Virus record (IMG/VR): IMGVR_UViG_3300022917_000009
Source of the DNA: an uncultured virus (IMG/VR IMGVR_UViG_3300022917_000009)
Taxonomy: Duplodnaviria > Heunggongvirae > Uroviricota > Caudoviricetes
Direction: 5' to 3' (one strand)
Length of the DNA stretch: 64,000 bases
Part shown: positions 1 to 64,000 of the stretch, piece by piece
Position numbering within the stretch: the stretch's first letter is position 1
Layout: the number at the start of each line of letters is the position of its first letter
Made by a program: the position numbers and the translations under genes
The notes under the pieces: generated by a model
Seen by the model: the letters and a program-made list of their open reading frames with translations, nothing else
Database searches by the model: none
Told to the model about the DNA's origin: nothing

Positions 1-59
1 TGTCAGCTTTGTCACAACCGCCACGACGCCGCACACCGCCGAGAGACGAGGAAGAAGAA

Positions 60-665
60 ATGAAGACCGCGACCGAAACCGCCGTGCCGCTGCTGCTCTC
101 CGCCCCGATGGCGAGGGCGTACGGGGCCGACTTGAAGGATCGCACCCGCCGTGGTCTCCGCGTGCCGAAGCGATGGGGCGACGTGGACCTGCGAGAGTAC
201 GACCTCGAATACCACTACCCCGTGACGGGCGAGGTCTCGTTCTCGCACAAGGTCACGAAGGAGCGCGTGGTGTTTCGCCTTCCCTATCGCGTCGGGCGCA
301 CCATCGTCTTCAAGGAAACGTGGTGCGAGTACCGGAAGGGCCGCTACATTTACCGAGCCGACTACGACCAGTTTACGCCGATCAGCGATGGCATCGGGGG
401 GCCGTGGAAGTCTGCACTCTTCATGCCAATCATCGCCGCGCGCTTCACCCCGCGCATCCTCGCCGTCAGGGTGGAGCGGCTGCTGGACATCACGGAGGAG
501 GACGCGATTGCGGAGGGGATGCAGGCTCCCGGAATTCCTGCGGCACTCACCAACGTCTCCGCATTCCTGACTTATTGGGACTCCCTCCACGGCCCGGGCG
601 CGCACAGGGAGAATCCGTGGGTGGCGTGTGTGACTTTTGAACGATTCCAAGGAGCAACGAAATGA
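60..665 (+). CDS. ASCH/PUA-like phage protein
   Basis: PLLLSAPMARA..KDRTRR, WKSALFMP, VRVERLLDITEEDAIAEG, NPWV match the common phage ASCH-like family; ATG at 60 after purine-rich RBS. Confidence 0.75.
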   Translation: MKTATETAVPLLLSAPMARAYGADLKDRTRRGLRVPKRWGDVDLREYDLEYHYPVTGEVSFSHKVTKERVVFRLPYRVGRTIVFKETWCEYRKGRYIYRADYDQFTPISDGIGGPWKSALFMPIIAARFTPRILAVRVERLLDITEEDAIAEGMQAPGIPAALTNVSAFLTYWDSLHGPGAHRENPWVACVTFERFQGATK

Positions 666-961
666 GTCCCGGAAGCATCAGCCTGCAAGTCACTGCGGAC
701 CTTTGCCGCCAACTTCAGCACTCGGCGGAGGAGCGCGGCGAGACAGACCCGCACACCCAGACCGCAATGCTGGCGTTCGTGATTTCGTGCGTCGAAGTCG
801 CCCATCTAAACGACGCAAAGATGAAGCGGCTCGCAGCGTACCTGTCGCTATGGTCGCATGAGCAAGTGTCCGGCGAGGAGTTAGACTTGGACCCGCTCGT
901 GTTGGAGATTCAGAGGTACGAAGCAGTGCGCCAACCGCAGGCCAAGGAGAGGACAGAGTGA
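662..961 (+). CDS. hypothetical protein
   Basis: ATGA overlap with upstream gene, GGAG RBS. Confidence 0.6.
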   Translation: MSPGSISLQVTADLCRQLQHSAEERGETDPHTQTAMLAFVISCVEVAHLNDAKMKRLAAYLSLWSHEQVSGEELDLDPLVLEIQRYEAVRQPQAKERTE

Positions 962-1266
962 AGACAGCGACATTTAGACTGATAAAGGATGGCAACTGTA
1001 CCGCTCCCCGCATGGCAGTTGTCAGTGCCGCATCGGTGGCGAGCGTTGCCGAATCAGGAAAGGAACAGGGCGTGTTCTTCCCGTCGGACGAGCCCAGACC
1101 TGAATGGTGCGGTGATGAAAGCGACGCACGAACCTCGGCATATAACGCATGGTATGCCCGTCACCATCGCGACACGGAGACATGCGAAATCCGAACGTGG
1201 GGGGCCGTGTTGCAAGTCGCTGGCACCCTCGACGAAGTCTGCGCCAAGCTGGGGTGGACCACATGA
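958..1266 (+). CDS. hypothetical protein
   Basis: GTGA overlap, GGAGAGG RBS. Confidence 0.6.
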   Translation: MKTATFRLIKDGNCTAPRMAVVSAASVASVAESGKEQGVFFPSDEPRPEWCGDESDARTSAYNAWYARHHRDTETCEIRTWGAVLQVAGTLDEVCAKLGWTT

Positions 1267-1300
1267 GCATCGACCCCGCCAAGATGGGACCGGGATTCCG

Positions 1301-1981
1301 ATGACCAAGCCCCTCCAAATTCTCCGCGACACCAGAGAAAAATTGCCGCTCTTCTCCCGCCCGAACTGCGGCGTCACCTCCTCAATCGTGACGCTGCCGA
1401 CGGGGGACTACTCGCTGCCGGGGCACTCGGGGCGGGATGGGGAGGTCGCCGGGGTCTGCATCGAACGAAAGAGCGGCATGGACGAACTGATTCATAACTT
1501 CACCAAGGGCCGCGCGCGCTTCACTCGCGAACTCTGGCGCATGTGCGGGTATCGCGTCGCCGTTATCATCGTCGAGGGGGAGACGGAAGGCGGCCTCGCG
1601 CTTCACGCATATCAATCTGAACTCGGACCCGATCAAGTCCTTGCCAACATGAGGGCGATCACCGAGAAATACCGCGTCGAGATTCGGTTAGTCCCCGACA
1701 GGTTGCGCGCGGAGTGGGAGATTCTGGGAGTCTTCCGGCGCTACCTAAAACGCCTGAAAGACTACGAGAAATCCCGCGTGAAGATACACGAGGTTTTGAA
1801 GGCCGCGAGGGTTGGGCTGGCAGAGGAGGACGAGGATTTGGCAACGGTGTTGCAAGCCGACTGGAACGAAATGAGGCTCAGGGTCGCGACGCTGGAGTCT
1901 CTGATTGTCGCCAAGGACGGATACGCCGAGACGTTGGAAGCGAGACTCGCCGCACTCGAAGGGGAAAGGAAGCAGGGATGA
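1301..1981 (+). CDS. ERCC4-domain (XPF/Mus81-like) nuclease
   Basis: ILRDTREK, LPTGDYSL, CIERKS, GRARFTREL motifs; C-terminal coiled coil. Confidence 0.8.
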   Translation: MTKPLQILRDTREKLPLFSRPNCGVTSSIVTLPTGDYSLPGHSGRDGEVAGVCIERKSGMDELIHNFTKGRARFTRELWRMCGYRVAVIIVEGETEGGLALHAYQSELGPDQVLANMRAITEKYRVEIRLVPDRLRAEWEILGVFRRYLKRLKDYEKSRVKIHEVLKAARVGLAEEDEDLATVLQADWNEMRLRVATLESLIVAKDGYAETLEARLAALEGERKQG

Positions 1982-2334
1982 GTCGAGATGGAATGAACTA
2001 CGAAGAATTAATGGGCGAACGAATCACCGCACTCGACCTTGAACTCACTAGGAACAAGCTGGCGCTGTGCGAGCATTTACTGGCGACGCGAGACCGAACA
2101 ATTGAACGCATGGCCGAAGAGCGCGCGACGATGGAGAGGGTCATCCGGCGCACAGCCCACATATCATACATCTTCGGCGCGTGGGAGAATCAGAAGAAGG
2201 ATAAGGAAGACAAGAGCTGCACAACCGTGGAGCAGATAGACGCCGTGGCAGAAACCTGCACCGAGATGCAGGCGTATGATTCGCTCATCGACATCATCAT
2301 CGCGCGCGCCAAGAAGGAGGCGGGGAGTCAGTGA
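1978..2334 (+). CDS. hypothetical coiled-coil protein
   Basis: ATGA overlap at 1978-1981. Confidence 0.6.
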   Translation: MSRDGMNYEELMGERITALDLELTRNKLALCEHLLATRDRTIERMAEERATMERVIRRTAHISYIFGAWENQKKDKEDKSCTTVEQIDAVAETCTEMQAYDSLIDIIIARAKKEAGSQ

Positions 2335-2891
2335 TCCCCGTCGTCGCCCTCTACTCCGCCATCTGCGCCGAGGACGCGAAGCCTTTCGACCTCGACGAAT
2401 TCGAGCGCCAACTCGAACGGATCAAACAGTTCCACCGGCTTGATCACGTAGAGATGGCGCTCGAATGGTGGCGCCGAGTTGGCCGAGGGCGATACCCCAA
2501 GATATTCGACAAGGTTTTCCGCAACCCTCTGCTACTCCACGAGGGCGGTATGATCCACCTCGCCATGTACGAAATCATCAGGACTCGCGCCCATGCAGAC
2601 TTCGTTGCCCGGAACCCACCGGAGCCCGCCGCGGCAGGCCGCCGACATAGACATCGAAAAGAAGATGGTGATTCTGCCGACAACATGGATGAGTCACACC
2701 TGCCGTCAGAGTCAGGTGATGGGAGTGGCGCTGAGGATTCGGGTGTTCAATCACAAGCTCCTCTTCAGCCGGGAGACGGGAGTGCGGTATTGCTGCCCGC
2801 ATCTGACGCCGAATCAGGCGCGGCAACTGGCGGCGAACTGGGAGATTCTGATTCTGATGAAGAAGGCGGAGGCGACCACGCTTTGCCATAG
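2331..2891 (+). CDS. hypothetical protein (acidic tail overlaps next ORF)
   Basis: GTGA-coupled start; 3' half overlaps 2593..3009. Confidence 0.45.
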   Translation: MIPVVALYSAICAEDAKPFDLDEFERQLERIKQFHRLDHVEMALEWWRRVGRGRYPKIFDKVFRNPLLLHEGGMIHLAMYEIIRTRAHADFVARNPPEPAAAGRRHRHRKEDGDSADNMDESHLPSESGDGSGAEDSGVQSQAPLQPGDGSAVLLPASDAESGAATGGELGDSDSDEEGGGDHALP

Positions 2892-3009
2892 CGTTCTCGG
2901 CGACAGCAGGAAACACGTCCTGCACTTGCTGGGGATACCGTTCTACGTCGAGGCGCAGGTGTATAATACGAAGGGCGAAATTGTGATGGACAACGGAGAA
3001 TTGATTTAG
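2593..3009 (+). CDS. hypothetical protein
   Basis: protein-like composition, ends just before convergent terminator; start uncertain. Confidence 0.45.
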   Translation: MQTSLPGTHRSPPRQAADIDIEKKMVILPTTWMSHTCRQSQVMGVALRIRVFNHKLLFSRETGVRYCCPHLTPNQARQLAANWEILILMKKAEATTLCHSVLGDSRKHVLHLLGIPFYVEAQVYNTKGEIVMDNGELI

Positions 3010-3065
3010 AACCCTCGCGGCGTCGGCGGTAACTACGGCTGCCCGGCAAACGAGCGAAAACCAAT

Positions 3066-3103
3066 CTCCCGCCGGGTCCACAACCTCGGCGGGAGTTCTA
3101 TTT
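3066..3103 (+). terminator. intrinsic terminator between convergent operons
   Basis: CTCCCGCCG...CGGCGGGAG stem followed by TTCTATTT. Confidence 0.65.
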
Positions 3104-6100
3104 CTACGGCGTTACGCGAGCAGCATCGGACTTTACCTTGGCCTCTTCAGCCGCCTTCTTGCGCTTCGTCTCCAACTCCTCGCGAGCGCGTTCGGCGAGT
3201 TCCACCTTCTTCTCGTTGAGTCCTTTAATCTTTTTCGACTTCTCGGCGCCGGTCATGTACGGGTCGTCGGCGATTTTGCGAATCTGCGCTTGCAGAGAGC
3301 CGAGGCGGGACACGACGTTGCGGAGCCGCGGGGCGCTGCGAATCGCGTCCTCATTCTCGGCGAGATACGCCTTCGCCTGCGCGTTCGTGAAGGCCCCCTT
3401 TCGAATCGTGGACAATCCGAGAGCCTTCTCCTCCGACTTCTTCGCCTCCTCGTAGACCTTGGAGACATCGGCGCTATACGAGTTGTCGGGGAAGGATACG
3501 AAGCTGGAAACGAGGCCGGAAGCGATGGGGATGTCCCGCATCGGGTCCAGCGCCAACGCCTCGCCGGGAGCCTTTGCCGCCGGGTCGCCTTGCTCGGATC
3601 GCGTCTGGATCATGCGGGCAACCAAGTCCGCGCCCTTGATGAGGTCGGAACCGAAAGCACCGAACAAGTCCTTGGTCATAGCCTCGATTCGCCGCGGGGA
3701 TGCCGCCTGCTTGAAGCGTTCGGGGAGTACGCCCGACAGCCCCTCGCCGAGAGCGCGCACACTCCGCGAAGTGTTCGGCCCGTACTGAAGAAACGGCTCG
3801 GAACCCAGTTCGGACTCCGGCACAATCGGACGCTGGGTGAACGGCTGGTAGTTCATGGACTGGTGCAGCATCGGGCCGAGAATGGGCACGTTCGATGCCG
3901 TGTCCACCGGGTCTATGGGGACTTGGAAAGTCTGTCCCATGTTGTAGAGCAGGCGATCGAGCAATAGCTTCCCGTCGGCGCGCTCCATTGCAAGGTCAGC
4001 CATGCGCTCGCCGAAGGTTCCGAATAGACCGAACTCGAAGGGTTTGCGTACACGCACGCGAATGGGCGCCTGCCCCTCGCCGGTGTTGATGAACATGGTC
4101 GTGTAGTAGTCCTTCGACCAGTCCTCCTCGCGCTGCATTTCCTTCGGATGGTTCGCCCAGTTCCACAGACGGTTCCCCGCCGCGGCGAGAGAGTAGGCCA
4201 CGCCGAACGCGAGGAACTTGGGCACGCTCTTCCCGAACATCTTGATCGTCGTGCTCTTGTCCTTGCCGGTAAGAGAACGGCCAATCTTCAGAAGCCCGGA
4301 CTGCTTGGCGCCGAAGAAGGGGAGTACGTCGGCCATGAATTTGATAAACGGATTCCGGCCTCGGCGCTGGTAGTTCATCACGTCGGCGCCACGCCAACCG
4401 GCCTCGACAGGATCAGCGCCCTGCGAGAGAGCGCGCTTGTGCTCGGCGAGGCGGACCATGTTCTCCGAAACGTCGCGGAGTTTTTCGTACCAGTCCTTGA
4501 AACTATCCCAGCTATCAATGAATACGTTCCCGCTACCGCCGTGCTCCTTCTCAATCGACGACTGAGCGCGCGCCCATGAGTCCTGCGGGGAGGAACCATA
4601 TCGGCTCCCCTGATACCCGCCGGAGGTCTTGAACCGCCAGTAATCCTGATTGCGCGTGTAGATGTCCCGTGCCGCCGACGCGACCTCCTTGGCGTAATCG
4701 GTCAGGCCGTACTTGCCGCGGCCCAGCGCGAAGGACTGCTGAAAGTCGGCGGGGATTTGGTTGAGCAGGAACTTCGGGTGCAGCGTCACAATGTCCTGAA
4801 ACACTCGGCGGAGCGTCTTCAGGATTTTGGGCGTGCTGCCTCCGGCGTTCGGGAACTCGGCGAGAGCCTCGTACAACTTCGGATTCTCAATCTTGAAGTA
4901 TGCACGCTTCCCGTCGCGCAGAGTCGTGACTATCCCCGCCTCCCGCATCTTATTCGGGGCGGAGCCGTACTGGCTCTGCACCTCATGGAACGGCAACTCC
5001 TTCGCCATACTGAATTCGACGAAGTTGTCCACGTTCTGATTCGCGGCGATGTTCTTCATGCCGTTCTGAATCAGATGGGACATCATCTGCACTTCGTTGT
5101 GGAAGAGGTTCCCGAGAGGGACATCCTTGCCCTTGATGGTCTGGATAGAGTCGCGCAGGTTCACCGTCCCGCGCTCATTCTGCGGGCCGTAGACTTCGGT
5201 GTAGTTGCCGCCCTCGTCCGCCTTCTGCCGGAAGAACGGGAGATAGAACTCGCGCTCCCACTGCTTGCGGATTTCGGGATTAACAAGCCCGGACTTCTCG
5301 GCGAAATCGAGGACGGACGTGCGCCACTTTTGAAGCTCTGCCGCCTTCTGAGCGACAGTGACATCCGTCCCCGGAATCTTCTGCTTGCCCAAGTCGGCGA
5401 ACTGCTTGGCCTCGGCGATGGAGAGATTCCGCTCTGTGCCGCGGACGTGCTCCTCCAAGGCGCGCTTGCCCATGGTGTAGGCGTACACGTCGTCTCGGTA
5501 TCCGGCCTTCACCGCGTCGCCCATGATGTCAGCGTACGACTTGCTGCCTTCGATGAGCTTGGGGGCGCCGTGCTCGTCTACGGTGTACTGCCCGTTCTTG
5601 TAGAACCCTTCGATGACACCGGAGGCGTTGCGAGCGTTCTCGGTCTTCTTGTAGCCGGATCGCCCGCCGTCCTCAAATATTCCATGGGCGAGTTCCACGG
5701 CGCGCACAGGGGCCTGAGCGTCGAAGAATTCCTGCTCGGCGTAGGCGCGCTTGCCGCCCGTCGCCTTCACGTCGGCGCCGACCTCTGCGCCCTTTGCGAG
5801 GAGTTTCTCCTTCATGCTCTTCGCCGAGTCCTCGTCGGACATCAGCCCGCCCTTCTTCTCGGCGACATCCTTCAGGCCCGGGTTGCGGTCGAAGAGCGTC
5901 TGCTTGATGGAGAACATGGGGCCGTACTCGTCTGCCGCACTCGCCCCGGCCTTCCCGCTGCGAACCTTTCCCTCGACGGTATCGAGCGCGCGAAGAACCT
6001 GCCCGGCCACGGTGTTGCGGCGAACCTTGTAGTAGACCTGCCGGGCGAAGTTCGCAATGCGCCGGAAGAGCGGGACGTTGGAGTCCTTCAGCCGAGACCA

Positions 6101-8335
6101 GAACCCGGTGTCCACCGCGTGCTTTTCAAACAGCCCGGCGAGCGCTTCCTCGCGGACCTTGGCTGGCGCCGGTTCCTCACCGAAGACCTTGCGGTGCATG
6201 TCGGTGTAGGCTGCTTCCTCTGCGCCGAGGTTGACGTTCTCTGCCGCCCATTCGCCGAACTCCTGCATCACTTCAGGGTGCTGGCGCGTGATGACGTGGA
6301 CAGCCTCGTGCGCGAGAGTGGCGCCGATGGGATTGCGCTCCCCGCCGGTCTTCACATTACCGGGAGCCACGTCGTAGTTGAGATGGATCGTGTCCTTGCC
6401 GTCGCGGCGAATCACCACACCGTTGATGGGCGAGCCGTCGGGCGCTTCTGACTTGAAGAACTGCACGTCGGCGCCGAGACGGGCACCGAGAGTGCGAGCC
6501 TGCTTGTGGACCGAAGTGTCGGCCTCGACGATCTTGCCGAGGTTAGAGGCGTCGGGCTTTGCGCCGGGCAGGATGCGTTCGGAGAGGGAGAGCTTCGGCT
6601 CTTCGATGACTGGCGGCGCCGCATCACTCGCCGATGGTGCCGCCTCGACGCCGCTTCTTGCGGGCTCGACGAAAGGGACTGTGCCCTCGGCGGACTCCTT
6701 CGGCGCCACGGGATTCGGAACTGCGGGCTCAACTTCTACTTTTTTCGACGCAGGCTTCTTGGCCGTACGCAGGAACGCAACGCTCTCTTCGGGAGAGGCA
6801 AGCACCCATCCTTCGGGAACCTTCTTCAAGACCTGACCGTCTGGCCCCTGCTTAAACTTTGGCGCCTTGCGCGTAACGTCGATGAAGTCATTCGCGACCT
6901 GCGGGCCGGGAGGGACAACTTCAGCTACGGGTTCCACCACGGGAGGCGCGACGGCAACCTCTTCCACCGGCTTGGGTGGAGACGGGGGAATCTCGATTGG
7001 AGCCACGCGCTTGCTGAGTTGTTCCTCGCGGACTGCATCGTCGAGTTCCATCGCCCGGCGGATCGGTTCTGCCTGTGACGTGTCGGTGCGAACCAAGGGC
7101 TCGGGGATCGGAATTAGTTCAGACTCGGGGGCGGCAACGGGAGACTCGACAGGAACCGCTTCATCCGTCGGCGCCGCCAACTCCACCGGACCCGCTTCCG
7201 CCTCCTTGAACTTCGCCTGCCCGTAGGGAATGACCTCTTCCACCGTCGGCGAGGTGCGAACGCGGTAGCCCTGATTGCCGGGGTCCAAGCCGAGAAACTC
7301 GCCTTCGGCAACGCTGCCATCGCCGAGAGTGACAAGCATCTTGGAACCGGCCAGCGCATCCGCCCGCTCCTTGCGAATCGCTGCCATCTCGGGATCGTCA
7401 GTGTAACTCGCCGTGGCCTCGAAAGCATCGTGCGCGCCGCCCACATTCTCGGGAGTCGCCTTGGCTACAATCTTGTCGCGCGCCGCCTTCTTCGCCCGCT
7501 TGGCCGCGCCCATCCCCATGAGACCACCATCGCCCATGCCGTGCATCGGGCCGGAGAACACAGAGCCGCCTGCCGTCGCTGCCAACACGCGCGGGATACT
7601 GATTTTGCCCGTCTCGGCCTTCTCGCGGTACGCCTCCATGCCGCCCTGAATGCCTCCGCCCATGAGGTTGCCAGCCGCGCCCACAATGCGGGGATCGTTG
7701 GCCGCCTCCTTGGCGCCCATCTTCGCCATGCCCATTAGCGTCTTGATGTCTGCCGCGGGATTGGTCGGACGGAATGTTGCAGCCGCGGGGGCCAAATCAC
7801 CGGCGAGAGCGGACCACGGGTTTTCCTTCCGGGACGCGCCGCGGAGTTCCTCGTACTTGCGCTGGGCGTCGGGGCCGGAGCCGAAGGTTTCGGATTCCTG
7901 AATGTATCCCTGCGCCTTGTCTCCGGCAATGCCGCCACCGATGCCGCCGAGGATGCCACCGGCCAGCATGGTAAGCGGGTTCATGCCGAGAGCGCCGAGG
8001 CCAGCACCGGTCGCCGCGCCAGCACCGATGCCCGTCAGCGTGGGCACAACTCCCTCAACCGCCTCGTTGGCGAAGGTGTCCCAAGCGCCGAGGGGTTCGG
8101 TCGTGAGAGCCCGCTTCCGCGCAGGGTCCGGTGCAATGCCGGGAGCGCCCATGCCGGAAGCGCGCGCACCTGCCGAGGTCTGCCGCAAGCCACCCACAAA
8201 CTCGGGGTCGCTCTGCTCGGCGTGCTTCATAATCAGCGGCTCAAGCTCCTTCTCGTCATCGTCGAGGAGCCCGGCGTTCAACCGCTTGTAGAAGTCGCGA
8301 AGTTCGGCCTTGTCGATTTCAGTAAGAGGCATCAC
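3104..8335 (-). CDS. large polyvalent/ejection (internal virion) protein with zincin-like HExxH and C-terminal LPD38-like domain
   Basis: 1743 aa; Gly-rich hydrophobic N-terminal segment; LAHEAVH...EEALA; RKPFEFG...PFTQRPIVP...YGPNTS...SPRRIE..LFGAFG; last gene of virion module. Confidence 0.7.
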   Translation of the reverse strand: MMPLTEIDKAELRDFYKRLNAGLLDDDEKELEPLIMKHAEQSDPEFVGGLRQTSAGARASGMGAPGIAPDPARKRALTTEPLGAWDTFANEAVEGVVPTLTGIGAGAATGAGLGALGMNPLTMLAGGILGGIGGGIAGDKAQGYIQESETFGSGPDAQRKYEELRGASRKENPWSALAGDLAPAAATFRPTNPAADIKTLMGMAKMGAKEAANDPRIVGAAGNLMGGGIQGGMEAYREKAETGKISIPRVLAATAGGSVFSGPMHGMGDGGLMGMGAAKRAKKAARDKIVAKATPENVGGAHDAFEATASYTDDPEMAAIRKERADALAGSKMLVTLGDGSVAEGEFLGLDPGNQGYRVRTSPTVEEVIPYGQAKFKEAEAGPVELAAPTDEAVPVESPVAAPESELIPIPEPLVRTDTSQAEPIRRAMELDDAVREEQLSKRVAPIEIPPSPPKPVEEVAVAPPVVEPVAEVVPPGPQVANDFIDVTRKAPKFKQGPDGQVLKKVPEGWVLASPEESVAFLRTAKKPASKKVEVEPAVPNPVAPKESAEGTVPFVEPARSGVEAAPSASDAAPPVIEEPKLSLSERILPGAKPDASNLGKIVEADTSVHKQARTLGARLGADVQFFKSEAPDGSPINGVVIRRDGKDTIHLNYDVAPGNVKTGGERNPIGATLAHEAVHVITRQHPEVMQEFGEWAAENVNLGAEEAAYTDMHRKVFGEEPAPAKVREEALAGLFEKHAVDTGFWSRLKDSNVPLFRRIANFARQVYYKVRRNTVAGQVLRALDTVEGKVRSGKAGASAADEYGPMFSIKQTLFDRNPGLKDVAEKKGGLMSDEDSAKSMKEKLLAKGAEVGADVKATGGKRAYAEQEFFDAQAPVRAVELAHGIFEDGGRSGYKKTENARNASGVIEGFYKNGQYTVDEHGAPKLIEGSKSYADIMGDAVKAGYRDDVYAYTMGKRALEEHVRGTERNLSIAEAKQFADLGKQKIPGTDVTVAQKAAELQKWRTSVLDFAEKSGLVNPEIRKQWEREFYLPFFRQKADEGGNYTEVYGPQNERGTVNLRDSIQTIKGKDVPLGNLFHNEVQMMSHLIQNGMKNIAANQNVDNFVEFSMAKELPFHEVQSQYGSAPNKMREAGIVTTLRDGKRAYFKIENPKLYEALAEFPNAGGSTPKILKTLRRVFQDIVTLHPKFLLNQIPADFQQSFALGRGKYGLTDYAKEVASAARDIYTRNQDYWRFKTSGGYQGSRYGSSPQDSWARAQSSIEKEHGGSGNVFIDSWDSFKDWYEKLRDVSENMVRLAEHKRALSQGADPVEAGWRGADVMNYQRRGRNPFIKFMADVLPFFGAKQSGLLKIGRSLTGKDKSTTIKMFGKSVPKFLAFGVAYSLAAAGNRLWNWANHPKEMQREEDWSKDYYTTMFINTGEGQAPIRVRVRKPFEFGLFGTFGERMADLAMERADGKLLLDRLLYNMGQTFQVPIDPVDTASNVPILGPMLHQSMNYQPFTQRPIVPESELGSEPFLQYGPNTSRSVRALGEGLSGVLPERFKQAASPRRIEAMTKDLFGAFGSDLIKGADLVARMIQTRSEQGDPAAKAPGEALALDPMRDIPIASGLVSSFVSFPDNSYSADVSKVYEEAKKSEEKALGLSTIRKGAFTNAQAKAYLAENEDAIRSAPRLRNVVSRLGSLQAQIRKIADDPYMTGAEKSKKIKGLNEKKVELAERAREELETKRKKAAEEAKVKSDAARVTP

Positions 8336-9837
8336 TGCCCTCCGAGGTAGGAGTAACCGGAAATGTCAACTTCGCCATTCTGGATGCGGCGAACAAGGTC
8401 GGAAGTGATCGTGATCGGCTGCCCGTCTGGCCCGGCGAGAACGTCGTTCACACGGATAGCTCCCTGATACGGAGCGCCCTGCGCATCCACGATTCCGAAA
8501 GGCGTGGCGGGGAGAGAAATCTCCTCCTGCATCTCCATGCCCATCGGCGAGACGGCGGACATCTGCGGAGCCATCGCCGCGGCCTTCTGACGCTTCATCT
8601 GCGTGATGAATCCGGCAGACTCCGGGTTTGGGCCAGCACCGTAGGACGCTTTGGGGGCGAGCGCGCTGTCGAGTTGCGCCTTGAAGAAGTTCTTCGCGGT
8701 GTCGTCCATGCCAAGGCGGTCCGCCTGATCCAACGCCGTCATCGCCTTGGAAGCAGCGGCCATCGGGTCGGGGCGAAGCGTGTGCAGCATATCCTGCGCG
8801 GCCTTATCGTCGAAGGTCATGCCGCCCGTCGTCGAGCGTTTGAGGCCAACACGCACGGCGTTCTGGACTTCCTCCGGGGCGTAGTGCGCAGACATCGCCT
8901 GCTCAAACGCGCGGGCATCCTGCTCTGCCATTTGCTGCGACTGCTGAATGAGAGCCACGCGCCCGGAGTTGCCGTACGCGCCGCCACCATCCCCGCTATA
9001 ACGCATCTTCGCCTCGTCCAACTGCGCTTGATTCTGCGCGGCCTGCGAGTCGTTTATCATCCCACGCTCAAGAATTGCCGAGAGCGGATTCTGCATCGCC
9101 TCATATGCTTGCGCCTCGCCCATGTTTCCGCGCTGGGCGGCGTCGATCATCTGCTGCTGCGCAAACTGAAGGCGCGCATTCGGATCGGACGGAAGCGGCT
9201 GAGGCCCGGCGAAGCGTGTGACCATCGGCTGCCCACTGCCAATGTCGGCGCGAGAGAAGGTGCCGGGAGGGACGTTGCCCGCGGCTTCTGCTTGGAGGTA
9301 CTGCGCCGGGACCCCCTCGGCGATAGAGCGTGGAAATTCGGAGAGCGGACCTTCGACGGCATTTGTCTCGCGCTGTTCCGGCTGAGAGCCAAGAGCCCCC
9401 GCCAGAAGCGCTGAGAGCATGTCATTCCCGCCGCCACCGCTCATCGACGCCTGCTGAGGGGAAGGCGCGCCCATCTGCATCATGCCCTCGCCGTTATTCA
9501 GACCCATGGCCCCGGCATTCGGGTTCTGCTTCAGCATATTCGCGAGCGCGTTCTGCCGCTGAGGCGTGCCCGCTACTGCACCCGGAGGAGGAGCTTGTGG
9601 CATTGTGGGCGCAACGATCTGTTGTGCGCCTTGAAATGCCTGCTGGGGCACCATCGTTGAAGCAATCGGGTTCGTCGTCTGAATGGCAGACAATGCCTTG
9701 GACAGTAACGATTGGAGAGGGTCTTCCCCCATCGTCGCGTTCGCCGCCGCGTCCCGCTCTTCTTTTTCTTTCCGACGAGTTTCTTCCGCGATTTGCTGGA
9801 CGTACTTTTGAATCTCGTCGTAGTGGCGGGTCTGCAT
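8332..9837 (-). CDS. putative ejection/DNA-transfer protein
   Basis: 501 aa, Q/A/M/G-rich, position among internal virion genes. Confidence 0.5.
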   Translation of the reverse strand: MQTRHYDEIQKYVQQIAEETRRKEKEERDAAANATMGEDPLQSLLSKALSAIQTTNPIASTMVPQQAFQGAQQIVAPTMPQAPPPGAVAGTPQRQNALANMLKQNPNAGAMGLNNGEGMMQMGAPSPQQASMSGGGGNDMLSALLAGALGSQPEQRETNAVEGPLSEFPRSIAEGVPAQYLQAEAAGNVPPGTFSRADIGSGQPMVTRFAGPQPLPSDPNARLQFAQQQMIDAAQRGNMGEAQAYEAMQNPLSAILERGMINDSQAAQNQAQLDEAKMRYSGDGGGAYGNSGRVALIQQSQQMAEQDARAFEQAMSAHYAPEEVQNAVRVGLKRSTTGGMTFDDKAAQDMLHTLRPDPMAAASKAMTALDQADRLGMDDTAKNFFKAQLDSALAPKASYGAGPNPESAGFITQMKRQKAAAMAPQMSAVSPMGMEMQEEISLPATPFGIVDAQGAPYQGAIRVNDVLAGPDGQPITITSDLVRRIQNGEVDISGYSYLGGQ

Positions 9838-9845
9838 CGGCGTCC

Positions 9846-10685
9846 TCAGAACTGAGCGTTGGCTGCGGGGAAGAACTGCGAAGCGAGAATGCGTAGAAGC
9901 GCCGACGGGATTCCCTGCTGGCCCATCTGCGAATTCGGCGGAGGAGGTTGCGCGCCGCCAGCCATTTCCATCATGCCCGACCGCCCCTGAGCATCAGCCC
10001 ACTCCTGCCCTGTAGCGCCTCCGGGAGCCGACTGGCCGCCGCCACCGTTCAACGCGGCCATCATCTGCCCAGTCACTTCCGGGCGACTGCCTCCGCGAAG
10101 CATCCCGGGAGGAGCTTGGCCGCCATTCTCCGGCGTGCTTCCGGGACCGGCGAGGGACTGCAAAAGTTCGCCCTTGGCGCGATAGTCGGACTGGGCGCCG
10201 AGTTGAGTGTTGGGGCCAGCGATTCCGAGTTGGGCACCGAGCGCCCGAGACAGTCCGGGATTTCGAGCGGACTGCAATTGACCGGGATGCCCATAGTTGC
10301 TTGGGTTTACATTTGGGGTCGCCGCTTCGGAATACATCTTCGCTATATCAAGCGGCCCCGGCGTGTTGGCCGCAGTGTTCTGCGCAATCGCCATCTGATG
10401 CATCTTCGCCATGTCCATCGCCGAGGGCGTCGCCGCGTTCATCTGGTCGAACCCGCGCTGGGTGATCGCATCCAGTCGCCCCTGATGGTAACGCTTCTTG
10501 TCCTCTTCCATCATGCGCCGACGATAATCGTCCTCGCGGCTGGAGTCGCGATTTCGCATCGCCAACTGCATCATCATGGAGAAGGCGTTCATGCCGTTCG
10601 ACTGATCGAATTGGCGCGAGTCTTCCTGAAGGCGAAGCTCGTTGATCGAAGGGGGCAGACTGCCCATGGCGCCGACGTAGTTCAT
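9846..10685 (-). CDS. putative ejection protein
   Basis: 279 aa Q/M/G-rich low complexity; synteny. Confidence 0.5.
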   Translation of the reverse strand: MNYVGAMGSLPPSINELRLQEDSRQFDQSNGMNAFSMMMQLAMRNRDSSREDDYRRRMMEEDKKRYHQGRLDAITQRGFDQMNAATPSAMDMAKMHQMAIAQNTAANTPGPLDIAKMYSEAATPNVNPSNYGHPGQLQSARNPGLSRALGAQLGIAGPNTQLGAQSDYRAKGELLQSLAGPGSTPENGGQAPPGMLRGGSRPEVTGQMMAALNGGGGQSAPGGATGQEWADAQGRSGMMEMAGGAQPPPPNSQMGQQGIPSALLRILASQFFPAANAQF

Positions 10686-10695
10686 TGGAAGAGCC

Positions 10696-11181
10696 TCACT
10701 GGGAACCTGAGTAGTACCACGGCATTGTGTTCGGATCGTAACGCGGGTCCATGCCTACGGTTGAACCATGATGATTTCCATTCGCGGCAAAATCACCGGG
10801 CAGACTTGGGTTAACGAGGCTACCGGGGCCATCGCCAGTGGTTGCTATCGGCGATCCGGGACGCGGATTGCCGTTGCCGCCCAATCCGCCGCCGTTGCCG
10901 CCCCCCATCATGGCGCTCATCAATTGCTGGAGCATCATCATCATGGGGTTCTGCGCTTGCTTCGGGGAATTGGCCGCGCCCTCGGCGTCGAGTTTCTTGC
11001 GGGTATCCTGATACTGCTTCAGGTAGTCGGGGGTCGCCGAGGGGACATCCGGGCGCCCGGCCATAGTTCGATCCGAGTTCGCCGCTTGGAGGGCGCGAAT
11101 CTGATCCCCGTACTTCTGCGCCGAGTCTCCCTTCGGAGTCGCACGCTGGAGGGCCTGCATGAGTGCTTGCGGAGAGACCAT
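10696..11181 (-). CDS. putative internal virion protein
   Basis: GAGG RBS; MQQLMSAMMGGG segment resembles the C-terminus of the neighbouring gene. Confidence 0.5.
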   Translation of the reverse strand: MVSPQALMQALQRATPKGDSAQKYGDQIRALQAANSDRTMAGRPDVPSATPDYLKQYQDTRKKLDAEGAANSPKQAQNPMMMMLQQLMSAMMGGGNGGGLGGNGNPRPGSPIATTGDGPGSLVNPSLPGDFAANGNHHGSTVGMDPRYDPNTMPWYYSGSQ

Positions 11182-11189
11182 TCGCTACC

Positions 11190-12284
11190 TCAGTGATTCC
11201 AAGTTGTGTATCCGTAACCGCCGCCACCGCCACTTCCGCCACCGAAGCCGCCAGAACCAGAGCCCGACCCGGAATTTCCGCCGCCACCCGCGCCCCCAGA
11301 CCCTCCGCCCATACCGCTCATCATTTGAGTGAACATGTCCATCAACTGCTGCATGAAGTCGTTGTTGGAATTGTTCTGATTCGCGGCGTTCTGCGCGTTT
11401 ACATTCTGGTTCGTCGGGTTCAACTGCGCTGCAAGTTCGCCGAGGTTCCCGGGAGTTGAATAGCCGCCCGCATTAAATCCGCCGAGCATCTGAAGGATGA
11501 TGGGGAAGTACGCGGCGGGATTGTACCCAGCCTGCGCCAGTCCGTCCATCAACCCCTGCAATTCGGTGAGTTGCTGCGTCTGGTTGAACTGGTAATTGTT
11601 CTGATTCAGTCCGGCCCAATCGAGTTCGTTCTGACTGTTCAATTGCGCCCACGACAGGTCGTTTCCCATGAGGGCTTGCAGGCGGGAAAGGTCCAACTGA
11701 CCCATGCCCAAATCCCGGTCGAGGCCGAGGCGCCCCATGCCGAGTTGCTGATTGATCGAAGCGTTCCGGTTGCCGAGGGCGTTCTCCGCCTGCGACGTAA
11801 TGTTCTGAAGGCTCAAGGCATCGCGCGCAGTTTGGTTCTGCCCGTACTGAAGCGAGCCTGACAGATTGGCGAGTTGGGCTTGAAGGTCGTTCGCTGCGTT
11901 CTTGAATCCGATGTCCGTCTGAAAGCCACGTTCCGCGTTAACCATGTCGTCGCCAGCACGAGAAGACTGCGCGGCGCCCATGAGTTGCATCATGGCATCA
12001 TTCGCCGCACTCGCCGCCTCTCCGCCGTGGGATCGGCGAAACTGATCGGCGGCAGTGGATGCGCCCGTCATGGCATCGGTGCGAGCGCGATTGGCGCGGT
12101 TCTGCATGTCGGGATCGGCGGCGATAGAGGACCACGACGGGGCACTAACCTGATTCGCACGCGCCCAATATGGAGTCTGCATGGGCGTCTGCGAGAAATT
12201 CGCCCATCCCGGCTGATTGGCGTTCCCGCCTGAATTGCCCCCGCCGCCGGGGATGTTGGTAGTCGGATTCAGTCCGTATGGCAT
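11190..12284 (-). CDS. putative ejection/pilot protein
   Basis: start MPYGLNP with GGAG RBS; N/Q/G-rich with poly-Gly tail. Confidence 0.55.
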   Translation of the reverse strand: MPYGLNPTTNIPGGGGNSGGNANQPGWANFSQTPMQTPYWARANQVSAPSWSSIAADPDMQNRANRARTDAMTGASTAADQFRRSHGGEAASAANDAMMQLMGAAQSSRAGDDMVNAERGFQTDIGFKNAANDLQAQLANLSGSLQYGQNQTARDALSLQNITSQAENALGNRNASINQQLGMGRLGLDRDLGMGQLDLSRLQALMGNDLSWAQLNSQNELDWAGLNQNNYQFNQTQQLTELQGLMDGLAQAGYNPAAYFPIILQMLGGFNAGGYSTPGNLGELAAQLNPTNQNVNAQNAANQNNSNNDFMQQLMDMFTQMMSGMGGGSGGAGGGGNSGSGSGSGGFGGGSGGGGGYGYTTWNH

Positions 12285-12340
12285 CGCGTGTTCTCCGCTG
12301 CGGGGATTGAGCAACCCAAAGAATGCCAAATCAAGAGCAA

Positions 12341-12374
12341 ATAGAAAGCGGCGCCACCTCACCGGGACGCCGCC
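12341..12374 (-). terminator. intrinsic terminator
   Basis: minus strand GCGGCGTC..GGCGCCGC then TTTCTATTT. Confidence 0.55.
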
Positions 12375-12418
12375 TTACTACACAGTGACAGACGAGGTGC
12401 TCGTCCCGCTCTCTTACC

Positions 12419-12538
12419 TCAGCACTTCTTGCCGCCCTTCGCTGCGGGTTTGCCCTTCATCGGGGGAGCCGCGGCGCCCTTACCCTTGGCCGCGCCCTTC
12501 GCGGGGAACGGATTCACGCCCTTCTTGCCTGCTGCCAT
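12419..12538 (-). CDS. 39-aa Lys/Ala/Gly-rich basic microprotein
   Basis: MAAGKKGVNPFPAKGAAKGKGAAAPPMKGKPAAKGGKKC*, RBS GGAAGGTGG; below ORF-track cutoff. Confidence 0.6.
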   Translation of the reverse strand: MAAGKKGVNPFPAKGAAKGKGAAAPPMKGKPAAKGGKKC

Positions 12539-12698
12539 CTGAATCACCACCTTCCTGAATGAGTTGTCGTGCTTGCTCTGCTGTGATGCGAATTCTAGGT
12601 GTGACCATCCGCTGATACATCTCGTACATCCCGGCCCGATAGTCCGGCGGATTGGGCTGCTTCGCCACGGGATGCGGAGGGTACGCGAAGCATGACAT
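12480..12698 (-). CDS. hypothetical protein
   Basis: TGATG coupling to upstream gene. Confidence 0.4.
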   Translation of the reverse strand: MSCFAYPPHPVAKQPNPPDYRAGMYEMYQRMVTPRIRITAEQARQLIQEGGDSDGSRQEGRESVPREGRGQG

Positions 12699-12910
12699 CA
12701 GCCGGGCCGAATCTCAAGGACTTCGATGCCGAGCGCCTGCTCCAATTGTTCCTTGGTGTAGTCCGTATCGAATCCTTCATCGGAGAAGTGGAGGCGAATC
12801 TTCCCATCCTCCTGACCCACGATGGGAGTACCGTACAGATTGTCGGCGCCGGGATCAACTGGAACGGTTGTTCCGGGATCATCAAGAACGGGAATGGGAA
12901 CGGGATTCAT
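12698..12910 (-). CDS. hypothetical protein
   Basis: ATGA overlap, AGGAG RBS. Confidence 0.55.
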   Translation of the reverse strand: MNPVPIPVLDDPGTTVPVDPGADNLYGTPIVGQEDGKIRLHFSDEGFDTDYTKEQLEQALGIEVLEIRPG

Positions 12911-13440
12911 TGTGAGGCTCCTTGCATGGAGGGGGGAGTGCTTGATGGGACTGGAGTATTGCCGCGCTGCCGGGATAGAGCGGTCTCCATCGCGTGCGCC
13001 AGATTCATGTTCTCAACGAGCTTGGTTGTGGCAACTGTAAGCCCCGACAGCTTCTCAATCGTGCTGTCGTACTTCGCCGACTGCCTATCCATCGAAGCCG
13101 CGAGCACCGCCGTTTGTGTGGCGTGATAAGTGCGAATGTCGGCGAGGTCCACCTTGAACGCTTCGCGCTCTGCTCGGGCGGAGGCTTGCATATCGCTGAT
13201 TGCCTTGAGTGTGGCGGCATCCTTTTTCTCATCGGCGGCAAGACGTTGCGCGCGTTCAAGTCGGTCAGCTTCGCGGGCCGTTGACATGTCCTTGATGATC
13301 CACGTTATCACGCCGATAAGTCCAACGAAGACTGTGGCATTGAGCCAATTCCCAGCCTCGCCCGGAACCGCCGAGGGATTTACTTGAAGTGCCAACTCGG
13401 CAATCCCAAGACCAATTAAGGAAGCTATTTTAAGTATCAT
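12907..13440 (-). CDS. membrane protein with coiled coil (holin/spanin-like candidate)
   Basis: two hydrophobic segments then long helix; GAAGGA RBS before ATG 13440. Confidence 0.5.
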   Translation of the reverse strand: MILKIASLIGLGIAELALQVNPSAVPGEAGNWLNATVFVGLIGVITWIIKDMSTAREADRLERAQRLAADEKKDAATLKAISDMQASARAEREAFKVDLADIRTYHATQTAVLAASMDRQSAKYDSTIEKLSGLTVATTKLVENMNLAHAMETALSRQRGNTPVPSSTPPSMQGASQ

Positions 13441-13508
13441 TCTGCGTCTTCCTTCGGTCATCGCGACATCCGGCGAAGTGGTTACAGCAAGCACTGCGGG
13501 ACTCCGTG

Positions 13509-13802
13509 TTACAAATTCTTCTCTGCGTCGTTTAACTTCGTAACAGCGGCGACCGCGGGGGCGAGAACGGTTCTCTCCACCCCCGCTTCAGTCGCATTCT
13601 CAAACGCCTCCTTCTTGATGCCGGTCGTCGAAGGATTGACGGGCGCGTTCTCAATCGCCGCGATGGCTGCATTGAGGGCCGCGCGGAGGTCGTGCGTTTT
13701 CCGATAGTCCTTGTAAATCTTCACTGCCGCCGTGAGGCCGACACCGATTGCGTCCCAATGGCTGATGAAGAAATCGACGAGGGTGGGGAAGGAGAGCGTC
13801 AT
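13509..13802 (-). CDS. small membrane-associated protein (holin-like candidate)
   Basis: MTLSFPTLVDFFISHWDAIGVGLTAAV; AAGGA RBS. Confidence 0.45.
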   Translation of the reverse strand: MTLSFPTLVDFFISHWDAIGVGLTAAVKIYKDYRKTHDLRAALNAAIAAIENAPVNPSTTGIKKEAFENATEAGVERTVLAPAVAAVTKLNDAEKNL

Positions 13803-13804
13803 AG

Positions 13805-14107
13805 TCAGGCGTCCTTGGGCAGGCAGTAAACGTGGATTTGGTCTTCCGGGAGTTGATGCCGCTTGAGCGTCTCGAACGACAGCCAGCCTTTGGCGCTCTG
13901 CTGTACAAGGAGGTTGTCGAGGAGACCAGCCAGCTTCTCCGGCACGCACGCTACGAATTTGGCGCCCGGGGTTTCCCGAAACAAGTCGTGAGCGCGAAGG
14001 ATGATGTGGCACAGTCCTTCGGCGTCCCATGCTACGTCCGGCGCTCTTCCAAATCCCGTGATGTCGGGACGTGGCCCACAGAGGTTGTGAATGCACGCTA
14101 GGCTCAT
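13805..14107 (-). CDS. hypothetical protein
   Basis: tight packing between neighbours; start MSLACIH. Confidence 0.5.
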   Translation of the reverse strand: MSLACIHNLCGPRPDITGFGRAPDVAWDAEGLCHIILRAHDLFRETPGAKFVACVPEKLAGLLDNLLVQQSAKGWLSFETLKRHQLPEDQIHVYCLPKDA

Positions 14108-14109
14108 GG

Positions 14110-14544
14110 TCAGGCATCCGTCGAGTTGAGTGCGGCGGCGATCTGCCCGCCAAGTGCGAGAACCTGCGGGACCAGAACCGGCGCCGTCGCCCCGCCGCTT
14201 ATGGCGGTTCCGGCGAGAGCGGTGATGGTAGCAAAGATTCCAGTAACGAGAGCCTTGTTCTGCTGGAGGCGCGCGGCAACCTGTGCGGCGTGGAGGCGGA
14301 CCGTGTCCTGCTGCCACTGCTGGATACCAGCCGGATCACCGAGTCGCACGTCAATCTGGGTGAATGTCGTAGCCCATTCCTGATTGCCTTCTTCCCACGC
14401 CTTGACTGCCGCATCGTGAATCGCAACCTGTGCTTCGAGGGCCGTCTGAATCGCCCCCGCAATCTTGTCTCCATCCCATGGTTGACCGGCAGGCGGCGCA
14501 GCAGAGGCGACAGCGCGGATGATGTCATTTGGGTATAGGCTCAT
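14110..14544 (-). CDS. membrane protein
   Basis: C-terminal hydrophobic segment; ATGA overlap. Confidence 0.55.
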   Translation of the reverse strand: MSLYPNDIIRAVASAAPPAGQPWDGDKIAGAIQTALEAQVAIHDAAVKAWEEGNQEWATTFTQIDVRLGDPAGIQQWQQDTVRLHAAQVAARLQQNKALVTGIFATITALAGTAISGGATAPVLVPQVLALGGQIAAALNSTDA

Positions 14545-15131
14545 TGGGGTTCTCCGAGAGGGTCAGTGGGTTCCGTTGTCGTGTCATGGTTGCCCTTCGA
14601 ATCCACCGGCTGCGGGGGATGCGCTGCCTGATACTGCGACCACAATTCGTTGCCCGTCTTGATGGCCTCGGTGAGCGCGAGGTCCGCCGTCTGTTTCGCG
14701 ATGGTCAACTCCGCATCGGACATCGCCGAGAGCGAGCGGAATCCTCCGGCGAGGGCGACCTCCTCGGCGTACAGCGTCTCCACCTTCTGATACTCGGCGT
14801 CAGAGTTCGTGCGCAGAGTTTCGATGGCGTTGAAGTAATTTGTGTAGTTGGCCGCGACGTACTTGGCGACCTCGTCCTTGCCAAACGGCGCCGATGTCGC
14901 ACGAGCGTTCTGGGCGGCGAGAACCTGCTTCAGGCGGTTCACTTCCGACTTCACGCGAAAGTCGATGTGCGCTATGACGAGTCGGCGCTGCTGATACGCG
15001 TTGTCCTTCGTCTTGGCCTCGGACTGCCACGCGAACTCGGCGCGGGTGAGCGCGGCCTTCGTCGAGGAGCAGCCCATCACTCCGACGGCAAGCACGGCGG
15101 ACAAAATCAGTGGTGTAAATCGTCTCATCAA
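14541..15131 (-). CDS. lipoprotein
   Basis: signal peptide with lipobox VMGC, AGGAGG RBS, helical body. Confidence 0.65.
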   Translation of the reverse strand: MMRRFTPLILSAVLAVGVMGCSSTKAALTRAEFAWQSEAKTKDNAYQQRRLVIAHIDFRVKSEVNRLKQVLAAQNARATSAPFGKDEVAKYVAANYTNYFNAIETLRTNSDAEYQKVETLYAEEVALAGGFRSLSAMSDAELTIAKQTADLALTEAIKTGNELWSQYQAAHPPQPVDSKGNHDTTTEPTDPLGEPQ

Positions 15132-15184
15132 ACTTCCTCCTGTGGGTTCACCTTGGCGCTGCGGTAATCGGAGTCAACGATGAA

Positions 15185-15463
15185 TCAGTCGCCAGACTCA
15201 GTGGTCTGCTTCGGGCGGCGAGCAACTCGGTTGTCTTCGTCGTCTTGCGAACAGAACCGTTCTGCCGATGCGCGTCTCGCATACCAGTTCCCCCAGCCCG
15301 CATTCATCCACTCAGTCGTGCCCTCTTTCGGGCTGAAATAAGTGGTGAGAATGAGAACCGAATCGAGGCCGAGTTCCTCGCGAATTCGCTTGGAGTATTC
15401 AAGAAGGACAGCGTGCTCATCAGCGACTCGGCCAAGCTCTTCGTTTTCAATGGGAACGTCCAT
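15185..15463 (-). CDS. hypothetical protein
   Basis: GGAGGAG RBS before MDVPIEN. Confidence 0.55.
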   Translation of the reverse strand: MDVPIENEELGRVADEHAVLLEYSKRIREELGLDSVLILTTYFSPKEGTTEWMNAGWGNWYARRASAERFCSQDDEDNRVARRPKQTTESGD

Positions 15464-15665
15464 GCTCACTCCTCCATGAATTGTCGTGATCCTCTTCCGG
15501 GTCGCACGCGCACGGTTCGTGGTCGCAGCGCAGGCAGACTTCGTGGTGGGGGCGAGATGTCGGGAAATGACCACGATTCGCCACACCGCATCCCAAAACG
15601 GACAGGCAGAGGCCAATGAAGACCCCTGCCTTTGCCGTGGATAGGGTTCTGGTCAGCCCCGACAT
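15447..15665 (-). CDS. small Cys/His-rich putative lipoprotein
   Basis: TAATG coupling; hydrophobic stretch with VLGC. Confidence 0.4.
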   Translation of the reverse strand: MSGLTRTLSTAKAGVFIGLCLSVLGCGVANRGHFPTSRPHHEVCLRCDHEPCACDPEEDHDNSWRSEHGRSH

Positions 15666-16744
15666 TAATTGAACGCCACGATATCGACGCTGGTGGCACC
15701 GTCTGTAACACCCGAAAGCGTGATGGTGACGGTGTTTGAAGACGGGATCGCCGAGATGATCGAAACGGCTGTTCCGTTTGCCGACACAATGGTAGCCTGA
15801 ATTTTGGACGCGGCTGTGACCCCAGTCACCGTAACGGCTATGGTGGAGTTGTCAAAAGGGACAATCCCGGTGGCGAGCAGTACTCGCGTGATCGCTGTTC
15901 CGCCCGTGCCGAGCGTGGCGCCACCTGCTAAGACCGGCGCGGATGTCCATGTCGGTGAAGCGGCGCCAGCACTTTGAAGAATTTGTCCGCTGGTGCCAGC
16001 TGAGGAATACGCGTGAGCCGTACCGGTTCCATAGCCTACGCCACCGTTTGTCGGAGTCGCCGAGGAATTCGTTCCGCCATTCGCCACCGGGAGCAGCGTC
16101 ACCCAAGCCGGAGCAGAGGCACCGCCGGACGTGAGAATCTGGCCCGCAGAACCCGCAGCGGTATAGGCGTGCGCAGTGCCCGTGCCGTAGCCGACCCCGC
16201 CCGCCGTTGCCGTAGCCGCCGAGTTGGTGCCGCCGTTGGCAATAGGCAGAAGCGTCACCCATGCGGGCGTTGATGTTCCGCCAGAGGTCAGGATTTGCCC
16301 AGCACTGCCAGCAACGGTACAGGCGCCGACGGTAGTTGAGGAGCCCCACAGCACGCCACCCGCGACGAACGCCGAGGTCTGATTGAGACCGCCCTTCGAT
16401 ACCGGCACAGTCGGAAGGTCTGCGGCGACTAGAGCGCGGAACTCTGCATCGTCAGGATCGGAACCGCTCGCTGGGCCTGCGTATACCGTGTTGGGATCGG
16501 CGACATTGACCGCTGGCACCAACGCGTTCACATCAGCGATGAGCGCATAGGGTACATATCCGATTCGCGCCTGCACCTCCGGCGAAACAACGAGGCCACA
16601 GACCGTCGCCGATGGCGTGCTACCCGCAGTGTCGAAATACGGAACAGTGCCCAGCACTTCAGAGATTTCGATGGTCTGTGAGCGAAGGCCGTTAGTCGTC
16701 GTTCGGTCGCCGTTCGCCCAGACTTGGATTTCGTAGAGAGGCAT
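15665..16744 (-). CDS. tail fibre protein
   Basis: FRALVAADLP and about three 52-aa LPIANGGTN...GQILTSGG..PAW repeats typical of fibres. Confidence 0.75.
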   Translation of the reverse strand: MPLYEIQVWANGDRTTTNGLRSQTIEISEVLGTVPYFDTAGSTPSATVCGLVVSPEVQARIGYVPYALIADVNALVPAVNVADPNTVYAGPASGSDPDDAEFRALVAADLPTVPVSKGGLNQTSAFVAGGVLWGSSTTVGACTVAGSAGQILTSGGTSTPAWVTLLPIANGGTNSAATATAGGVGYGTGTAHAYTAAGSAGQILTSGGASAPAWVTLLPVANGGTNSSATPTNGGVGYGTGTAHAYSSAGTSGQILQSAGAASPTWTSAPVLAGGATLGTGGTAITRVLLATGIVPFDNSTIAVTVTGVTAASKIQATIVSANGTAVSIISAIPSSNTVTITLSGVTDGATSVDIVAFN

Positions 16745-16834
16745 TGGAGGGGGAGACTTCCTTTCGGTGTGTTCAGGTTCGCGCGGGAGCGTGCGGGGAG
16801 CGGGTACGGCAGTCAATCAGATGTAACGAGTGTG

Positions 16835-18442
16835 CTAGTTGATAGCGGTCACGCAGACTGTAACCGGGGTCGTGCATCCAGCCGTGAAAAACACCTCGAC
16901 TTGATCTGAATTAGGTATTGCAAACAGAATGGGACCGGCGGTGTTGGTGTCACTGGTGGCAGTTGCGGTCACGATAGAGGATGAGCCAACGCCCGGAACG
17001 GATACGACGATGCTGCTCGATAGCGCAGGCAACGTGTCAGTGGCGAATCGAATGCCGGTGATAACACCAATGCCCGTGCCCGTGCCAATGCTGACGTTTC
17101 CGTTCATCGTGCCGGTGGCGCTGCTGCCCGTTCCCAAAACGTACACATCGTCGTCGGCTGTGAAAGTGGTCCCTCCGCCGCCGCCGCCGCCGGTAGTTAC
17201 GGAACCATGCAGCGTCCCGGTGTTCCCGGCGCCACCACCGAGCGTGTAATCCGAATCGGTGAAAAAGTTGTCGTGCGCCGTGAACTGCCCGTTGGCCTGC
17301 ACTGTCCCGTTAAAGGTTCCCGTCGATCCGATACCGCCGAGTTTGTAGTCCCCGCCATCTACATCAATGTCTCCCTCGAACGTGAACTTTTGGTCGCTTC
17401 CTATTTTGGCGGCGATCACGGGAGTTGACGACCCATCCGGAGTTGTAAGAAATTCGATGCTCCCGGGCATATCGTTTGTTCCAACAACACCGTCTACCAC
17501 CGTCTGAATAACCGCGGCGGTACGAAAAGTCGTTCCGTCATGCCCAGTTGACCGATACGATGTGATTGTATCTCCGTTTTGAAGGGCTGTGTTCCCCGCA
17601 CGGGACCGCTGAGTGATGTACTGAGCGGGGTCTGATGGTGTCGAAGACGACTTTACATTGAAGATTCCGTTCTCGGCGGACAAACTGGATGCCGTTGAGA
17701 TGAACTGGGTTGCGGCAAACGCTCCAGTCCAGTTTTGCACCCCATCAGAAACAGTGAACGGATCGGCGAGAGCCCATCCTGCATTCGCGTACGCAGCCAC
17801 AGTTCCGGAACCAGCCACCGCAGTTCCGTTAACGGTGCGAGAAGGATTCCCAAGCGTGGGGATCGTCCCCCCGGTGAACGTGATGTTGCCCGCCGAATCG
17901 AGATTGATTGGACTGGTCGCCGAAACAGCCATCGTGCCACCAGCGTTCGGAATATTGATGAACCGGTTCGCCGTAGGGTCCACTGGCGAAAGGAACGTCT
18001 TGAACAAGTCGCCCGTGTTGCCCTCGAACGTCCACCCGCCGAGAGTCGAGTTGTAGTACACCGACTTGTCCGTTGCGAGCCCCGTAGCCGCGAAGGTTGC
18101 GCCGAAGTCGTTGGTCGCACCCGGAGGCCCCAAAACGTACATCGCCGTACTGTCGCCCAAATGCTGAACAGTAAGGCTCGCATCGGAGCCTATCGAATTG
18201 ATGATGATGGGGTTCGTCGTGCTGTTCCCAACGTCGGTAACAGACTGCAAATCCTGCGGGAACCCGATGCCGCCGATGGTGAATTGATCCTGCCCCACAA
18301 GGACAATGCTGCCGTCGAAGGGCGGAGTAGCCACTGGCGGTGCGATGAAATATAGCGTGCCCGTAGTCGTCCCGTCCGAGGCGAACACCGTCGCGAGTTG
18401 TTTGTCGGGATTGCCCGGGCGATACGTGTACAATCGGTTCAC
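16835..18442 (-). CDS. tail fibre/receptor-binding protein
   Basis: G/T-rich, LQSVTDVGNSTT, PTANRFINIPNAGGT, DMPGSIEFLTTPDG motifs; start (GTG ~18442) uncertain. Confidence 0.7.
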   Translation of the reverse strand: MNRLYTYRPGNPDKQLATVFASDGTTTGTLYFIAPPVATPPFDGSIVLVGQDQFTIGGIGFPQDLQSVTDVGNSTTNPIIINSIGSDASLTVQHLGDSTAMYVLGPPGATNDFGATFAATGLATDKSVYYNSTLGGWTFEGNTGDLFKTFLSPVDPTANRFINIPNAGGTMAVSATSPINLDSAGNITFTGGTIPTLGNPSRTVNGTAVAGSGTVAAYANAGWALADPFTVSDGVQNWTGAFAATQFISTASSLSAENGIFNVKSSSTPSDPAQYITQRSRAGNTALQNGDTITSYRSTGHDGTTFRTAAVIQTVVDGVVGTNDMPGSIEFLTTPDGSSTPVIAAKIGSDQKFTFEGDIDVDGGDYKLGGIGSTGTFNGTVQANGQFTAHDNFFTDSDYTLGGGAGNTGTLHGSVTTGGGGGGGTTFTADDDVYVLGTGSSATGTMNGNVSIGTGTGIGVITGIRFATDTLPALSSSIVVSVPGVGSSSIVTATATSDTNTAGPILFAIPNSDQVEVFFTAGCTTPVTVCVTAIN

Positions 18443-18461
18443 GCCCGCGGGCTCAGTGGCT

Positions 18462-19127
18462 TCACACGATGTAGGATACTGAACCATCGCGAAACTTGCC
18501 GCGAACAAAACCAACAGGGGCGCTGCCTTGATTAAACTGCGAAGTACCGACGATCTGCTTGATTTGTGCTCCACCAACGGGAACTCCATTTGCAGTAACG
18601 AGGTCTGTGTCGTCATCGGTCGTAGCTCCATCCTGATAGAGGTAAAGGGTTCCTAGCGGGTTAGTGCCGCGCCCGCTCTTGATAGCAATTGGCATCGAGG
18701 CAACATCGTCGCTGATGTCCACGTATCCACCCGGAACCATCGCGACGACGATAAAGTTGGCCCACTTGTTTACGTCCCGGCAGTCCGCGGCTGAAACCGA
18801 GGCTGCCGCGTAATGAACAAGCTGGCCGACGTAGAGGTTGCTGGCGAAAACTCTAAGGGTCGTATGGGCAATGGCGCTTGGATTGGGAGCCAAGGGCGCG
18901 TTGCCTTCGAAGCCGCCCCCTCCTGATCCGCCGCCGCTCCCCGTCAACACCGGGTTCGAATAAATCGACTCTGGGTTTTGCGGCGTTCGGTTGGAAATCT
19001 GGTTGTTCTGGGAGAGCGTAAGGTCCGTGAGGAAGTTCCGCCAGCCATCGCGAACCGTGTTCCCGAATCGCGCTCCATCGAAGAGCGAGTCGTGGCGGCT
19101 AAACTCTGTCGGGTTACGAATTCCCAT
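18462..19127 (-). CDS. putative tail protein
   Basis: overlaps end of the large tail gene; beta-rich. Confidence 0.5.
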   Translation of the reverse strand: MGIRNPTEFSRHDSLFDGARFGNTVRDGWRNFLTDLTLSQNNQISNRTPQNPESIYSNPVLTGSGGGSGGGGFEGNAPLAPNPSAIAHTTLRVFASNLYVGQLVHYAAASVSAADCRDVNKWANFIVVAMVPGGYVDISDDVASMPIAIKSGRGTNPLGTLYLYQDGATTDDDTDLVTANGVPVGGAQIKQIVGTSQFNQGSAPVGFVRGKFRDGSVSYIV

Positions 19128-22100
19128 CTTCGTAGTACTCCATCCAGATTGGCCCAAACAAGATGTCGCTGTCCGGGGGGGCGATCCCGCTGAATTCGCA
19201 CGTGAATTCGTGCGACATTTCCTCGAACAGGTATCGCTCTACGTACCGAAGCTCTTGCAGGTTCGCCTGCGTCAGGTTCCCGGACAACGTGGAGGTCGTG
19301 ATGTCATAGCCCGGCTTACCGCGAGTGTACTTGATCCGATTGATGAAGGGCCAAGCAACAGTCGCCTCCGGGTTGCTCGCATCCGCGTCCACGTTCAGGT
19401 TCACGCCGCTGATCCAGTTGAAATTGATAGAAGGCTGGATTGACGGCATTTCGATCTTCCAAGGGCGCGCTCCGAAAACGAGCGTGTACGTCTCGCCCTC
19501 GGCAATTGTCCAAGTGTCCTGAGGCCGAAGCGCAAGTGACAAAGATGGGTCACGCTGCCATTCCGCTGTAATTTCCGTGTCCATGTCGGGGGCATCTGAA
19601 AAGTACCCTGAGATGATGCCGCCAAAGTAGTTTATGCTACCGCCAGATTCCACGTCGCCGACAAGCCCCCCGGAGCCGTCATCTGTAATCTGCATTTCCA
19701 CATCGCCGGAGGTGTATCGAACCACCAGCGACGCGGGCCGAACGGGAACCTTATCGCTGGGGAACTCGTAGCTGAAAATGGTTGTCGAGCCATCACCGAA
19801 ACCCAGAACTTGCTCCTGCGGATCGTCGGGGAGTTCGCTCGGATTAACCGTCGGGCAGATGATTTCTGCCCACTCGATCGTACTCGCATCGTTGAAGTCC
19901 GTCGGAATCTTGCAGACGAGAATCCCCGTCATCAAGAACTGGAGACCACGATAATTCGGAACCGGCATCTGGTCCGAGTAAAAGTAGATGCTCGGGAGAA
20001 ATTCATCGCCCTCCGCCGCGGGCACGAACTGTGTATCCGGAAAGTTGAGGAAGTACAGAGACTCCTGATCGGTGCGCCCCAACGTATAGCAAAATTCCGG
20101 GCTGTTTTCCCCCTCGATGCTGGACTTCCCGAAGATGAAGATGCGCCCATTGGAACCGTACGCCAACCGCGCCTCCCCTTCGACGGAAACCGCAGAGCAC
20201 GCCGCGTCAACCTCGCCTAGATTCTCCTGCCGCACCCATGATCGCCGGTCGGGATAGACGGCGATGCGCTGGGTGTTGAGCGGGCGAACATCCTGAAATT
20301 GAACAGTCGTGTCTGTGGGAAATCCGTCTTCATCGAGCGCAAAGAAATCACGCACCACGACCTGCCACCACTGGCGAGTGTGATAATCATTCTTGAGCGC
20401 CATGCGCGCGAACTGCACGCCCTGCGAGTAAAGCTGCCCGGGAGTCTGTACAATCTGCGTGCTCGAATGCTCTGCCTGCCGCCGGAAATACTCCCCAGTG
20501 ATTTGATCCGATACCGGGATGGGCTGCACAGTATCGAACTTGTACGCCTTCTCATCGGCGCCTTTGAAGTACAAGTCTCCCGCCGCATCGTTCGTCGTCC
20601 ACGGGGAAGCACAAGTATGGGAGGTGTTGCGAATCGTCGCTTGCACGTCGAGACCAACGTCGTACGCAGCGAACTGGCCGAACGTACGCGGGACGTAGAT
20701 TCCCCCGCTCGGGCTTTCAAGAACGACGATCTGCTCAGACTGGCAAATAGCCACGAGTCGCCCACGGCATCCGCCGAGAGCCATGATCGGCGAGCGGAGA
20801 GACGAGAGCTTCAAGACCGTATTGATGGAGTACGTGAAAAAGTTCGTCTTCAGGGAGCCGCCGAAGAACAGGGAGGTGCTGTCGGTAACGAGTTGAAACT
20901 CCCCCGTTCCACTCGCCCCATTCCACGGCTCCAGCAACCGGAACACGTTCGACGGAAAATAGGCCCGCGAAGGGTAGAACGAACCGGCCTCATTGTTGTT
21001 CTGCCCAAGGGGTTCGATGCGCCAGACAACGCCCGTTCCCGCCACCGTCGAGAGAGTCATCTCATGCGCGATCATCCACCGGTCGGCGATGTAAGCGGGG
21101 TTGCCGTTGGCGTAACTGAGGTTCACAATATCGCTGCCGCGCGAAACCGTGGCGTTCACAGTCTGGCGAAACTCCGCGCGAATGCCCGTCCCCGGTCCCG
21201 AATCGTCGGTGTAGGGCTTGCCTTGAAGGAGAGTCGGGACATCCCCCGAAGGGTTCTGAATGAGAGCGATCCCGTCCTGCACGACGATGGTGCCCGTAAT
21301 AAGCAACTGCCCCCCAAGAGGAATGTGAAGCGTGTTGGAGGAATTGTCGAGGACGGTCTCATACACTGTCGGGTCGCAGCGATAGAGCGCCACCTTGCAA
21401 CCGGTCAGTTCCGTGGGGTCGTCAAAGCCCTCGATACCGGGAAGCCACGTATTTCCCACGCGTCGAGCAAGGGCGATGAAATTCATGAACCCTCCGTTGC
21501 TGGAGGATATTCTGTTCGTGGTCAGGTAACTGACTCCGGCGCGGGCGATCCACGGCCCGTCGTTCACCGAGGAGAATCCGGGGAGGCCGTATCCAACGAG
21601 GTTTTGCGTGCCGCCGAAATCGACGGGCACCAAGTTCTTCATGCCGGGCAGGCAAAGGTTGTTGTAGAACACAATCTCCTGAGTCGGAATCAAGTCGGTG
21701 ATGTTGACATTCAGGATGGTCTGCGTCTCAGTCAGCCCAACCGTCTTGATGACACGCCACGTCCCGTTTAGTTGGTTCGAGGAAATTAGAATCTGAATCT
21801 TGTCGAAGCTCTCGAACTGCGCGTCGGCGGCGATCTGCTGGAGGTTATCAACGATGACCTGATTGTTCGTTAGGGTGATTGTGCGGTCGCTGAATCGCGC
21901 CGAGCGAACGGAGTTCGGCGACGCCTCCGAGGAGGTGATGTCGGAGGTCTCTACCTGCACGAGGAACGCGTCCACCGCGGCATCCAGCCATGAGCCGGAA
22001 CCCGTCTTGGACCAGCTTCGCCGCCAGATGGACTCCGTGTTCGGCGAGTCGTAGAGGGGGAACTTGATGGGATTTACAAACGCACTGTCGCGGAAGAAAT

Positions 22101-24525
22101 GGTGGAACATCGCGACAGGCGCGATTTCCGCCGCCTGCGTCTCCTTCGGCGGATACCCCCAATTGTACCACGTTACGCCACCCTCGACGACAAAGCGCCC
22201 ACTGAGACCGCACACAGCGAAATCCTGCGAGCGGAATCTCTGGGGCTGAGTGTTCTGGGGCACCACAGTTCCATTTGGAAGAGTCCGCAACCGAACGCCC
22301 GTGTTAGTGGAATACCAACTCTCCCCGTCATCGTAGGATCGGGCAATATTCCCGTACTCTCGACTCTGATTCTCGGAAGGGGCAAATTGAACGTAAATCT
22401 CCGGCTGATTCACCCCCGCATCCGCTGTGTGCAGAGGGCCGAAATCAACCTTTTTGATGTCTTGCCCAGTGACCACGTCCCCGGAGAAATTGAACTCGCC
22501 GGAAATAGTCAGACCATCATGAAGCGTGTCGCAGGTCACGCCCCCAGCGATTCCGGGAGTCGTGATGTTGAACCGTGCGAGACGAGGATACCAGTACGTA
22601 CTCCCCGAAGAGTAGTCGTCGTTCGTCCGGAACGAGACGTACACGTTGCCATCTGCGGGATTGAACCATCCCTTTCCGAGGCGCACGGAGGAGCCGCCAG
22701 AGGGCCAGATGGAGGGGGTGTCGGCGAAACTAAAGGATTCGATGGAGAACCCGGAAAGGTCTGAAGTGGCGTAACGGGAAAAATATCTCCCATGCTCGCT
22801 TTCGTTAACCGCTCCCCCGCTTGAAATCGCGTCCATCTCGGTGTCGGTGTCGTCGAGGACAAACCAGTCCGTTGGGAGAACCGTGGCGCGCGGACCGACC
22901 TGCACCGCGCCGAAGGTAACGCCCCCGTCCGTGGACTTGTAAAACCGATGGTAGCTCAGGCCGCTTCCCGCGTAGTAGAAGACGTACTGATCCGAAAAGT
23001 TTTCAGGCCGCACGATGTATTGCTCGGGAGTGAACGTCGCGTCCGCAGTCTTCACGTCGTTGCTGGTAATGGCTCCGGGAACCCCTACGTTTGCGTTCAT
23101 ATCGAAGTGATAGACGCGCGGCTTAAGCGTGGTGTCCTTCGCCGAATATGTGAGGAACGAAAAGGCTGTGTCCCCATCGGCGTCGTCCGTCGTGAACGCG
23201 AAATCAAAAACACGATACTCCTTCGCCTCTCCATCCAGAATCAGCGCGGCGACAATCTCCTTCATGCGCAACGATTCCCGTCGCGAATCGGGGGATGGAT
23301 CGGCGGGATCAATCGTGAATGCCGCGTCAAGAGGCTCCTTCGGACCCGTCGCCGTGGACCACCACACCTGATACGTGTAAGTCGTCGTCTGCACTTGCTG
23401 GACGTTCGACACATTCACGGAATCGGAAGATGTGTCAGCGGTTGCGTAGCTCTCCACCTTCGGTCCAGTGACGGATGCCACTCTCCCTGAATATCCGTGC
23501 ACAGCCACGACCGCCGAAGGCCCCTTGATCCACCGAGAATCCCGGGCGAACTGACTTTGAGGAGGGTTTTGCGCAGTATACGGTGATCCATCGCCGAAAC
23601 AAAGAACTCCTGAAGGAGGCTGCACAAACACCGCATCATGGCACTGTGCTCCCTGAATCTGCACAGCCCCGTTGCTGGCAAGATAGCTCTGCGCTGTTGC
23701 CGTATCCGCAGCGTCCGGGTCTCCGCCGAAGAAGGCGATCACGTATCGAGCGCCACTCAACTTTGCCCGCGTCGGAAACGTCACCGAAACGAGGTCGAAT
23801 CCAGAACGCCGTTCATCGCCCTGACTCCCCTCCTGAGTCCCGGGGATCGTGGCGATATTGATACTTATCTTCGTTCCGGCAACTGCGGACACCGGCTTGA
23901 ATTCTTGATCGGCGGTGTACAGCATGGCGGTAAATACGCCTACCTTGCTGCCCCCTTCCTTTATGAGGAACCTCGCGTAGAACGAGAATCCCTCAATGAA
24001 GATGTCGCCGCTTGAGGTCGCAAACATGGGGATATAGGCAGTGAGCCACCGGTTGTATACCGCGTTGTCTACGCCCTGCCCGTAAAGCGTAAGGAACTGA
24101 CTCGCCCCCCACTGCGAGCCGAAAATCCCACCGATGCGCCCTTCGCCCTCGTTAAGGTTTACCTGCTTGCCGGGATTGGGGAACTGCGGCGAGAAATCCG
24201 ACCACGCCTCGTCAGGCTGGCTTCGATACTTTCGAATCGCAAACCGACAGTCTCCCGTCATTAATCCGGGCGTCGAGGAAACACGGACCGACGGACGACG
24301 CCCCGGCGGCATCAACCCCGCAGTACTGATGACCGCATTCGTATTTATATTCTCCACGCGGAGCGGCTCGACATTCTGCGCGCCCGTCAGGTGGACGCCA
24401 TGAAACGAAACGCTCCATGGGAGAGAGCCCGTTCCCACGGGACGATTATCCAGAACCACGCCGTCAACCGGCGCAGGCTCGGAGGAGCCAAGTTGAAGAT
24501 CGGGGCGCGGAAATAGATTGCTCAT
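19114..24525 (-). CDS. very large tail protein (nozzle/tail tubular B-like with inserted domains)
   Basis: about 1800 aa; Asp-box motifs KSTDGGVTF and RSYDDGESW; position after adaptor genes; TAATG coupling. Confidence 0.55.
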   Translation of the reverse strand: MSNLFPRPDLQLGSSEPAPVDGVVLDNRPVGTGSLPWSVSFHGVHLTGAQNVEPLRVENINTNAVISTAGLMPPGRRPSVRVSSTPGLMTGDCRFAIRKYRSQPDEAWSDFSPQFPNPGKQVNLNEGEGRIGGIFGSQWGASQFLTLYGQGVDNAVYNRWLTAYIPMFATSSGDIFIEGFSFYARFLIKEGGSKVGVFTAMLYTADQEFKPVSAVAGTKISINIATIPGTQEGSQGDERRSGFDLVSVTFPTRAKLSGARYVIAFFGGDPDAADTATAQSYLASNGAVQIQGAQCHDAVFVQPPSGVLCFGDGSPYTAQNPPQSQFARDSRWIKGPSAVVAVHGYSGRVASVTGPKVESYATADTSSDSVNVSNVQQVQTTTYTYQVWWSTATGPKEPLDAAFTIDPADPSPDSRRESLRMKEIVAALILDGEAKEYRVFDFAFTTDDADGDTAFSFLTYSAKDTTLKPRVYHFDMNANVGVPGAITSNDVKTADATFTPEQYIVRPENFSDQYVFYYAGSGLSYHRFYKSTDGGVTFGAVQVGPRATVLPTDWFVLDDTDTEMDAISSGGAVNESEHGRYFSRYATSDLSGFSIESFSFADTPSIWPSGGSSVRLGKGWFNPADGNVYVSFRTNDDYSSGSTYWYPRLARFNITTPGIAGGVTCDTLHDGLTISGEFNFSGDVVTGQDIKKVDFGPLHTADAGVNQPEIYVQFAPSENQSREYGNIARSYDDGESWYSTNTGVRLRTLPNGTVVPQNTQPQRFRSQDFAVCGLSGRFVVEGGVTWYNWGYPPKETQAAEIAPVAMFHHFFRDSAFVNPIKFPLYDSPNTESIWRRSWSKTGSGSWLDAAVDAFLVQVETSDITSSEASPNSVRSARFSDRTITLTNNQVIVDNLQQIAADAQFESFDKIQILISSNQLNGTWRVIKTVGLTETQTILNVNITDLIPTQEIVFYNNLCLPGMKNLVPVDFGGTQNLVGYGLPGFSSVNDGPWIARAGVSYLTTNRISSSNGGFMNFIALARRVGNTWLPGIEGFDDPTELTGCKVALYRCDPTVYETVLDNSSNTLHIPLGGQLLITGTIVVQDGIALIQNPSGDVPTLLQGKPYTDDSGPGTGIRAEFRQTVNATVSRGSDIVNLSYANGNPAYIADRWMIAHEMTLSTVAGTGVVWRIEPLGQNNNEAGSFYPSRAYFPSNVFRLLEPWNGASGTGEFQLVTDSTSLFFGGSLKTNFFTYSINTVLKLSSLRSPIMALGGCRGRLVAICQSEQIVVLESPSGGIYVPRTFGQFAAYDVGLDVQATIRNTSHTCASPWTTNDAAGDLYFKGADEKAYKFDTVQPIPVSDQITGEYFRRQAEHSSTQIVQTPGQLYSQGVQFARMALKNDYHTRQWWQVVVRDFFALDEDGFPTDTTVQFQDVRPLNTQRIAVYPDRRSWVRQENLGEVDAACSAVSVEGEARLAYGSNGRIFIFGKSSIEGENSPEFCYTLGRTDQESLYFLNFPDTQFVPAAEGDEFLPSIYFYSDQMPVPNYRGLQFLMTGILVCKIPTDFNDASTIEWAEIICPTVNPSELPDDPQEQVLGFGDGSTTIFSYEFPSDKVPVRPASLVVRYTSGDVEMQITDDGSGGLVGDVESGGSINYFGGIISGYFSDAPDMDTEITAEWQRDPSLSLALRPQDTWTIAEGETYTLVFGARPWKIEMPSIQPSINFNWISGVNLNVDADASNPEATVAWPFINRIKYTRGKPGYDITTSTLSGNLTQANLQELRYVERYLFEEMSHEFTCEFSGIAPPDSDILFGPIWMEYYEDGNS

Positions 24526-25370
24526 TAGGTGTTGATCGTTTGGACAGCGGCAGAGGGAGCAACGCCGCATGGGCCGTAAAGGTCAATCAGGAGAACTTGC
24601 AAGTACCACGTAAACGGCGTGTTCCAGTCTATCCCCGCCCCACCATTAATATCGCCGCTCGGGATAACAAACCGGGTCTGCTGAGGGCCGCATGCAGCCC
24701 CTTCGGCGGGGACGTGCGCAAGACCGTAATAAATGTCAGGGTCTACTAGGGCTCCCTGCGGGTTCACATCTGGGCTTGTACTAATCACACAGTAAAAGTG
24801 GTGGCCGCCAATAGGGGTGTCGAAAACTATCAGGATGTCGGGCGGCTCTTGATCTATTAGTTCCTGTGCCCAGAACGGCGGAGAAGGGGGAATCGGGCAC
24901 TGACTGTCAAGGCCGCTGCTCCCCGTCTCCGAAAGAGGCACTGGCTGAGGCGCGCCGAGAACGATGGGAGCGCGACCACCCCATGTCTCCTGAGTCAGAC
25001 TGAGAATCTCCCCGCGGCGCCCTGCCTGCTCTCCGATCATGTTCGCGCCGTTGCCGTTGTTCACCCATGCGAGGAGATTGCCGAGACCCTCGACGTGGAC
25101 CATCACGAGAGACTTGGAATCGCGCGGTGAGTCGGTGAAGAACTTGGCGTCAGAATCCTGCTCACCGAGGGCGCCTTGCAGCGGGGCACGGCAAATTCCG
25201 CGAGGGGTAAGATTGTTCGAGCCACTAGCGTTGATGGCCTTGTTGCCAGCGTAATTTGGGCCGATGTCAAACCCATTGAGGGTTTTGAATACGCCCTTGG
25301 CGACACCCTGCACATTCTTGTCGCTGGCTTCCGTGGTGAAGGTGTCGAAGTTGATCCGGCGGAGGGGCAT
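24525..25370 (-). CDS. putative tail structural protein
   Basis: GGAG RBS before MPLRRINF; synteny. Confidence 0.5.
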   Translation of the reverse strand: MPLRRINFDTFTTEASDKNVQGVAKGVFKTLNGFDIGPNYAGNKAINASGSNNLTPRGICRAPLQGALGEQDSDAKFFTDSPRDSKSLVMVHVEGLGNLLAWVNNGNGANMIGEQAGRRGEILSLTQETWGGRAPIVLGAPQPVPLSETGSSGLDSQCPIPPSPPFWAQELIDQEPPDILIVFDTPIGGHHFYCVISTSPDVNPQGALVDPDIYYGLAHVPAEGAACGPQQTRFVIPSGDINGGAGIDWNTPFTWYLQVLLIDLYGPCGVAPSAAVQTINT

Positions 25371-25400
25371 TCGCAGTGGCTCCAGTGCGCTCGTGAGAGA

Positions 25401-25440
25401 CAAAAGCAAATCCCCTCTGGATGTCCAGAGAGGATTTGCT
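25401..25440 (-). terminator. intrinsic terminator
   Basis: AGCAAATCCTCTCTGGA/TCCAGAGGGGATTTGCT long stem then TTTG on minus strand. Confidence 0.65.
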
Positions 25441-25484
25441 CGCCGTGGGAGAGAGGGATCGGATACCGCGGATATTGACTCTGG

Positions 25485-26306
25485 TTAGTTGAAGAAAATC
25501 TGGGAGGTGGCAACGCCGGTTACGTTCACGACCACAGGCTTGTTTGTGGTGAAGCTCGTAAAGCAAATGTTACCGTACTGCTGAGCCCATGGGGGGACGG
25601 TGATGTACTGCGTTTCTCCGGCCATAATCTTCACGCCATCGTCTGCTGTCAGGTCAGGTCGGCATAGGAAGACTTTGTCGCCGGATGCGATTGTCGCCGA
25701 AGGGGCCGCGAGCCACTCCACAATGAACTGAGTCGCACTTGGAACTGCGGGACCGACGAAGTTCGTGACATTGGACTGGGGAGATGGAGCCTTCACGACG
25801 CCGCGGGCAATGACTGTCCACGAATTCGACGCGTCGCGAACTTCGATGACCATCCCGGCCTTGACTTTGGTCGTGCTGGCAACGTTGACCTTGGCAATAC
25901 GAGACCACGGTAGATACGACGACGCCGATGTAATCGCCCCAGTGCAGAGTGCGAGGGGTGTGTTGTTCTGGCTTGATTCGCCGCCGCTCTTGGCTGCTCG
26001 CATGCCTCCGGGAGTATTGTTCGACCATATGTTGTACACGATGCCAGACTGTGCGAGGTCGCCGGGAGTTGCAGCGGAAACGGGATCACACGAAATCTTG
26101 ATCGTGTTCCATCCCGCGAGGCTGACGCTCGTAAGGGTGTCGGCGGACGACACGGGGAGTGTAATCGGACCGTAGAAATAAGCGTTCGGCGAGTAGATCG
26201 TGGGCGACGGGTCGAAGCTCTGCGCGCTGGCCGACGGCACCGAACCGAAGAGAACGGCGATGGCAGCGAAGGCAGCGAAAAGGAAAGTGCCGATGGTGCG
26301 ATTCAT
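25485..26306 (-). CDS. signal-peptide-bearing beta-rich protein
   Basis: MNRTIGTFLFAAFAAIAVLFGSVPSASA-Q Sec signal; AAGGA RBS. Confidence 0.65.
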   Translation of the reverse strand: MNRTIGTFLFAAFAAIAVLFGSVPSASAQSFDPSPTIYSPNAYFYGPITLPVSSADTLTSVSLAGWNTIKISCDPVSAATPGDLAQSGIVYNIWSNNTPGGMRAAKSGGESSQNNTPLALCTGAITSASSYLPWSRIAKVNVASTTKVKAGMVIEVRDASNSWTVIARGVVKAPSPQSNVTNFVGPAVPSATQFIVEWLAAPSATIASGDKVFLCRPDLTADDGVKIMAGETQYITVPPWAQQYGNICFTSFTTNKPVVVNVTGVATSQIFFN

Positions 26307-26396
26307 TTGGGGATGTCCTTGAGGAGGAGAAGTCGAAGTGGCGCGTCTGCGCGTTGCGGTTGAATGTCAGAGTGCGCGGTTGCTAGTCAAGCCGCA

Positions 26397-27380
26397 TCAC
26401 CCAAAGTAGGTGAGTCCACCACTGCCGTAGCCGACAAGACCGCCACCGGAGTTCTTGCCCATGTCGTTACGGAACTTGTGCCCCATGGGCTTCCCGCTGG
26501 AGAGGTCAGGGGCCGCAAGCCACGCCTTGTACAGGTCCATCTGCTCCTTCACCGTCGGCCCAATCTCCGTGGCAATTTGACTCCGAGGGATGTAGCTGGC
26601 AGTGAGGTAGCCAAGAGCCGTGAGATACGAATCCGGGAACCATGGCATGATGCAGTAGTAGGAGGCGTTGGTGATCGGCACCGTGAACGGGGACGTGTCC
26701 GAACTGTCGATACCGCGGCACGTCGCCACCGTCCCCGACATGGAGTAGATGCGCGCGAACTGCCCGGCGCCCGGCCCCTCGTAGATGTAGACTTTGGCAT
26801 CCACGTAGCGATCCGCGGGGCGCTCAAATATCCCCGCCGTCGGCGCCGTGTTCAGATACAAAACGCTGTTGCTGGATGTCTGCCCGGAACCCGTCAGACC
26901 GTAGTGCATCGCGGGCTGAACCTTGGCGTACCAGATGCGATAAAACATTCGCCCCGGGTTGCCGCCTGCGGGCCACGGATACTGGAGAACGAACAGGCGG
27001 TTCCCGCGAAGGTCGTAGCGGAACCCATTCTCGTTGGGAGAAATCGTCACCCCGCCGAAGCGATATGTCTTCGCAACGGTAAGCTCTTCGCTCGTGGGGG
27101 TTTCGAACTGCCCGTAGGTCATGCACACGAACCGCGACTGGTTGACAGGGAGCATGCTGTCGAGTTCGCCCGTGTCGGTGTCGATGATGTTCGTGTTCCG
27201 GTAGGTAACGGTTTCCGTCCGGTACGACTTGTCGGCGAGGTTGCACATGTGCATGTACGCCGTGTTGTACAGCGTCATCAGCCGTTGCGGCGATAGAGGA
27301 GAACTCGCCTGCTGCGAAAGACCCTCGCCGACGATGGTCGGAATGAAGGTGGCGACGGCGTACTGCGGGTGCATGAACAT
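26397..27380 (-). CDS. head-tail adaptor / tail tubular A-like protein
   Basis: synteny after capsid; helical N- and C-ends with beta insert. Confidence 0.5.
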   Translation of the reverse strand: MFMHPQYAVATFIPTIVGEGLSQQASSPLSPQRLMTLYNTAYMHMCNLADKSYRTETVTYRNTNIIDTDTGELDSMLPVNQSRFVCMTYGQFETPTSEELTVAKTYRFGGVTISPNENGFRYDLRGNRLFVLQYPWPAGGNPGRMFYRIWYAKVQPAMHYGLTGSGQTSSNSVLYLNTAPTAGIFERPADRYVDAKVYIYEGPGAGQFARIYSMSGTVATCRGIDSSDTSPFTVPITNASYYCIMPWFPDSYLTALGYLTASYIPRSQIATEIGPTVKEQMDLYKAWLAAPDLSSGKPMGHKFRNDMGKNSGGGLVGYGSGGLTYFG

Positions 27381-27402
27381 GGGCCGAACTCCTTAGCAGG
27401 CG

Positions 27403-28107
27403 TTATCGCTGATGCTTCTTGTTCTTGTGGTACGGAACCGGGATGGGTGCAGCCGCCCCTGACTCCTTGGCGGGCTCCGGTTCTGGTTCTTGCGCGGGCA
27501 CCGCCTCAACAGGCGCCACTTCTGCCGCGGGCACAAACGAACCATCCGGGCGCATGATTTTCGCCGGGACTGCGATGCGCGTGCTTTCGCCGAGGGCATG
27601 AACGGTCTCGCGTCGAACCGGATCGCTTGGGTCTCGGGTAAGAATCGTTTTCGATTCCACCTTGTAGTCATCCCACGCCTTATCCTTGCGCTGCTTCTTG
27701 ATCGACTCGTTCTGCCCCTCCGTCTTTTCGAGGAGCTTGATGCGGTCGCGGTCGGAGAGCGTCGCCCAGTGGACATTTTCATTCCACTTCTCTGCGACGT
27801 TGTAGGCAGAGATTGCGATGGGCTCTCCCTGCTCGTCATGCAGGCGAAGAGCTTTGCCGCAGCGAGTTCCGTTCTTCTCCTTGATCCAGAGTTCCCAGTA
27901 GCGCCGTCCGCGAGTGTTGTATGTCGGGCAGTCGGCGGGGCACAGGCACCAGAAGAGTTCGAAGTTCCACGCGTCGCGGCGATTCGCGTACTGCGCCGAG
28001 AGCATCTCCTCCAACTGATCGGAAATCTCGCTGTAGTCTTTGCGCTCGGCGGCGGTGCGAATCCAGTCCCACCGGGAGAAGGGGCGTTCTGTGAGTATGA
28101 TGTTCAT
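27403..28107 (-). CDS. hypothetical protein
   Basis: GAGGA RBS; downstream of capsid terminator. Confidence 0.6.
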   Translation of the reverse strand: MNIILTERPFSRWDWIRTAAERKDYSEISDQLEEMLSAQYANRRDAWNFELFWCLCPADCPTYNTRGRRYWELWIKEKNGTRCGKALRLHDEQGEPIAISAYNVAEKWNENVHWATLSDRDRIKLLEKTEGQNESIKKQRKDKAWDDYKVESKTILTRDPSDPVRRETVHALGESTRIAVPAKIMRPDGSFVPAAEVAPVEAVPAQEPEPEPAKESGAAAPIPVPYHKNKKHQR

Positions 28108-28173
28108 TTGGTTGGTGTCCTCTTGGCGTCAGTTACGGGCGCCGAAGCGTTGGAGTCAAGCACGGCGAGGGTG

Positions 28174-28212
28174 AAAGAAAAACCCGGTGCCGGACGCGAA
28201 TCCGACACCGGG
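28174..28212 (-). terminator. terminator after major capsid gene
   Basis: CCCGGTGTCGGA..TCCGGCACCGGG followed by TTTTTCTTT. Confidence 0.75.
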
Positions 28213-28249
28213 AGGAGGGGAGGACCAACACATAAAGACTGCGCTTCAA

Positions 28250-29698
28250 TTACGACGGGTTCGACGTGTGCGTGAGCGGCAGGCCGATGTTGCCGTTGCC
28301 GTACAGGTAGCCGATGCGGTCGCGCTGGAGAGGCACGGCGAGCATTGCCATGTTGCGGGGCAGCACGTAGTTGAGGCTTCCGCCCGTGACCGGGATGAAG
28401 TCGCCCATGTTCCGGTACTGAAGCGGGGGGCCGAACTCCTTCACGATACCGACGCCGACGAAGCCCATGTTCAGGAGGTACATTTCGCTGAGGTCACAGG
28501 TGAAGTCGCCGCGGAGCGGGATGCCTTGGAACGCCTCGTACTTCAACTGATCCTCGACGATGCTGTCGAACTTCACGGGGACGCCGAACGTGTTCAGGTT
28601 CACGCGGTCCTTGTAGTTCAACTGAAGCTGGCGAATCGTGCGGGGGTGCGTCACGAACGCCGCGCGGTACAGGGGGATGCCCTGATCGTCGGTATACATG
28701 GACGCCTCGTTGGAGAACCCGCCACCGGTGACGCCGGAAGAGGAACCGTGATCTTCCATGTTCGCGAGAAACGTGAACATGTCGTCAGGGTTGATCTTCG
28801 CGTCTTCGATGGAGTAGCGAACCGGGCGGTAGTACTCGGCGGAGACGGCGACATTTCCGCCTTCGGGAGCGCGGGGGTGCGCTGCATCCTTCACCCACTC
28901 CTGCCAGCCGTTCGGCGCCGTGTTACCGGTGTTGGCCGACCATGCACGCCCACCGTAGTAGTTGCAGTTGAAACTGGCAGAAATCGTGCCGGAGGAAACG
29001 AAGTCGGGGAACTTCACCGAAATGGTGCCGGGACCGGACTTGCTATCCTTGCCGTACACGATTCCCTTGCCGAGATTCGGGACGACCGTGTTGCCGTTGG
29101 CGAACTCGTACTCGCCGCCCACCTGCCAGCGGTCGAGGTTGTTCACTTCGATTTCGAAACTCGTCGTCGCGTCGGTGATCGAAACCCCGGCGAAGTCGGA
29201 GGCCACGGTGTCGATGTTGTAATTGTAGCCCGTCGTCGAGAACGTGGAGCCCGCCATGATGGCGAATGCTTCGATGACGCCCTGCGCCTTGTCGGTCAGC
29301 CAGTTGATGTACTGCTCCGGGGCGAACTGCGTCTGGGCGCCGATGGCCTGCGCTTCGTTGGTCTGAGCGTTCGCGAAGAAGAAGAACGGCGAGACCTGAA
29401 GCGGATCGAGCGTCGGCGAGAAGGAGCCTGCGTCGGCGATGCTGTTGCTGGAATTCGGGAGTGTACCGGACGCGCCGATGCCGTTCTTCAGCTTCATCTG
29501 GACGGCGTAACCGCCACCGGGAAGAGGCTTGAAGGGGCCAACGCCGTCGAGTTCGCGCTCGTACTTCAAGGCGCCGTAGCCGCGTCCCAAGGTCATCTCG
29601 GCCTTGGGATACTGGCGACGGGTAAAATCGTAAGCGACTGTCTGATTGAGCTTCAGCCACTCAAAGGATGCGTAGTTCGAGAAACTCGGTTGCGCCAT
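28250..29698 (-). CDS. major capsid protein
   Basis: 482 aa after portal and scaffold, strongly biased codon usage, followed by terminator. Confidence 0.7.
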   Translation of the reverse strand: MAQPSFSNYASFEWLKLNQTVAYDFTRRQYPKAEMTLGRGYGALKYERELDGVGPFKPLPGGGYAVQMKLKNGIGASGTLPNSSNSIADAGSFSPTLDPLQVSPFFFFANAQTNEAQAIGAQTQFAPEQYINWLTDKAQGVIEAFAIMAGSTFSTTGYNYNIDTVASDFAGVSITDATTSFEIEVNNLDRWQVGGEYEFANGNTVVPNLGKGIVYGKDSKSGPGTISVKFPDFVSSGTISASFNCNYYGGRAWSANTGNTAPNGWQEWVKDAAHPRAPEGGNVAVSAEYYRPVRYSIEDAKINPDDMFTFLANMEDHGSSSGVTGGGFSNEASMYTDDQGIPLYRAAFVTHPRTIRQLQLNYKDRVNLNTFGVPVKFDSIVEDQLKYEAFQGIPLRGDFTCDLSEMYLLNMGFVGVGIVKEFGPPLQYRNMGDFIPVTGGSLNYVLPRNMAMLAVPLQRDRIGYLYGNGNIGLPLTHTSNPS

Positions 29699-29739
29699 TT
29701 GAATTCACCGTACCGGTGGAAGTCCGTTGGCCGATGTCA

Positions 29740-31146
29740 CTATCTCTGGTCCACCATGGAGCTTACGTTCGAAGCGTTCACCATGGCTTTGAGGGCGTGA
29801 GAGCTTCCCCTCAATTCCCGCGGAACCTGTGTCGGCGTGGATGGCTGCGAAGGCAGGTCCTTGCCGGGGGCGGTTCCGAGAGCAGACAGTGGCACATTAG
29901 GGCCAAGGGAGGGCGGGACTGCGGGCGCTGGCGGCGGAGCGGGCGAAACCGGGGGTGCAGCCGGGAGAGTTTGTCCTTGTGGTGCCGCGGGAGCCACAAC
30001 ACTCGGCGCGGCGGACATGTTCTGGCCGGAATAAGCCGCAAGGGCTCTGGCCTTTTCAATGGAATACTGCTTTGCAAGTTCGAAAATCTTGGTCTGGCGC
30101 GCAGCATCGTTCGGAAGGGAGTTCATGTACGCGAGTTGCTGCGGGTTACCGACGATCCGCTGCGTCACTTCCGTTGCGCATTGGAGAAAGTGATCCACGG
30201 CGATGGGGTTCACGATTGCCGCGCCGTCTTCGCGCTTGGTCACGCCACCCGGAATGTTCTGCGCGATGAACTGCGTCGCGCTCTGCCGAATAGTCTGTTG
30301 TGCCTGCTGGATGTTGCGCGCCTGCGTATCCTTCTGCTGCTGGGCGCGCCACTCCTCACGCTCCCGCATGATGTTCTCGTGCTCGACGCGCTGCTGCAAC
30401 TGGCTCAATTCGAGGTCGGCCATGCGTTCGAGTTGCCACTTCGCCGCGGGAGTGAGCGGGGGCACAACGCGCTTCACGTCGCCGGTGGCCTCATCCCAGA
30501 TGGGCTGTCCGTCATCGTTTAGAACGACTTGCATGTTGAGCTTGTTGAACTCGCCCGTGAGCCTGTCCACGATGGCGTTCTTCACGTCAGCGAGAGTCGG
30601 CTGCGGTTCTGCGGGAGCCGCGGGCTGAGCCGGAGGCTGCTGCTGGGCGACAGGCTGCTGAAACTGCGGCTGTACCGGAGCGGGCTGTACTGTGCCCTTC
30701 GCAATGTCCATCAGCCGGTAGGCCTCGGCCTTGTTGCCGGACGCCCACGCTGTCTGAATCATGCTGTCGATATCGAAAACGGGCGCCATCGGCAACGCCG
30801 TCGGAAGCACGGGAACCTCTGCGGCGGGCACAGGAACGACCGGCACCACAGCGGCATCAACCGGCGTTGTCGTTGTCGTGCCGTTCGCGCCATTCAGCAG
30901 GTTCTTTTCCTGCGCCAACTTGAACAGCGTGGTCCGCCCGCTCGCGAGGCCGTCGAGGTCGGCACGGGAAAACTTGTACGGATCGTCTGGCGCTCCCGTC
31001 GTGTTTGGGGCAATCGGCGCCGGAGGCGTTGGCACCGGCGGCGACGTGGGAATCCCGCTCGGAGGCGGGGGCGCTACGGGAACGACGGGGCTCCCCATCG
31101 GTGACGGGAAAGCGCCTTCAGTAGCGTACAGCATACGAACCTTCAT
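29740..31146 (-). CDS. capsid scaffolding protein
   Basis: Pro/Ala-rich ends with central coiled coil, between portal and capsid; AAGGAG RBS. Confidence 0.6.
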   Translation of the reverse strand: MKVRMLYATEGAFPSPMGSPVVPVAPPPPSGIPTSPPVPTPPAPIAPNTTGAPDDPYKFSRADLDGLASGRTTLFKLAQEKNLLNGANGTTTTTPVDAAVVPVVPVPAAEVPVLPTALPMAPVFDIDSMIQTAWASGNKAEAYRLMDIAKGTVQPAPVQPQFQQPVAQQQPPAQPAAPAEPQPTLADVKNAIVDRLTGEFNKLNMQVVLNDDGQPIWDEATGDVKRVVPPLTPAAKWQLERMADLELSQLQQRVEHENIMREREEWRAQQQKDTQARNIQQAQQTIRQSATQFIAQNIPGGVTKREDGAAIVNPIAVDHFLQCATEVTQRIVGNPQQLAYMNSLPNDAARQTKIFELAKQYSIEKARALAAYSGQNMSAAPSVVAPAAPQGQTLPAAPPVSPAPPPAPAVPPSLGPNVPLSALGTAPGKDLPSQPSTPTQVPRELRGSSHALKAMVNASNVSSMVDQR

Positions 31147-31155
31147 GTGGTCTCC

Positions 31156-33405
31156 TTACCCGGCTTGTCGCCGAGCTTCTCCTGATTTGACCCCGCCTTG
31201 AGCGGGAGTAAGTGCCGCCTTTTTCTTGTCCCTACCACTGCCGCCCTCGTCCCCGTCGTCGTCGTTGAGGCTCTCGATTCGGGCGTTCTCGCGGTCCGCG
31301 ATTGCCGCCTGCTGTGTAACCATCGCCGGACCCATGCTCTGCGCGACACTGTTCTCGGCGACTGCCGAATTCTGCATCTGCTTGTCCGACTGCATCTGCT
31401 TGTCCATCGCCTGATAATGCTGGGGGATGTGCTTGAGCATTGCCCATCGAACATCGGGAGGAGTTGTCGGGTCTTGAATGACAATCATGTGCTGCTCAAC
31501 GTGGATGGAATGCATCTGCCAATCATCAAAGAGCGGCATGCCAGTGCGCCCGTCAACCACTTCCTCGACAGGAATCATGTTTCCCATGGCGTCAGGCTGC
31601 TCAACCGTCGGGAACTTCAAGCACTCCTTGTCGTAAGAGTAACGCTTGAAGAGCAGGTTTTCCATGAGTGCGCCCTGCTCGGCTAGCCGCTCCGTTTCGG
31701 GAACCGTCGAGACAGTAGAACCGCCGTTCTTGTAAAGTTCAAACTTCTTTCGGGCTTCGTCCATGCCGGGACCGACAGCGAAGAAGCCAGTGGCGAAGAG
31801 TCGTTGTGCGTCCTCTGCGATTTCGCGCGGAGTTTCGAGACGCGGCGGCCCGGCCTTCGCCTCCACAATAAGGTCGCCGCGAATATCCGTATCGCGGAAC
31901 TCAATCGCGCCAACCATCTGGTCAGGCCCAATCTGCGACATAATCGTCGGAAGATCGAAGATCGCCGAGTGCTTCGCGAAGAAGAGTTCCTTGCGCCAGA
32001 CTTCACAGTATGACTCCTGAATGCGGACGTACAATTCTTCGAGGGTCGTGGAATCGCGCTTGAGCGCCAAGGCCACGCTCTCGGTGGAAACACGGTCGGG
32101 GATGTTGCCGCGGGAGACCTCGCTAATACCCGCGAGTTCCATCATGGAGCGGAGCATCCGGTCCTCTTCGGCCATGAGGTACTGGAAGACGTTGGAAGAG
32201 GCTTGGAGATACTGGACGTTCCCGCTGCCCGAATACTCCACGAAGTAGTCGCCGAGGCTGTCGTCCACGCCCGCGATGTCTGAGCCGCGAGGGAAGAGCC
32301 ACACGTTCTTCAACTGGCGCTCGAAGGAGTTCACGCGGAGGGTGCGAATCTTGTCGATGGCGCGGTTCGGCTCGACGAGGTCCACCTGATGCGACATGCC
32401 CCATAGGAGAGACGGCTGCTCCCAGCACTTGAAATGCACGTACGGATGAATGACAAATCCACCCTCGTAGCCGAGGTACAGGTCGCAGGCGTCGTTGCAG
32501 CAGTAGAGCACGTACCACATGCCGCTACCGTCCTTGTACCAGAACTCAATCAGCTTGCCGAGTTCGGCGTCCTGATCGAACCGGTAGCCTTCCTGCGAGT
32601 TCGTGATGGACTGCCAGACGCCGCCCTGAAGGTAGGAGGTGGGATAGTATGATCCCTGGCCGGGACGCCGAATATCGCGGATGGTCGTGCGACGAACCTT
32701 CTCCGGGTCGGCCCCGTACTTCTCGGCAATGGCGCGAATCTCGGAGATAGGCTTGTAGGACGTGACGCAAAACATGATCGCGTCGTTGAAATTGTTCACG
32801 CCGGGCTGCACCGACACGCACGACGGGTGAACTTCGCGCTGCACGATCCGGCCCGTCTTGATGATCGCCGCCTTCCGGTTCATGTCGTAATCACTGACCA
32901 TGAGCGGCTGCTGACCGGTTCGCTTCACGTAATAGTCGAGTTCGATGGGGTCCAGAACAACAGTGTTAAGGCCGTTCGGGTCCACTTCCACGCGCATGAA
33001 ATTGTTGCCGCGGATCATCAGGTTATTGCAGAACCGCTTCACCCCAGCCTGCCCGCCGTTCTGCCGATAAATGTCGCCGAGGATCGTGGTGCCCGCCTTC
33101 GCCGAACGCTGTGCCGCAGAGCCGCCGATGGTGGGGAAAGCCTCCGGGGTGAACTTCTGCTGCGTCATCGTCGCGACGGCAAGGTTCACGCACAACCGCG
33201 TGTAGTTCGGCATATACCCCTCAATCAACTGAGGGTCGCGCTCGACAGAACCGCGGATTGGGTTAAAGACGATCCAGTGCCGCCCGATATTGAATCCCTC
33301 GTGCATTTCCGTCTGAAGGATACGCACCTCTGCATCGCGCTCCCATGCGGAGACGCAACGTGCAATGAAAGGCGCAATTTCCCGTGGATCGGAGGGGAAC
33401 ATCAT
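31156..33405 (-). CDS. portal protein
   Basis: 749 aa after terminase; LWGMSHQVDLVEPNRAIDK, ELAGISEVSRG motifs of podoviral portals; Q-rich tail. Confidence 0.8.
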   Translation of the reverse strand: MMFPSDPREIAPFIARCVSAWERDAEVRILQTEMHEGFNIGRHWIVFNPIRGSVERDPQLIEGYMPNYTRLCVNLAVATMTQQKFTPEAFPTIGGSAAQRSAKAGTTILGDIYRQNGGQAGVKRFCNNLMIRGNNFMRVEVDPNGLNTVVLDPIELDYYVKRTGQQPLMVSDYDMNRKAAIIKTGRIVQREVHPSCVSVQPGVNNFNDAIMFCVTSYKPISEIRAIAEKYGADPEKVRRTTIRDIRRPGQGSYYPTSYLQGGVWQSITNSQEGYRFDQDAELGKLIEFWYKDGSGMWYVLYCCNDACDLYLGYEGGFVIHPYVHFKCWEQPSLLWGMSHQVDLVEPNRAIDKIRTLRVNSFERQLKNVWLFPRGSDIAGVDDSLGDYFVEYSGSGNVQYLQASSNVFQYLMAEEDRMLRSMMELAGISEVSRGNIPDRVSTESVALALKRDSTTLEELYVRIQESYCEVWRKELFFAKHSAIFDLPTIMSQIGPDQMVGAIEFRDTDIRGDLIVEAKAGPPRLETPREIAEDAQRLFATGFFAVGPGMDEARKKFELYKNGGSTVSTVPETERLAEQGALMENLLFKRYSYDKECLKFPTVEQPDAMGNMIPVEEVVDGRTGMPLFDDWQMHSIHVEQHMIVIQDPTTPPDVRWAMLKHIPQHYQAMDKQMQSDKQMQNSAVAENSVAQSMGPAMVTQQAAIADRENARIESLNDDDGDEGGSGRDKKKAALTPAQGGVKSGEARRQAG

Positions 33406-33854
33406 CGGCGGGCAAACTCCCCGAGGGCATTGGGATCAAGAGGCGGGTTCTTCAACTGGTAAAGGACGTTGTTGTCATCGGATGTGGCGTTCTGAACCTT
33501 CGGCGTCGGGGGGCGAATCCCCATCGTGGTTCCCGTCAAAGTCCCGTTCTCGCGATACGCCGAGGAGGCGCGGTCGCCGACGGAAGAGCGCGCCGCGATG
33601 GAAACCTCTCGCACCGTTTCGCAGAGCCGCATGTTCAACTGATGGGCATTGGCGACAACCTCACGGTACTCGTCGGGGACGGAATAAGCCACGGGCGCCT
33701 TCGCATCGGGGTACACCAATTGCGTCAATTCCTTCGCTTCCGAAATCTTGCCAGCGCGAAACAGGTTCGCAATCGCCTCGTTCGGCGGAACAACGGCGCC
33801 CGCATCGGGAACCTGCAATCCCAGCAGGTGCGCAACGAAAGTCCTGAAGCTCAT
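33402..33854 (-). CDS. hypothetical protein
   Basis: ATGA overlaps at both ends. Confidence 0.55.
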   Translation of the reverse strand: MSFRTFVAHLLGLQVPDAGAVVPPNEAIANLFRAGKISEAKELTQLVYPDAKAPVAYSVPDEYREVVANAHQLNMRLCETVREVSIAARSSVGDRASSAYRENGTLTGTTMGIRPPTPKVQNATSDDNNVLYQLKNPPLDPNALGEFARR

Positions 33855-36130
33855 ATGATCCGTCCTCTCATGTCCTTGCGGTTCTTCCAGATACGAGACG
33901 ACCCGATGATTTGGACGGGAGCACTGGTTTCGCGTCCCCAAGTGCCCTTGTTGATGCTGTCCACGTCAGCCATCATCGCCTCGTTGATCGACTGAATCAA
34001 CTTCTTCTCAACGCGAATTACTTCAGGCTCCTCCGGGTCGTTGTCAACCATGAGAAGTCTGCCGCCGTATTCCTGAATCATCTTCTCTTGGATGTAGCAG
34101 GATATGTACAGGGTCGTTACGGCGTCGTCACAAGAGCGTTCCCCGCCCCGACCTTTGCGCTCCGCGTGATACTTCGCAACGGAATCCCCACCGGACTTCG
34201 TTTCCACAAACCACCCAATTTGGTCGGCAAGGCCGCGAGAGCGAACGAACCGCTTGCGCAGAACTTCTTCGTCGTCGAGGTGGACATCGTTCAACTCCTT
34301 CATGCCGTTGCGCGTGTAGGTGATCGCGTGCATGACGGCGCCAACCTTGCGACCTTGCGGGGTCCACCCGAGAATGTCGCCGCGGCGAACCCGGTCCTTC
34401 TTGTCGCCGCCGAGAACGTCCTCCCGGTACAGCTTGTCGTACGGGTAGTCTTTCTCTTCAAGAAGGTAGCGCATGATGAGCGGCTGGGGGAGATTCTCCT
34501 GCGCCACGTACGGGAACCGGCGCTCGGCGATGGCGCCCTTATAGACCTCGCCACTGGCAGGCTTTTGTAGGGACGCGATGAGCTTGGTTATCGCCCAAAT
34601 GCGGGAGTGCTGAGCGTCGCCGGAATCGTGACTCCACCATTCGAGAACCTGCTCGCCGGTGTTCCACTCCCATGAGGAGCACCACGTCTTGTCGCTGAAT
34701 TCCTCTCCGCGGCGGACATCGCGCGAGCCGACGTGGGGGTCGATGCACAAGTCCACGATGCCCTTGCAGGTATGCGGCCACTTCCAGATTCGCAGGCATC
34801 CGCTTGGGTTGGGAGTGAGGACGTAGCCGAGGCCGTCTCGGTTGTCGATGTCGCCGACGAAGACGGGCTCCTTCTCGTTGGCCGTGGACGAAATCCACTT
34901 CACGAGTTTCTGCCCGAAGGCCAATCCCTCGCCGCTGGCATCCATGGCCTGAAACGGATTGATGGGATACTGGCGATAGAACGAATCCTTGTTCGGGAGC
35001 GCCTCAAACGGGTTCCCCGGGATCACGAACTTCATGTATTCGTTCTTCAGGTAGCACCGACGGAAGAGCAGGGTCTCCGCTGAAATGTGCCGGGCGCGCG
35101 CATGCGCCTTGTCCACCGGCGACCCGTTCTCGGCGAGGCGCTGAAAGTAAAACTTCAGGCACAGGTCGTAGATGATCTTCTCTTCGTCGTCGAAGTCGGC
35201 GATGAGGTCGGCAGGATCAAGTCCCTCGTTGAAGGGCATCCGGTTCATTTCGTTCGTGTAGAACGGAAAGAAGATCGCTTCCTTGGACGCGGCCCCCGCC
35301 TTGTACCCCGGTTCATTCCAGTTACAGCAACCCTGCGCCTTCCAATCGCGCTCGAATTGCTCGGCAAAGTAGTTGTTCCGACCGAAGAACGTGGACTCCT
35401 CGACGTTGAGGGCGTTCGGGCCGCGGGCGATTGTGGGGGAGGCGGATTCGTTGAAGAGTTGGTGCGCGTTGTCCGGCTCGTAGGACGGGCACTCGGTCTT
35501 GAGAATCTTGGTGATGAAGTCGCCACGGACGCCGTCGAGGGATTTCAGCGAGCATGGAATGGAGGAGACGTATGACTCCTTGATGAGCGTCTCCCCCACC
35601 TGCCCGTCGAACCCGTACATGTCCACTTGGTTCGTGCGGCGAAACACGTTCACCGAGAAGATGTTGTTGTCGTGGGCGATGCGCACAGACTTGAAGAGCT
35701 TCTGCGCCATCTTCTCGTTTTGAGCGACGAGAATGTTGTTCTGGTAGCCAGAGGTGATCGCCGAGACGTAGAGGTAAATGAGGAAGAACGTGGTCGAGCG
35801 GCGCCGACGATCCTTGCCGATGATGGCATTGAATCGCTGGCCCTTCACTCGATACCGCTCGATTGACTGGTTGAGAAATCGCTGGGAGTTTGTCAGCGTG
35901 AGGGGAACAAGGAGGCTCTCGCCATCCTGCTCTTGAACCATCCGCTGCTCGCCGCCGGAGAGGGTGGACGCCTCGGAGACGACCCGTAGGAATCCGTTGT
36001 CCATCATCAACGCCGGGTTCGCCGCGCACTGCTTGTAGAACCCGAGGAGCTTGGCTTGGTTGTCCTGAAATACTTCGATCTTCTTGCCCGCTTCAGGGCC
36101 TTCGGCGGCGCTGCCCTTTTTTCTCCCCAT
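33851..36130 (-). CDS. terL: terminase large subunit
   Basis: LTLTNSQ, IIGKDRRRRSTT (Walker A position), KTECPSY, EESTFFG, FFPFY, CIDP..SD..EN..DDAV nuclease residues. Confidence 0.8.
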   Translation of the reverse strand: MGRKKGSAAEGPEAGKKIEVFQDNQAKLLGFYKQCAANPALMMDNGFLRVVSEASTLSGGEQRMVQEQDGESLLVPLTLTNSQRFLNQSIERYRVKGQRFNAIIGKDRRRRSTTFFLIYLYVSAITSGYQNNILVAQNEKMAQKLFKSVRIAHDNNIFSVNVFRRTNQVDMYGFDGQVGETLIKESYVSSIPCSLKSLDGVRGDFITKILKTECPSYEPDNAHQLFNESASPTIARGPNALNVEESTFFGRNNYFAEQFERDWKAQGCCNWNEPGYKAGAASKEAIFFPFYTNEMNRMPFNEGLDPADLIADFDDEEKIIYDLCLKFYFQRLAENGSPVDKAHARARHISAETLLFRRCYLKNEYMKFVIPGNPFEALPNKDSFYRQYPINPFQAMDASGEGLAFGQKLVKWISSTANEKEPVFVGDIDNRDGLGYVLTPNPSGCLRIWKWPHTCKGIVDLCIDPHVGSRDVRRGEEFSDKTWCSSWEWNTGEQVLEWWSHDSGDAQHSRIWAITKLIASLQKPASGEVYKGAIAERRFPYVAQENLPQPLIMRYLLEEKDYPYDKLYREDVLGGDKKDRVRRGDILGWTPQGRKVGAVMHAITYTRNGMKELNDVHLDDEEVLRKRFVRSRGLADQIGWFVETKSGGDSVAKYHAERKGRGGERSCDDAVTTLYISCYIQEKMIQEYGGRLLMVDNDPEEPEVIRVEKKLIQSINEAMMADVDSINKGTWGRETSAPVQIIGSSRIWKNRKDMRGRII

Positions 36131-36755
36131 TGTCCTCGTCGTCTTTCCATCCGACCGGCGACTCGTCCCGTATGGGGACACTGTCAATGGCCTCGATGGA
36201 TCGCATCAGAGAATTTTGAGGGAGTGCTGTCAAGGCTTCCATCGTTTTCTGCGGGAGTTCCTTCCCCGTAGCGCGACGACTGGAGACCGTGATGTGGACG
36301 GTATCCGTGTTAGCCTTCTCGCGCTCGCGGAGGATCATTTTTATGGAGCCCATGTCGCCACGCTGGGCGCGGGCGTGGACGTGGTTCATCAGCCGGGCGA
36401 TCATCTCGTCCTCGGCCATCATGCACTTCATGTTGAACCGGGCGTCGCGCTCTCGCTGGGCGGTGAAGGCGATGAAGTCCACGGCGCAATCGTCGCAGAT
36501 GAACGGCCACGTCACGGGCGGATCGTCGGGATTCGCGTCCTTGCCGTTTCCATTCCCGTGATGCTTGGCAGAGCCGCCAATCTTAGTCTGCGCCAGCGAC
36601 CGAACCGCATCCTGATACCGCGTCACCAGTTCGGACTTCTGAATCGCCGTGAGGGGCTCTATCTCTTGCAGAATTTCTTGCCTTATCTGCGCGAGGGCTT
36701 CGGGACTTCTTTCGTCTTCTGGAAACTCCGGTCGAGCGATTAGTTCGGTAGGCAT
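36093..36755 (-). CDS. putative terminase small subunit
   Basis: immediately upstream of and overlapping terL; AQRGDMGSIKMIL helix motif; strong RBS. Confidence 0.55.
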   Translation of the reverse strand: MPTELIARPEFPEDERSPEALAQIRQEILQEIEPLTAIQKSELVTRYQDAVRSLAQTKIGGSAKHHGNGNGKDANPDDPPVTWPFICDDCAVDFIAFTAQRERDARFNMKCMMAEDEMIARLMNHVHARAQRGDMGSIKMILREREKANTDTVHITVSSRRATGKELPQKTMEALTALPQNSLMRSIEAIDSVPIRDESPVGWKDDEDNGEKKGQRRRRP

Positions 36756-37617
36756 CCTCTGTGTTCGACTCCTCTCTGTTTTCCTGTCCCGGCATCGCAC
36801 GCGTCAGCAGGGCGCGGCCCTCGAATTCGTCTACTCTGTCCAATGGGTTCGCGCTGTCAACACGCCCGAACCGATCCATCTCCCGGCGCTGGAAGGCGAG
36901 GACGGCTATTCGCAGAGGGGTTGACTCCCAATGGCTCCCGTCCCGGCGCCGATAGTCGCGCGCGTTCACCTCGCGGCAAATCTGCGGCCACGTCATGTTG
37001 TAGGGCGGGCTCATCAGCGTAACGCCGAGGAGCATGATCCTGCGCTCCTTGGGGTTGTACTCCAGTTCCACCATGGGGGTCTTGGTGCGACTCACGACGG
37101 TAGACTGGGCGCCGATGACGTACCCGTAAGGAGGCACGCGATTCGCCGGGAACAGCCCTTGGATGCGCCGAGTGCGGAGCCCGGCCCGCGTGCTGTGGGA
37201 AATCTGGCGGCGTGTCATCTCGCAGCCGAGACCCATGATCGCAGTGAGAACGCCGCGCCCATGAACCGTCGAGGTGTCGATGCCCTCTTGCACGAATTCG
37301 ATGTCCGCCTTCCCGGCGAGTTCGTCGTCGAGGAGAGAAAGCAGGTCTTTCGTGTCGCGGGAAATTCGATCCATGCGGGAAACAACCAGAACGCCGTGAA
37401 CACGAACCGCATGGTCCACGGCGGCACCGGCGCCCTCCCGGTCCATGATGGGCACGCCGCCACTGGTGTTGGTGTCGCGATAGACTGCGGCGACGGTGTA
37501 CCCGCGTGCCCGGCAGTAGTCCCGGCATTCGCGCTCTTGCGTCTCGTGAGAGAGGCCCGGGCGCCCGGCTTCTTCGCGGGAGAGGCGGGTGGAAATGACG
37601 GCGATCTTGTTGCTCAT
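36583..37617 (-). CDS. serine recombinase (resolvase domain plus short recombinase domain)
   Basis: ISTRLS catalytic motif, S..TQ...C, D..TSG..DREG, VSRMDRISR, PPYGY. Confidence 0.85.
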   Translation of the reverse strand: MSNKIAVISTRLSREEAGRPGLSHETQERECRDYCRARGYTVAAVYRDTNTSGGVPIMDREGAGAAVDHAVRVHGVLVVSRMDRISRDTKDLLSLLDDELAGKADIEFVQEGIDTSTVHGRGVLTAIMGLGCEMTRRQISHSTRAGLRTRRIQGLFPANRVPPYGYVIGAQSTVVSRTKTPMVELEYNPKERRIMLLGVTLMSPPYNMTWPQICREVNARDYRRRDGSHWESTPLRIAVLAFQRREMDRFGRVDSANPLDRVDEFEGRALLTRAMPGQENREESNTEDAYRTNRSTGVSRRRKKSRSPRADKARNSARDRAPHGDSEVRTGDAVSGCGSVAGAD

Positions 37618-38159
37618 TGCGGGTGCTCCGGGTCCGGCACGTCCTTGGGCGCCAGCATGTCCGGCGAGGCCATGTCGGTTAGGGCGGCGAGGTCGGCGGC
37701 TTCCCGCTTGGCGACTTCAACCACCGCAAGCCACTTGGAAATTTCCACGACGCCGAGCGCCAGCGCGTGCGGGATGCTGTCGGCCACTGGAAACGGATTA
37801 TTTTCGGCGAGGCAGTACGGGAACATGATGCAGAACCACCCTTCATCGTCGGCGGAAGGCGGCTCAAAGTCGGCGGAAAAGCGGTCGATACTTACCGACC
37901 ATCGACTCTTAGAAATCCACGCCAGCATGGCCCCGACTGCGAAATCATTGGTGGACCAGCGCTGGGACGGGAAAGGCCCAAGCATCTTGCCCGTGTATAT
38001 CCGCTCAGGCCGCGGGTCACTCAGAAGTCCGAGACCAGTCATTCCTACATCGAGCGTGGCGCACGAACGAGCCGGATTGGGATACGACTCAGCTTCGAAC
38101 ACAGGCTTTATGCCCATGGCCGCATCGACAGCGAGGTCCAGTTCAAGAAGATCGCTCAC
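37614..38159 (-). CDS. phage ABA-sandwich-like protein
   Basis: ELDLAVDAAMG...RWSTND...IPHALALGVV pattern. Confidence 0.45.
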   Translation of the reverse strand: MSDLLELDLAVDAAMGIKPVFEAESYPNPARSCATLDVGMTGLGLLSDPRPERIYTGKMLGPFPSQRWSTNDFAVGAMLAWISKSRWSVSIDRFSADFEPPSADDEGWFCIMFPYCLAENNPFPVADSIPHALALGVVEISKWLAVVEVAKREAADLAALTDMASPDMLAPKDVPDPEHPQ

Positions 38160-38368
38160 CGCTCCCCTCCATCGCCCGCATCGTCCTCGGCCTGCATGTC
38201 GCGGAAAGAGTGGTCGCAGTCGTAGTAGGGGGCGGCGTGGGTTGTTGGAGTGATGGGCACTGGCGCCGCCGAGGAGCAGCCAGTTATCCACAAGCACAGG
38301 GCGATGCAGACGCCCATGAAGAGAATGGAAACTGCCCAATCAAGAACTTCAATCTGCTTTTCCGTCAC
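38156..38368 (-). CDS. small membrane/lipoprotein
   Basis: hydrophobic helix ending ITGC; GTGA overlap. Confidence 0.45.
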   Translation of the reverse strand: MTEKQIEVLDWAVSILFMGVCIALCLWITGCSSAAPVPITPTTHAAPYYDCDHSFRDMQAEDDAGDGGER

Positions 38369-38676
38369 GGCTTGGACTCCTCTCTCTTGAACACCACGAT
38401 CCACGAAACGGTGACGCCGAAGTAACCCTGCCGGGGGATGATCCTATCAACGGGCCGCATGTCCACCTCGCCGACTTGCCCGTCCTCGCGCTGCGCCTGC
38501 CGCCACTGGGGGAGAAATTCGATGTCCCGCAACTCGACGAGGTTCGTCTCGATCTTCTGGGGCAACGAGCCGCGAAAGTGCCAGTTCGCCCACAGGCCGA
38601 AGATGAAGAACAGAATCAGCATCAGCAGCAGGAGGAGGGCGGCGATGAAGGTGGGGCGCCACGGGGAGCGGGTCAT
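38365..38676 (-). CDS. membrane protein
   Basis: strong N-terminal TM helix. Confidence 0.55.
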   Translation of the reverse strand: MTRSPWRPTFIAALLLLLMLILFFIFGLWANWHFRGSLPQKIETNLVELRDIEFLPQWRQAQREDGQVGEVDMRPVDRIIPRQGYFGVTVSWIVVFKREESKP

Positions 38677-38944
38677 GGCTTCACTAGCCCCTCGAATATT
38701 GCCAAAGCCTCTTCCGACGTTTGGTATCCAGATGACAGTGCTCGCCGTAGCCGATCATCGCCCCCATCCATCGGAACGATCATCGCCCCCATCCATCGGA
38801 ACGATCATCGCCCCCATCCATCGGAACGATCATCACCCTCCATGGATCACCGGGCCACTCTTTGGACATTGCAAAGGCACTGACACGCAAATCTCCAACC
38901 GACTCAAACCTGTCCATCGGACCTATTTCGCACGCGTCGCTCAT
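38673..38944 (-). pseudogene. small gene frameshifted by a 25-bp tandem triplication
   Basis: ATGA-coupled at both ends; open only with a single repeat copy. Confidence 0.6.
38753..38834. repeat. 3.3 x 25-bp perfect tandem repeat GATCATCGCCCCCATCCATCGGAAC
   Basis: copies start at 38753, 38778, 38803, partial at 38828. Confidence 0.95.
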
Positions 38945-39177
38945 TCCAGTTCTCCCGCGTCGAGCTTGGAGAGGATGAAGTCGGAGTAAGTCTTCTGACC
39001 GCGCAGCGACGTTTCATTATGTGCCGACTTGGACACGTCGAGAACCTGCTGCATTGCGCCGACGCCGAGGGAAGCGCCAAACTCTTGCTGCACTCTCAGG
39101 ATGGCAATGCCCATATCCAGAGACCTTCGAACAGCCAATCTCACCTCTTCCCGCGTGTACTGCCTCTCGTCGCTCAC
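38941..39177 (-). CDS. hypothetical protein
   Basis: AGGAGG RBS, GTG start. Confidence 0.55.
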   Translation of the reverse strand: MSDERQYTREEVRLAVRRSLDMGIAILRVQQEFGASLGVGAMQQVLDVSKSAHNETSLRGQKTYSDFILSKLDAGELE

Positions 39178-39188
39178 TGCGCGCCCTC

Positions 39189-39413
39189 CTATGCCCCGTG
39201 GCCGAGATTGATCTTGATGGTGCCGTCGCCGAAGAGGTGAACGGTCACTAAATCGCCGATGTGAGAGACCACGGCCCTGAAGTCCTCACAGCAGGATTTG
39301 TCGTAACAGGAAACCTTTTCGTCCTTCTCGCCGTGAATCACATGCACGAGGCCGTCGCGGCGAGGGCCAATCTCCTTGATGCGTCCGTGGTACTTGCCGA
39401 CTGGGTATTGCAT
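39189..39413 (-). CDS. hypothetical protein
   Basis: TGATG coupling. Confidence 0.5.
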   Translation of the reverse strand: MQYPVGKYHGRIKEIGPRRDGLVHVIHGEKDEKVSCYDKSCCEDFRAVVSHIGDLVTVHLFGDGTIKINLGHGA

Positions 39414-39652
39414 CAGGCATGGGCTCCGATCAAAACGAGCATGCCGTTGGGGAGGACGTGTTCGGAGGTTTCAGAAATCCCGAATCGCCCACCACTTTCC
39501 GCCCACGGGATGCACAACGTCAAGTATCGCGCGGGCACCAGCGCCAGCCAATCCTCATCCCCGCCATGCTCCGACAACTTCCTGTACTCTTCGGGCGCGT
39601 CCTCGAACGGCCAGACTTTGATGGGCTCCGGGGGCTTTGAGTCTTCTCGCAC
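39413..39652 (-). CDS. hypothetical protein
   Basis: AGGAG RBS, GTG start. Confidence 0.5.
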   Translation of the reverse strand: MREDSKPPEPIKVWPFEDAPEEYRKLSEHGGDEDWLALVPARYLTLCIPWAESGGRFGISETSEHVLPNGMLVLIGAHA

Positions 39653-39720
39653 TCTCTCTTCTCCTTTGTCAGTTTCCCCGCCCGCGCCGGAGTCGGCGGC
39701 GCGGGACAGGGAAGGCTGGA

Positions 39721-40509
39721 TTAGTTCGTCGGGTTACCGTAGACCAGAAGGGCACCTTCGGCCTTCGCGCCTTCAAGTGCCGTGCGGAGGTCGATGGTCG
39801 CACGCTCGCGCGCACGAGCCACAGCGTTCTCGACGGGAATCAGGCGGAAGGTCTTCTCGACGTGGTTGGTGTCCACGGCGCAGAGCACTTCGTACTTGTC
39901 GTCGCGGAATTCCAGCACATCCCACACACCGACGCGGAGGGTGACGGACTCCGGGAACGACGCCCCGTTGCCGGAAAGCTCGGCGACAATGTTGCGACCG
40001 AGGGACTCCTTACCGACAGAGAGGGAGGTCTCGTCTGCGCCAGCCGCCGACCACTTCACGTTCTTGACCGCGGCCACGAAATCAGCGCTGACGGCATTGA
40101 GGAACGTGGTGCGGAGGAGGTTCCAGAACTCGCGCTGAGAGAACGTCTTGCCGTGAATCTGCGTCAGCGTGGCGAAGGCGGACTGGAACGGGAGCGCCAG
40201 CGTGGCCTTCGCCCGGCGGGTGACATCGCCGGAGACGACCGGCTTGGTTGCCGCAGCGGAGTTGGTCTTGTCGTTGTAGTAGATCGTACCGTCGGCGCCC
40301 GCGAAGTCGGCGAGGTCTTGCGTGCCGAGAACAGCGATGGCCTGCGGGTGCGGTTCGGCGGTGTGCTTGACGGGGATGCCGTTCTTGGTGTCATACAGGA
40401 AGTACACGTCGCTGGGTTCGACGGCGGGGCGGAACTCCTTAACTTCAACCTCCTTGGCCTTCTGCGCCGTCTCAATCAGCGTAACTACTGCGTCGTTCTC
40501 GATCATCAT
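39721..40509 (-). CDS. DUF2303/YfdQ-like phage protein
   Basis: general resemblance (FSQREF...FPESVTLRVGVW) and pairing with upstream small gene. Confidence 0.45.
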   Translation of the reverse strand: MMIENDAVVTLIETAQKAKEVEVKEFRPAVEPSDVYFLYDTKNGIPVKHTAEPHPQAIAVLGTQDLADFAGADGTIYYNDKTNSAAATKPVVSGDVTRRAKATLALPFQSAFATLTQIHGKTFSQREFWNLLRTTFLNAVSADFVAAVKNVKWSAAGADETSLSVGKESLGRNIVAELSGNGASFPESVTLRVGVWDVLEFRDDKYEVLCAVDTNHVEKTFRLIPVENAVARARERATIDLRTALEGAKAEGALLVYGNPTN

Positions 40510-40540
40510 TCAGTTCCCCTTGGGAGTCGGCGATGGTGTA

Positions 40541-40927
40541 TTACTCGGTGTCGCGAACAATGCTGCCGTCGCGCTTGATGAACTCCGGCTCTTCCATCGC
40601 GGGGCGGTCGGAGAACGATGCGGTGACAATGGTTTCCCCGCGCTGGCCGGAACGCTCGCGCGTCTGCATGACGTAATCGCGGGTCTGGAGCTTCGGCGTC
40701 GAGACCTTCATGCTGAAGGAGGTTTGCACGTCGTCCATGGCCGCGCCGGTATCGTTGACGATGGGCGCGAACGTGATTTCCAGCGTGACCTTGCGGGCCT
40801 TGTCCTCGTTGGGCCGGTCGGCGCAATCCAGCAGGGCTTGCCGGATGCAGCTATCCAGCGCCGCCGCGATCTTGCCATCATCGACCTTCGCGAGGTTCTC
40901 CGTATTCAGTGCGTGACTCTTGGGCAT
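40541..40927 (-). CDS. conserved phage protein usually paired with YfdQ-like gene
   Basis: DCADRP..DKARKVTLEITFAP motif. Confidence 0.5.
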   Translation of the reverse strand: MPKSHALNTENLAKVDDGKIAAALDSCIRQALLDCADRPNEDKARKVTLEITFAPIVNDTGAAMDDVQTSFSMKVSTPKLQTRDYVMQTRERSGQRGETIVTASFSDRPAMEEPEFIKRDGSIVRDTE

Positions 40928-40959
40928 TGGGCGCCCCTTCCGTTTAAGATGCCGCAACC

Positions 40960-41050
40960 CCGCCCTTTCCCCGCCGCCGGGTCAAGGACTATTTCGACGC
41001 GCGTCCACAATTATCGTTGACGCGCCGAGCGGGAGACGGGGAGGGTGCGG
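40960..41050. promoter_or_regulatory. divergent promoter pair
   Basis: TTGACC on minus (40980-40985) and TTGACG on plus (41017-41022) between divergent operons. Confidence 0.5.
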
Positions 41051-41069
41051 CAATTCAAAGGAGGCAGAG

Positions 41070-41360
41070 ATGACCGCGCGAACTTGGAGTGCCTTTTTCA
41101 CAACAGCCATCGGGGCAACGGTGCTCTCGATTGGCTATCTTGCAAAATGCGCCAGCGCATCGCCCGCAACAAGTGCAAGTCCCAGCAAGCCGAACCCGTG
41201 CGTGTACACAGACCGCCAAATCGTGTGCGAAACATGCGGGCAGACTTACACGGTTACGAACTTTACGTGCCCCGACGGAAGCTGTGGCTCAATCTCGTCT
41301 CACGCGGACATCGTGTACCCGAACAACTCTTGTACCTGCACATGCGGAAAGAACCACTGA
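41070..41360 (+). CDS. secreted Cys-rich small protein
   Basis: AGGAGG RBS, signal-like N-terminus, 8 Cys in mature part. Confidence 0.6.
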   Translation: MTARTWSAFFTTAIGATVLSIGYLAKCASASPATSASPSKPNPCVYTDRQIVCETCGQTYTVTNFTCPDGSCGSISSHADIVYPNNSCTCTCGKNH

Positions 41361-41611
41361 TGCCAACCAAATTTCTCACAGTCGCCGAGTTCGCCGAGAA
41401 GGTGAAGGCCACGCCGGGCGCGGTTCGCTACGCGATTCGCAACGAAGTGCTGAAGATCAAACTCGTAAATGCCGCGTGGGGCATGTCGTATCCCGTCTCG
41501 CCGTACGAAGTTGTCGATTCCGCGGCGAACGTGAAGGCATGGCAAAACCGCCCGCGTGCCGGGATGCCGAAGGGTGCGAAGATGGCCGACGGGAAGAGGG
41601 GGAAGAAATGA
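41360..41611 (+). CDS. excisionase-like HTH DNA-binding protein
   Basis: FLTVAEFAEKVKATPGAVRYAI. Confidence 0.6.
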   Translation: MPTKFLTVAEFAEKVKATPGAVRYAIRNEVLKIKLVNAAWGMSYPVSPYEVVDSAANVKAWQNRPRAGMPKGAKMADGKRGKK

Positions 41612-41841
41612 GCCTCGAAACCCACACCCTGAAGTTCCCCACGAACGTCGGCGGACAACTATTCCCGACGGGGACTCGCGTGCGTGCGGTGAACGCCGAC
41701 GACGCAGCCGTGCGGGAATTGTTCCCGGGCATTTCGCCGAACGACCTCTCCCCGCTGGCGATGGCGTACTTTCCGAATATCCAGAAGCCCGTGGTGGTGA
41801 CGGCGGCGGACCTTGTGAAAATCGAGGAGTCGCCCAAGTGA
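41608..41841 (+). CDS. hypothetical protein
   Basis: ATGA overlap. Confidence 0.5.
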   Translation: MSLETHTLKFPTNVGGQLFPTGTRVRAVNADDAAVRELFPGISPNDLSPLAMAYFPNIQKPVVVTAADLVKIEESPK

Positions 41842-42092
41842 TTTTGCTCACCCACTCCGGCACCGGCTTCGCGTGGGACTGCGCCTGCGGGCGGCGGAAC
41901 CACGATGACTGGGAGCGCGTGCCCCGCGGCGAGGAAAACGCCATGGTGCGCGCATTTTTTGAGGCAACAACCGGGGCCGCGCCGGGAAGCGGTCAAATGG
42001 GACGCCCGCCCCGCAACGTCACCTGCTCTGGATGCGACACGACCTTTGTTGCGCAGGTCGCACCTTGGACGAGGAAGGAAGAGGAATCGTGA
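41838..42092 (+). CDS. zinc-ribbon protein
   Basis: CAC and CSGC motifs; GTGA overlap. Confidence 0.45.
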   Translation: MILLTHSGTGFAWDCACGRRNHDDWERVPRGEENAMVRAFFEATTGAAPGSGQMGRPPRNVTCSGCDTTFVAQVAPWTRKEEES

Positions 42093-42280
42093 CGCAACTC
42101 GACGTTCTGTACATCGCCATCGCCGTTGGGGTGGCTCTTCAAACCCTGAAGGAATTGCCCGGCCATCCGCTGTACCACAAGATAATCGTCGGCATCATAC
42201 TTGGCTCGATATGGCCGCTATTCCTCGGAGGAATTCTGGTTCGGATGGACGTGTTCCTTGTTAGAATGAGCAAGCCATGA
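42089..42280 (+). CDS. small membrane protein
   Basis: two hydrophobic helices. Confidence 0.5.
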   Translation: MTQLDVLYIAIAVGVALQTLKELPGHPLYHKIIVGIILGSIWPLFLGGILVRMDVFLVRMSKP

Positions 42281-42654
42281 CGCCCCTCTCCCCCTGTCCG
42301 TTCTGCGGCTCCACCGACCTGAAACTCACCTTTGGCGTGGTCTTCGCCATCTGGTGCAAGAACCCCGAATGCCGAGCGACTGGCCCCGAGGGAGAGACCG
42401 AGGAGGACGCGTGGAAGAACTGGAACAAGCGCCACGAGGCCCCGAAGGGATTCTACCGAGGAGACATAGGAAGCTCCAGTGAGATGTTGATATTTACCCC
42501 TGACGGAATCGTCACCGAGGATGGGAAGCCCTTTGGCGCCGAGGGGAACAAGGCCATCGGCTCTGGAAGTGACATGCTCACCTCCCGTACTGTCACACGT
42601 AGTGAACCATCGCCACCCCAAGGAGACGGGACAGATGCCGAAGTTCAAAGTTGA
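42277..42654 (+). CDS. Lar-family restriction alleviation-like protein
   Basis: LSPCPFCGS...C..C.ATGP....EEDAWKNWNKR. Confidence 0.7.
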   Translation: MTPLSPCPFCGSTDLKLTFGVVFAIWCKNPECRATGPEGETEEDAWKNWNKRHEAPKGFYRGDIGSSSEMLIFTPDGIVTEDGKPFGAEGNKAIGSGSDMLTSRTVTRSEPSPPQGDGTDAEVQS

Positions 42655-43096
42655 ATTCGAGATGGAAGCGGAAAGCGCATGGTGGGCTGAAAACAAACTG
42701 AAGGCAGCCCTTAGGCTCGCCACTGAAATGGCGGGAGAAAAGGTCGTGTCCGCATCCAAGATATTCGACATCCGCGAGGCACTGCGCGCCCACGACCTGT
42801 GGGAGTCGATCAAGTCCATCACCGTCAACGAGATCGTGCCCGGTTCCCAAGCACAGACAGGTGCCCCCGTCGGCGAGATGGCGGTTTTCTGCGTGTCTCG
42901 GAGAACGGACTACCAGATGCCCTTCGGGTACAAGCAAGTGTATTCAGGCCACATCCAGCCCGGCGACTTGTATTACTCCGAAGGCGAGAGTGCCCCCGCG
43001 TGGACCATCGTGCTTGCGAGAGGCTACATGGACGGAGACCCGGTGAAGAAGGCGCTCTGTGTTATCCGCAAGGAGGACGCCGACGATGGCTGCTGA
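42635..43096 (+). CDS. hypothetical protein
   Basis: AAGGAG RBS before MPKFKVEF. Confidence 0.55.
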   Translation: MPKFKVEFEMEAESAWWAENKLKAALRLATEMAGEKVVSASKIFDIREALRAHDLWESIKSITVNEIVPGSQAQTGAPVGEMAVFCVSRRTDYQMPFGYKQVYSGHIQPGDLYYSEGESAPAWTIVLARGYMDGDPVKKALCVIRKEDADDGC

Positions 43097-43571
43097 CATC
43101 GAAGACCTGCTGAAGGAAGTGCAGGAGTTGAGCGGCGACGTGTTGGTCGCCGAAGCAGCAAAGACAATTGGAATGAAGCCAACCGGAATCGGATGGCGAG
43201 TCGGCACAGTAGGCAACTTCCTAACCCACAGCCCCTTCGACCTCAACCGCGCGCTGGAGTGGCTGGACGAAAACTCCGAGAACTTCGAAGGCACTTTCCC
43301 TTGTCACCATCCCAACAGGCGCGGGCCGTGGATGGCTCATGGGAATTACGGGGAATGGCTAACCACTGGCGCCTCCCCGGCCGAGGCCGTCATGCGCGCC
43401 TGCGTGCTCGTGGCGAGGATGAAGGAGGCGGATGCAGCGAACCAACACCCCACGATTCCCGGCCCTCCCGAAGTGGACGCCGCAATTGCTCGGATCGCCG
43501 AGGAGAGCGGCGGGATCGTCCGCTACGAGGATTCGGAATTCGCCAAGGGGAAGGAGGATGCCGGGGAATGA
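43086..43571 (+). CDS. phage ABA-sandwich-like protein
   Basis: DLNRALEWLD...ASPAEAVMRACV. Confidence 0.45.
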   Translation: MAADIEDLLKEVQELSGDVLVAEAAKTIGMKPTGIGWRVGTVGNFLTHSPFDLNRALEWLDENSENFEGTFPCHHPNRRGPWMAHGNYGEWLTTGASPAEAVMRACVLVARMKEADAANQHPTIPGPPEVDAAIARIAEESGGIVRYEDSEFAKGKEDAGE

Positions 43572-43726
43572 GTAACCGTCGCCGCAAACTCGTGCCCATT
43601 CAAGTCCGAGAAATTCGCGCACTCCTCGCCGCGGGGGCAACGTGTAGCTCCATCGCCAAGCGGTTCGGAATCTCGCCCAGCACGGTGAAGACTATCAAGC
43701 AGGGTAAATCGTGGAGGGACGTATGA
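43568..43726 (+). CDS. small HTH protein
   Basis: QVREIRALL...IAKRFGISPSTVKTIKQGKSW. Confidence 0.65.
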   Translation: MSNRRRKLVPIQVREIRALLAAGATCSSIAKRFGISPSTVKTIKQGKSWRDV

Positions 43727-43980
43727 GCACCACCCGCATAATCCGCAACTCCGCCCGGTGCCTGTCCTGCGGCGAGGAGGTGGAGTCGAAGTCCCGATGG
43801 GATTACGTGGTGTGCTCATGCGGAAAGCTCGCGGTGGACGGGGGGCGCGACTACCTGAAGCGCATCACCAAGGGCCGCGATGACTACGAGGACACCAGCC
43901 AGACGATCACCGTCGAAGACCCGATGGTTGATCCGCCAGCGCCGAAGGAGCAGGAAGATGGCAGAGATAAGACACATTAG
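43723..43980 (+). CDS. zinc-ribbon phage protein
   Basis: NSARCLSCGEEVES..DYVVCSCGKLAVDGG.DYLKR. Confidence 0.65.
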   Translation: MSTTRIIRNSARCLSCGEEVESKSRWDYVVCSCGKLAVDGGRDYLKRITKGRDDYEDTSQTITVEDPMVDPPAPKEQEDGRDKTH

Positions 43981-44200
43981 GAGAAGGCAATTATACGCCA
44001 AGCACACCCTCTGCTTCTGGTGCGAAAAACCACTACTCAGAAGCGAAACCACCGTAGATCACCTAACCCCACAATCTCGGGGAGGAACTTTTTTCTACGG
44101 GAACCTTGTTCTTTCATGCGGACCATGCAACAACAAGCGCGGAGCCAGTGAGCCCACCGAAGAAGACTTCCGGCGCCAAGAAGAGCTTTACGGCCCATGA
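43958..44200 (+). CDS. HNH endonuclease
   Basis: CFWC...TVDHLTPQSRGG...NLVLSCGPCNNKRG. Confidence 0.85.
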   Translation: MAEIRHIRRRQLYAKHTLCFWCEKPLLRSETTVDHLTPQSRGGTFFYGNLVLSCGPCNNKRGASEPTEEDFRRQEELYGP

Positions 44201-44344
44201 CAGCAAAATCCCCCCCGGGACTGAGCAGCCGGGGGGATTCGCTTTGCCTGACGAGGGCGGTAAAATGTTCTCGCGCGTTAGCGCGCGCAACGACCGGACG
44301 AACCGATACCAGCGCCCCCATCCCCGCGCGCCGCGGGCCGGGAG

Positions 44345-44617
44345 TCAATCGGAACCGATAATCGGAAGCTCTTTGCAATCGGCCTCTGTCGCATCGCGCA
44401 AGAACTCGACATTAGTGCAGGAACACGGGCACTCGTTTTCGTCGTGGTCGTCTGCCCATTCGCCCATCTCGCGCCACAAATTGCTCAGGCAGTACGACCC
44501 ATCGTTGAAATGGAAGTTCACCAAGTTCGCATCCCACTGCGGATCGTCTGGGACGCTGACGACCATCTCGGAAACGACCCGAATCACGACTTTCTTGGTT
44601 GGTCCAGTGAGACTCAT
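44345..44617 (-). CDS. hypothetical protein
   Basis: ATGA overlap. Confidence 0.5.
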   Translation of the reverse strand: MSLTGPTKKVVIRVVSEMVVSVPDDPQWDANLVNFHFNDGSYCLSNLWREMGEWADDHDENECPCSCTNVEFLRDATEADCKELPIIGSD

Positions 44618-44805
44618 ACCGGCGCGTGCCCCCTGTCGATGGCGGCCTGCTTGATGGCCCTGAACTTCTCCTGCTCCTCCGGCGTCAGCACAATCGAGCA
44701 GGAGAACGTGGACTGAATGGCGGCGAGACGCTCAACGATTCCCGGCGGCATATCCTTGTAGACGGGCACTTCAGTCCACACGGTTCGGTCGTAAATCGTC
44801 CTCAT
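44614..44805 (-). CDS. hypothetical protein
   Basis: GGAGG RBS. Confidence 0.5.
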   Translation of the reverse strand: MRTIYDRTVWTEVPVYKDMPPGIVERLAAIQSTFSCSIVLTPEEQEKFRAIKQAAIDRGHAPV

Positions 44806-45049
44806 CGCGCCCCCTCCGGCAGCCGCATCGAGCGGTCGAAGGCAGCGCGGCCTTCTCTATGGCGCGCGACTCGATCCGGCGGATTCTATGCGTTAGGTGC
44901 TTATGCCTGCCCTTGTGGCGGCGGCACCCCTTCGGCCCGCAGTGAACACGCCAGTCGTCCCATTCCCACCCGTAGTTGAGAACGCTTCGGGCGATGTCGC
45001 CAGAGTATCCTTCGGTGGCACCTTGAACGTCTCGGCGATAGGACATCAT
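44771..45049 (-). CDS. hypothetical basic protein
   Basis: GGAG RBS. Confidence 0.4.
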   Translation of the reverse strand: MMSYRRDVQGATEGYSGDIARSVLNYGWEWDDWRVHCGPKGCRRHKGRHKHLTHRIRRIESRAIEKAALPSTARCGCRRGRDEDDLRPNRVD

Positions 45050-45080
45050 GGCTTCTCCGGGGAGGGGGCGGGCAGGGTCA

Positions 45081-45416
45081 TCATCCTGTACCAATCTGTG
45101 CCGCGATGACATTCAGGCTCGAAAGTGCCTCTTCCAACGCCCGGTTTGCATCATGCAGCGCCGAGAGGTGGCTCCCATCGCTCGGGGGCGGCGGAGGCTC
45201 TGCGGCCACAGGCACCTCACCGAACATCTTTCGTTTGATCGCCCACGCCTGAGCCCGGACGTTCTCGGCCAACTCCCCTGTGTGGTGCAGGGAATTCGCG
45301 AAGTACGGCTGCGGTGGGGCTTCTTTATCCGGCTCTGCCGGGGGCACAATACGTGAAGCGTGAGACGGTCCGTAAACCGGAAGCGTGCCGTTGTTTACTG
45401 CATTGCGAGGTGCCAT
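45081..45416 (-). CDS. hypothetical protein
   Basis: AAGGAGAAGG RBS; TTGACT upstream at 45463-45468. Confidence 0.5.
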   Translation of the reverse strand: MAPRNAVNNGTLPVYGPSHASRIVPPAEPDKEAPPQPYFANSLHHTGELAENVRAQAWAIKRKMFGEVPVAAEPPPPPSDGSHLSALHDANRALEEALSSLNVIAAQIGTG

Positions 45417-45687
45417 ATCAGTCCTTCTCCTTGCCCCCACCGCGCCACGGAAGGGGAGGGAGAGTCAACTGCAAAACGCGTTCTCCACGGAACTGCATCT
45501 TGCCCTCCCGAAAAGAGAAGACAAAGCGAACAAAATAACCGATACCCGCATGAAATCGACCTACTTCTGAAGTGGTACGCCAGTTACCACTTGGAAACCG
45601 GAGCCTTTGTTTACCTCAAAATACCCGTTGCATTCCGCCCACCACCCATGTTCAACCGAGAACTCACACGGCAACAACAGGGGTCAC

Positions 45688-45912
45688 ATGGCTACTCAAC
45701 TCGAAAAGATTCAACGCGCTTTGGATGCAGGGGTCGTCAATCAAACGGACCTCGCGAGCGCCAGCGGGGTACATCGCCTCACTGTTCATCGCATTCACAA
45801 GCAGCCGGGATTCGATCCGCGCTGGAGCGACGTGATAAAACTGCATCATGCGCTGGGGAAGATTAAACGGCAAGTACAGGCGCACGCCCGCGGCAAGCGG
45901 GGTGCGGAATGA
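45688..45912 (+). CDS. Cro/XRE-like HTH regulator
   Basis: NQTDLASASGVHRLTVHRI...PRWSDVIKL. Confidence 0.7.
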   Translation: MATQLEKIQRALDAGVVNQTDLASASGVHRLTVHRIHKQPGFDPRWSDVIKLHHALGKIKRQVQAHARGKRGAE

Positions 45913-47873
45913 GCGCCCTCGAACGCATCCCCGTCCAACTCCCGCCGCACAACATGGAAACCGAGGCCGCAGTCCTGGGCGCCATGCTGATGGACAACGA
46001 CGTGATCCCCGATGTCCTTGGGATCGTTAAGCCCGAAGACTTCTATTTCGAGGGCAACCGAATCATCTGCGCGGCCATGGGCGAAATCTGGAACTCGGGA
46101 AGCCCCATAGACCTAACGCTTCTCGCAAACCATCTGCGCGAGCGGAAACTTCTCGACATAGCTGGCGGCGCCCTCCACATAGCCTCTCTTGAGCAGTACG
46201 TACTTTCCAGCGGAGCCGCGCCAGAAAACGCCCGTATCGTCGCGAAGATGGCCGAAGCGAGGCGGCTCTTCGAATACTGCCGGAAGGTTGTGACCGGGGA
46301 AATCCCGTGCCTAAACGGCACCATGGCGAGCACTCTCCGCGACGGCGCCATGATTATCAACGGCGCCCAGAAGCGCCTCGCGATTCGCCGCGAACTGAAA
46401 ACCGGACGCCCCGTCCTGCCAACATTCCCGGTTAACTGCCTGCCGGATTGGCTGGCGCGGTTTGTCGGCCAAGTCTCGTGGGCAAACGAAGCGAACATCG
46501 ACATGTGCTGCTTGCACGCCCTCGGAGTGATCGGCGCCGCACTTGGTGGCCGAGTTCGATGCAACGTCTACGACGATTGGTACGAAGCCATCCAGTTGTA
46601 TCTGCTCACCGTCCTTCCCCCTTCCGACCGGAAAACCAAGGCAACCTCGGAACTCATGCGCCCTGCCGACGACTACGAAGATGACCGGGAGCGCGCCCAC
46701 AAGAAAAAGGCCCGAAGCGCCGCCAAGATGATCCCGTTTTTGAAGAACAAGGTAAAAGCCCTCCAAAAGGAAGCTGCCAAGGGACCACAGGCTCGCGCAG
46801 GAACAGACACGGAACTCGAAGCGGCAGAGACACAACTCGACCTTGCCGAATCCGAGTCGGCCCCATACCGGTATTTCAACAACACAAACCCGACTCCCGA
46901 GTCACTGTGCGCCTGCATGGCCGCGAACAACGGGCGCGGCGCCATCATCACAGACGAAGCAGAGGTTTTCAACACGATCAGTTGGCGCGACGGATCGGCC
47001 AATCTGGGCATCTACCTGAACGGGCACACCAACGCGAAAATTGTGGAGAGTAGAAGCGCCGGGGACCGCATCATCAAATCCGCCGCCCTCACCATCAGCA
47101 TCGCCGCCCAGCCAGCAATGCTCGAAACCCTCGGGAAGGTGGCCGGGGGACGGGGCCGAGGATTCTTCGCCCGGTGGATCATTGCCTGCCCGGAATCTAG
47201 AATCGGATACAGGGAATCAACCTTCGGACGCGCCGTGGAAGACCACGTTCGCGAAACCTACCGGACCCAAGTTCGGAAAATGTACGAAATGCCCGACCGC
47301 GATGACGGGCATCGCTACTACATCGTCAAGTTCTCCAAAGAAGCCGCAGAACTCATGCGGGACATGGACGAATCGCGTGAGCACCGCCTCCGAGAAGGCG
47401 CCGATCTACACTCTTTGGGCGATTGGGCCGGTAAATACACCGGAATGGTCGCCCGGATCGCTACTATCCTACATTTCGCCGAGCATGTGTACGGGGAATT
47501 CGACGCCCGCGATGTAATCCGCAAAGACATCAGCCAAGAATGCTTGGAAAAGGCCGCGGAAATCGGCGAATACTGCATCGAACACATCAAACACGCCTAT
47601 TCCGTCATGGGAGCCGATAGCAGCGGAGCCATGGACGACGCCCGGAAGATCATGGGCTGGTGCGAAAAGACCGGAAACACCGTTTTCGAGCCGCGAGACA
47701 TCCAAATCGCCTTCCGATGGTGGAAAGCCGACGCGGAAAAGATGGAACAAGCCCTCTCCACTCTCGTCGCGAACGGATGGCTCGAAGAGGAAGAGGTCCG
47801 CCCCCCGAAAGGTGGTCGCCCAAAGCGCGTTTTCCACGTCACCGGGAGCATCGAAGAGACCATCAAGGAGTAA
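45909..47873 (+). CDS. replication protein: DnaB N-terminal domain fused to DUF3987/YfjI-like helicase domain
   Basis: PPHNMETEAAVLGAML (DnaB-N); LPPSDRKT, TPESL, DEAE, AQP, GRGFFARW; C-terminal wHTH GGRP. Confidence 0.8.
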   Translation: MSALERIPVQLPPHNMETEAAVLGAMLMDNDVIPDVLGIVKPEDFYFEGNRIICAAMGEIWNSGSPIDLTLLANHLRERKLLDIAGGALHIASLEQYVLSSGAAPENARIVAKMAEARRLFEYCRKVVTGEIPCLNGTMASTLRDGAMIINGAQKRLAIRRELKTGRPVLPTFPVNCLPDWLARFVGQVSWANEANIDMCCLHALGVIGAALGGRVRCNVYDDWYEAIQLYLLTVLPPSDRKTKATSELMRPADDYEDDRERAHKKKARSAAKMIPFLKNKVKALQKEAAKGPQARAGTDTELEAAETQLDLAESESAPYRYFNNTNPTPESLCACMAANNGRGAIITDEAEVFNTISWRDGSANLGIYLNGHTNAKIVESRSAGDRIIKSAALTISIAAQPAMLETLGKVAGGRGRGFFARWIIACPESRIGYRESTFGRAVEDHVRETYRTQVRKMYEMPDRDDGHRYYIVKFSKEAAELMRDMDESREHRLREGADLHSLGDWAGKYTGMVARIATILHFAEHVYGEFDARDVIRKDISQECLEKAAEIGEYCIEHIKHAYSVMGADSSGAMDDARKIMGWCEKTGNTVFEPRDIQIAFRWWKADAEKMEQALSTLVANGWLEEEEVRPPKGGRPKRVFHVTGSIEETIKE

Positions 47874-47989
47874 CCGGCCTCCCAGCACGCGGAACTTCCC
47901 CGACTTCGCTTCCTGCTAGCTTGTAAAAGCGCGGAACTCCCCCGATCAGAGACCTGCCACAAGCCCCCTCTACCGCAGACGACCCAAAT

Positions 47990-48467
47990 TGCAGCACTCG
48001 TGCAGCACTCGACCAAGGAATTTGTCAGATGACCGTTTACTAATCAGACCAAAACAGACCGAGTGCCGCATGGAGAGTTCCATAAGTGTCGAGTGCTGCA
48101 CAGTACTGCACGAGTGCTGTCAGCACTCGTTGTCCAATAGACTCAATGGTTTGGACCGTAAAAAAGTCGAGTGCTGCACGATCCCCCCCCGTGTAAATGT
48201 GTGTGTCTAAATCGACTGCTGCGTATCTGAATTCGTGCAACTTTCAATACTTATACTTATACATCTGATTTTACACGCGTTACGACGATTTTACTTTTAT
48301 ACACGCCGGAAATTTGCAGCACTCGACGATTTTGCCCTCCAAATGACTGATTCTGTTTGAGATCGATTGCTGCATTCCGATTGCAGCACTTGCAGCACTC
48401 GACCCGAAACGGGGTTTTGAAAACCAGTTCGTGATCGGTCGAGTACGAAAGTCAGTGCAGCACTCGG
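47990..48467. repeat. iteron cluster / putative replication origin
   Basis: about 11 copies of (T)GCAGCACTCG(A) in both orientations around an AT-rich core at 48240-48300. Confidence 0.75.
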
Positions 48468-49040
48468 TTTTGGGTGCCGAGTCTCCGTCGGTCCTTTCCG
48501 AGGGCATCGCAAAGGTCGTGAAACGCTACGTGAAACATTTGCCGGAAGCGGGCAACGCGGTTCGGCCTATCTTGTGGCAGCCATCCCGCCCACGCATTGC
48601 CACCGGGAACCGCCCTCCCGTAAGCCCCAGAAGGCCCAAATCCCCGTCCGAGCCATCCCCCACAGGCAAATGGCGATAGAGGTTTAAAAGGGCCGGGATT
48701 GAATCTGTGGGTATGGGGGAGGGCAAAAATCAAAATTGTAGACCTCATGGACGGTATGTATAGCGCAACCGCCCAGCCGAGGGGGCATGGGAAACCGGGC
48801 TTCGGAAACGAACCCCACCCCCCATCGACACCCCGCCGCCGACCGCCTCTCCTTTCGTAAACACTCACTCTTTAATCCCACCGTGACGGCGATGCGGTCC
48901 GGCATGCCTCACGATACCCGCATGAATGGCTGTGATCTATCGCATCTGCTACCAATACAACGTGCGTTGTGTTGGGTTAGGGCGAAGGATGGGCGAAGTT
49001 TTAAGGATGGTTGGGAAGGTCGATACCGCGCGCGAGATGA

Positions 49041-49082
49041 TGTAAAGTTTCTTTACAATGCTCGATGTAAAGTTTGTTTACA
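49041..49082. promoter_or_regulatory. tandem palindromic operators TGTAAAG-TTT-(C/G)TTTACA
   Basis: copies at 49041-49057 and 49066-49082. Confidence 0.6.
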
Positions 49083-49421
49083 TTCGGCTCCTCCGGCGAC
49101 CCCTCTCGCGAGGCAAACTGTTGCAATTTGCAATACCTATTTCGCGGTCCAATAGCCATGATTGATCGAATTGGCACGATTCCGCTCTGCCCTCGCGCCC
49201 CTTGACCAACCAATCAACTAAGCATTTCTCTGCCTAGCCTGTATGTAAATTTCTTCCCACCTATCCCTTGCCGTTCCCGAATCATCCTCCCCGCCGCGAT
49301 AACAATTGCCATTCATACCGTTGTCGTTGTTGAAGTTACTATTTCCTTCCGTTTTGGCATTGCTGTTGCTATCGTTGTATGTCACCGGCACGGACCGGCA
49401 GGCACTCTTAGGAGACGAGAT

Positions 49422-49682
49422 ATGGCGAACGCGACACGCACCCCAATCATCCGGGCAGCGGCCCACGAGTTGAGCGATTATCAGAATGCGGGCACCGGAT
49501 ATGGCCGCACGATTCCCAGTGGGGAGTTTATCGTGGTTGCCCGCGACGCTCGCGGGGACGAGTGGCAACACTCCGCGCTCTTGCCTCGCGATGCGGCGGA
49601 GACGCTTGCGGCAAAGGTGCGTGAGGTGGGGAGCATCAACCGCGCGCATTGGACGGAATTTCGTGGCGTGACAGTCCGCTGA
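49422..49682 (+). CDS. first early gene, hypothetical
   Basis: AGGAG RBS after long AT-richer non-coding region. Confidence 0.6.
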   Translation: MANATRTPIIRAAAHELSDYQNAGTGYGRTIPSGEFIVVARDARGDEWQHSALLPRDAAETLAAKVREVGSINRAHWTEFRGVTVR

Positions 49683-49757
49683 CAGGTCGAAACGCCTCTT
49701 TGGCGTCCGATGGTTTTGCCATCGCTGACGAGACCAAATCCCGCGACGTTAGCGGAC
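49674..49757 (+). ncRNA. hammerhead ribozyme, type II
   Basis: GGUC-GAAA-CGCC/GGCG-UC^-CGAUGG(UUUUG)CCAUCG-CUGACGA-GACC; distal stem GUCCGCUGAC/GUUAGCGGAC. Confidence 0.92.
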
Positions 49758-49779
49758 ACTAGACGAGAGAGACGAGACA

Positions 49780-50019
49780 ATGACAATCAAGCTGCATATC
49801 GTGGCAACAGGGCGCGTGGCACCGTACGGGATCAATGAGACCGTGGAGACGCGCAAGGCCACAACGGCGGAAGGCGTGCGGCGAGTGCTGACTGCCGCGC
49901 ACAAGTCCGGGCATCAAGTAATGGCGTCCGAAATCGACGCGGCCAAGTGCGCGGTTTTGCGGCATGGCGTGACGGTGCCCGCAATGTCCGGGATGGTCCG
50001 CATCCTCGCCGCCTGCTGA
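49780..50019 (+). CDS. hypothetical protein
   Basis: purine-rich RBS; sits between two ribozymes. Confidence 0.6.
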   Translation: MTIKLHIVATGRVAPYGINETVETRKATTAEGVRRVLTAAHKSGHQVMASEIDAAKCAVLRHGVTVPAMSGMVRILAAC

Positions 50020-50023
50020 TAAT

Positions 50024-50093
50024 CGCAGAGCACGCGCGGCCCTTTACCATCCGCGCCGCGCGCAATGCGGCAAGCCGGGTTGCAAGCCCCGGC
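50024..50093 (+). ncRNA. twister ribozyme, P5-type permutation
   Basis: GCA-GA-GCA, P1 CGCGCGGC/GCCGCGCG, C^AA-UGC-GGC, P4 GCCGG-GUUGCAAGCC-CCGGC; L4 UGC pairs with GCA (T1). Confidence 0.8.
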
Positions 50094-50122
50094 GAAACTC
50101 AAATCACTTCGGAGAAATCACC

Positions 50123-50299
50123 ATGCAGGCACGAATCGAAAACGGCAAACTCATTATCGAAATCGCCCTGATAGATGCCGTTCCATCTTCCTCCGGGAAG
50201 TCTCTTTTGATAGTCCAAGGCGGAGCGCAAAAGCCGGGGATTCAGCACATGGGGCGCCCGGTGACGGTGTCGGTCAACGCCTTCATCCCCGCGAAGTAA
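50123..50299 (+). CDS. 58-aa conserved small protein (PSSSGKS motif)
   Basis: MQARIENGKLIIEI...PSSSGKSLLI...VTVSVNAFIP; GGAG RBS; below ORF cutoff. Confidence 0.65.
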   Translation: MQARIENGKLIIEIALIDAVPSSSGKSLLIVQGGAQKPGIQHMGRPVTVSVNAFIPAK

Positions 50300-50344
50300 G
50301 CGAATCCACTTTTCACCCTCGCCGGACCATCCAAGGAGACTTCC

Positions 50345-50488
50345 GTGCACGTGCTCTTGCTCCATCCCCTAATCGCTTTGGCCTTCCTCGCGGCAGACGA
50401 CCGAAACCTATTTGCCGACTTCGCCGCTTCGCAGGTTTGGGCAATGCATTCGCAGGGCTTCCAAGCTATCGTTTTGGAGGGGTTTTGA
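50345..50488 (+). CDS. small hypothetical protein
   Basis: AAGGAG RBS, GTG start, TGATG coupling to AAA+ gene. Confidence 0.45.
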   Translation: MHVLLLHPLIALAFLAADDRNLFADFAASQVWAMHSQGFQAIVLEGF

Positions 50489-51123
50489 TGCCAACCCTCG
50501 CCGACAAATACCGCCCCGCGACACTTGACGACCTCGCCGGGTTTGACGACGTGAAGGGCAAAATCCGCCGCATACTTGCGCGGGGAAATGGGGCAGGCGG
50601 TCGCGCGTGGTGGCTGTCGGGACCGTCGGGAGTAGGCAAGACTTCGGCGGCCCGCATCATCGCCGCAAGCCTCGCCCATCCGGCATCCGTGCGGGAAATC
50701 GACGCGGGCACGCTGACTTGCGCGGCCCTTGAAGACATCGCCGACTCTTGCGCCTCCCGGTCAATTTTTGTGCCGCACGGCAACGCGCTAATCGTGAATG
50801 AAGCGCACGGGTTGCGAAAGGACACAATCCGCCGGTTGCTTGTGTGGCTTGAGGATTTGGCGCCGTGGACGACCGTTGTTTTCACCACGACAACCAAGGG
50901 GCAGATGTCCCTCTTTGAAGACCATCACGACGCGGCGCCACTCCTCTCGCGCTGCCTGTCGTTTGACCTCGACACGAAGGGCCAAGTCCCAGCCTTCGCC
51001 GCGCATTTGGGGAAGGTCGCCGAACGCGAGGGCATCCCCGTAACTCTCGACGCGTTGCGGTTCATGCTCGCGGGGAAGTCCAATAATCTCCGCGCGTGCT
51101 TGATGGAATTGGAAACCGCCTAG
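50488..51123 (+). CDS. clamp-loader-clade AAA+ ATPase (DnaX/RFC-like, no collar domain)
   Basis: LADKYRP, GPSGVGKTS, IVNEAH, LLSRC, NLRAC. Confidence 0.85.
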   Translation: MPTLADKYRPATLDDLAGFDDVKGKIRRILARGNGAGGRAWWLSGPSGVGKTSAARIIAASLAHPASVREIDAGTLTCAALEDIADSCASRSIFVPHGNALIVNEAHGLRKDTIRRLLVWLEDLAPWTTVVFTTTTKGQMSLFEDHHDAAPLLSRCLSFDLDTKGQVPAFAAHLGKVAEREGIPVTLDALRFMLAGKSNNLRACLMELETA

Positions 51124-51181
51124 CGCTTCCGCGCGCTTCGCACCTCGCCGCCCGCAGGAAAGGCCAAGGAGGCCAAGGACA

Positions 51182-51334
51182 GTGGAGCGAATCACCGCCG
51201 CACAAGCTCAGATTATGAAGCAGGTTTGCCTCATTGATCAAGTACTTGGAAAGGGGGGCGTCGAGATTGCGGGAATTCACGACGCACAGGCAGAGGATTG
51301 GGCGCGAGCAGAATGGAGCCGCGCCAACCCCTAA
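51182..51334 (+). CDS. small hypothetical protein
   Basis: AAGGA RBS, GTG start, stop just before hammerhead. Confidence 0.45.
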   Translation: MERITAAQAQIMKQVCLIDQVLGKGGVEIAGIHDAQAEDWARAEWSRANP

Positions 51335-51340
51335 CTCCCC

Positions 51341-51397
51341 GCCCTGACGAGACTCCCTTGGCCGGAGTCGAAACGCCGCGAGGCGTCGGCAATGCCA
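51341..51397 (+). ncRNA. hammerhead ribozyme, type I with pseudoknot
   Basis: GCC-CUGACGA-GACUCC(CUUGGCC)GGAGUC-GAAA-CGCC(GCGA)GGCG-UC^-GGC; loop II UGGC pairs with 3' GCCA. Confidence 0.92.
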
Positions 51398-51417
51398 GAT
51401 GACAAGGAGAAACGGAA

Positions 51418-52188
51418 ATGGGATTCCAAGCGGTCCATGAGGTGAAAGAGGCGAAGGCCAAGCGCCAGGAGCGGGCGGCTTTTTACACGCCGTTGTCGCT
51501 CGTTGCCGAATTGGTGGAATGGGCGGCGCCAATGCCCTCCATGCTCTGCCTTGAGCCATCGGCGGGAGACGGGCGGATTGTCCACGCGCTCCGAGAGGCT
51601 GGCGTGCGCGTGGTCCATGCCTGCGAGATTGACGACACAATGCGGGCGAAGTGTGAGAGCGAGGGCGCAACGATCCTCGGCGCTGACTTTCTCGCGGTTC
51701 CTCCCTCGGCGATTTACGACCGGGTTTTGATGAATCCGCCTTTCATCGGCGCCACGTACCGCAAGCATATCGAGCACGCTTTCCGGTTCCTTCGCCCCGG
51801 CGGCATGCTCGTTGCCATCGCCCCCAGCAAGGCAGAATTCGAGGTGTCCCAATCCGAATGGACATTGCCCGGCTGTGAAAATGTCGCATTCGAGCGCGTG
51901 GAATCCGAACGGTTCAAGGAGGAGGGGACGAACATCGCGACGATCATTGTCCGCATCTATGCCCCCGACGACCACCCCGCACCGCTTTACGATTGCAGCA
52001 ACTACGCGACGGGTAACGCCGCCGTGACCGTGGGAAGCAATTGCGAGACATACGAAGCCATCCGCCGCGACCCTGAGCGCGTGCGTGAGATTTCCCTCCC
52101 GTACATGCGGGGCTTTGGCCTCACGGGCTACGGCGTAAACTGGCAAGAGGTGCGGGAATATATCTGCGGTGAGGACGGCGACCAATGA
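51418..52188 (+). CDS. N6-adenine DNA methyltransferase (orphan)
   Basis: FYTP, LEPSAGDG (SAM binding), MNPPF catalytic motif. Confidence 0.85.
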   Translation: MGFQAVHEVKEAKAKRQERAAFYTPLSLVAELVEWAAPMPSMLCLEPSAGDGRIVHALREAGVRVVHACEIDDTMRAKCESEGATILGADFLAVPPSAIYDRVLMNPPFIGATYRKHIEHAFRFLRPGGMLVAIAPSKAEFEVSQSEWTLPGCENVAFERVESERFKEEGTNIATIIVRIYAPDDHPAPLYDCSNYATGNAAVTVGSNCETYEAIRRDPERVREISLPYMRGFGLTGYGVNWQEVREYICGEDGDQ

Positions 52189-52577
52189 AAACTGCACAAA
52201 CCGAATACGTGGACTATCGCGCCCGCGCCGCTGCTGAATTTGCCGAACGCATCACGGCGTTAGGCTTCACGGTCTACCTCGCCGAGTCGGGCCGGTATGG
52301 ATTTATCACAGACAACACCGAGAAGCGCGTTCTAAGCTTTTCTTTCGATGGGATAGAGAACGCGCTAAGCGGCAACTATGGCCCTCCCAGCACTCAGAGC
52401 GGAACCGGTTGGCGCCTCGACTTCGGCCCGGAATCGCTGCAATCGAAAGAGGATGTCCGGCGCGCGCTCTATGCCCTTCCGGCGTTTTGCGGTAACGGCT
52501 GGAAGTACCTTACAACCGTCAAGCAGCACCTCGCCGAATATGGCGCATCGTCGCGCTACACCAAGCATGGAGCCTAA
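52185..52577 (+). CDS. hypothetical protein
   Basis: ATGA overlap. Confidence 0.6.
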   Translation: MKTAQTEYVDYRARAAAEFAERITALGFTVYLAESGRYGFITDNTEKRVLSFSFDGIENALSGNYGPPSTQSGTGWRLDFGPESLQSKEDVRRALYALPAFCGNGWKYLTTVKQHLAEYGASSRYTKHGA

Positions 52578-52579
52578 CA

Positions 52580-52665
52580 GCCCGAAACTCCCCGCCTTTA
52601 CATTCACTTCCACTTCCGCGCGGGGAGTCTGGCGGTTTTGCCGCCACTGAAGAGCCCGAAAGGGC
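52580..52665 (+). ncRNA. hammerhead ribozyme, type II, aberrant stem II
   Basis: GAAA-CUCCCCGC/GCGGGGAG-UC^-UGGCGG(UUUUG)CCGCCA-CUGAAGA; stem II interrupted by 8-nt GCCCGAAA. Confidence 0.7.
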
Positions 52666-52704
52666 CTTGGGGCAGTGCAACGCAGGGATCAAGGAGACGG
52701 ACCG

Positions 52705-53022
52705 ATGAGCGAACAGAACGAACCGGCGGCATCAATTCGGATGCACCACGGCGGGTTGTTTAATCAGTTGCTAAATGAAACCGGGCGCGAGGTCGCCGTA
52801 ATTGCCTCCCACGACACGGCGACGGGAGCGCGCATGGTTGACTCTTACAACGCGCTTGCCGCGTACCCTAACCCGGCGGCGGTGCCGGGCGTGGTGGATG
52901 CGCTGAAGCGAGCAATTTCCATAATCGAAGACTTGCCCTTCCCCGACGACCTGCCTGCCAAAGACCTCCGCGCTGCCCTTGCGGCCCTCGGCGCTCCCAC
53001 TGCGGCGGAGGTGGGGAAATGA
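52705..53022 (+). CDS. hypothetical protein
   Basis: AAGGAG RBS. Confidence 0.6.
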   Translation: MSEQNEPAASIRMHHGGLFNQLLNETGREVAVIASHDTATGARMVDSYNALAAYPNPAAVPGVVDALKRAISIIEDLPFPDDLPAKDLRAALAALGAPTAAEVGK

Positions 53023-53747
53023 GCATCTACGGGACCACCTACAAGCCGTTCAGCTACGTGAAGGCCGACGTGGCCGTTGCTTACCTCGTGGAAAAGGCCG
53101 GATGGGTTTTGCGCCAGCGTGACGCCGACCATGGCGTGTTGGTTGCGCCGCAGAGGGACGACAACGGCGGGGAAATCTTCTTCCCGGTCTATCGCTCGCA
53201 CGCCACATCGGCGCGGGCGTGGGCATTCTCCGAAGAGCAATTGCACAAGTATCCGGGCATCCTCTCGACGCTCGCCGCGCTTTACGGCGGCACCGCGCGC
53301 GACATGGCAACCGAGATTTCCGGGATTTACGAAACCATCGTTGGGCGCGATAATGCCGGGCATCAGCGGTTTGTTGTGTGCTTCGGACTTTACAAGCCCA
53401 TTCCTCCGTCCTTCGTCGCCTTTATGCCGGTTATTTTCTCCATGGGCGAGATGCTAGAGAACGGCGAGCGGGTGACTTGTTACGGCTTCGCCCGCTCTGA
53501 GGCCGACATACCAGAGGGCGCCGTCATTGAGAACGTTTCCGTTTCCTCGGCAGTCGCACTTGGCTGGTCGTACGAAAAGGCCAGCCTATACGACGAGGAG
53601 GGTGTCGAGGGTTGGCGCTGGACATCTCCCGCCGGTGATACGTTTGACGAAATTGGAGGCTGGAACGAAGCGCCCGTTGTTCCTGAGGCGGCACGGCATG
53701 CCGTGAAGCGTTCCGAGCAGGCCGACGAAGCGGGGAGGCGGGGATGA
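53019..53747 (+). CDS. hypothetical protein
   Basis: ATGA overlap, GGAGG RBS. Confidence 0.6.
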   Translation: MSIYGTTYKPFSYVKADVAVAYLVEKAGWVLRQRDADHGVLVAPQRDDNGGEIFFPVYRSHATSARAWAFSEEQLHKYPGILSTLAALYGGTARDMATEISGIYETIVGRDNAGHQRFVVCFGLYKPIPPSFVAFMPVIFSMGEMLENGERVTCYGFARSEADIPEGAVIENVSVSSAVALGWSYEKASLYDEEGVEGWRWTSPAGDTFDEIGGWNEAPVVPEAARHAVKRSEQADEAGRRG

Positions 53748-53914
53748 CAACCTCATTCACAATCAAATACCTCACCAAGTGCGACGATATGGGGCGGTGT
53801 CAATTCACCCTCTCATGGTGCCAGCATTACGCCCCCGGATACGTGGGGATGCCGTGGATGCGCACTCAGGTTTTCTTCGCCGATCCCACAAGCTACGGAT
53901 TTCCCAGACCATGA
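53744..53914 (+). CDS. small hypothetical protein
   Basis: ATGA overlaps at both ends (MTTSFTIKY...). Confidence 0.5.
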   Translation: MTTSFTIKYLTKCDDMGRCQFTLSWCQHYAPGYVGMPWMRTQVFFADPTSYGFPRP

Positions 53915-54117
53915 CAGACAACGAGCTAATCGAGTACGGATTCCGAAAGGGCCACTTCTGGTATCTCGGCGAATTCGCGAAGCCCGGCAATCCACGGCAC
54001 AGCATCGACATCGTGGACGGGTGGAGAATGTCGCCCGCTTTCAAGTCCGGGAGGCTATCGGCGAATGCCCGACTAATCCTCACCCAGCACGCCACCGGCG
54101 ACGGAGAAATCAAATGA
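53911..54117 (+). CDS. hypothetical protein
   Basis: ATGA overlaps. Confidence 0.5.
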   Translation: MTDNELIEYGFRKGHFWYLGEFAKPGNPRHSIDIVDGWRMSPAFKSGRLSANARLILTQHATGDGEIK

Positions 54118-54749
54118 TCGTTACGACCGCCTTTTGTGACCGATGCGGGAAGCAGCAACCGCCCGACGTGTATTGGGCGGAGGTCGTCAAGACCTTCGTG
54201 TTTGACCTCCGCGCCGACGGGATAAATGGCGTCCCTCGCAACGTGGACCTGTGCGGATCGTGCCGCCGCGCGGTGATTGCCGCGATGGATGAAGCACTCA
54301 AGCCGCAACCATCTCCCGCCCCCACGTTCGCCGCGCCCATGACGAACGGAATGCCGGAAGGACTGAAGGAAATTACTCAGGGAGCGATGGCAACAGGTCG
54401 CTACGAAGGCTCGGAAGACACGATCATATTTCGGTCGCCCGATGGGAATTGGCGCCCGGTTGCGCGCGTGACGACCAACGTAGACACCGAAAACGTACGC
54501 GCACTCTTCGCCGCCGCCCCGGACCACGCCCTGCTGCTCGCGGCGATAATGGCCGGACGCGCCAATATGCTCTATCCGCATGAGATGGACATGCACGCGG
54601 ACGAAATTGAGGGAGTGCCAACCGAGGTACTTGTGCGGGACGGCGATGGCACCGTTGCGTATCCTATCGTGCGTGATTCATTCGGTGGACAGATAGTTGA
54701 CGACGCCCTGCGCGCCGCGCTCGTGAAGGCGCTGGAGGGGAAGCCATGA
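54114..54749 (+). CDS. zinc-finger-containing hypothetical protein
   Basis: CDRCG and DLCGSC motifs. Confidence 0.55.
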   Translation: MIVTTAFCDRCGKQQPPDVYWAEVVKTFVFDLRADGINGVPRNVDLCGSCRRAVIAAMDEALKPQPSPAPTFAAPMTNGMPEGLKEITQGAMATGRYEGSEDTIIFRSPDGNWRPVARVTTNVDTENVRALFAAAPDHALLLAAIMAGRANMLYPHEMDMHADEIEGVPTEVLVRDGDGTVAYPIVRDSFGGQIVDDALRAALVKALEGKP

Positions 54750-54922
54750 GACGGTTGATATATCGACTCCTCGGCGTCTGCTTCCATCACTGGAAATACG
54801 GCGCAGTTAAGAACCTGACTGCGACAGTACCCGGCTCTCCCGGCGAGTGGGAAGTTACGCGCCAAGAGCGAACCTGCCGCATCTGTGGGAAGAAGGAATT
54901 TGCCAAGATGTTGGAGTTGTGA
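54746..54922 (+). CDS. small zinc-binding protein
   Basis: CFHHW...CRICGK; ATGA overlap. Confidence 0.5.
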   Translation: MRRLIYRLLGVCFHHWKYGAVKNLTATVPGSPGEWEVTRQERTCRICGKKEFAKMLEL

Positions 54923-55039
54923 TTCTGCCCGCCTCGAAGCCCCTCGCCTGCGGCAGCAAGAACACGTCGCGCGTCGCAGGTCTGAGGCTTCAGGGCGCGC
55001 AGGGTTGGCGCTAGAAGGACACGACAAGGAGAGCCGAAC

Positions 55040-55297
55040 GTGGGAAAGAAAACCGCCGCACCCGTATCGCGATACGAAGCTGCCCTCGCCGACGAACATC
55101 CTCTCGCCGAGTGGTGCGAAGCATTGGCGACGAAGCCGAAGACCCGGCACTTGTCGCCGGAACTGATCTACGACGCTGCCGTGCGCAATTGCTGGGATGA
55201 GCGCCGGTTACGTCTGATGAGCCCGGCAGACCTCGCCGCGCTTGAAGTCCCGCATCCGAGTGTTACATGGCCATCTATGATTGAGGAGGCGCTCTAA
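55040..55297 (+). CDS. hypothetical protein
   Basis: AAGGAG RBS. Confidence 0.55.
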   Translation: MGKKTAAPVSRYEAALADEHPLAEWCEALATKPKTRHLSPELIYDAAVRNCWDERRLRLMSPADLAALEVPHPSVTWPSMIEEAL

Positions 55298-55725
55298 TGC
55301 TCTTCGCCGTCGAAACCACAGCATCCGCCTCGGTGAACCCCGCGCCGGAGTCGTTCGTCCGCCGCCTCGCCATGAAGTTCCGCCGCTTCACCGACGCACA
55401 AACCGCCGCGCGGGACGCTTCACTCTCGGCGACAAAGGGCGTGCTGAAGTGCAACGCCCGGGTGGTGCCGGAAGATGCGGAAGCCGAGCACGAACTCTCC
55501 CGCATGAAATTCTGGCGCTCCTGTTTCGAGAAGGCGCTGGACCTCCGCGCGGCGCAGTTTGAAAAGGCGAAGGCCAAGGCGCTGGAATTCCCCTGCGCTG
55601 AGACGCTCGCCGCCGTCACTGTCACGAAGACCAAGTGGGAGACGAACCCGACGCACGATGAAGTCCTGCGCCTTGTCATCGCCGAGGCTCGCGCGGAGTG
55701 GGCGCAGAGGGAGCGGGCACGATGA
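55297..55725 (+). CDS. hypothetical protein
   Basis: TAATG coupling. Confidence 0.55.
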   Translation: MLFAVETTASASVNPAPESFVRRLAMKFRRFTDAQTAARDASLSATKGVLKCNARVVPEDAEAEHELSRMKFWRSCFEKALDLRAAQFEKAKAKALEFPCAETLAAVTVTKTKWETNPTHDEVLRLVIAEARAEWAQRERAR

Positions 55726-55940
55726 GGCCGAACACTCACTACTCCCGCGTGGTCTATATCGACTTCCCGGCTTCCGACATCACGACCCTGCGAGCCATCG
55801 AAGAAGCGCACGAATTGGCCGTCGAGGAGGACGTTGTTGTGCGCTTCAACCTCAACGGCTGGGATTGCGAAGTGACGCGGTGGCACAAGCCGAAGGAAGT
55901 AGATGCGGCGTTTAAGAAGTGGTTGAAGGCTGAGCTATGA
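55722..55940 (+). CDS. hypothetical protein
   Basis: ATGA overlap. Confidence 0.55.
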   Translation: MRPNTHYSRVVYIDFPASDITTLRAIEEAHELAVEEDVVVRFNLNGWDCEVTRWHKPKEVDAAFKKWLKAEL

Positions 55941-56242
55941 CTCTCCGCCGATTCTTCGCCGCCATCCTCCCCTCACCCTCGGTGCCCCGCCGCTTTCCGC
56001 GCGCCTTGGTCTCCTCCCGCATGGAATTCTGGCAGGAGGCCAAGCGCGCGCTGTACCGCGAGCGATCCGAGACGTTGAACCACCTGCAATCCATCGCCGC
56101 GAACTTTCCGGGCGATGAAAACGAGGAGCGGGCCGGGCGCGCCGCTCTGCAATTCTCGGTGCCCCTCACGCACGCGGAAATCGTCGGCTGGATTCACGGC
56201 GAGGCCCTGCGCGAGGCGATGGAAGAGAGGAGCGGGAGATGA
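55937..56242 (+). CDS. hypothetical protein
   Basis: ATGA overlap. Confidence 0.55.
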   Translation: MTLRRFFAAILPSPSVPRRFPRALVSSRMEFWQEAKRALYRERSETLNHLQSIAANFPGDENEERAGRAALQFSVPLTHAEIVGWIHGEALREAMEERSGR

Positions 56243-56463
56243 GCGGAATCGAAACGAACAACCGCGAGGATCGCGAGGATGGCCGGTGGTATGCGGCTTC
56301 AGGCAGTGGTTCTTCGGCGCGCCCTTGGTTCGTCGGGCGCAAGATAGGTCCCGGGCGAGGGCACGAAAATGCCGAGAGTAGCAAAGGCATTCGCAGGTGC
56401 TTCGCAACTCGCCGCGTCGCTCAGGATGCAGCAGACAAATTGAACAATGAGGTGGCCAAATGA
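56239..56463 (+). CDS. hypothetical protein
   Basis: ATGA overlap. Confidence 0.5.
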   Translation: MSGIETNNREDREDGRWYAASGSGSSARPWFVGRKIGPGRGHENAESSKGIRRCFATRRVAQDAADKLNNEVAK

Positions 56464-56609
56464 CCTCCCTCCTCTCCCTGTTTCCCTGCTCGCCCTTGCT
56501 GATCGTGGTCGTGCTGGTCGCCGGGTCTTTTGTCTGCGGGCTTTTCTCTAGGCGCCCGCCTGAGTCGTGAACCTCGACGAACCGCCGCACTTCATCCTCG
56601 CCGCTCTTC

Positions 56610-56644
56610 GCCCCTCCGCTCCGGCTGAGGGGCTTTTCTTTTTC
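56610..56644 (+). terminator. intrinsic terminator
   Basis: GCCCCTC..GAGGGGC followed by TTTTCTTTTT. Confidence 0.8.
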
Positions 56645-56753
56645 CCTCGGCGACAACCACTTCCGCACGCTAAATAATTCTCGCCCTACCCCGCATTATT
56701 TCCTTGACCCGGCGCCCGCATTTTGAGGGCATGCGGCCAAGGAGAAAAAGCAA

Positions 56754-56969
56754 ATGGCAGACAACAAGACCAAGCGAGCCCCGACGGTAAGCGCGCGGGA
56801 GTTCGCGGCGAGTCACGGAGTCCACGTCAAGACCGTGCATGCCGCGTGCCGGGCCGGGCTGCTGAAGTTCAAGAAGGACGCGCTCGGGTTTTATCGCATC
56901 CCCGACGGGCCGAAAAACAGGGCGGCGTTCGCGAAGCGCCCGGCGCCGGGAAGGAAGCGGGGGAAGTGA
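56754..56969 (+). CDS. excisionase-like HTH protein
   Basis: VSAREFAASHGVHVKTVHAACRAG; AAGGAG RBS. Confidence 0.65.
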   Translation: MADNKTKRAPTVSAREFAASHGVHVKTVHAACRAGLLKFKKDALGFYRIPDGPKNRAAFAKRPAPGRKRGK

Positions 56970-57199
56970 GCAACCACACATACACCGAGGAGCAGGTTCG
57001 CAAAGCCGTTGCCGATGCGTTCGGAGTCGGGATGGCGATGGGTCTGATAGATGCTGGCGTGGACCCTGTAACCAGCATCATATCAATTTCCAGATACACG
57101 GATAACGGGGATCGCGTGGTTGCCATCCGTTCCATACAGGACAAGGTAGTCGCGAGGCTAGTGGCTGGGGTGGCCTTAAGGAAGTCGCAAGAGAACTGA
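56966..57199 (+). CDS. hypothetical protein
   Basis: GTGA overlap; YTEEQVRKAV resembles the 38941..39177 N-terminus. Confidence 0.5.
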   Translation: MSNHTYTEEQVRKAVADAFGVGMAMGLIDAGVDPVTSIISISRYTDNGDRVVAIRSIQDKVVARLVAGVALRKSQEN

Positions 57200-57249
57200 T
57201 CCCAGCAGGTCCGCCGCGCAGTACATTCTGAAGAGGAGCAAGGACACCG

Positions 57250-57867
57250 ATGCCTACCGGATACACAGCACCAGTTGCAGACGGAGAGATTGTGGAGTTC
57301 AACGAGTTCGCATGGAACTGCGCACGGGCATTCGGCGCACTGTACTTTCTGCGCGATGCCGACGAAGGCAAGGATGGGCAGCGCCGCATTCCGAAGACGC
57401 TCCCGACCGTGTGCGACTGGAACCAAAAGCGCCTTCAGGAATCTGTAGCCGCTCTCGCCGCCTTCGAAAAGATGAGCCCCAAAAGGCTCGTGGCCGCATA
57501 CGAAAAGCACGTGCGAGACGCGAAGGAAACCGGGAAGAAGTATGCCGCAGAGGTCCGTGAAAAGAAGCTGCGATACAACACCATGCTCAAGAAGGTGCGG
57601 GCGTGGGAATCCCCGAGCAGCGATCACGAGGAATTCAAGAAGTTCATGATCCAGCAATTGGAGGAGTCCATCCAATTCGATTGCGGGCATACGTACAAGC
57701 CGGAATGGGCCAAGAGCATCGTCATTTTCGTGGCTCAAAGAATCGCCTCGCTCAATCGCGACATCGAATACCACACCAAGGAGCACGCCGCCGAGGTCGA
57801 GCGCACTGCTGGCCGCAACGCGTGGATCACAAAGCTGGCCGAATCTCTGGACGCCAAAGGAGCCTGA
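57250..57867 (+). CDS. conserved phage hypothetical protein
   Basis: MPTGYTA..F.EFA..CARAFGA..W..P..DH..K.FMIQQL family pattern. Confidence 0.65.
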   Translation: MPTGYTAPVADGEIVEFNEFAWNCARAFGALYFLRDADEGKDGQRRIPKTLPTVCDWNQKRLQESVAALAAFEKMSPKRLVAAYEKHVRDAKETGKKYAAEVREKKLRYNTMLKKVRAWESPSSDHEEFKKFMIQQLEESIQFDCGHTYKPEWAKSIVIFVAQRIASLNRDIEYHTKEHAAEVERTAGRNAWITKLAESLDAKGA

Positions 57868-57871
57868 CCCC

Positions 57872-58378
57872 ATGACCTTATCGCCGAAGCCAGCAGAGAA
57901 GATCGGATTTCGCTACCAAGAAGACCAAGGACAACGGTTCGACGTCCACGACCTCGACAGACACGCCCGCGTCGCCACGTTCTACAACGAGGAGGACGCC
58001 AAGCAGTACGTCATTGAGCACAACGCCTGCGCGCCCTTCGCGAACCCCGCAGCGTTGGGACAGGCGGTGGAGGCGCTGCGGGAGCTGATCCGTGCTGACG
58101 GCGCTCTGATGCGGGTAGGTGAGGGATCGCCAAATCGCGTCGACGTTGAGAACGCTGTGCGCGGGTGCTTCCATAACGCCCGTGCTGCTGTCGCGGCCCT
58201 CGACGCAGGCGCGCCCAAGTTCGCATTAGGAGACAAGGCTCTAGTTGTTTCCGATTTGGCGGGCGTGCCAGACAAGATTGGCGTCGTGACGCGGGTTAGC
58301 CCCGGGCCGAATGGAACCGAGTGCGAGGTGAACGGCTCTTGGCACTGGGAAAATACACTGGGAAAGGTGCCTCAATGA
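57872..58378 (+). CDS. hypothetical protein
   Basis: AAGGAG RBS. Confidence 0.55.
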   Translation: MTLSPKPAEKIGFRYQEDQGQRFDVHDLDRHARVATFYNEEDAKQYVIEHNACAPFANPAALGQAVEALRELIRADGALMRVGEGSPNRVDVENAVRGCFHNARAAVAALDAGAPKFALGDKALVVSDLAGVPDKIGVVTRVSPGPNGTECEVNGSWHWENTLGKVPQ

Positions 58379-58785
58379 ATCAGCATATGATCGAAGTCGT
58401 GAAGGCCCGCGCAGACGAATTTCTCGCCCAATATGCAAAGGAAAACCCGCCGATGAAGACCGAAACTTTCTTCCGCCTGTCAGATGCGCGCTTTGCCGAG
58501 ATTCAGCGCATCGCCGAATCGCCGAATTCATGGCCTCCCCACAGGGCGAATGAGATTAGCGGCGCCATCAACGACCTGATTCGTGAACGCGCGGACTTGC
58601 TGGAAGTGCTCGACGGGATGCGCGCTTTCCTAGACGGCGAAGACGACTGCCCCGGCGTCGGCGACGTGGACGGATTCGCTGACTTCGAGCCAATCGACGT
58701 GGGCATCAACGCGCGGATGGTTCGCGCGATCCGGTCAGTGTGCCGTGCAGGCGCGGCCATTGACGGAACGGAGGGGAAGAAGTGA
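58375..58785 (+). CDS. hypothetical protein
   Basis: ATGA overlap. Confidence 0.55.
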   Translation: MNQHMIEVVKARADEFLAQYAKENPPMKTETFFRLSDARFAEIQRIAESPNSWPPHRANEISGAINDLIRERADLLEVLDGMRAFLDGEDDCPGVGDVDGFADFEPIDVGINARMVRAIRSVCRAGAAIDGTEGKK

Positions 58786-59024
58786 TGGGAATGCGCCGGA
58801 GGTTCATGATTGATCCACGATTGCTCGGCGCGGTTCTCGACGCATCCATGCAGGCGCCCCCTGAAGACGAGCCCCCGCAGAAGATGATGCTGGAGATTCG
58901 GGCGCCGGTTGAGTGGGGCGACTTGAACGACGCGCTCCGAACCGTGGACAAGAAGACCGAAGAAGCTCGCGACAACGACCGCCGCAGCCGCACGGGCCGC
59001 GCGAAGCACGACTGGAGGCAGTGA
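58782..59024 (+). CDS. hypothetical protein
   Basis: GTGA overlap. Confidence 0.45.
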   Translation: MMGMRRRFMIDPRLLGAVLDASMQAPPEDEPPQKMMLEIRAPVEWGDLNDALRTVDKKTEEARDNDRRSRTGRAKHDWRQ

Positions 59025-59464
59025 GCATGATCGTTTCTAAGTTTGAGCACGCAGGATTGCAGTGCATTATCCGCCCCGGTGGATTTGAAGGATTTTGCGG
59101 ATATGTTGCCGTCCCCGAGGGACATCCCCTCCACGGTGTGGATTATGGTGCGGAGTGCGCGGCGTTGGCCGAGGCGCACAAGCTGGCGCTTCAGGGGCCA
59201 GTCGGGAAGCGTGGCGTGATGACTCTCTTTCGCGGCGATGTGGCGTGCCCGGAAACAGTCTTCAACGTGCACGGTTCTCTTACGTTTTCGGGCGCATTCC
59301 GCCGGGAGCCGGAACTCGACCCGTCCCTTTGGTGGTTCGGGTTTGACACGGCGCACGCCAATGATGGTCCGAGCGTACAGAACGTCGAGTACGTCACCGA
59401 GGAATGCAAGAGCCTCGCGGACCAGATCGCAGCGCTCTTCCCGCAACCGGTGGCCGCCCCATGA
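59021..59464 (+). CDS. conserved phage hypothetical protein
   Basis: CGYVAVPEGHPLHG...VHGSLTF...WWFGFDTAH...ECKSLADQ family. Confidence 0.7.
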   Translation: MSMIVSKFEHAGLQCIIRPGGFEGFCGYVAVPEGHPLHGVDYGAECAALAEAHKLALQGPVGKRGVMTLFRGDVACPETVFNVHGSLTFSGAFRREPELDPSLWWFGFDTAHANDGPSVQNVEYVTEECKSLADQIAALFPQPVAAP

Positions 59465-59655
59465 CCGAGCGCCAGAAGGTAATCGCCAGCATCGCGGGGC
59501 AACTATTCGCCGATTGGGCATCCAAAAACACGGACCACAACGGCGTCCTGTCCATCGAAGCTTCAACCAGATTGGGCAACGCCGCGATTGAAGTGGCGAA
59601 GTCTCTCGTCATCGCCGCCGAGGCCATCCCGGACCCGAGGGAGAGGGAGAAATGA
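59461..59655 (+). CDS. hypothetical protein
   Basis: ATGA overlaps. Confidence 0.5.
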   Translation: MTERQKVIASIAGQLFADWASKNTDHNGVLSIEASTRLGNAAIEVAKSLVIAAEAIPDPREREK

Positions 59656-60077
59656 AGACGACGGACCATGGACTGCATGAAAAGATGATGGAAGGATGCG
59701 AACACGCAGTCACGGAAATGCATGGCGCCAGCTTGTACGACCTAGCCGCGTGGGTCGCTGAGATTTCTGACGTGCCCGTCTCCGCTGCTGGCGCAATCAC
59801 GGCGTCATCCATGATACTGGCGTGGCTGGCATCGCGTGGAATCATGGTGGGGGATTGTCCGCCAGCATCTCAAGACACCTCAGGGCGTCGATTTCGGAAA
59901 CAGGGGAGGCGCCTGCCGAGTGAGCGATTTGATGACGTGCGATTCTGCGAAAGGGTAACTTGCCTAAAACCTGTACCATCGTCCCGGCGCCGCAGCGGGT
60001 TATCTGCGGCCCCGAAAGGGACACCTGAAAGAGGAGCGAGAACGTGGGGCTTGACATTCGGTACTACACGAAACTGA
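59652..60077 (+). CDS. hypothetical protein (3' part doubtful)
   Basis: ATGA overlap; C-terminal half is Arg-rich and non-protein-like. Confidence 0.4.
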   Translation: MKTTDHGLHEKMMEGCEHAVTEMHGASLYDLAAWVAEISDVPVSAAGAITASSMILAWLASRGIMVGDCPPASQDTSGRRFRKQGRRLPSERFDDVRFCERVTCLKPVPSSRRRSGLSAAPKGTPERGARTWGLTFGTTRN

Positions 60078-60571
60078 AGGACATCGGCAATGCACCCGCT
60101 GATGGGGGATATGGCGACGGGCAGATCGTCTTCTACGACAACGAATACTTCCCGGGCCGGATCGCGCCGTGGAAAGACACCATCCTTTACTCGTACGATT
60201 GCAGCGAAGACCGAGAGGAACGCCACTTCCGATGCGGGTACACGAGCTATTCGGTGATGCGAAACAAGCTCGCCAAGCTCGCCGGGTACACTGCGACAGA
60301 ATCGAAGGAACCGATGGCTACATTCCTCTACTCCAACGGCGTCTATGCTTCGGAGTGCGGCCCGCTCTTCGAACTGCTCAACTTCAGCGATTGCGAGGGG
60401 ACAATCGGCGCCGACGCATGCAAGAAGATGGTCCCGGAATTTGAAGAACTTTGGCCGCAGATCGAAGCAGAGCACGTTGATGGGCCGTTCGACCACTTCA
60501 GGACATTCTGCGAGTATCTTCGCCGAGCACTGAAGGCTGGCGCAGATAAAGGAGCGATTCGGTTTTCGTAA
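60044..60571 (+). CDS. conserved phage hypothetical protein
   Basis: MGLDI...YS.MRNKLA...ELLNFSDCEGTIG family. Confidence 0.65.
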   Translation: MGLDIRYYTKLKDIGNAPADGGYGDGQIVFYDNEYFPGRIAPWKDTILYSYDCSEDREERHFRCGYTSYSVMRNKLAKLAGYTATESKEPMATFLYSNGVYASECGPLFELLNFSDCEGTIGADACKKMVPEFEELWPQIEAEHVDGPFDHFRTFCEYLRRALKAGADKGAIRFS

Positions 60572-60589
60572 GCACGCGCGGTCGCCGAG

Positions 60590-60873
60590 GCCGCGCTGCA
60601 CTGTGCCTCCTTGGGAATAACCTCTTCGAGCCGTGGCAATCTCGGCGGCTGAAGGCAAGGCTCCCCAAGGGGCACAGTGGAGCGCAGCGAAGGCTCCAAC
60701 ACTCTTGAAAGGCATGCTGTCCGAGATCAAGCGTAGGGCGGGGGATGGGTTGGGATGCCCTCCCCCCGCAGAACTCTCCGCCACGCCGCGTTGCAGTATG
60801 CTCCTTGCAGATCGTCGCCGATTCGCCGAGGAGCAGACTGGAGCGCAGCCAAACTCCACCACTCTTTGAAAGG
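60590..60873 (+). ncRNA. two copies of a structured RNA element (long hairpin + boxB/boxA-like tail)
   Basis: GCCGCG(C/T)TGCA...TGGAGCGCAGC-N4/5-CTCCA(A/C)CACTCTT(T)GAAAGG at 60590-60712 and 60785-60873. Confidence 0.6.
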
Positions 60874-61062
60874 AAAACCGCAGTGGGTATCGAAGGTGAT
60901 ATGTCAGGTCACGTCAGTTAGCGCGCGGGCACCGATTAGGCCGTATCTCATGCGATTGAACAACGCTGGTACGCAGGTCGGCTGCTTTGCATCGCGCCCT
61001 CGGAACACAGGCCGAGGTCGCGGTAGGAAGCAGCAGGGCAAAATCAAACAAGGAATAAGAAC

Positions 61063-61410
61063 ATGGAAAACGCAGAGAAGAACCCGGAATTTCTGCCCAA
61101 CCTCGGCGCCATCGCAGTTGGGATTCCGAAGGCTCCGGACAAGCCGGAACCCATCCCCGCTTCCGACGACGAAGCCAGCATGAACACCCTGCGCTACGCC
61201 AAGAGCGTCGCCGCGGATGAGCGGCGCAAGGCGTACAAGGCGCTCGACAAGGCCCTCGATGCTTACGGCGCCGAGGTCGACGGGAAGACCGCTGGTGCCC
61301 TCTGGACGTCGCTACAAGCTCGCGGGGAAGAGTACGCTGAGAAGGTGCGCATCGAGGGACTGGCTCGCCGCGCAGTGACCGTGCGCGTTGCGGCGAAGGC
61401 GAAGAAGTGA
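61063..61410 (+). CDS. hypothetical protein
   Basis: AAGGA RBS. Confidence 0.6.
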   Translation: MENAEKNPEFLPNLGAIAVGIPKAPDKPEPIPASDDEASMNTLRYAKSVAADERRKAYKALDKALDAYGAEVDGKTAGALWTSLQARGEEYAEKVRIEGLARRAVTVRVAAKAKK

Positions 61411-62660
61411 TGGCAACTCCCCGCGAAGTATACGAGCACGGGCTGGCTAAGGCGCAGATGATCGCTGTTCTTACTGCGGGGCATCAGGCCGCGTCCAATC
61501 AACACGGAAACGCTGAACTGTATATGGCATGGGCCGACAAGAACGCTTCCAAGATCATGGAGGTGAACGGCGTGGGCGAGCCCTTCCCCGGCGATCCTAC
61601 GGTGTTTGGCGTTGATGTCTCCAACGGCCCGGACTGGACGGTCGTGCACACCATACAACGCCCGTCAGCGCCGTGGAACACAACAGACGAAGCCCTCCCC
61701 GGTACTGGCGCCCTTGTGGAGTTCGAAGTGCGAGGCACAAACGCTGGAATCCATTTCGGTCAGTACTACAACTGCAACCGCCTCCCATGGGTGGACAACA
61801 AGAAGCAGCAGTTATTTGCCGATTCCCAAATCGTGCGCTGGCGCATGGCCGATGGCGCCGAGTGGTCGGAGTACAATACGGGTGGTGGGCGTCAGTCGCT
61901 CCAGCAGTCCGTCTCCGCGCAGGCCGACGCGAGGGCGCGGCTCCTTCTACGCGAGTGCCTTCTCAGGATGCAGGGAGACTTGTCGTTGGCGAGCCTCGAA
62001 GGGGAGGTGAAGGACTTCCTGCGCCAGACGACGGACGCGCCGGTCGCGGTCACTCCCGAATCATCTTCGATTGTGGCGCACAGCCTAATGCGGTGTGCCG
62101 AATGGTTCGCCAAGCGCGCCCAAGACGGGGATACGTCAACATCGTTGCAGCTAAAGCGGCTAGCGGAGAAGGCGCGAGTGGTTGCGGATGCGCCGGTCGC
62201 GAAAGAGGAGAAGGCGCAAGCATCGGTGGCTGCCGCTATCGGGAACCTCACCATGACTCTTGCCGGTGGCGACTGGCGTGTGGCTGCTCCGGGCACTGAA
62301 CGTGCTTACTCCCCGCAATGGAAGGAGGCTCTTCGTCAGGCGCGCAACGAGGGTGGGCGACTCGGCCATAATTGCGTGGCGTCTCTTCACTTGCTCCTTG
62401 GTATTATCAAGACCGGATACCAGTTTCCCGGAGTGAACGTGATCGCGATGAGGGCCGCAGCAGAGCTTGCGTCAGAACCGAACATCGGACCCACCGTGGG
62501 CATCTTCCCGCACACGCCCGAAACGAAGTCGATTATCAGATCGGCGCAAGTGCTTGCCGCGGCTGATGGCAGTCCTCAGTTCGAAGTGAACCACCTTGTC
62601 CGCGCTCTTCGATGCGTCGAGTCTGACGCCAAGAAGATCATGGAGAAATACCATGCCTAA
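61410..62660 (+). CDS. multidomain protein with C-terminal Clp N-terminal (Clp_N) repeat domain
   Basis: YSPQWKEALRQARNEGGRLGHNCVASLHLLLGII...TPETKSII..A....HLVRAL. Confidence 0.7.
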   Translation: MATPREVYEHGLAKAQMIAVLTAGHQAASNQHGNAELYMAWADKNASKIMEVNGVGEPFPGDPTVFGVDVSNGPDWTVVHTIQRPSAPWNTTDEALPGTGALVEFEVRGTNAGIHFGQYYNCNRLPWVDNKKQQLFADSQIVRWRMADGAEWSEYNTGGGRQSLQQSVSAQADARARLLLRECLLRMQGDLSLASLEGEVKDFLRQTTDAPVAVTPESSSIVAHSLMRCAEWFAKRAQDGDTSTSLQLKRLAEKARVVADAPVAKEEKAQASVAAAIGNLTMTLAGGDWRVAAPGTERAYSPQWKEALRQARNEGGRLGHNCVASLHLLLGIIKTGYQFPGVNVIAMRAAAELASEPNIGPTVGIFPHTPETKSIIRSAQVLAAADGSPQFEVNHLVRALRCVESDAKKIMEKYHA

Positions 62661-62892
62661 ATTCCGCTCCCGCGAGGTCGTCGAGGCCGTCCAGTGGGAT
62701 GGGACGGAGGAGGCGAGGAAGGCGATTGAGGCAATGATTGGCGAGAAAACATTGCCGCGATTGTACGTCCGAGGCGCGGATATGGGGAACGGTCGATATG
62801 TGGATGAAGGGCAGTGGGTCGTTAATGTCTGGCTTGGCCCCGAGGTCATGTCAAACGTCGCGTTCCTCGCCAGATACGAGCCCCTCGTATGA
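62653..62892 (+). CDS. conserved phage protein (VEAVQWDG family)
   Basis: KFRSREVVEAVQWDG...F..RYE. Confidence 0.6.
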   Translation: MPKFRSREVVEAVQWDGTEEARKAIEAMIGEKTLPRLYVRGADMGNGRYVDEGQWVVNVWLGPEVMSNVAFLARYEPLV

Positions 62893-63107
62893 CCACCCCT
62901 CTCCGCCCCCAGCCGATCCCCGACACCGAAGAGCGCCGGATCATGCGCTCCATCCAAGCTCAGGACGAGACCCTCGAAGGACTTCGGCGAATGCAGGACG
63001 AGAACCGCAACGGCGCGTGGCGCAAGGCCGGGATGCCCGTCTCGGCGAAGGCAGAATGGGACTACGAAATCCCGGCACCGCAACCCATCGAAAGGAAGAG
63101 ACCGTGA
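62889..63107 (+). CDS. hypothetical protein
   Basis: ATGA overlap. Confidence 0.5.
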   Translation: MTTPLRPQPIPDTEERRIMRSIQAQDETLEGLRRMQDENRNGAWRKAGMPVSAKAEWDYEIPAPQPIERKRP

Positions 63108-63352
63108 GCACGAACATCAAAGGCCAGTACGCCACCGAACGCGTAGCCAACCCGCTCAACGACGCTATCCACCCGTCTGAGTTTGCCCGCATCGCCGCCC
63201 TTCGCGCGTCCGGCGTGGAGTTCTCGGCGATGGCAAAGACGGAGGAGTGGTTGTGCAAGGATGGGGAGAAGCGCAAGAAGTCCCCGCGGACGTTGGCGAA
63301 GGCCGCGGAGCGCGCGACGCAGGACGACGTGATGCTGGCGGGGTTGGGATGA
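63104..63352 (+). CDS. hypothetical protein
   Basis: GTGA overlap. Confidence 0.5.
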   Translation: MSTNIKGQYATERVANPLNDAIHPSEFARIAALRASGVEFSAMAKTEEWLCKDGEKRKKSPRTLAKAAERATQDDVMLAGLG

Positions 63353-63594
63353 TGAAAATGTGTGTGGCGTGCCCATTCAACTCCACTCCCGAAAGCGAAA
63401 TAGCGTACAATTACGCGTGCCTTCCGACTGCCGAAGAAGCCGTATCGCACTTCGACGCAAAGCAAGAGTCTATTTCTTGCCATGGTCGAGACACTCACTG
63501 CGCCGGACTCTTGGAACACAGACCGGAAGCGGAGGACTTCCCAATCCTTCCATATCCCAAGTGGTATCGCGGAGAGTCCGATGCCCCTCAGTGA
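63349..63594 (+). CDS. Cys-rich hypothetical protein
   Basis: MCVACPF...YACLP...SCH...CAG. Confidence 0.55.
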   Translation: MMKMCVACPFNSTPESEIAYNYACLPTAEEAVSHFDAKQESISCHGRDTHCAGLLEHRPEAEDFPILPYPKWYRGESDAPQ

Positions 63595-63850
63595 CCGCGA
63601 CGCCGACGCCCTCTCCGAGTATGAGAACGACGAGTTCCATCGGGCTTGCGAGGAGGAGAGGCCGCGCTGGGTTATCTCAAAGCGAAGTCGCCTCCAAACA
63701 GATCGCTCGTACTCCGGCCCAACGTGGGACACGGCTGGCATTCGAAACAGGTATCAGAAAGTGTACGACGATCACGATGAAGCGGCTCAGTGTGCCAGTC
63801 TCCTTTCGGCGCACAATCCCGTAGGATTCGATGTTGTAGAGTACTGGTAA
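63581..63850 (+). CDS. hypothetical protein
   Basis: GGAG RBS. Confidence 0.5.
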   Translation: MPLSDRDADALSEYENDEFHRACEEERPRWVISKRSRLQTDRSYSGPTWDTAGIRNRYQKVYDDHDEAAQCASLLSAHNPVGFDVVEYW

Positions 63851-63893
63851 TCACCCAACCCGCCCGGCGCCGCCGGAGAATAAGGAGCAGTAA

Positions 63894-64000
63894 ATGAGTA
63901 GCTACGGAAGTGGCAGTTACGCGAACGACCCGGACGCCGAGATGGACCTCAGCAAGTACGAAGCCTACGGTGCCGAGTTGCCCGTTGGCGAGTACGTTTG
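63894..64000 (+). CDS. truncated gene, possibly DUF669-like ssDNA-binding protein
   Basis: TAAGGAG RBS; acidic N-terminus then LPVGEYV; runs off window. Confidence 0.4.
   Translation, partial: MSSYGSGSYANDPDAEMDLSKYEAYGAELPVGEYV

Follow-up and report, generated by a model that had tools for sequence, protein, structure and literature searches.

An array of hammerhead and twister ribozyme motifs in the replication-gene operon of an uncultured phage

The early genes of phage T7 are separated by spacers with RNase III sites, at which a host protein enzyme cuts the message and leaves 5′-phosphate and 3′-OH ends. In passages of Perreault et al. 2011 (PMC3088659), prophage hammerhead ribozymes are described that flank one gene or a short block of genes; they are proposed to process transcripts into mRNAs the length of an operon or a gene, and circular or spliced products are raised. 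A passage in PMC5408937 states that twisters are often found no more than a few kb from hammerheads, and their co-location in bacteria is credited to Roth et al. 2014 where that work is cited in PMC5408937 and PMC6765202. A 2019 review mentions the processing of polycistronic transcripts as a suggestion and calls the role of bacterial and phage ribozymes unproven.

We identified four self-cleaving ribozyme motifs, all on the + strand and each in a different spacer of an operon of phage replication genes (uncultured phage 3300022917_000009), within the 64-kb stretch of DNA that was analysed as a whole (the window). Rfam, a descriptor scan and models built from viral contigs place all four within 3 kb, in intergenic positions on the sense strand, precisely where the initial annotation had located them. 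Re-reading of the sequence likewise bore out the predicted cuts after 49707, 50063, 51387 and 52629 and the lengths of the pieces between them (356, 1324 and 1242 nt); the 1242-nt piece is conditional, because the fourth cut rests on a hammerhead with a stem II region unlike that of every relative examined. All four motifs begin 2–6 nt past a stop codon. At sites 2, 3 and 4, the next start codon has a ribosome-binding site (AGGAG or GGAG) before it; at site 1, for which one had also been claimed, only a purine-rich GAGAG stretch stands before the next start. Sequence and structure establish the motifs and the families to which they belong, as well as the strand and position of each.

The array brings together three classes or topologies in 3 kb: type II hammerhead, twister and type I hammerhead. 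Like the prophage arrays of Perreault et al. 2011, which have at least two sense-strand, intergenic ribozymes within a few kb in a phage context, it consists of several such elements between phage genes. Unlike those arrays, it mixes a twister with two hammerhead topologies, and one of its members carries a 16-nt insert. Among the viral contigs, one (L078) carries a trio of type II hammerheads, all on the same strand, in 1.6 kb, and several have two or three type I hammerheads each. The twister lies about 0.3–1.3 kb from the hammerheads, near phage-type genes, and in nothing essential does this differ from the co-location of Roth et al. 2014. The array is another instance of a known arrangement and adds an example, not a principle.

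Site 1 (49683..49743, + strand) is a type II hammerhead found with the descriptor, Rfam and model R1. Its stem II is formed by 49685-88 with 49732-35 (4 bp), followed by GAAA at 49689-92; stem III pairs 49692-96 with 49702-06, and C17 is nucleotide 49707, hence the predicted cut after that position. Stem I (49708-13 with 49719-24) is closed by a UUUUG loop, and the core sequence CUGACGA occupies 49725-31. The layout is that of the viral members of a type II subfamily that we defined from viral contigs (6-bp stem I, UUUUG loop, 4-bp stem II), of which site 1 is a canonical member. Pairing of its A-rich 3′ tail (49736-38) with loop I is possible, and a loop I/3′ tail pseudoknot is a feature common to the type II hammerheads of Perreault et al. 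2011 and the array described here.

Site 2 (50024..50091, + strand) matches the Rfam model for type P5 twisters (RF02684, Twister-P5) over its full length (1–58 of 58), scoring 50.2 bits where the gathering score is 37.6 (E = 1.8e-7 in a search of the whole window). The alignment matches the conserved consensus blocks, including the loop nucleotides and the adenine of the cleavage step. Twisters cleave at an N-A step in which the adenine is conserved and the 5′ nucleotide is not (as described in a section of PMC5408937); the cut is predicted between C50063 and A50064, with C-A in place of U-A.

Site 3 (51337..51398, + strand) is a type I hammerhead detected with the descriptor, Rfam and model R2. 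It has a 3-bp stem I (51341-43 with 51388-90), the core sequence CUGACGA at 51344-50, stem II (51351-56 with 51364-69), GAAA at 51370-73 and stem III (51373-77 with 51382-86); C17 is nucleotide 51387, and the cut is therefore predicted after it. Loop II (51358-62) can form a pseudoknot with the tail (51394-98), and the same pairing occurs in L265 and L341. These two belong to a set of near-twins (L265, L307, L341 and L342) that have the 3-bp stem I, the tail and the loop II/tail pseudoknot in common with site 3, and across the wider type I set both sides of this pseudoknot change.

The initial annotation had called for Rfam covariance models as a check, which turned out well for the twister alone: the three hammerheads score below the Rfam gathering thresholds (Hammerhead_II RF02276, 37 bits; Hammerhead_1 RF00163, 34 bits). 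Sites 1, 3 and 4 gave no Rfam match at the gathering score in the whole window, nor any in a permissive scan of 3.7 kb; when the search was limited to short stretches, each aligned with a hammerhead model from end to end, at a sub-threshold score (site 1, Hammerhead_II, 19.1 bits; site 3, Hammerhead_1, 14.9 bits; site 4, Hammerhead_II, 22.9 bits). In a calibration on 20 viral loci with clear subfamily members, Rfam at the gathering score recovered the hammerhead in just one, so that low Rfam scores say little against the three sites. A descriptor consisting of CUGAnGA, GAAA, UH and three stems returned exactly sites 1, 3 and 4 on the + strand and one weak match on the − strand. With all stems of at least 3 bp, two matches were observed against a mean of 0.04 in 100 dinucleotide shuffles, one of which reached the observed count; with thresholds at the observed stem strengths, no match of any kind occurred in the 100 shuffles, and the same was true for the class that captures site 4. 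We also built a covariance model for the type II subfamily (R1; 24 training sequences from viral contigs) and one for type I (R2; 102 such sequences), excluding the sequences of the window from both. R1 gave 64.8 bits for site 1 (E = 2e-14) and 41.3 bits for site 4, the next-best score in the window being 10.7 bits, and R2 gave 46.3 bits for site 3 (E = 1.8e-12; next-best, 13.6 bits); these scores are partly built in, since the training sets were fished with patterns derived from these same sites. Sites 1 and 3 have the complete core (CUGAnGA, GAAA and UH) at a three-stem junction with stems of 3–7 bp, and their stem II directly adjoins the core, within the limit of 1–2 nt given by Eckert et al. 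2023, which site 4 exceeds. By family membership, sites 1–3 would be genuine self-cleaving ribozymes, their cleavage being predicted.

Site 4 (52577..52676, + strand) is an off-consensus type II hammerhead, supported by the descriptor, Rfam, R1 and folding, and the label “aberrant” that it had been given is apt: its stem II departs from that of its relatives. All 11 core nucleotides and stems I and III are intact. An outer helix (52577-83 with 52670-76) is followed by GAAA (52584-87), a perfect 9-bp stem III with a 24-nt loop (52587-95 with 52620-28), C17 at 52629, a perfect 6-bp stem I with a UUUUG loop (52630-35 with 52641-46) and the core sequence CUGAAGA (52647-53). Site 4 and the subfamily have in common the core, stems I and III, loop I and a flanking CAG, and we read site 4 as a descendant of the type II subfamily to which site 1 belongs. 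What sets it apart, as seen in its fold and in comparison with relatives, is an insert of 16 nt (52654..52669, + strand) that separates A9 of the core from the outer helix's 3′ strand; nucleotides 52654-65 form a 4-bp hairpin capped by a GAAA loop, and 52666-69 are a 4-nt linker. Stem II thus has its 3′ strand 16 nt past A9, as against 0 or 1 in canonical relatives: in the other subfamily members, stem II comprises 3–4 bp and the offset is 0, except in L358 and L362, where it is +1. No insert of more than 1 nt was found at this junction among the viral subfamily relatives examined; L360, L365 and L385, whose resemblance is weak and whose stem III has 3 bp, had been set aside. One locus (L026, with its counterpart L369) was considered as similarly non-canonical and rejected; its distal GAAA is a duplicate, and with the proximal GAAA a 4-bp stem II forms.

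The 356-nt piece between the first two predicted cuts carries a single small gene of 79 aa (49780..50019, + strand; from the ORF list), with no Pfam or PHROG match. Between the second and third cuts lies a block (50123..51334, + strand) with three small ORFs from the ORF list (50123-50299, 50345-50488 and 51182-51334) and a clamp-loader-like AAA+ ATPase (50488-51123; Pfam AAA, 1e-6; PHROG 5846, clamp loader, 9.8e-24). The block between the third and fourth (51418..52577, + strand) encodes a DNA methyltransferase (51418-52188), matched by PHROG families down to 1.5e-19 and weakly by Pfam methyltransferases, and a 130-aa ORF (52185-52577; ORF list). According to Pfam and PHROG, the replication module comprises a helicase (DnaB N-terminal and DUF3987 domains), the clamp-loader-like ATPase, the methyltransferase and a serine integrase, while most of the ribozyme-flanked genes match no family. 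A search for a syntenic relative of the phage yielded none, nor is there a close sequenced relative; covariation at the four loci themselves is absent for that reason. A scan for promoters and terminators gave no more sites than in shuffles and so delimits no transcription unit.

The initial annotation read the array as a system that segments mRNA without proteins. The anatomy fits (sense strand, just past stop codons, ahead of the next ribosome-binding site), but the proposal is not new: it is the hypothesis of Perreault et al. 2011. We favour a ribozyme-punctuated phage operon whose message is self-processed at sites 1–3, with a probability of roughly 0.6. The + strand replication module of this integrase-bearing phage would be transcribed into one long message, and the ribozymes would fold during synthesis and cut it after 49707, 50063 and 51387, with no need for a host RNase. 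Each upstream piece would end in a ribozyme hairpin with a 2′,3′-cyclic phosphate, and a 5′-OH would mark the start of each downstream piece; pieces released by the type II hammerhead or the twister would begin with a hairpin too, before their ribosome-binding site. By these separate cuts, each gene block would gain its own ends and presumably its own stability and translation. As with the RNase III sites of T7, the cuts would fall in the spacers of a polycistronic phage message and, by prediction, yield hairpin-ended pieces; unlike in T7, the RNA would cut itself and leave 5′-OH and cyclic-phosphate ends. The role of self-cleaving ribozymes in bacteria and phages has been a question since 2011, and any array whose cut sites and gene blocks are well defined, as in this compact one, lends itself to testing whether phages adjust the stoichiometry of gene blocks through RNA-only processing.

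The ribozymes might instead chiefly lower or separate expression, by uncoupling translation and exposing one side of each cut to decay, such that the levels of the blocks differ. The leaders do differ by architecture (the type I hammerhead would leave an almost unstructured leader of 30 nt, the type II hammerhead and the twister a 5′ hairpin), but from the sequence such tuning looks the same as the processing that we favour, and as the chief role we consider it rather unlikely. It is less probable still that the motifs are passengers of mobile gene cassettes with no role in the phage's expression. Sites 1 and 4 resemble paralogues (same loop I, same layout), a family match is missing for most of the genes flanked here, and the identities of flanked genes vary in the part of Perreault et al. 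2011 (PMC3088659) that deals with them; three intact architectures, every one positioned exactly behind a stop codon and ahead of a ribosome-binding site, would nevertheless be hard to keep without selection. The idea, also put forward in the initial annotation, that the pieces bounded by two ribozymes are joined into circular mRNAs by a host RtcB-type ligase fared worst. RtcB joins 5′-OH and 2′,3′-cyclic phosphate ends, the end chemistry of self-cleavage, and three pieces are bounded on both sides (two if site 4 is uncut). Against this, none of the 61 ORFs scanned matched RtcB or another RNA ligase in Pfam, a result that covers the window, with about 10 kb of the contig lying beyond it, and bears on phage-encoded and not on host ligases; the pieces have no terminal complementarity or other feature to bring their ends together; and circular or spliced products from such arrays were sought and none detected, as reported in a passage of Perreault et al. 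2011 (PMC3088659). We regard such circles as very improbable.

For site 4, the balance tips slightly towards an impaired ribozyme, and a cut after 52629 is accordingly graded as rather doubtful. If the 16-nt insertion at the A9/G10.1 junction has disabled it, the array would make only three cuts, leaving the methyltransferase block and the genes downstream of it on one piece, and the insert would be a mutational scar or a plain stabilising hairpin. In the canonical register, stem II contains two C-C mismatches (R1) and has only 1 bp in the descriptor match; true subfamily members otherwise keep it at offset 0 or +1, and known hammerhead alignments do not have more than 1–2 nt between CUGAnGA and the stems (Eckert et al. 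2023, PMC10085705). Small changes in the vicinity of stem II and the pseudoknot lower activity by orders of magnitude, as stated in a section of Perreault et al. 2011 (PMC3088659). The minimum-free-energy fold pairs the linker with core bases: when folding is unconstrained, A6, N7 and G8 pair with 52666-68 at a probability of 0.6–0.83, which would inactivate the ribozyme. On the other hand, an intact core with a 6-bp stem I and a 9-bp stem III is unlike the product of long neutral decay, and apparently intact relatives have single-nt inserts at this same junction. Of 1000 shuffled versions of the 3′ segment, 99.3% fold less well than the real one, which re-establishes a 4-bp helix with the 5′ strand; the hairpin has pair probabilities of about 1.0 and the outer helix of at least 0.98.

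Site 4 might also be an active hammerhead with a four-way junction as its scaffold, a reading worth entertaining that we consider unlikely. In such a structure, the GNRA-capped 4-bp hairpin right after A9 would replace stem II, and a second helix of 4–6 bp (52577-83 with 52670-76) would tie the GAAA strand back in; as the linker can pair with A6–G8 of the core, site 4 could also turn the array's last cut on and off by itself. Eckert et al. 2023 (PMC10085705) describe non-circular hammerhead permutations (SGC, CSG and GCS), from which site 4 differs in that it keeps the type II block order (G, S, C) and is interrupted inside a block, an interruption which that work assumes not to occur; like those permutations, its connectivity departs from types I to III. 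An active four-way junction would be an exception to the rule by which CUGAnGA and GAAA never part from their stems and would constitute a new connectivity class among natural hammerheads. Site 4 offers an inexpensive test of how much the hammerhead core junction tolerates. The first 8 nt of the insert, together with A52653, repeat the 9-mer at 52579-87.

We found four ribozyme motifs on the plus strand, at the places where the initial annotation, made from the sequence alone, had put them: a twister identified by Rfam, and three hammerheads identified by their sequence and by a structural descriptor. Site 1 is a type II hammerhead (stem II from 49685; predicted cut after 49707) that follows a stop codon at 49680–49682. 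Site 2 is the twister, which begins at 50024, downstream of a stop codon at 50017–50019, and is predicted to cut after 50063, at an N-A step. Site 3 is a type I hammerhead (stop codon at 51332–51334; stem I from 51341; predicted cut after 51387), and site 4 is a type II hammerhead with an insert, of which the outer helix starts at 52577, within the stop codon at 52575–52577, and the predicted cut lies after 52629.

The twister, of type P5 (50024–50091; 50.2 bits against a gathering score of 37.6), is the sole Rfam ribozyme to reach its gathering score in the whole window, and a permissive Rfam scan of 3.7 kb returned nothing beyond it. When the Rfam hammerhead models were run again on short stretches of 81–141 nt, sites 1, 3 and 4 each aligned end to end with 19.1, 14.9 and 22.9 bits, respectively, below threshold. 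A descriptor combining CUGAnGA, GAAA, UH and three stems matched the plus strand at exactly the three hammerhead places, where the cores are also legible in the sequence, and gave one weak match on the minus strand (stems of 3, 2 and 4 bp). Chance was assessed with 100 dinucleotide shuffles of the window. With all stems of at least 3 bp, two matches were observed against a shuffle mean of 0.04, and one of the 100 shuffles reached two; no shuffle gave a match with thresholds set at the observed stem strengths, nor in a relaxed class that covers sites 1 and 4 (stems I and III of at least 5 bp, stem II of at least 1 bp). The array as an observation is confirmed.

The sensitivity of Rfam was calibrated on 20 viral loci with a clear member of the type II subfamily. 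At gathering score, Rfam reported a hammerhead in one of them (locus L055), and for that reason its sub-threshold scores in the window argue only weakly against the three hammerheads; a covariance model of the subfamily built from viral-contig relatives, R1, recovered hammerheads in all 20. No twister came up in the Rfam scan of these 20 loci.

Relatives of sites 1 and 4 were collected by way of the 6-bp stem I with a UUUUG cap that is common to both, using a fixed-spacing pattern that retrieved 101 stretches in viral contigs. Stem I is paired at five or more of its six positions in 34 of 105 pattern matches (a count that includes the two window sites), and 31 of these 34 also have GAAA and stem III. 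Stem II measures 4 bp in 28 of the 31 and 3 bp in one, the remaining two being viral locus L026 and site 4. L026 was rejected as a second outlier: its proximal GAAA gives a 4-bp stem II, and its distal GAAA is a duplicate. As at the window sites, the type II relatives often have a stop codon just 5′ and a ribosome-binding site just 3′. Run with filters off, R1 (24 distinct viral sequences) scored 64.8 bits on site 1 (E 2e-14) and 41.3 bits on site 4 (E 2.4e-8), with the next-best match at 10.7 bits; part of this score is built in, because sites 1 and 4 themselves supplied the pattern by which the training sequences were collected, while the 4-bp stem II, GAAAC, stem III and the flanks lay outside that pattern. 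In a 50.6-kb viral contig (L078), three hammerheads of the type II subfamily lie within 1.6 kb (2344–3951, minus strand). At another viral locus, L050, one type II hammerhead may stand between two weak type I-like matches.

For the type I hammerhead, a pattern on stem III of site 3 retrieved more than 130 viral stretches. Among the 132 matches listed, four loci (L265, L307, L341 and L342) are near-twins that have in common with site 3 the 3-bp GCC/GGC stem I, the tail and a loop II/tail pseudoknot, both sides of which vary in the wider type I set of matches listed. The corresponding covariance model, R2, built from 102 viral sequences, scored 46.3 bits on site 3 (E 1.8e-12), and its next match (13.6 bits) is no more than the half of site 1 that contains GAAA and stem III. 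Several viral contigs among the matches listed each carry two or three type I hammerheads.

The window (60% G+C) looks like that of an uncultured temperate phage. This DNA is contained in a single sequencing run, a leaf-litter metagenome from which it may come. Its minus strand carries a serine integrase gene (36583–37617) and very large structural-type genes, as well as one for a 1743-aa protein with an LPD38 (large polyvalent protein) domain (3104–8335), and plus-strand genes follow in a long run from about 41 kb onward. The plus-strand early region encodes a Lar-like restriction-alleviation protein (42277–42654) and an HNH endonuclease (43880–44200); further along the same strand are a helicase with DnaB N-terminal and DUF3987 domains (45909–47873), a clamp-loader-like AAA+ ATPase (50488–51123) and a DNA methyltransferase (51418–52188). 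Most other proteins of the window have no family match.

Read from the sequence, the four predicted cuts would delimit pieces of 356, 1324 and 1242 nt, exactly as first annotated. At a predicted type II cut, the upstream piece would end in stem III and the downstream piece would begin with stem I; at the predicted type I cut, nearly the whole ribozyme would stay upstream, and the downstream leader would be 30 nt long and open. The arrangement is of a known kind. Perreault et al. (2011; PMC3088659) describe prophage genes or short gene blocks flanked by multiple hammerheads, propose a role in processing long phage transcripts, and raise circular or spliced products, which were not detectable there. 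According to a 2016 twister review (PMC5408937), twister and hammerhead RNAs are in many cases separated by no more than a few kb. The review by Weinberg, Weinberg and Hammann (2019) states that bacterial self-cleaving ribozymes are often mutually close, and mentions the suggestion that they process polycistronic transcripts, with the purpose remaining to be defined. Segmentation of the phage message is the standing hypothesis for such arrays. Nothing in the sequence favours the circular mRNAs that had also been put forward: an RtcB or other RNA ligase was found in none of the 61 ORFs compared with Pfam, a search outside of which lie some 10 kb of the contig and, possibly, a host enzyme.

Site 4 departs from its subfamily around stem II. 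Its blocks run in the order GAAA, cleavage site, CUGAnGA, as in an ordinary type II hammerhead, an order distinct from the non-circular permutations that Eckert et al. (2023; PMC10085705) describe. In the canonical register, stem II would set GCCC against GCCC, which allows a pair at either end of the stem and leaves two C-C mismatches in between. In the minimum free energy fold (−45.3 kcal/mol, z −3.2), an outer helix instead joins 52580–52583 (extended by 52577–52578) with 52670–52673 (extended by 52675–52676), and between core nucleotide A9 (hammerhead numbering) and this helix are a 4-bp hairpin capped by GAAA (52654–52665) and a 4-nt linker. Judged by its sequence, site 4 minus these 16 nt would be, together with its flanks, a canonical member of the subfamily. 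In a constrained fold, with the core kept unpaired and stems I and III imposed, the native 24-nt 3′ segment gave −43.1 kcal/mol against an average of −35.95 kcal/mol for 1000 shuffled segments, 0.7% of which match it; pair probabilities are at least 0.98 in the outer helix and 1.0 in the hairpin. Readings of site 4 as nicked between 11.1 and G12, or as having 52580–52583 paired with 52662–52665, were rejected, the probability of that pairing being 0.0.

Several points speak against activity of site 4. In the unconstrained ensemble, pairs form between the linker and core nucleotides A6, N7 and G8 with probabilities of 0.6–0.83, changes near stem II were found to affect hammerhead activity strongly (Perreault et al., 2011; PMC3088659), and known alignments have at most 1–2 nt between CUGAnGA and the stems (Eckert et al., 2023; PMC10085705). 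On the other side, some tolerance at the A9/stem II junction is suggested by two apparently intact viral relatives (L358 and L362), which carry one extra nucleotide there, a U between A9 and the first stem II pair, and are otherwise canonical type II hammerheads.

Site 4 contains two copies of one 9-mer that comprises the stem II strand and GAAA, the first at the genuine GAAA block (52579–52587) and the second where the insert begins (52653–52661), which hints at an origin of the insert by local duplication. In L026 (about 2990–3080, minus strand), a tandem duplication of GAAA and the 5′ half of stem III precedes a canonical hammerhead and likewise points to local duplication at these elements.

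Counterparts of the insert were sought more widely. A paired stem I together with the hairpin occurred in none of the 118 metagenome matches listed; of seven matches in a genome collection, only L354 truly belongs to the subfamily, and it is canonical, without the 16-nt insert. A further viral scan that left the sequence after the core unconstrained flagged 30 distinct sequences, none with a long insert after the core. In 23 of the 30, the 4 nt complementary to the 5′ strand follow A9 directly (offset 0), and in two (L358 and L362) they stand at offset +1. Of the other five, L379 has a 3-bp stem II, L369 is an artefact of a distal GAAA, and L360, L365 and L385 are weak look-alikes. Judged by their titles, none of the papers listed by a literature search deals with a branched or insert-bearing hammerhead variant. 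The insert-bearing hammerhead of site 4 is the sole feature of the array that could be new.

Syntenic relatives were also sought for a test of covariation at the window ribozyme loci themselves. The methyltransferase and AAA+ proteins as queries found no relative in viral contigs, and BLASTN with 3.7 kb had no match in deposited phages. The 336 records that TBLASTN returned for the helicase are all below 60% identity, and none spans 80% of the query; in a large protein database, the helicase matched only itself, in a record on a 73.9-kb contig, and two distant homologues.

Promoter and terminator scans of the window were uninformative, because site counts were close to the shuffle means (6 against 5.1 and 20 against 20.8, respectively). 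Two other well-folding spacers had only far sub-threshold microRNA-precursor look-alikes in Rfam, that is, plain hairpins. A long hairpin without an Rfam family match (40958–41044; z −2.9) lies in the divergent region between the minus- and plus-strand gene blocks, and may be an operator or terminator region of the phage switch. On the plus strand, a long imperfect hairpin of 82 nt (54923–55004) occupies a spacer of the ribozyme-bearing operon (fold z-score −2.7) directly 5′ of a ribosome-binding site and has only far sub-threshold microRNA-precursor look-alikes in Rfam; it could mark a place where the operon message is processed or stabilised in a protein-dependent (RNase III-type) way.

Follow-up and report, generated by a model that had tools for sequence, protein, structure and literature searches.

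Positions 49685-49739 on the plus strand of the window hold a hammerhead motif that is real and not a product of chance; by the window we mean the whole 64,000-nucleotide stretch of DNA that was analysed, which comes from an uncultured virus (IMG/VR record IMGVR_UViG_3300022917_000009). Judging from its bases, the element is a genuine hammerhead of type II. It belongs to a subtype with short loops that does without the usual pseudoknot and is often met with in contigs of uncultured phages. It is very likely that the element is a true self-cleaving ribozyme which processes the RNA of this operon, with the cut predicted after C49707.

Core, stems and natural relatives of the hammerhead

The initial annotation had placed GAAA at 49689-92, GUC at 49705-07 and CUGACGA at 49725-31 as a complete core, and had described stems I, II and III as paired around it. 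All of these nucleotides and pairings are found in the sequence where it put them. Its assignment to type II (G-S-C order), its core assignments and its placement of the probable cleavage site at C49707 also appear to be right, and the alignment to the Rfam model RF02276 assigns the same core. The conserved hammerhead positions C3 U4 G5 A6 N7 G8 A9, G12 A13 A14 and a non-G base at H17 are all present, as are the two pairs that close the junction, G10.1-C11.1 (G49732-C49688) and A15.1-U16.1 (A49692-U49706). In the descriptor match the order is G-S-C, with stems I and III capped by loops and stem II open, and stems I, II and III contain 7, 4 and 5 pairs. The parts of the element and of the helix that encloses it are the following.

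49674-49683, plus strand: 5' strand of an outer helix, holding the TGA stop codon of the upstream ORF (pair probabilities 0.87-1.0 in a 161-nt context)
49685-49688, plus strand: GGUC, the 5' strand of stem II; the A before it, A49684, is conserved in the subtype
49689-49692, plus strand: core G12 A13 A14 A15.1 (GAAA), from the sequence and from the alignments to RF02276 and to R1, the covariance model described below
49692-96 with 49702-06, plus strand: stem III hairpin of 5 bp with loop UCUUU, closed by A15.1-U16.1
49707, plus strand: C17, with cleavage predicted 3' of this base from its position in the hammerhead consensus
49708-13 with 49719-24, plus strand: stem-loop I of 17 nt, 6 bp plus a U-G closing pair
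49714-49718, plus strand: loop I, UUUUG, read from the sequence
49725-49731, plus strand: core C3-A9 (CUGACGA), from the sequence and the RF02276 alignment
49732-49735, plus strand: 3' strand of stem II, GACC, followed by an AAA tail at 49736-38
49744-49747, plus strand: CGAC, for which fold models predict pairing with GUCG 49686-89 at the expense of stem II
49748-49757, plus strand: 3' strand of the outer helix, from the sequence and pair probabilities

For the minimal element, 49685-49739, the hammerhead is the minimum-energy fold (-20.9 kcal/mol), with a stem II probability of about 0.91, and the 84-nt stretch has a folding z of -4.15 relative to shuffles. A descriptor covering three circular permutations of the hammerhead was run on both strands of the 64-kb window and on 100 dinucleotide-preserving shuffles. 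It returned exactly one type II match in 64 kb, at the position of this element, together with one type I candidate at 51344-51387. The shuffled windows gave 0.01 type II, 0.08 type I and 0.06 type III matches per window, and 0.01 matches per window when every stem had to contain at least 4 bp.

Relatives were collected from IMG/VR with a pattern derived from the window's own sequence. Its core, stem III and inner two stem II pairs were fixed, and match in the relatives by construction; stem I, the loops, the outer stem II pairs and the flanks were left free. At least 128 loci fit this pattern, and among the matches listed they split into a long-loop form (85 sequences) and a short-loop form (40 relatives plus the copy of the window). 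Stem-loop I of the short form measures 17-19 nt, and its stem II is exactly 4 bp long in 40 of 41 sequences among the matches listed.

Covariation was studied in an alignment of 41 short-form relatives among the matches listed, from which the window was left out. In these relatives six pairs of stem I vary on both sides and the helix is 97.2% paired, and the outer two pairs of stem II alternate between G-C, A-U and C-G. The covariation score was 0.466 as against 0.132 in shuffles, none of 500 shuffles reaching the observed value, and pairing fell from 88.8% to 28-45% when the 3' partners were slid by 1-3 columns. Four unpaired bases are also conserved in the subtype, among the same 41 relatives from the matches listed: an A 5' of stem II (39/41; A49684 in the window), a U opening loop I (38/41; U49714), a G closing loop I (32/41; likewise present in the window) and an A after stem II (30/41; A49736). 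These four bases lay outside the search pattern. Of them, A49684, U49714 and A49736 may form a non-Watson-Crick contact. The covariance model R1, built from the 41 relatives with the window excluded, gives the window copy 65.1 bits (E 1.6e-16), a score that is partly circular because the pattern which fished out the relatives came from the window sequence.

It had also been suggested that loop I (UUUUG) could contact the CAAA in the stem II bulge. UUUG 49715-18 is indeed complementary to CAAA 49735-38, and such pairing would use C49735 of stem II. The relatives do not support this contact: at the corresponding columns no more than 36.6% of cells are paired (41 relatives among the matches listed). 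Complementarity of the loop to the tail in the short form is 2.76, compared with 2.87 in mismatched controls, and in the long form the value between loop I and the 3' tail is 5.38, compared with 4.21 (both among the matches listed). A loop I/tail pseudoknot was considered for the short-loop form and dropped for lack of covariation; it is clear in the long-loop form alone, where it corresponds to the pseudoknot already published for type II (PMC3088659).

Rfam searches at gathering thresholds and a 3-kb E-value scan missed the hammerhead, in the 64-kb as well as in the 3-kb searches. When 111 nt were presented to RF02276 (Hammerhead_II), the model aligned 49685-49739 with 19.1 bits (E 0.059), below its gathering cut-off of 37. 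The gathering score of RF02276 is a database threshold and not a biochemical feature. The window copy scores low in this model because the short-loop form as a whole does so: 37 bits were reached by 3 of 36 short-form relative loci (0/16 in one scan and 3/20 in another), and among the 16 loci 12 scored 19.8-36.9 bits and 4 had no RF02276 match at all. Long-form neighbours score 41-46 bits. As most short-loop loci fall below the Rfam cut-off (3/36 pass) and the form is abundant (at least 128 pattern loci, both forms included), routine annotation under-counts phage hammerheads.

The relatives occupy a characteristic place between genes. Of the listed pattern matches, 76 (that of the window among them) have 400 nt or more of flank. 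In 71 of these, an ORF of at least 50 codons lies upstream and ends between -20 and +11 nt of the 5' strand of the ribozyme, as against 73 of 425 random positions. In these 76 listed matches the stop is commonest 3-7 nt before that strand, within or against stem II, and in 64 of them a Shine-Dalgarno sequence (SD) and a start codon follow within 90 nt downstream, at a median of 25 nt. The copy of the window has its stop at -7, as do 11 others among the matches listed, and its start codon 46 nt downstream, at the long end of the class range because the extra strand of the outer helix intervenes. Thus the hammerhead structure does abut or overlap the stop codon of the upstream ORF, as was initially reported, yet this is general to the class (71/76 matches listed): the overlap is a habit of the class and not a peculiarity of the window copy. 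That terminating ribosomes could modulate the folding, as the initial annotation proposed, is an inference. Perreault 2011 (PMC3088659) does not bring up this placement, and its main text contains none of the words "stop codon", "ribosome" and "Shine-Dalgarno".

Neighbouring genes and further ribozyme-like elements

The genes and ribozyme-like elements around the hammerhead are listed below in their order along the window.

45909-47873, plus strand: helicase (PHROG match)
49422-49682, plus strand: upstream ORF of 86 aa, ending in TGA 49680-82; GC3 0.71, no Pfam or PHROG match
49685-49739, plus strand: type II hammerhead, from the sequence, the descriptor and R1
49780-50019, plus strand: downstream ORF of 79 aa, between the hammerhead and the twister; GC3 0.78, no family match
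50024-50091, plus strand: twister-P5 ribozyme, RF02684, 50.2 bits against a gathering score of 37.6, E 1.8e-07, full-length
50123-50299, plus strand: ORF with start ATG 50123, among the small ORFs with no family match
50345-50488, plus strand: ORF, small, no family match
50488-51123, plus strand: AAA+ clamp-loader-like gene (PHROG clamp loader match)
51338-51398, plus strand: type I hammerhead candidate, from the descriptor; RF00163 14.9 bits, below the cut-off
51418-52188, plus strand: methyltransferase (PHROG match)
52185-52577, plus strand: ORF, small, no family match
52576-52667, plus strand: second type II hammerhead, irregular; R1 35.7 bits, E 6e-08; RF02276 22.9 bits
52675-53022, plus strand: ORF, small, no family match

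The 86-aa ORF had been taken for the first early gene, a description that we could not maintain: the same strand carries the helicase gene (45909-47873) further upstream, and a search of 47800-51500 for promoter-like sites on the plus strand gave none. Four self-cleaving motifs, some of them candidates, are located on one strand within a few kb, each in a gap that runs from a stop codon to the following start. The twister lies 4 nt past the stop of the 79-aa ORF, 32 nt ahead of the next start and 290 nt downstream of the hammerhead; it represents a different ribozyme class and is relevant here only because it closes off the 79-aa ORF on the other side. Roth and Weinberg and their co-workers are said to have noted, in 2014 and 2015, that twisters and hammerheads are often neighbours in bacteria. 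In the 3-kb loci of 20 relatives, no twister was found at the gathering score, and Rfam gave no other family match in 48500-51500 or 52600-57300 of the window.

The type I candidate consists of CUGACGA at 51344-50, a stem II of 6 bp, GAAA at 51370-73, a stem III of 5 bp and C17 at 51387. Its stem I has just 3 bp, and a 5-bp pseudoknot is possible between loop II (51358-62) and the tail (51394-98). In the 119 type I pattern matches from IMG/VR, that of the window included, stem I usually has 5-6 bp, 3 bp being seen in 5 of the 119; complementarity of 5 or more between a large loop II and the tail occurs in 30.6% of type I cases, compared with 14.8% of controls. The second type II element follows the stop codon TAA 52575-77 directly and contains GAAA at 52584-87, a 9-bp stem III, C17 at 52629 and a stem I at 52630-46 with the same UUUUG loop as the first copy. 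Its core reads CUGAAGA (52647-53), and eight extra bases between this core and the GGGC that would close stem II repeat the 5' strand of that stem. The activity of this element is doubtful. Attempts to accommodate it as a closed stem II hairpin, as a type III hammerhead or as a four-way junction gave nothing that fits hammerhead connectivity.

Few genes of the window could be assigned. PHROG matches were obtained for the helicase, the clamp loader, the methyltransferase, a serine recombinase, a tail fibre and an ERCC4 nuclease, and Pfam matches for LPD38 and Resolvase; no capsid, portal or terminase was recognised in the window, and most of its large ORFs have no PHROG or Pfam match. Overall, the window has the appearance of an uncultured phage or of a related mobile element in which very few genes can be recognised. 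By protein and DNA searches, no homologue of the hammerhead locus was found in the collections searched. Viral contigs gave no related loci with the clamp-loader-like protein, the 79-aa ORF or the helicase as queries. Genome contigs gave with the helicase only 4 distant loci, with 27-43% identity over the N-terminal part alone, and metagenome contigs gave with the clamp-loader-like query one locus with 23 matching residues and no hammerhead (best R1 match 10.3 bits). With 49400-51450 as query, blastn gave no match in INPHARED; the tblastn matches of the helicase all had less than 60% identity. Of two sets of contigs compared with the window, one is identical to it throughout and is its probable source, and the other shares only scattered identical pieces, none of them across the hammerhead.

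We propose that the hammerhead is transcribed within a plus-strand polycistronic message that would carry the helicase, the small ORFs, the AAA+ clamp-loader-like gene and the methyltransferase. The RNA would fold into a three-way junction and cut itself 3' of C49707. The 5' product, the message of the 86-aa ORF, would carry the stem III hairpin and a 2',3'-cyclic phosphate at its new 3' end. The 3' product, the message of the 79-aa ORF, would have a 5'-OH and start with the hairpin of stem I, 72 nt ahead of its start codon; in the type II topology, stem II alone would join the two cleavage products. Cuts by the hammerhead and the twister would free the 79-aa ORF on a piece of about 350 nt, an estimate that presumes the exact position of the twister cleavage site. 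Further elements would cut ahead of the methyltransferase gene and ahead of the ORF at 52675-53022, and the four together would chop the operon RNA into pieces of one to a few genes, whose new hairpin-capped ends would presumably alter their stability or rate of translation.

The outer helix and alternative readings

A distal stem pairing 49674-83 with 49748-57 had been described around the hammerhead. It exists in the sequence as 10 contiguous pairs, one of them G-U, and encloses the TGA (49680-82) of the upstream ORF; it is not supported as a feature of the class or as a simple extension of stem II. In the short-type set, among the matches listed, the mean energy of the flank duplex is -10.75, as against -10.78 in controls, and the value of -23.9 for the window is the strongest of the 41 sequences. 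No comparable outer helix was found at the other three ribozyme sites of the window, where the longest flank helices have 5-6 bp. On its own the outer helix is just a little out of the ordinary: of 2696 positions sampled in the window, 74 (2.7%) have an uninterrupted helix of 10 bp or more in this geometry, and the duplex energy of the outer helix is reached by shuffled flanks in 3.6% of trials and by natural flanks of the same geometry in 14.6%.

According to nearest-neighbour models, the outer helix continues as GUCG 49686-89 paired with CGAC 49744-47, a clamp that excludes stem II and sequesters G12. As the extended helix competes with stem II, the outer helix is not simply an extension of that stem. 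With the natural flanks, the clamp fold is predicted at -35.7 kcal/mol and the hammerhead with the outer helix at -33.7 kcal/mol, the probability of stem II being 0.008; the alternative pairs have probabilities of 0.92-0.96, whether 84 or 161 nt are folded. Between the two folds the models put a barrier of 7.8 kcal/mol, low enough that they should equilibrate if the models are right.

These predictions raise the alternative that the hammerhead is real and is throttled or switched off by a clamp of 14 pairs (the 10-bp outer helix plus GUCG/CGAC), which would sequester C11.1 and G12 and replace stem II. Cleavage would then be slow unless, for example, a ribosome ending the upstream ORF opened the clamp, and the products would afterwards be held together. 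The clamp fold is favoured by 2 kcal/mol over the hammerhead with the outer helix, its pairs reach 0.92-0.96, the barrier of 7.8 kcal/mol would allow equilibration, the flank duplex (-23.9) is the strongest among the 41 short-type sequences of the matches listed, and the 5' strand of the clamp falls at the end of the upstream ORF, in its final codons and stop codon. Moreover, as the 4-bp stem II would be the sole link between the products, a 10-bp helix would, from the topology, change their release. However, a helix of this kind is found at 2.7% of window positions, and its energy is reached by 3.6% of shuffled and 14.6% of natural flanks; the clamp helix is seen neither in the class (matches listed) nor at the other three ribozyme sites of the window, and relatives that have no such helix are predicted to misfold equally often (among the matches listed). 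We regard a throttled copy as rather unlikely.

The weight of the fold predictions must also be taken into account. Relatives folded with flanks of -45/+22 nt have a median stem II probability of 0.04, and 61% of them are below 0.1 (among the matches listed). Nearest-neighbour models ignore the non-canonical pairs of the core and tertiary contacts, and they are poor judges here, because relatives with no such helix misfold in them as often. The clamp prediction weakly favours a brake over a stabiliser. The outer helix is specific to the window copy; most likely it is incidental, or else it acts on the ribozyme as a modest brake or clamp.

A more specific version, less probable again, is a hammerhead licensed by translation: the clamp would be the off-state, and ribosomes on the last codons of the 86-aa ORF would unzip its 5' strand and let stem II form. 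If this were true, the message would be cut only behind a translating ribosome, the ribozyme would be a sensor of upstream translation, and the clamp would keep the cut pieces together on untranslated RNA.

It is very improbable that the structure serves mainly without cleaving, as an intercistronic insulator, as stabilising hairpins or as a pause site or terminator, with a vestigial catalysis. The stable hairpins I and III do occupy the slot between the stop codon and the ribosome-binding site (RBS), as such a role would have it. Nevertheless, the full catalytic core is intact in the window (in the relatives it is invariant by construction), and a role as hairpins leaves the conservation of unpaired core bases unexplained; a terminator is further disfavoured in that no T-run follows the hammerhead structure and the one terminator-like call that overlaps it belongs to the minus strand. 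A chance resemblance, in which a GC-rich cluster of intergenic hairpins spells out a hammerhead core with no catalytic role, would agree with the RF02276 score below the cut-off and with the absence of homologues of the locus in the collections searched, but is hardly credible against the 0.01 type II matches expected per shuffled window, the subtype-conserved bases outside the search pattern, the 65.1 bits on the relatives' model R1, the same stop-to-RBS slot as in the class, and a twister above the Rfam cut-off with two further hammerhead-like elements in the same operon.

Comparison with known ribozymes and significance

The element, a predicted self-cleaving type II hammerhead of an operon, is not new in kind: hammerheads of type II, like the grouping of ribozymes around small genes of phages, have been known since 2011. 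Type II hammerheads are common in bacteria, and in prophages several hammerheads enclose a single gene or a short block of genes; three tandem arrangements were cleaved during in vitro transcription (PMC3088659). Small, non-conserved ORFs flanked by hammerheads and a persistent link with phages have also been described (PMC6155905). The window copy shares with the bacterial and prophage type II hammerheads (RF02276; Perreault et al. 2011, PMC3088659) the same core, the G-S-C order, the open stem II and a phage-like context. The published type II consensus includes a pseudoknot between loop I and the 3' tail (PMC3088659), whereas the window copy has short loops, a 17-nt stem-loop I, a 4-bp stem II and no detectable loop I/tail pseudoknot. 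The extra 10-bp outer helix belongs to the window copy and sets it apart from the RF02276 class.

The arrangement resembles that of the clustered prophage ribozymes (PMC3088659; de la Pena et al. 2017, PMC6155905) in that several motifs are found within about 3 kb, on one strand and between genes, and here too the flanked ORFs are small and functionless by annotation. What distinguishes the window is its mix of one twister-P5, two type II elements (one irregular) and one type I candidate in a host element almost devoid of recognisable genes. In Desulfovibrio vulgaris, three predicted type II hammerheads were found cleaved in total RNA by cyPhyRNA-seq (PMC8782182). These share with the window copy their topology and nearby genes of phage origin; their cleavage was seen in RNA, whereas that of the window copy is predicted from its sequence.

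PMC6765202 presents the biological role of phage hammerheads as unproven in the literature, and processing into pieces that differ in stability or translatability is offered there and in PMC3088659 as a suggested, likewise unproven, function. A short-loop, pseudoknot-free form of the type II hammerhead is abundant in IMG/VR and yet mostly invisible at the Rfam cut-off. The copy in the window is a natural construct pair, with and without the competing clamp, on which gating by the flanks or by translation can be tested. Moreover, the slot between stop codon and RBS that these elements occupy makes the question of what phage ribozymes do in mRNAs experimentally approachable.

Ribozymes flanking the 79-aa ORF and their surroundings

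Besides the hammerhead at 49685-49739, three further ribozyme matches or candidates lie on the plus strand:

50024-50091, plus strand: twister-P5 ribozyme, full-length match (RF02684, 50.2 bits against a gathering score of 37.6)
51338-51398, plus strand: type I hammerhead candidate, with an intact core, a stem II of 6 bp, a stem III of 5 bp and a stem I of only 3 bp
52576-52667, plus strand: second type II hammerhead, whose loop I is UUUUG and whose stem III has 9 bp

The twister-P5 match begins 4 nt past the stop codon of the 79-aa ORF (49780-50019) and ends 32 nt ahead of the following start codon, and this ORF is flanked by the hammerhead on one side and by twister-P5 on the other. The type I candidate sits immediately upstream of the methyltransferase gene, and a 5-bp pseudoknot between its loop II and the 3' tail is possible.

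The gap that separates the helicase gene from the ribozyme-punctuated genes (47874-49421) has a reduced G+C content (0.55 versus about 0.60); the ORFs it holds on the two strands are all short, and whether they code is doubtful. A regulatory function or an origin is possible for this stretch. Two very large ORFs are found on the opposite strand, and most of the minus-strand block 8332-36187 had no match in Pfam or PHROG:

3104-8335, minus strand: very large ORF, 1743 aa, with an LPD38 'large polyvalent protein' domain
19114-24570, minus strand: very large ORF, 1818 aa

The second type II hammerhead

Loop I of the 52576-52667 element is identical to that of the main hammerhead. Between CUGAAGA and GGGC, the stretch expected to close stem II, are eight additional bases, a repeat of the 5' strand and of the beginning of GAAA; their removal would leave a canonical hammerhead of the short form. 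In their presence, GGGC can instead be captured by a local GNRA-capped hairpin, and a 1-bp stem II combined with a 5-bp pairing between loop I and the tail is a possible alternative. The element could be inactive, a dead copy, or it could serve as a decoy or a switch.

The short-loop form in IMG/VR

Only 3 of 36 loci with the short-loop form (stem-loop I of 17-19 nt, 4-bp stem II) reached the Rfam gathering score. This form conserves an A ahead of stem II and a U...G enclosing the 3-nt loop I; examples among the matches listed are L019, L033, L040, L047, L121 and L126. Among the pattern matches in IMG/VR (L001-L128, at least 128 loci, long-loop ones included), this short-loop, pseudoknot-less type II hammerhead is a common form in viral contigs.

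Follow-up and report, generated by a model that had tools for sequence, protein, structure and literature searches.

A type-P5 twister ribozyme between two small genes of a phage-like operon that also carries hammerhead ribozyme candidates

Positions 50024-50093 on the plus strand of the window, the whole 64,000-nucleotide stretch of DNA that was analysed, are, judged by their match to the family model, a genuine type-P5 twister ribozyme. The element, CGCAGAGCACGCGCGGCCCTTTACCATCCGCGCCGCGCGCAATGCGGCAAGCCGGGTTGCAAGCCCCGGC, lies between two small co-oriented genes of what looks like a phage or a similar mobile element. The best overall explanation for its presence, which we regard as probable, is that it processes a polycistronic RNA into single-gene mRNAs capped by hairpins.

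The twister class was reportedly described by Roth et al. in 2014. A cmscan search of the whole window, covering both strands and all 4227 Rfam families, matched twister-P5 (RF02684) at 50024-50091 on the plus strand, over model positions 1-58 of 58, with a score of 50.2 bits against a gathering threshold of 37.6 and an E value of 1.8e-7, or 1e-8 when the search was carried out on a 3.7-kb stretch. This match is far above chance level and represents the sole Rfam family at or above gathering in the 64 kb; no second family was found in the whole window even at E values up to 5, and these passes included the regions 41612-45047 and 55100-64000. At E values up to 10, the sub-stretches 47800-51500, 51250-51450, 49660-49790 and 52500-55100 yielded only the twister, a sub-threshold Hammerhead_1 match of 14.9 bits, and noise, which included miRNA-like hairpins and drz-agam (11.2 bits). 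All the defining features of RF02684 that can be read from a sequence are present. The sequence-only reading of this DNA had claimed a circularly permuted (type P5) twister and had suggested the twister-P5 covariance model as a check, which gave the score above, beyond the curated threshold. Its P2, GA spacer, T1, P1 of 8 bp with a 14-nt loop, L1 and P4, its cleavage site at 50063/50064 and its C in place of the usual U before the scissile A were all found again.

The helices follow each other in the order of the P5 permutation (5' strand of P2, P1 hairpin, 3' strand of P2, P4 hairpin), with 4 bp in P2, 8 bp in P1 and 5 bp in P4, all of them Watson-Crick. The 5' strand of P2, CGCA (50024-50027), pairs with UGCG (50066-50069) in both the cmscan alignment and the MFE fold, and is followed by the GA spacer (50028-50029) and by the 5' strand of T1, GCA (50030-50032), which in the cmscan alignment pairs with U50081, G50082 and C50083 in the loop of P4. 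The P1 hairpin (50033-50062), supported by the alignment and the MFE fold, joins 50033-50040 to 50055-50062 and has a 14-nt loop (50041-50054), longer than the tetraloop of the consensus; with P1 capped in this way, both ends of the RNA emerge from the fold on the P2/P5 side. L1 consists of C50063, A50064 and A50065 (50063-50065), and alignment to the consensus UAAUGC places the predicted scissile bond between C50063 and A50064, the latter being the conserved adenine. The segment 50066-50071 comprises the 3' strand of P2 as aligned by cmscan and, immediately after it, the 5' strand of T2, G50070 and C50071, which is complementary to G50086 and C50087; the T2 bases are invariant in the sampled sequences. 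The P4 hairpin (50074-50093), found by cmscan and in the MFE fold, pairs GCCGG (50074-50078) with CCGGC (50089-50093) around the 10-nt loop GUUGCAAGCC (50079-50088) that carries the 3' strands of T1 and T2. The cmscan match stops at 50091, and the sequence makes P4 two pairs longer, to 50093. Both the membership in the family and the helices can be considered established.

In the cmscan alignment the upper-case loop positions of the consensus, AAUGC, GCAAG and CAAGCC, are all matched, and the departures from the consensus are the base before the scissile bond (N-1), the exchange of one P4 pair, one linker base, and two T1 pairs. The pseudoknot-free MFE fold recovers P1, P2 and P4 with an energy z-score of -1.2, a value that is not significant alone, as expected for a GC-rich pseudoknotted RNA (the GC content of the RF02684 match is 74%). 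In an MFE alternative, G50030 and C50031 are joined to G50062 and C50063, a pairing that exists only because N-1 is a C and that, by this prediction, would be in competition with T1 and could delay folding. P5 pairs are absent from the Rfam model RF02684. The sole P5 candidate consists of 50011-50016 and 50125-50130, located 7 nt and 31 nt from the core, with a fold z-score of -0.9: GCCUGC (50011-50016) and GCAGGC (50125-50130) could pair across the twister, over the start codon of ORF58 and the next two codons. Such a pairing, which is without statistical support, could be a distant P5 or a translational occlusion that is relieved by cleavage.

For comparison with other viral sequences, a degenerate twister-P5 pattern was searched in IMG/VR and matched at least 122 stretches, which together with five further loci and the window gave 123 unique matches among the matches listed. 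A structural filter that required all three T1 pairs and at least 4 P1 pairs, with one mismatch allowed, was passed by 75, and a stricter P1 filter by 31. T1 in the window is GCA:UGC versus GgG:CcC in the consensus, with two of the three pairs changed on both sides and the pairing kept. In 76 unique sequences chosen on P1 alone, both variable T1 pairs were kept in 75, among the matches listed, against a mean of 39.7 and a maximum of 48 of 76 in 1000 shuffles; the pair types, among the matches listed, were UG:CA in 47, GA:UC in 8, GG:CC in 6 and CA:UG in 6. The T1 covariation, as measured in these alignments and independently of how the sequences were selected, is strong, and the complementarity of the pseudoknot is established. 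The changes in T1 are compensatory, not disruptive, which argues for continued selection.

The base at N-1 is C50063 versus U in the consensus of RF02684, where U is not a defining feature. The U preceding the scissile A has been called both "less conserved" and "nonconserved", and its base points outward (PMC5408937). The CHiTA study, which deals with type-P1 permutes only, uses the site descriptor "NA" and finds imperfections at -1 to be broadly tolerated (PMC11662667). Among the 75 filtered viral sequences, the window included, N-1 is U in 66, C in 7, G in 1 and A in 1, among the matches listed. Rfam was also run on the 20 of 127 loci with a base other than U at N-1 in the pattern match, and, among the matches listed, six elements with C at the site (L107, L125, L058:1624-1681, L034, L078 and L124) and one with G (L077) scored at or above gathering; in the other 13 of the 20 loci Rfam found no twister match. 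These include 11 of the 17 loci with C at N-1, among the matches listed, which are chance pattern matches without an Rfam match at gathering, as well as L089, also without an Rfam match, and L119, which is a tRNA. A genome scan restricted to one genome per species and to T1 GCA:UGC found 86 stretches, 78 of which passed the P1 filter, with U at N-1 in 45, C in 20, G in 10 and A in 3. By these counts C at N-1 is a frequent natural variant and nothing special. The C^A site had been singled out earlier as notable: the C is present, but it is a common variant (7/75 viral sequences among the matches listed, 20/78 genomic ones) at a nonconserved position (PMC5408937).

The T1 GCA:UGC subfamily found in the genome scan is centred on the Acidobacteriota, with about 59 to 61 of the 80 titled loci coming from Acidobacteriota MAGs. 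These copies share with the window the T1 variant and a nearly identical 3' half (AAUGCGGCA..CCGGUUGCAAGCCCGG), as well as a soil-type habitat and a similar GC content; habitat and GC content hint at an acidobacterial host. They differ in the sequence and loop of P1, and lie in MAG contigs that in some cases reach megabases, where the adjacent upstream ORF is often missing. Stop-ribozyme-start placement is less regular in these genomic copies. No relatives of the window proteins were found in the genome loci by tblastn at E values up to 1e-3, and a Pfam search of 24 ORFs beside acidobacterial twisters revealed nothing consistent, with STAS, DUF932 and HTH appearing once each. The loci L164-L249 form a conserved twister-P5 subfamily of about 57 nt with T1 GCA:UGC and the P1 loop GCGAACCUGC, widespread in Acidobacteriota MAGs, and these twisters often precede an ORF of 58-79 aa without a Pfam family.

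The window, which has a GC content of about 60%, looks like part of a novel phage-like element of about 74 kb, probably from a leaf-litter metagenome: the one sequencing run found to contain the stretch is a DNA run of that kind, and the search listed no RNA run. The minus strand includes large genes for which family matches are few or lacking, one of them with a polyvalent-protein domain, and the plus strand has a run of small genes around a helicase, an AAA ATPase and a methyltransferase. Family searches identified a serine recombinase (36583-37617) and, on the plus strand, a DnaB-N/DUF3987 helicase (45909-47873), the AAA ATPase (50503-51123) and the methyltransferase (51418-52188). The genes on both sides of the twister probably belong to a co-oriented early or replication operon and would be transcribed together. 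No close relative of the phage-like element was found: the region 49400-50700 had no DNA match among the INPHARED phages, tblastn with the helicase gave only matches below 60% identity, none of 6 pattern matches was confirmed in an IMG/VR search with helicase peptides, and a search of 5.8 billion proteins found only two helicase relatives, with 31% and 27% identity. Comparison by tblastn of the window proteins with the viral twister loci gave only noise (E > 0.08).

The gene upstream of the twister, ORF79 (79 aa), occupies 49780-50022 on the plus strand including the tandem stops TGA TAA, and was taken from the ORF list with a third-position GC content of 0.78. The downstream gene, ORF58 (58 aa), extends on the plus strand from an ATG at 50123 to 50299, with a third-position GC content of 0.68, and is preceded by the Shine-Dalgarno sequence GGAG (50111-50114, plus strand). 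Neither protein had a Pfam or PHROG match. Between ORF79 (49780-50019) and ORF58 there are 103 nt, most of them taken up by the twister, which begins 4 nt past the stop (TGA) and ends at 50093, 30 nt before the ATG. In the ORF79-ORF58 stretch the frame-specific third-position GC content supports both small ORFs and speaks against a long overlapping ORF (50065-51123). Promoter-like and terminator-like sites in 47800-53200 showed no excess over shuffled sequences. Two other regions are of note. A 1.5-kb segment after the helicase gene (47874-49421, GC 0.53) is without a convincing gene and could be a replication origin; it includes a long imperfect inverted repeat (47989-48111), the source of a spurious miRNA-like Rfam match. 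A 117-nt intercistronic gap at 54923-55039 (plus strand) has an unusually stable predicted fold (-54 kcal/mol) and is the same kind of slot as those of the ribozymes; no Rfam family was found in it.

The position of the twister relative to its neighbors recurs in viral twister-P5 sequences. In 73 filtered viral sequences with enough flank, among the matches listed, a co-oriented ORF of at least 35 codons ended between -12 and +40 nt from the ribozyme start in 69 (median 1), a Shine-Dalgarno sequence and a start codon were located 14-72 nt past the ribozyme end in 59 (median 27), and both features were found in 56; the same three counts on the antisense strand, used as control, were 31, 14 and 8 of 73. 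The recurrence of stop-ribozyme-start placement is therefore established among these matches, and on these counts the placement of the window twister is typical of viral twister-P5. Some IMG/VR contigs carry twister-P5 arrays with a copy behind almost every small gene, as seen in L018 (six pattern matches in 2.9 kb), L058 (four in 1.8 kb) and L002. The last of these has five twisters at or above gathering in 3 kb, each beginning 0-15 nt after a high-GC3 ORF and separated from the following one by a few tens of nt.

Other gaps of the same operon include candidate ribozymes of a second class. A predicted type II hammerhead occupies 49685-49735 (plus strand) in the gap before ORF79 (49683-49779), with stems III, I and II of 5, 7 and 4 bp, respectively, the last being open (GGUC/GACC), the elements GAAA, GUC and CUGACGA in its core, and GGUUUUGCC at the apex of stem I; cleavage is predicted after C49707. 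The descriptor match includes the features of type II hammerheads, namely CUGANGA, GAA, A15.1-U16.1 and H17, stems I and III closed and stem II open. At minimal thresholds the descriptor found any match in 2 of 200 simulated windows. A search of 131 nt with Rfam showed no match to this element (the gathering threshold of RF02276 is 37 bits), even when E values up to 10 were allowed. Of 36 IMG/VR matches to the stem I/core pattern, 17 can be parsed as the same design and the other 19 do not parse as hammerheads. When the window copy is aligned with 13 unique viral relatives (n=14), compensatory changes are seen in 11 of 17 pairs and the core is invariant. Two of the viral relatives were given 33.4 and 24.1 bits by RF02276, below its 37-bit gathering threshold; the family is therefore real but under-recognised.

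A type I-like candidate is found at 51341-51390 (plus strand), upstream of the methyltransferase gene; it begins 6 nt past ORF50, and the ATG of the methyltransferase follows after 27 nt. Stem II is 6 bp long, stem III has 5 bp and the loop GCGA, and stem I has only 3 bp. The core includes CUGACGA, GAAA and GUC, and cleavage is predicted after C51387. The full descriptor was satisfied in 0 of 300 simulated windows, and the Hammerhead_1 score was 14.9 bits against a gathering threshold of 34. A hammerhead-like element in a further gap (52583-52654, plus strand) includes CUGAAGA, GAAA and GUC, with cleavage that would occur after C52629. Its stem I loop, GGUUUUGCC, is the same as that of 49685-49735, its stem II has a single canonical pair, and the sequence continues into a GCCC-GAAA-GGGC hairpin; no Rfam match was obtained for it in the scan of 52500-55100 at E values up to 10. 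Active hammerheads with a stem II of one or two pairs and a pseudoknot between loop I and the tail have been reported (PMC3088659), so the element may be functional, as a variant whose stem II has one pair, or else dead. The proposal that a second ribozyme class plays the same positional role is borne out by the hammerheads in the preceding gap (49685-49735) and, type I-like, in a later one (51341-51390). The argument drawn from it, that two unrelated classes in the same slots point to selection for cleavage, is already in print (PMC6765202; PMC3088659).

A scheme for the action of these elements starts with the nascent polycistronic RNA, in which P1, P2 and P4 would fold and the P4 loop would dock through T1 and T2. 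Self-cleavage would then take place at the C50063/A50064 bond through internal transesterification, the twister reaction, in which the conserved adenine and a loop guanine have acid-base roles (PMC5408937) and which, as in all such ribozymes, leaves a 2',3'-cyclic phosphate and a 5'-OH (PMC8782182). The upstream product, carrying ORF79, would end in the 8-bp P1 hairpin followed by a C with a 2',3'-cyclic phosphate. The downstream product would start with HO-AAUGCGGCAA and continue with the P4 hairpin, 10 nt from the 5'-OH end, the Shine-Dalgarno sequence and ORF58. Cuts after C49707, by the type II hammerhead, and after C50063 would release an ORF79 message of 356 nt with a hairpin at each end. 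The MFE fold of this product has hammerhead stem I at the extreme 5' end and the twister P1 at the extreme 3' end, and the ends are unpaired with each other. The operon would in this manner be split into single-gene mRNAs with ends protected by ribozyme hairpins, and stability and translation would be uncoupled from one gene to another without the participation of host RNases. We infer the cleavage by this copy, the co-transcription of the genes and the effect of cleavage on gene expression. Single-gene processing has been proposed for clustered prophage hammerheads (Perreault et al. 2011, PMC3088659), and all hammerheads of three prophage arrays cleave in vitro (same source). The processing idea has been extended to twisters, with their function still undefined and an effect on phage expression unproven for any of them (PMC6765202).

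Three other explanations have been considered. That the element is a true twister descendant but catalytically weak or dead, contributing at most a pair of stabilising hairpins to the spacer, is unlikely in our opinion. It would agree with a C instead of a U at N-1, with the unusual length of the P1 loop (14 nt), with the MFE alternative that joins G50030/C50031 to G50062/C50063 at the cost of T1, and with a score of 50.2 bits in the lower half of the scored viral examples (36 to 70 bits, among the matches listed); in addition, some clustered ribozymes may not work (PMC3088659). However, all the highly conserved loop nucleotides of the model are kept and the changes in T1 are compensatory, P1 has been reported as non-essential for catalysis (PMC5113685; PMC11662667), and many members of the same subfamily have C at N-1 (20/78). 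We give even less credit to the notion that we are dealing with a chance resemblance or with another structured element of GC-rich intergenic DNA, such as a terminator or an attenuator, which is very improbable and looks already refuted. The region is indeed GC-rich (74% in the match) and its fold z-score of -1.2 is unremarkable, but the twister was the only match across all Rfam families and both strands, at an E value of 1.8e-7, every one of the sequence-specific loops (AAUGC, GCAAG, CAAGCC) fits, and there is no terminator-like U tract downstream.

The third alternative takes cleavage as given and has an RtcB-type ligase join the ends of the 356-nt ORF79 RNA, to generate a circular mRNA or to religate the products. 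RtcB joins 5'-OH and 2',3'-cyclic phosphate ends. These are the ends expected from the reaction (PMC8782182), the predicted cuts after C49707 and C50063 enclose exactly one gene, and circular or spliced products have been raised as possible for clustered hammerheads (PMC3088659). On the other hand, the MFE fold places each end of the 356-nt product in its own hairpin, no ligase gene was recognised within the window by Pfam or PHROG, and Perreault et al. sought circular products and detected none (PMC3088659). We consider such ligation improbable, more so than a weak or dead ribozyme, and processing of the polycistronic RNA into hairpin-capped single-gene mRNAs remains the preferred explanation.

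In both the type-P5 twister and the type II hammerhead the scissile bond lies between closed hairpins and the open helix is very short, so that after cleavage the new 3' terminus would carry one hairpin and the 5'-OH terminus a second one, at the end itself or close to it, with fast separation of the products. A tentative extension of the processing model, which we regard as possible but doubtful, is that the permutation of the ribozymes is itself selected in phage operons, and that the ORF79 message is a self-made, stabilised monocistronic mRNA of 356 nt (49708-50063). If the permutation were selected, the 5'-OH and cyclic-phosphate ends could also make this message a substrate for an RtcB-type enzyme.

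Compared with the twister-P5 family as modeled in RF02684, the window copy has a full-length match, P1, P2 and P4, complementarity in T1 and T2, and the conserved L1 and L4 nucleotides, and differs in the C at N-1, the GCA:UGC version of T1, the 14-nt P1 loop and the lack of a clear P5 helix. It resembles the prophage hammerhead clusters (PMC3088659) in that a single co-oriented phage operon has several ribozymes in successive gaps, two of them enclose one gene (ORF79), and the same single-gene processing has been proposed; it differs in that one slot in the window holds a twister in place of a hammerhead. Twisters and hammerheads are known to share gene neighborhoods, an observation that a review credits to the original twister paper (PMC6765202), and clusters of ribozymes on either side of phage genes have been known since 2011 (PMC3088659), so the layout of the window is an ordinary one.

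The current picture of phage ribozymes is unchanged by this find, which adds one more well-formed phage operon punctuated by unrelated self-cleaving ribozymes, in a lineage without close relatives (helicase identity at most 31%). The placement of viral twister-P5 is now quantified (56/73 versus 8/73 on the antisense strand, among the matches listed), N-1 varies freely in a twister subfamily centred on the Acidobacteriota, and the Rfam type II hammerhead model under-scores a hammerhead design that recurs in phages.
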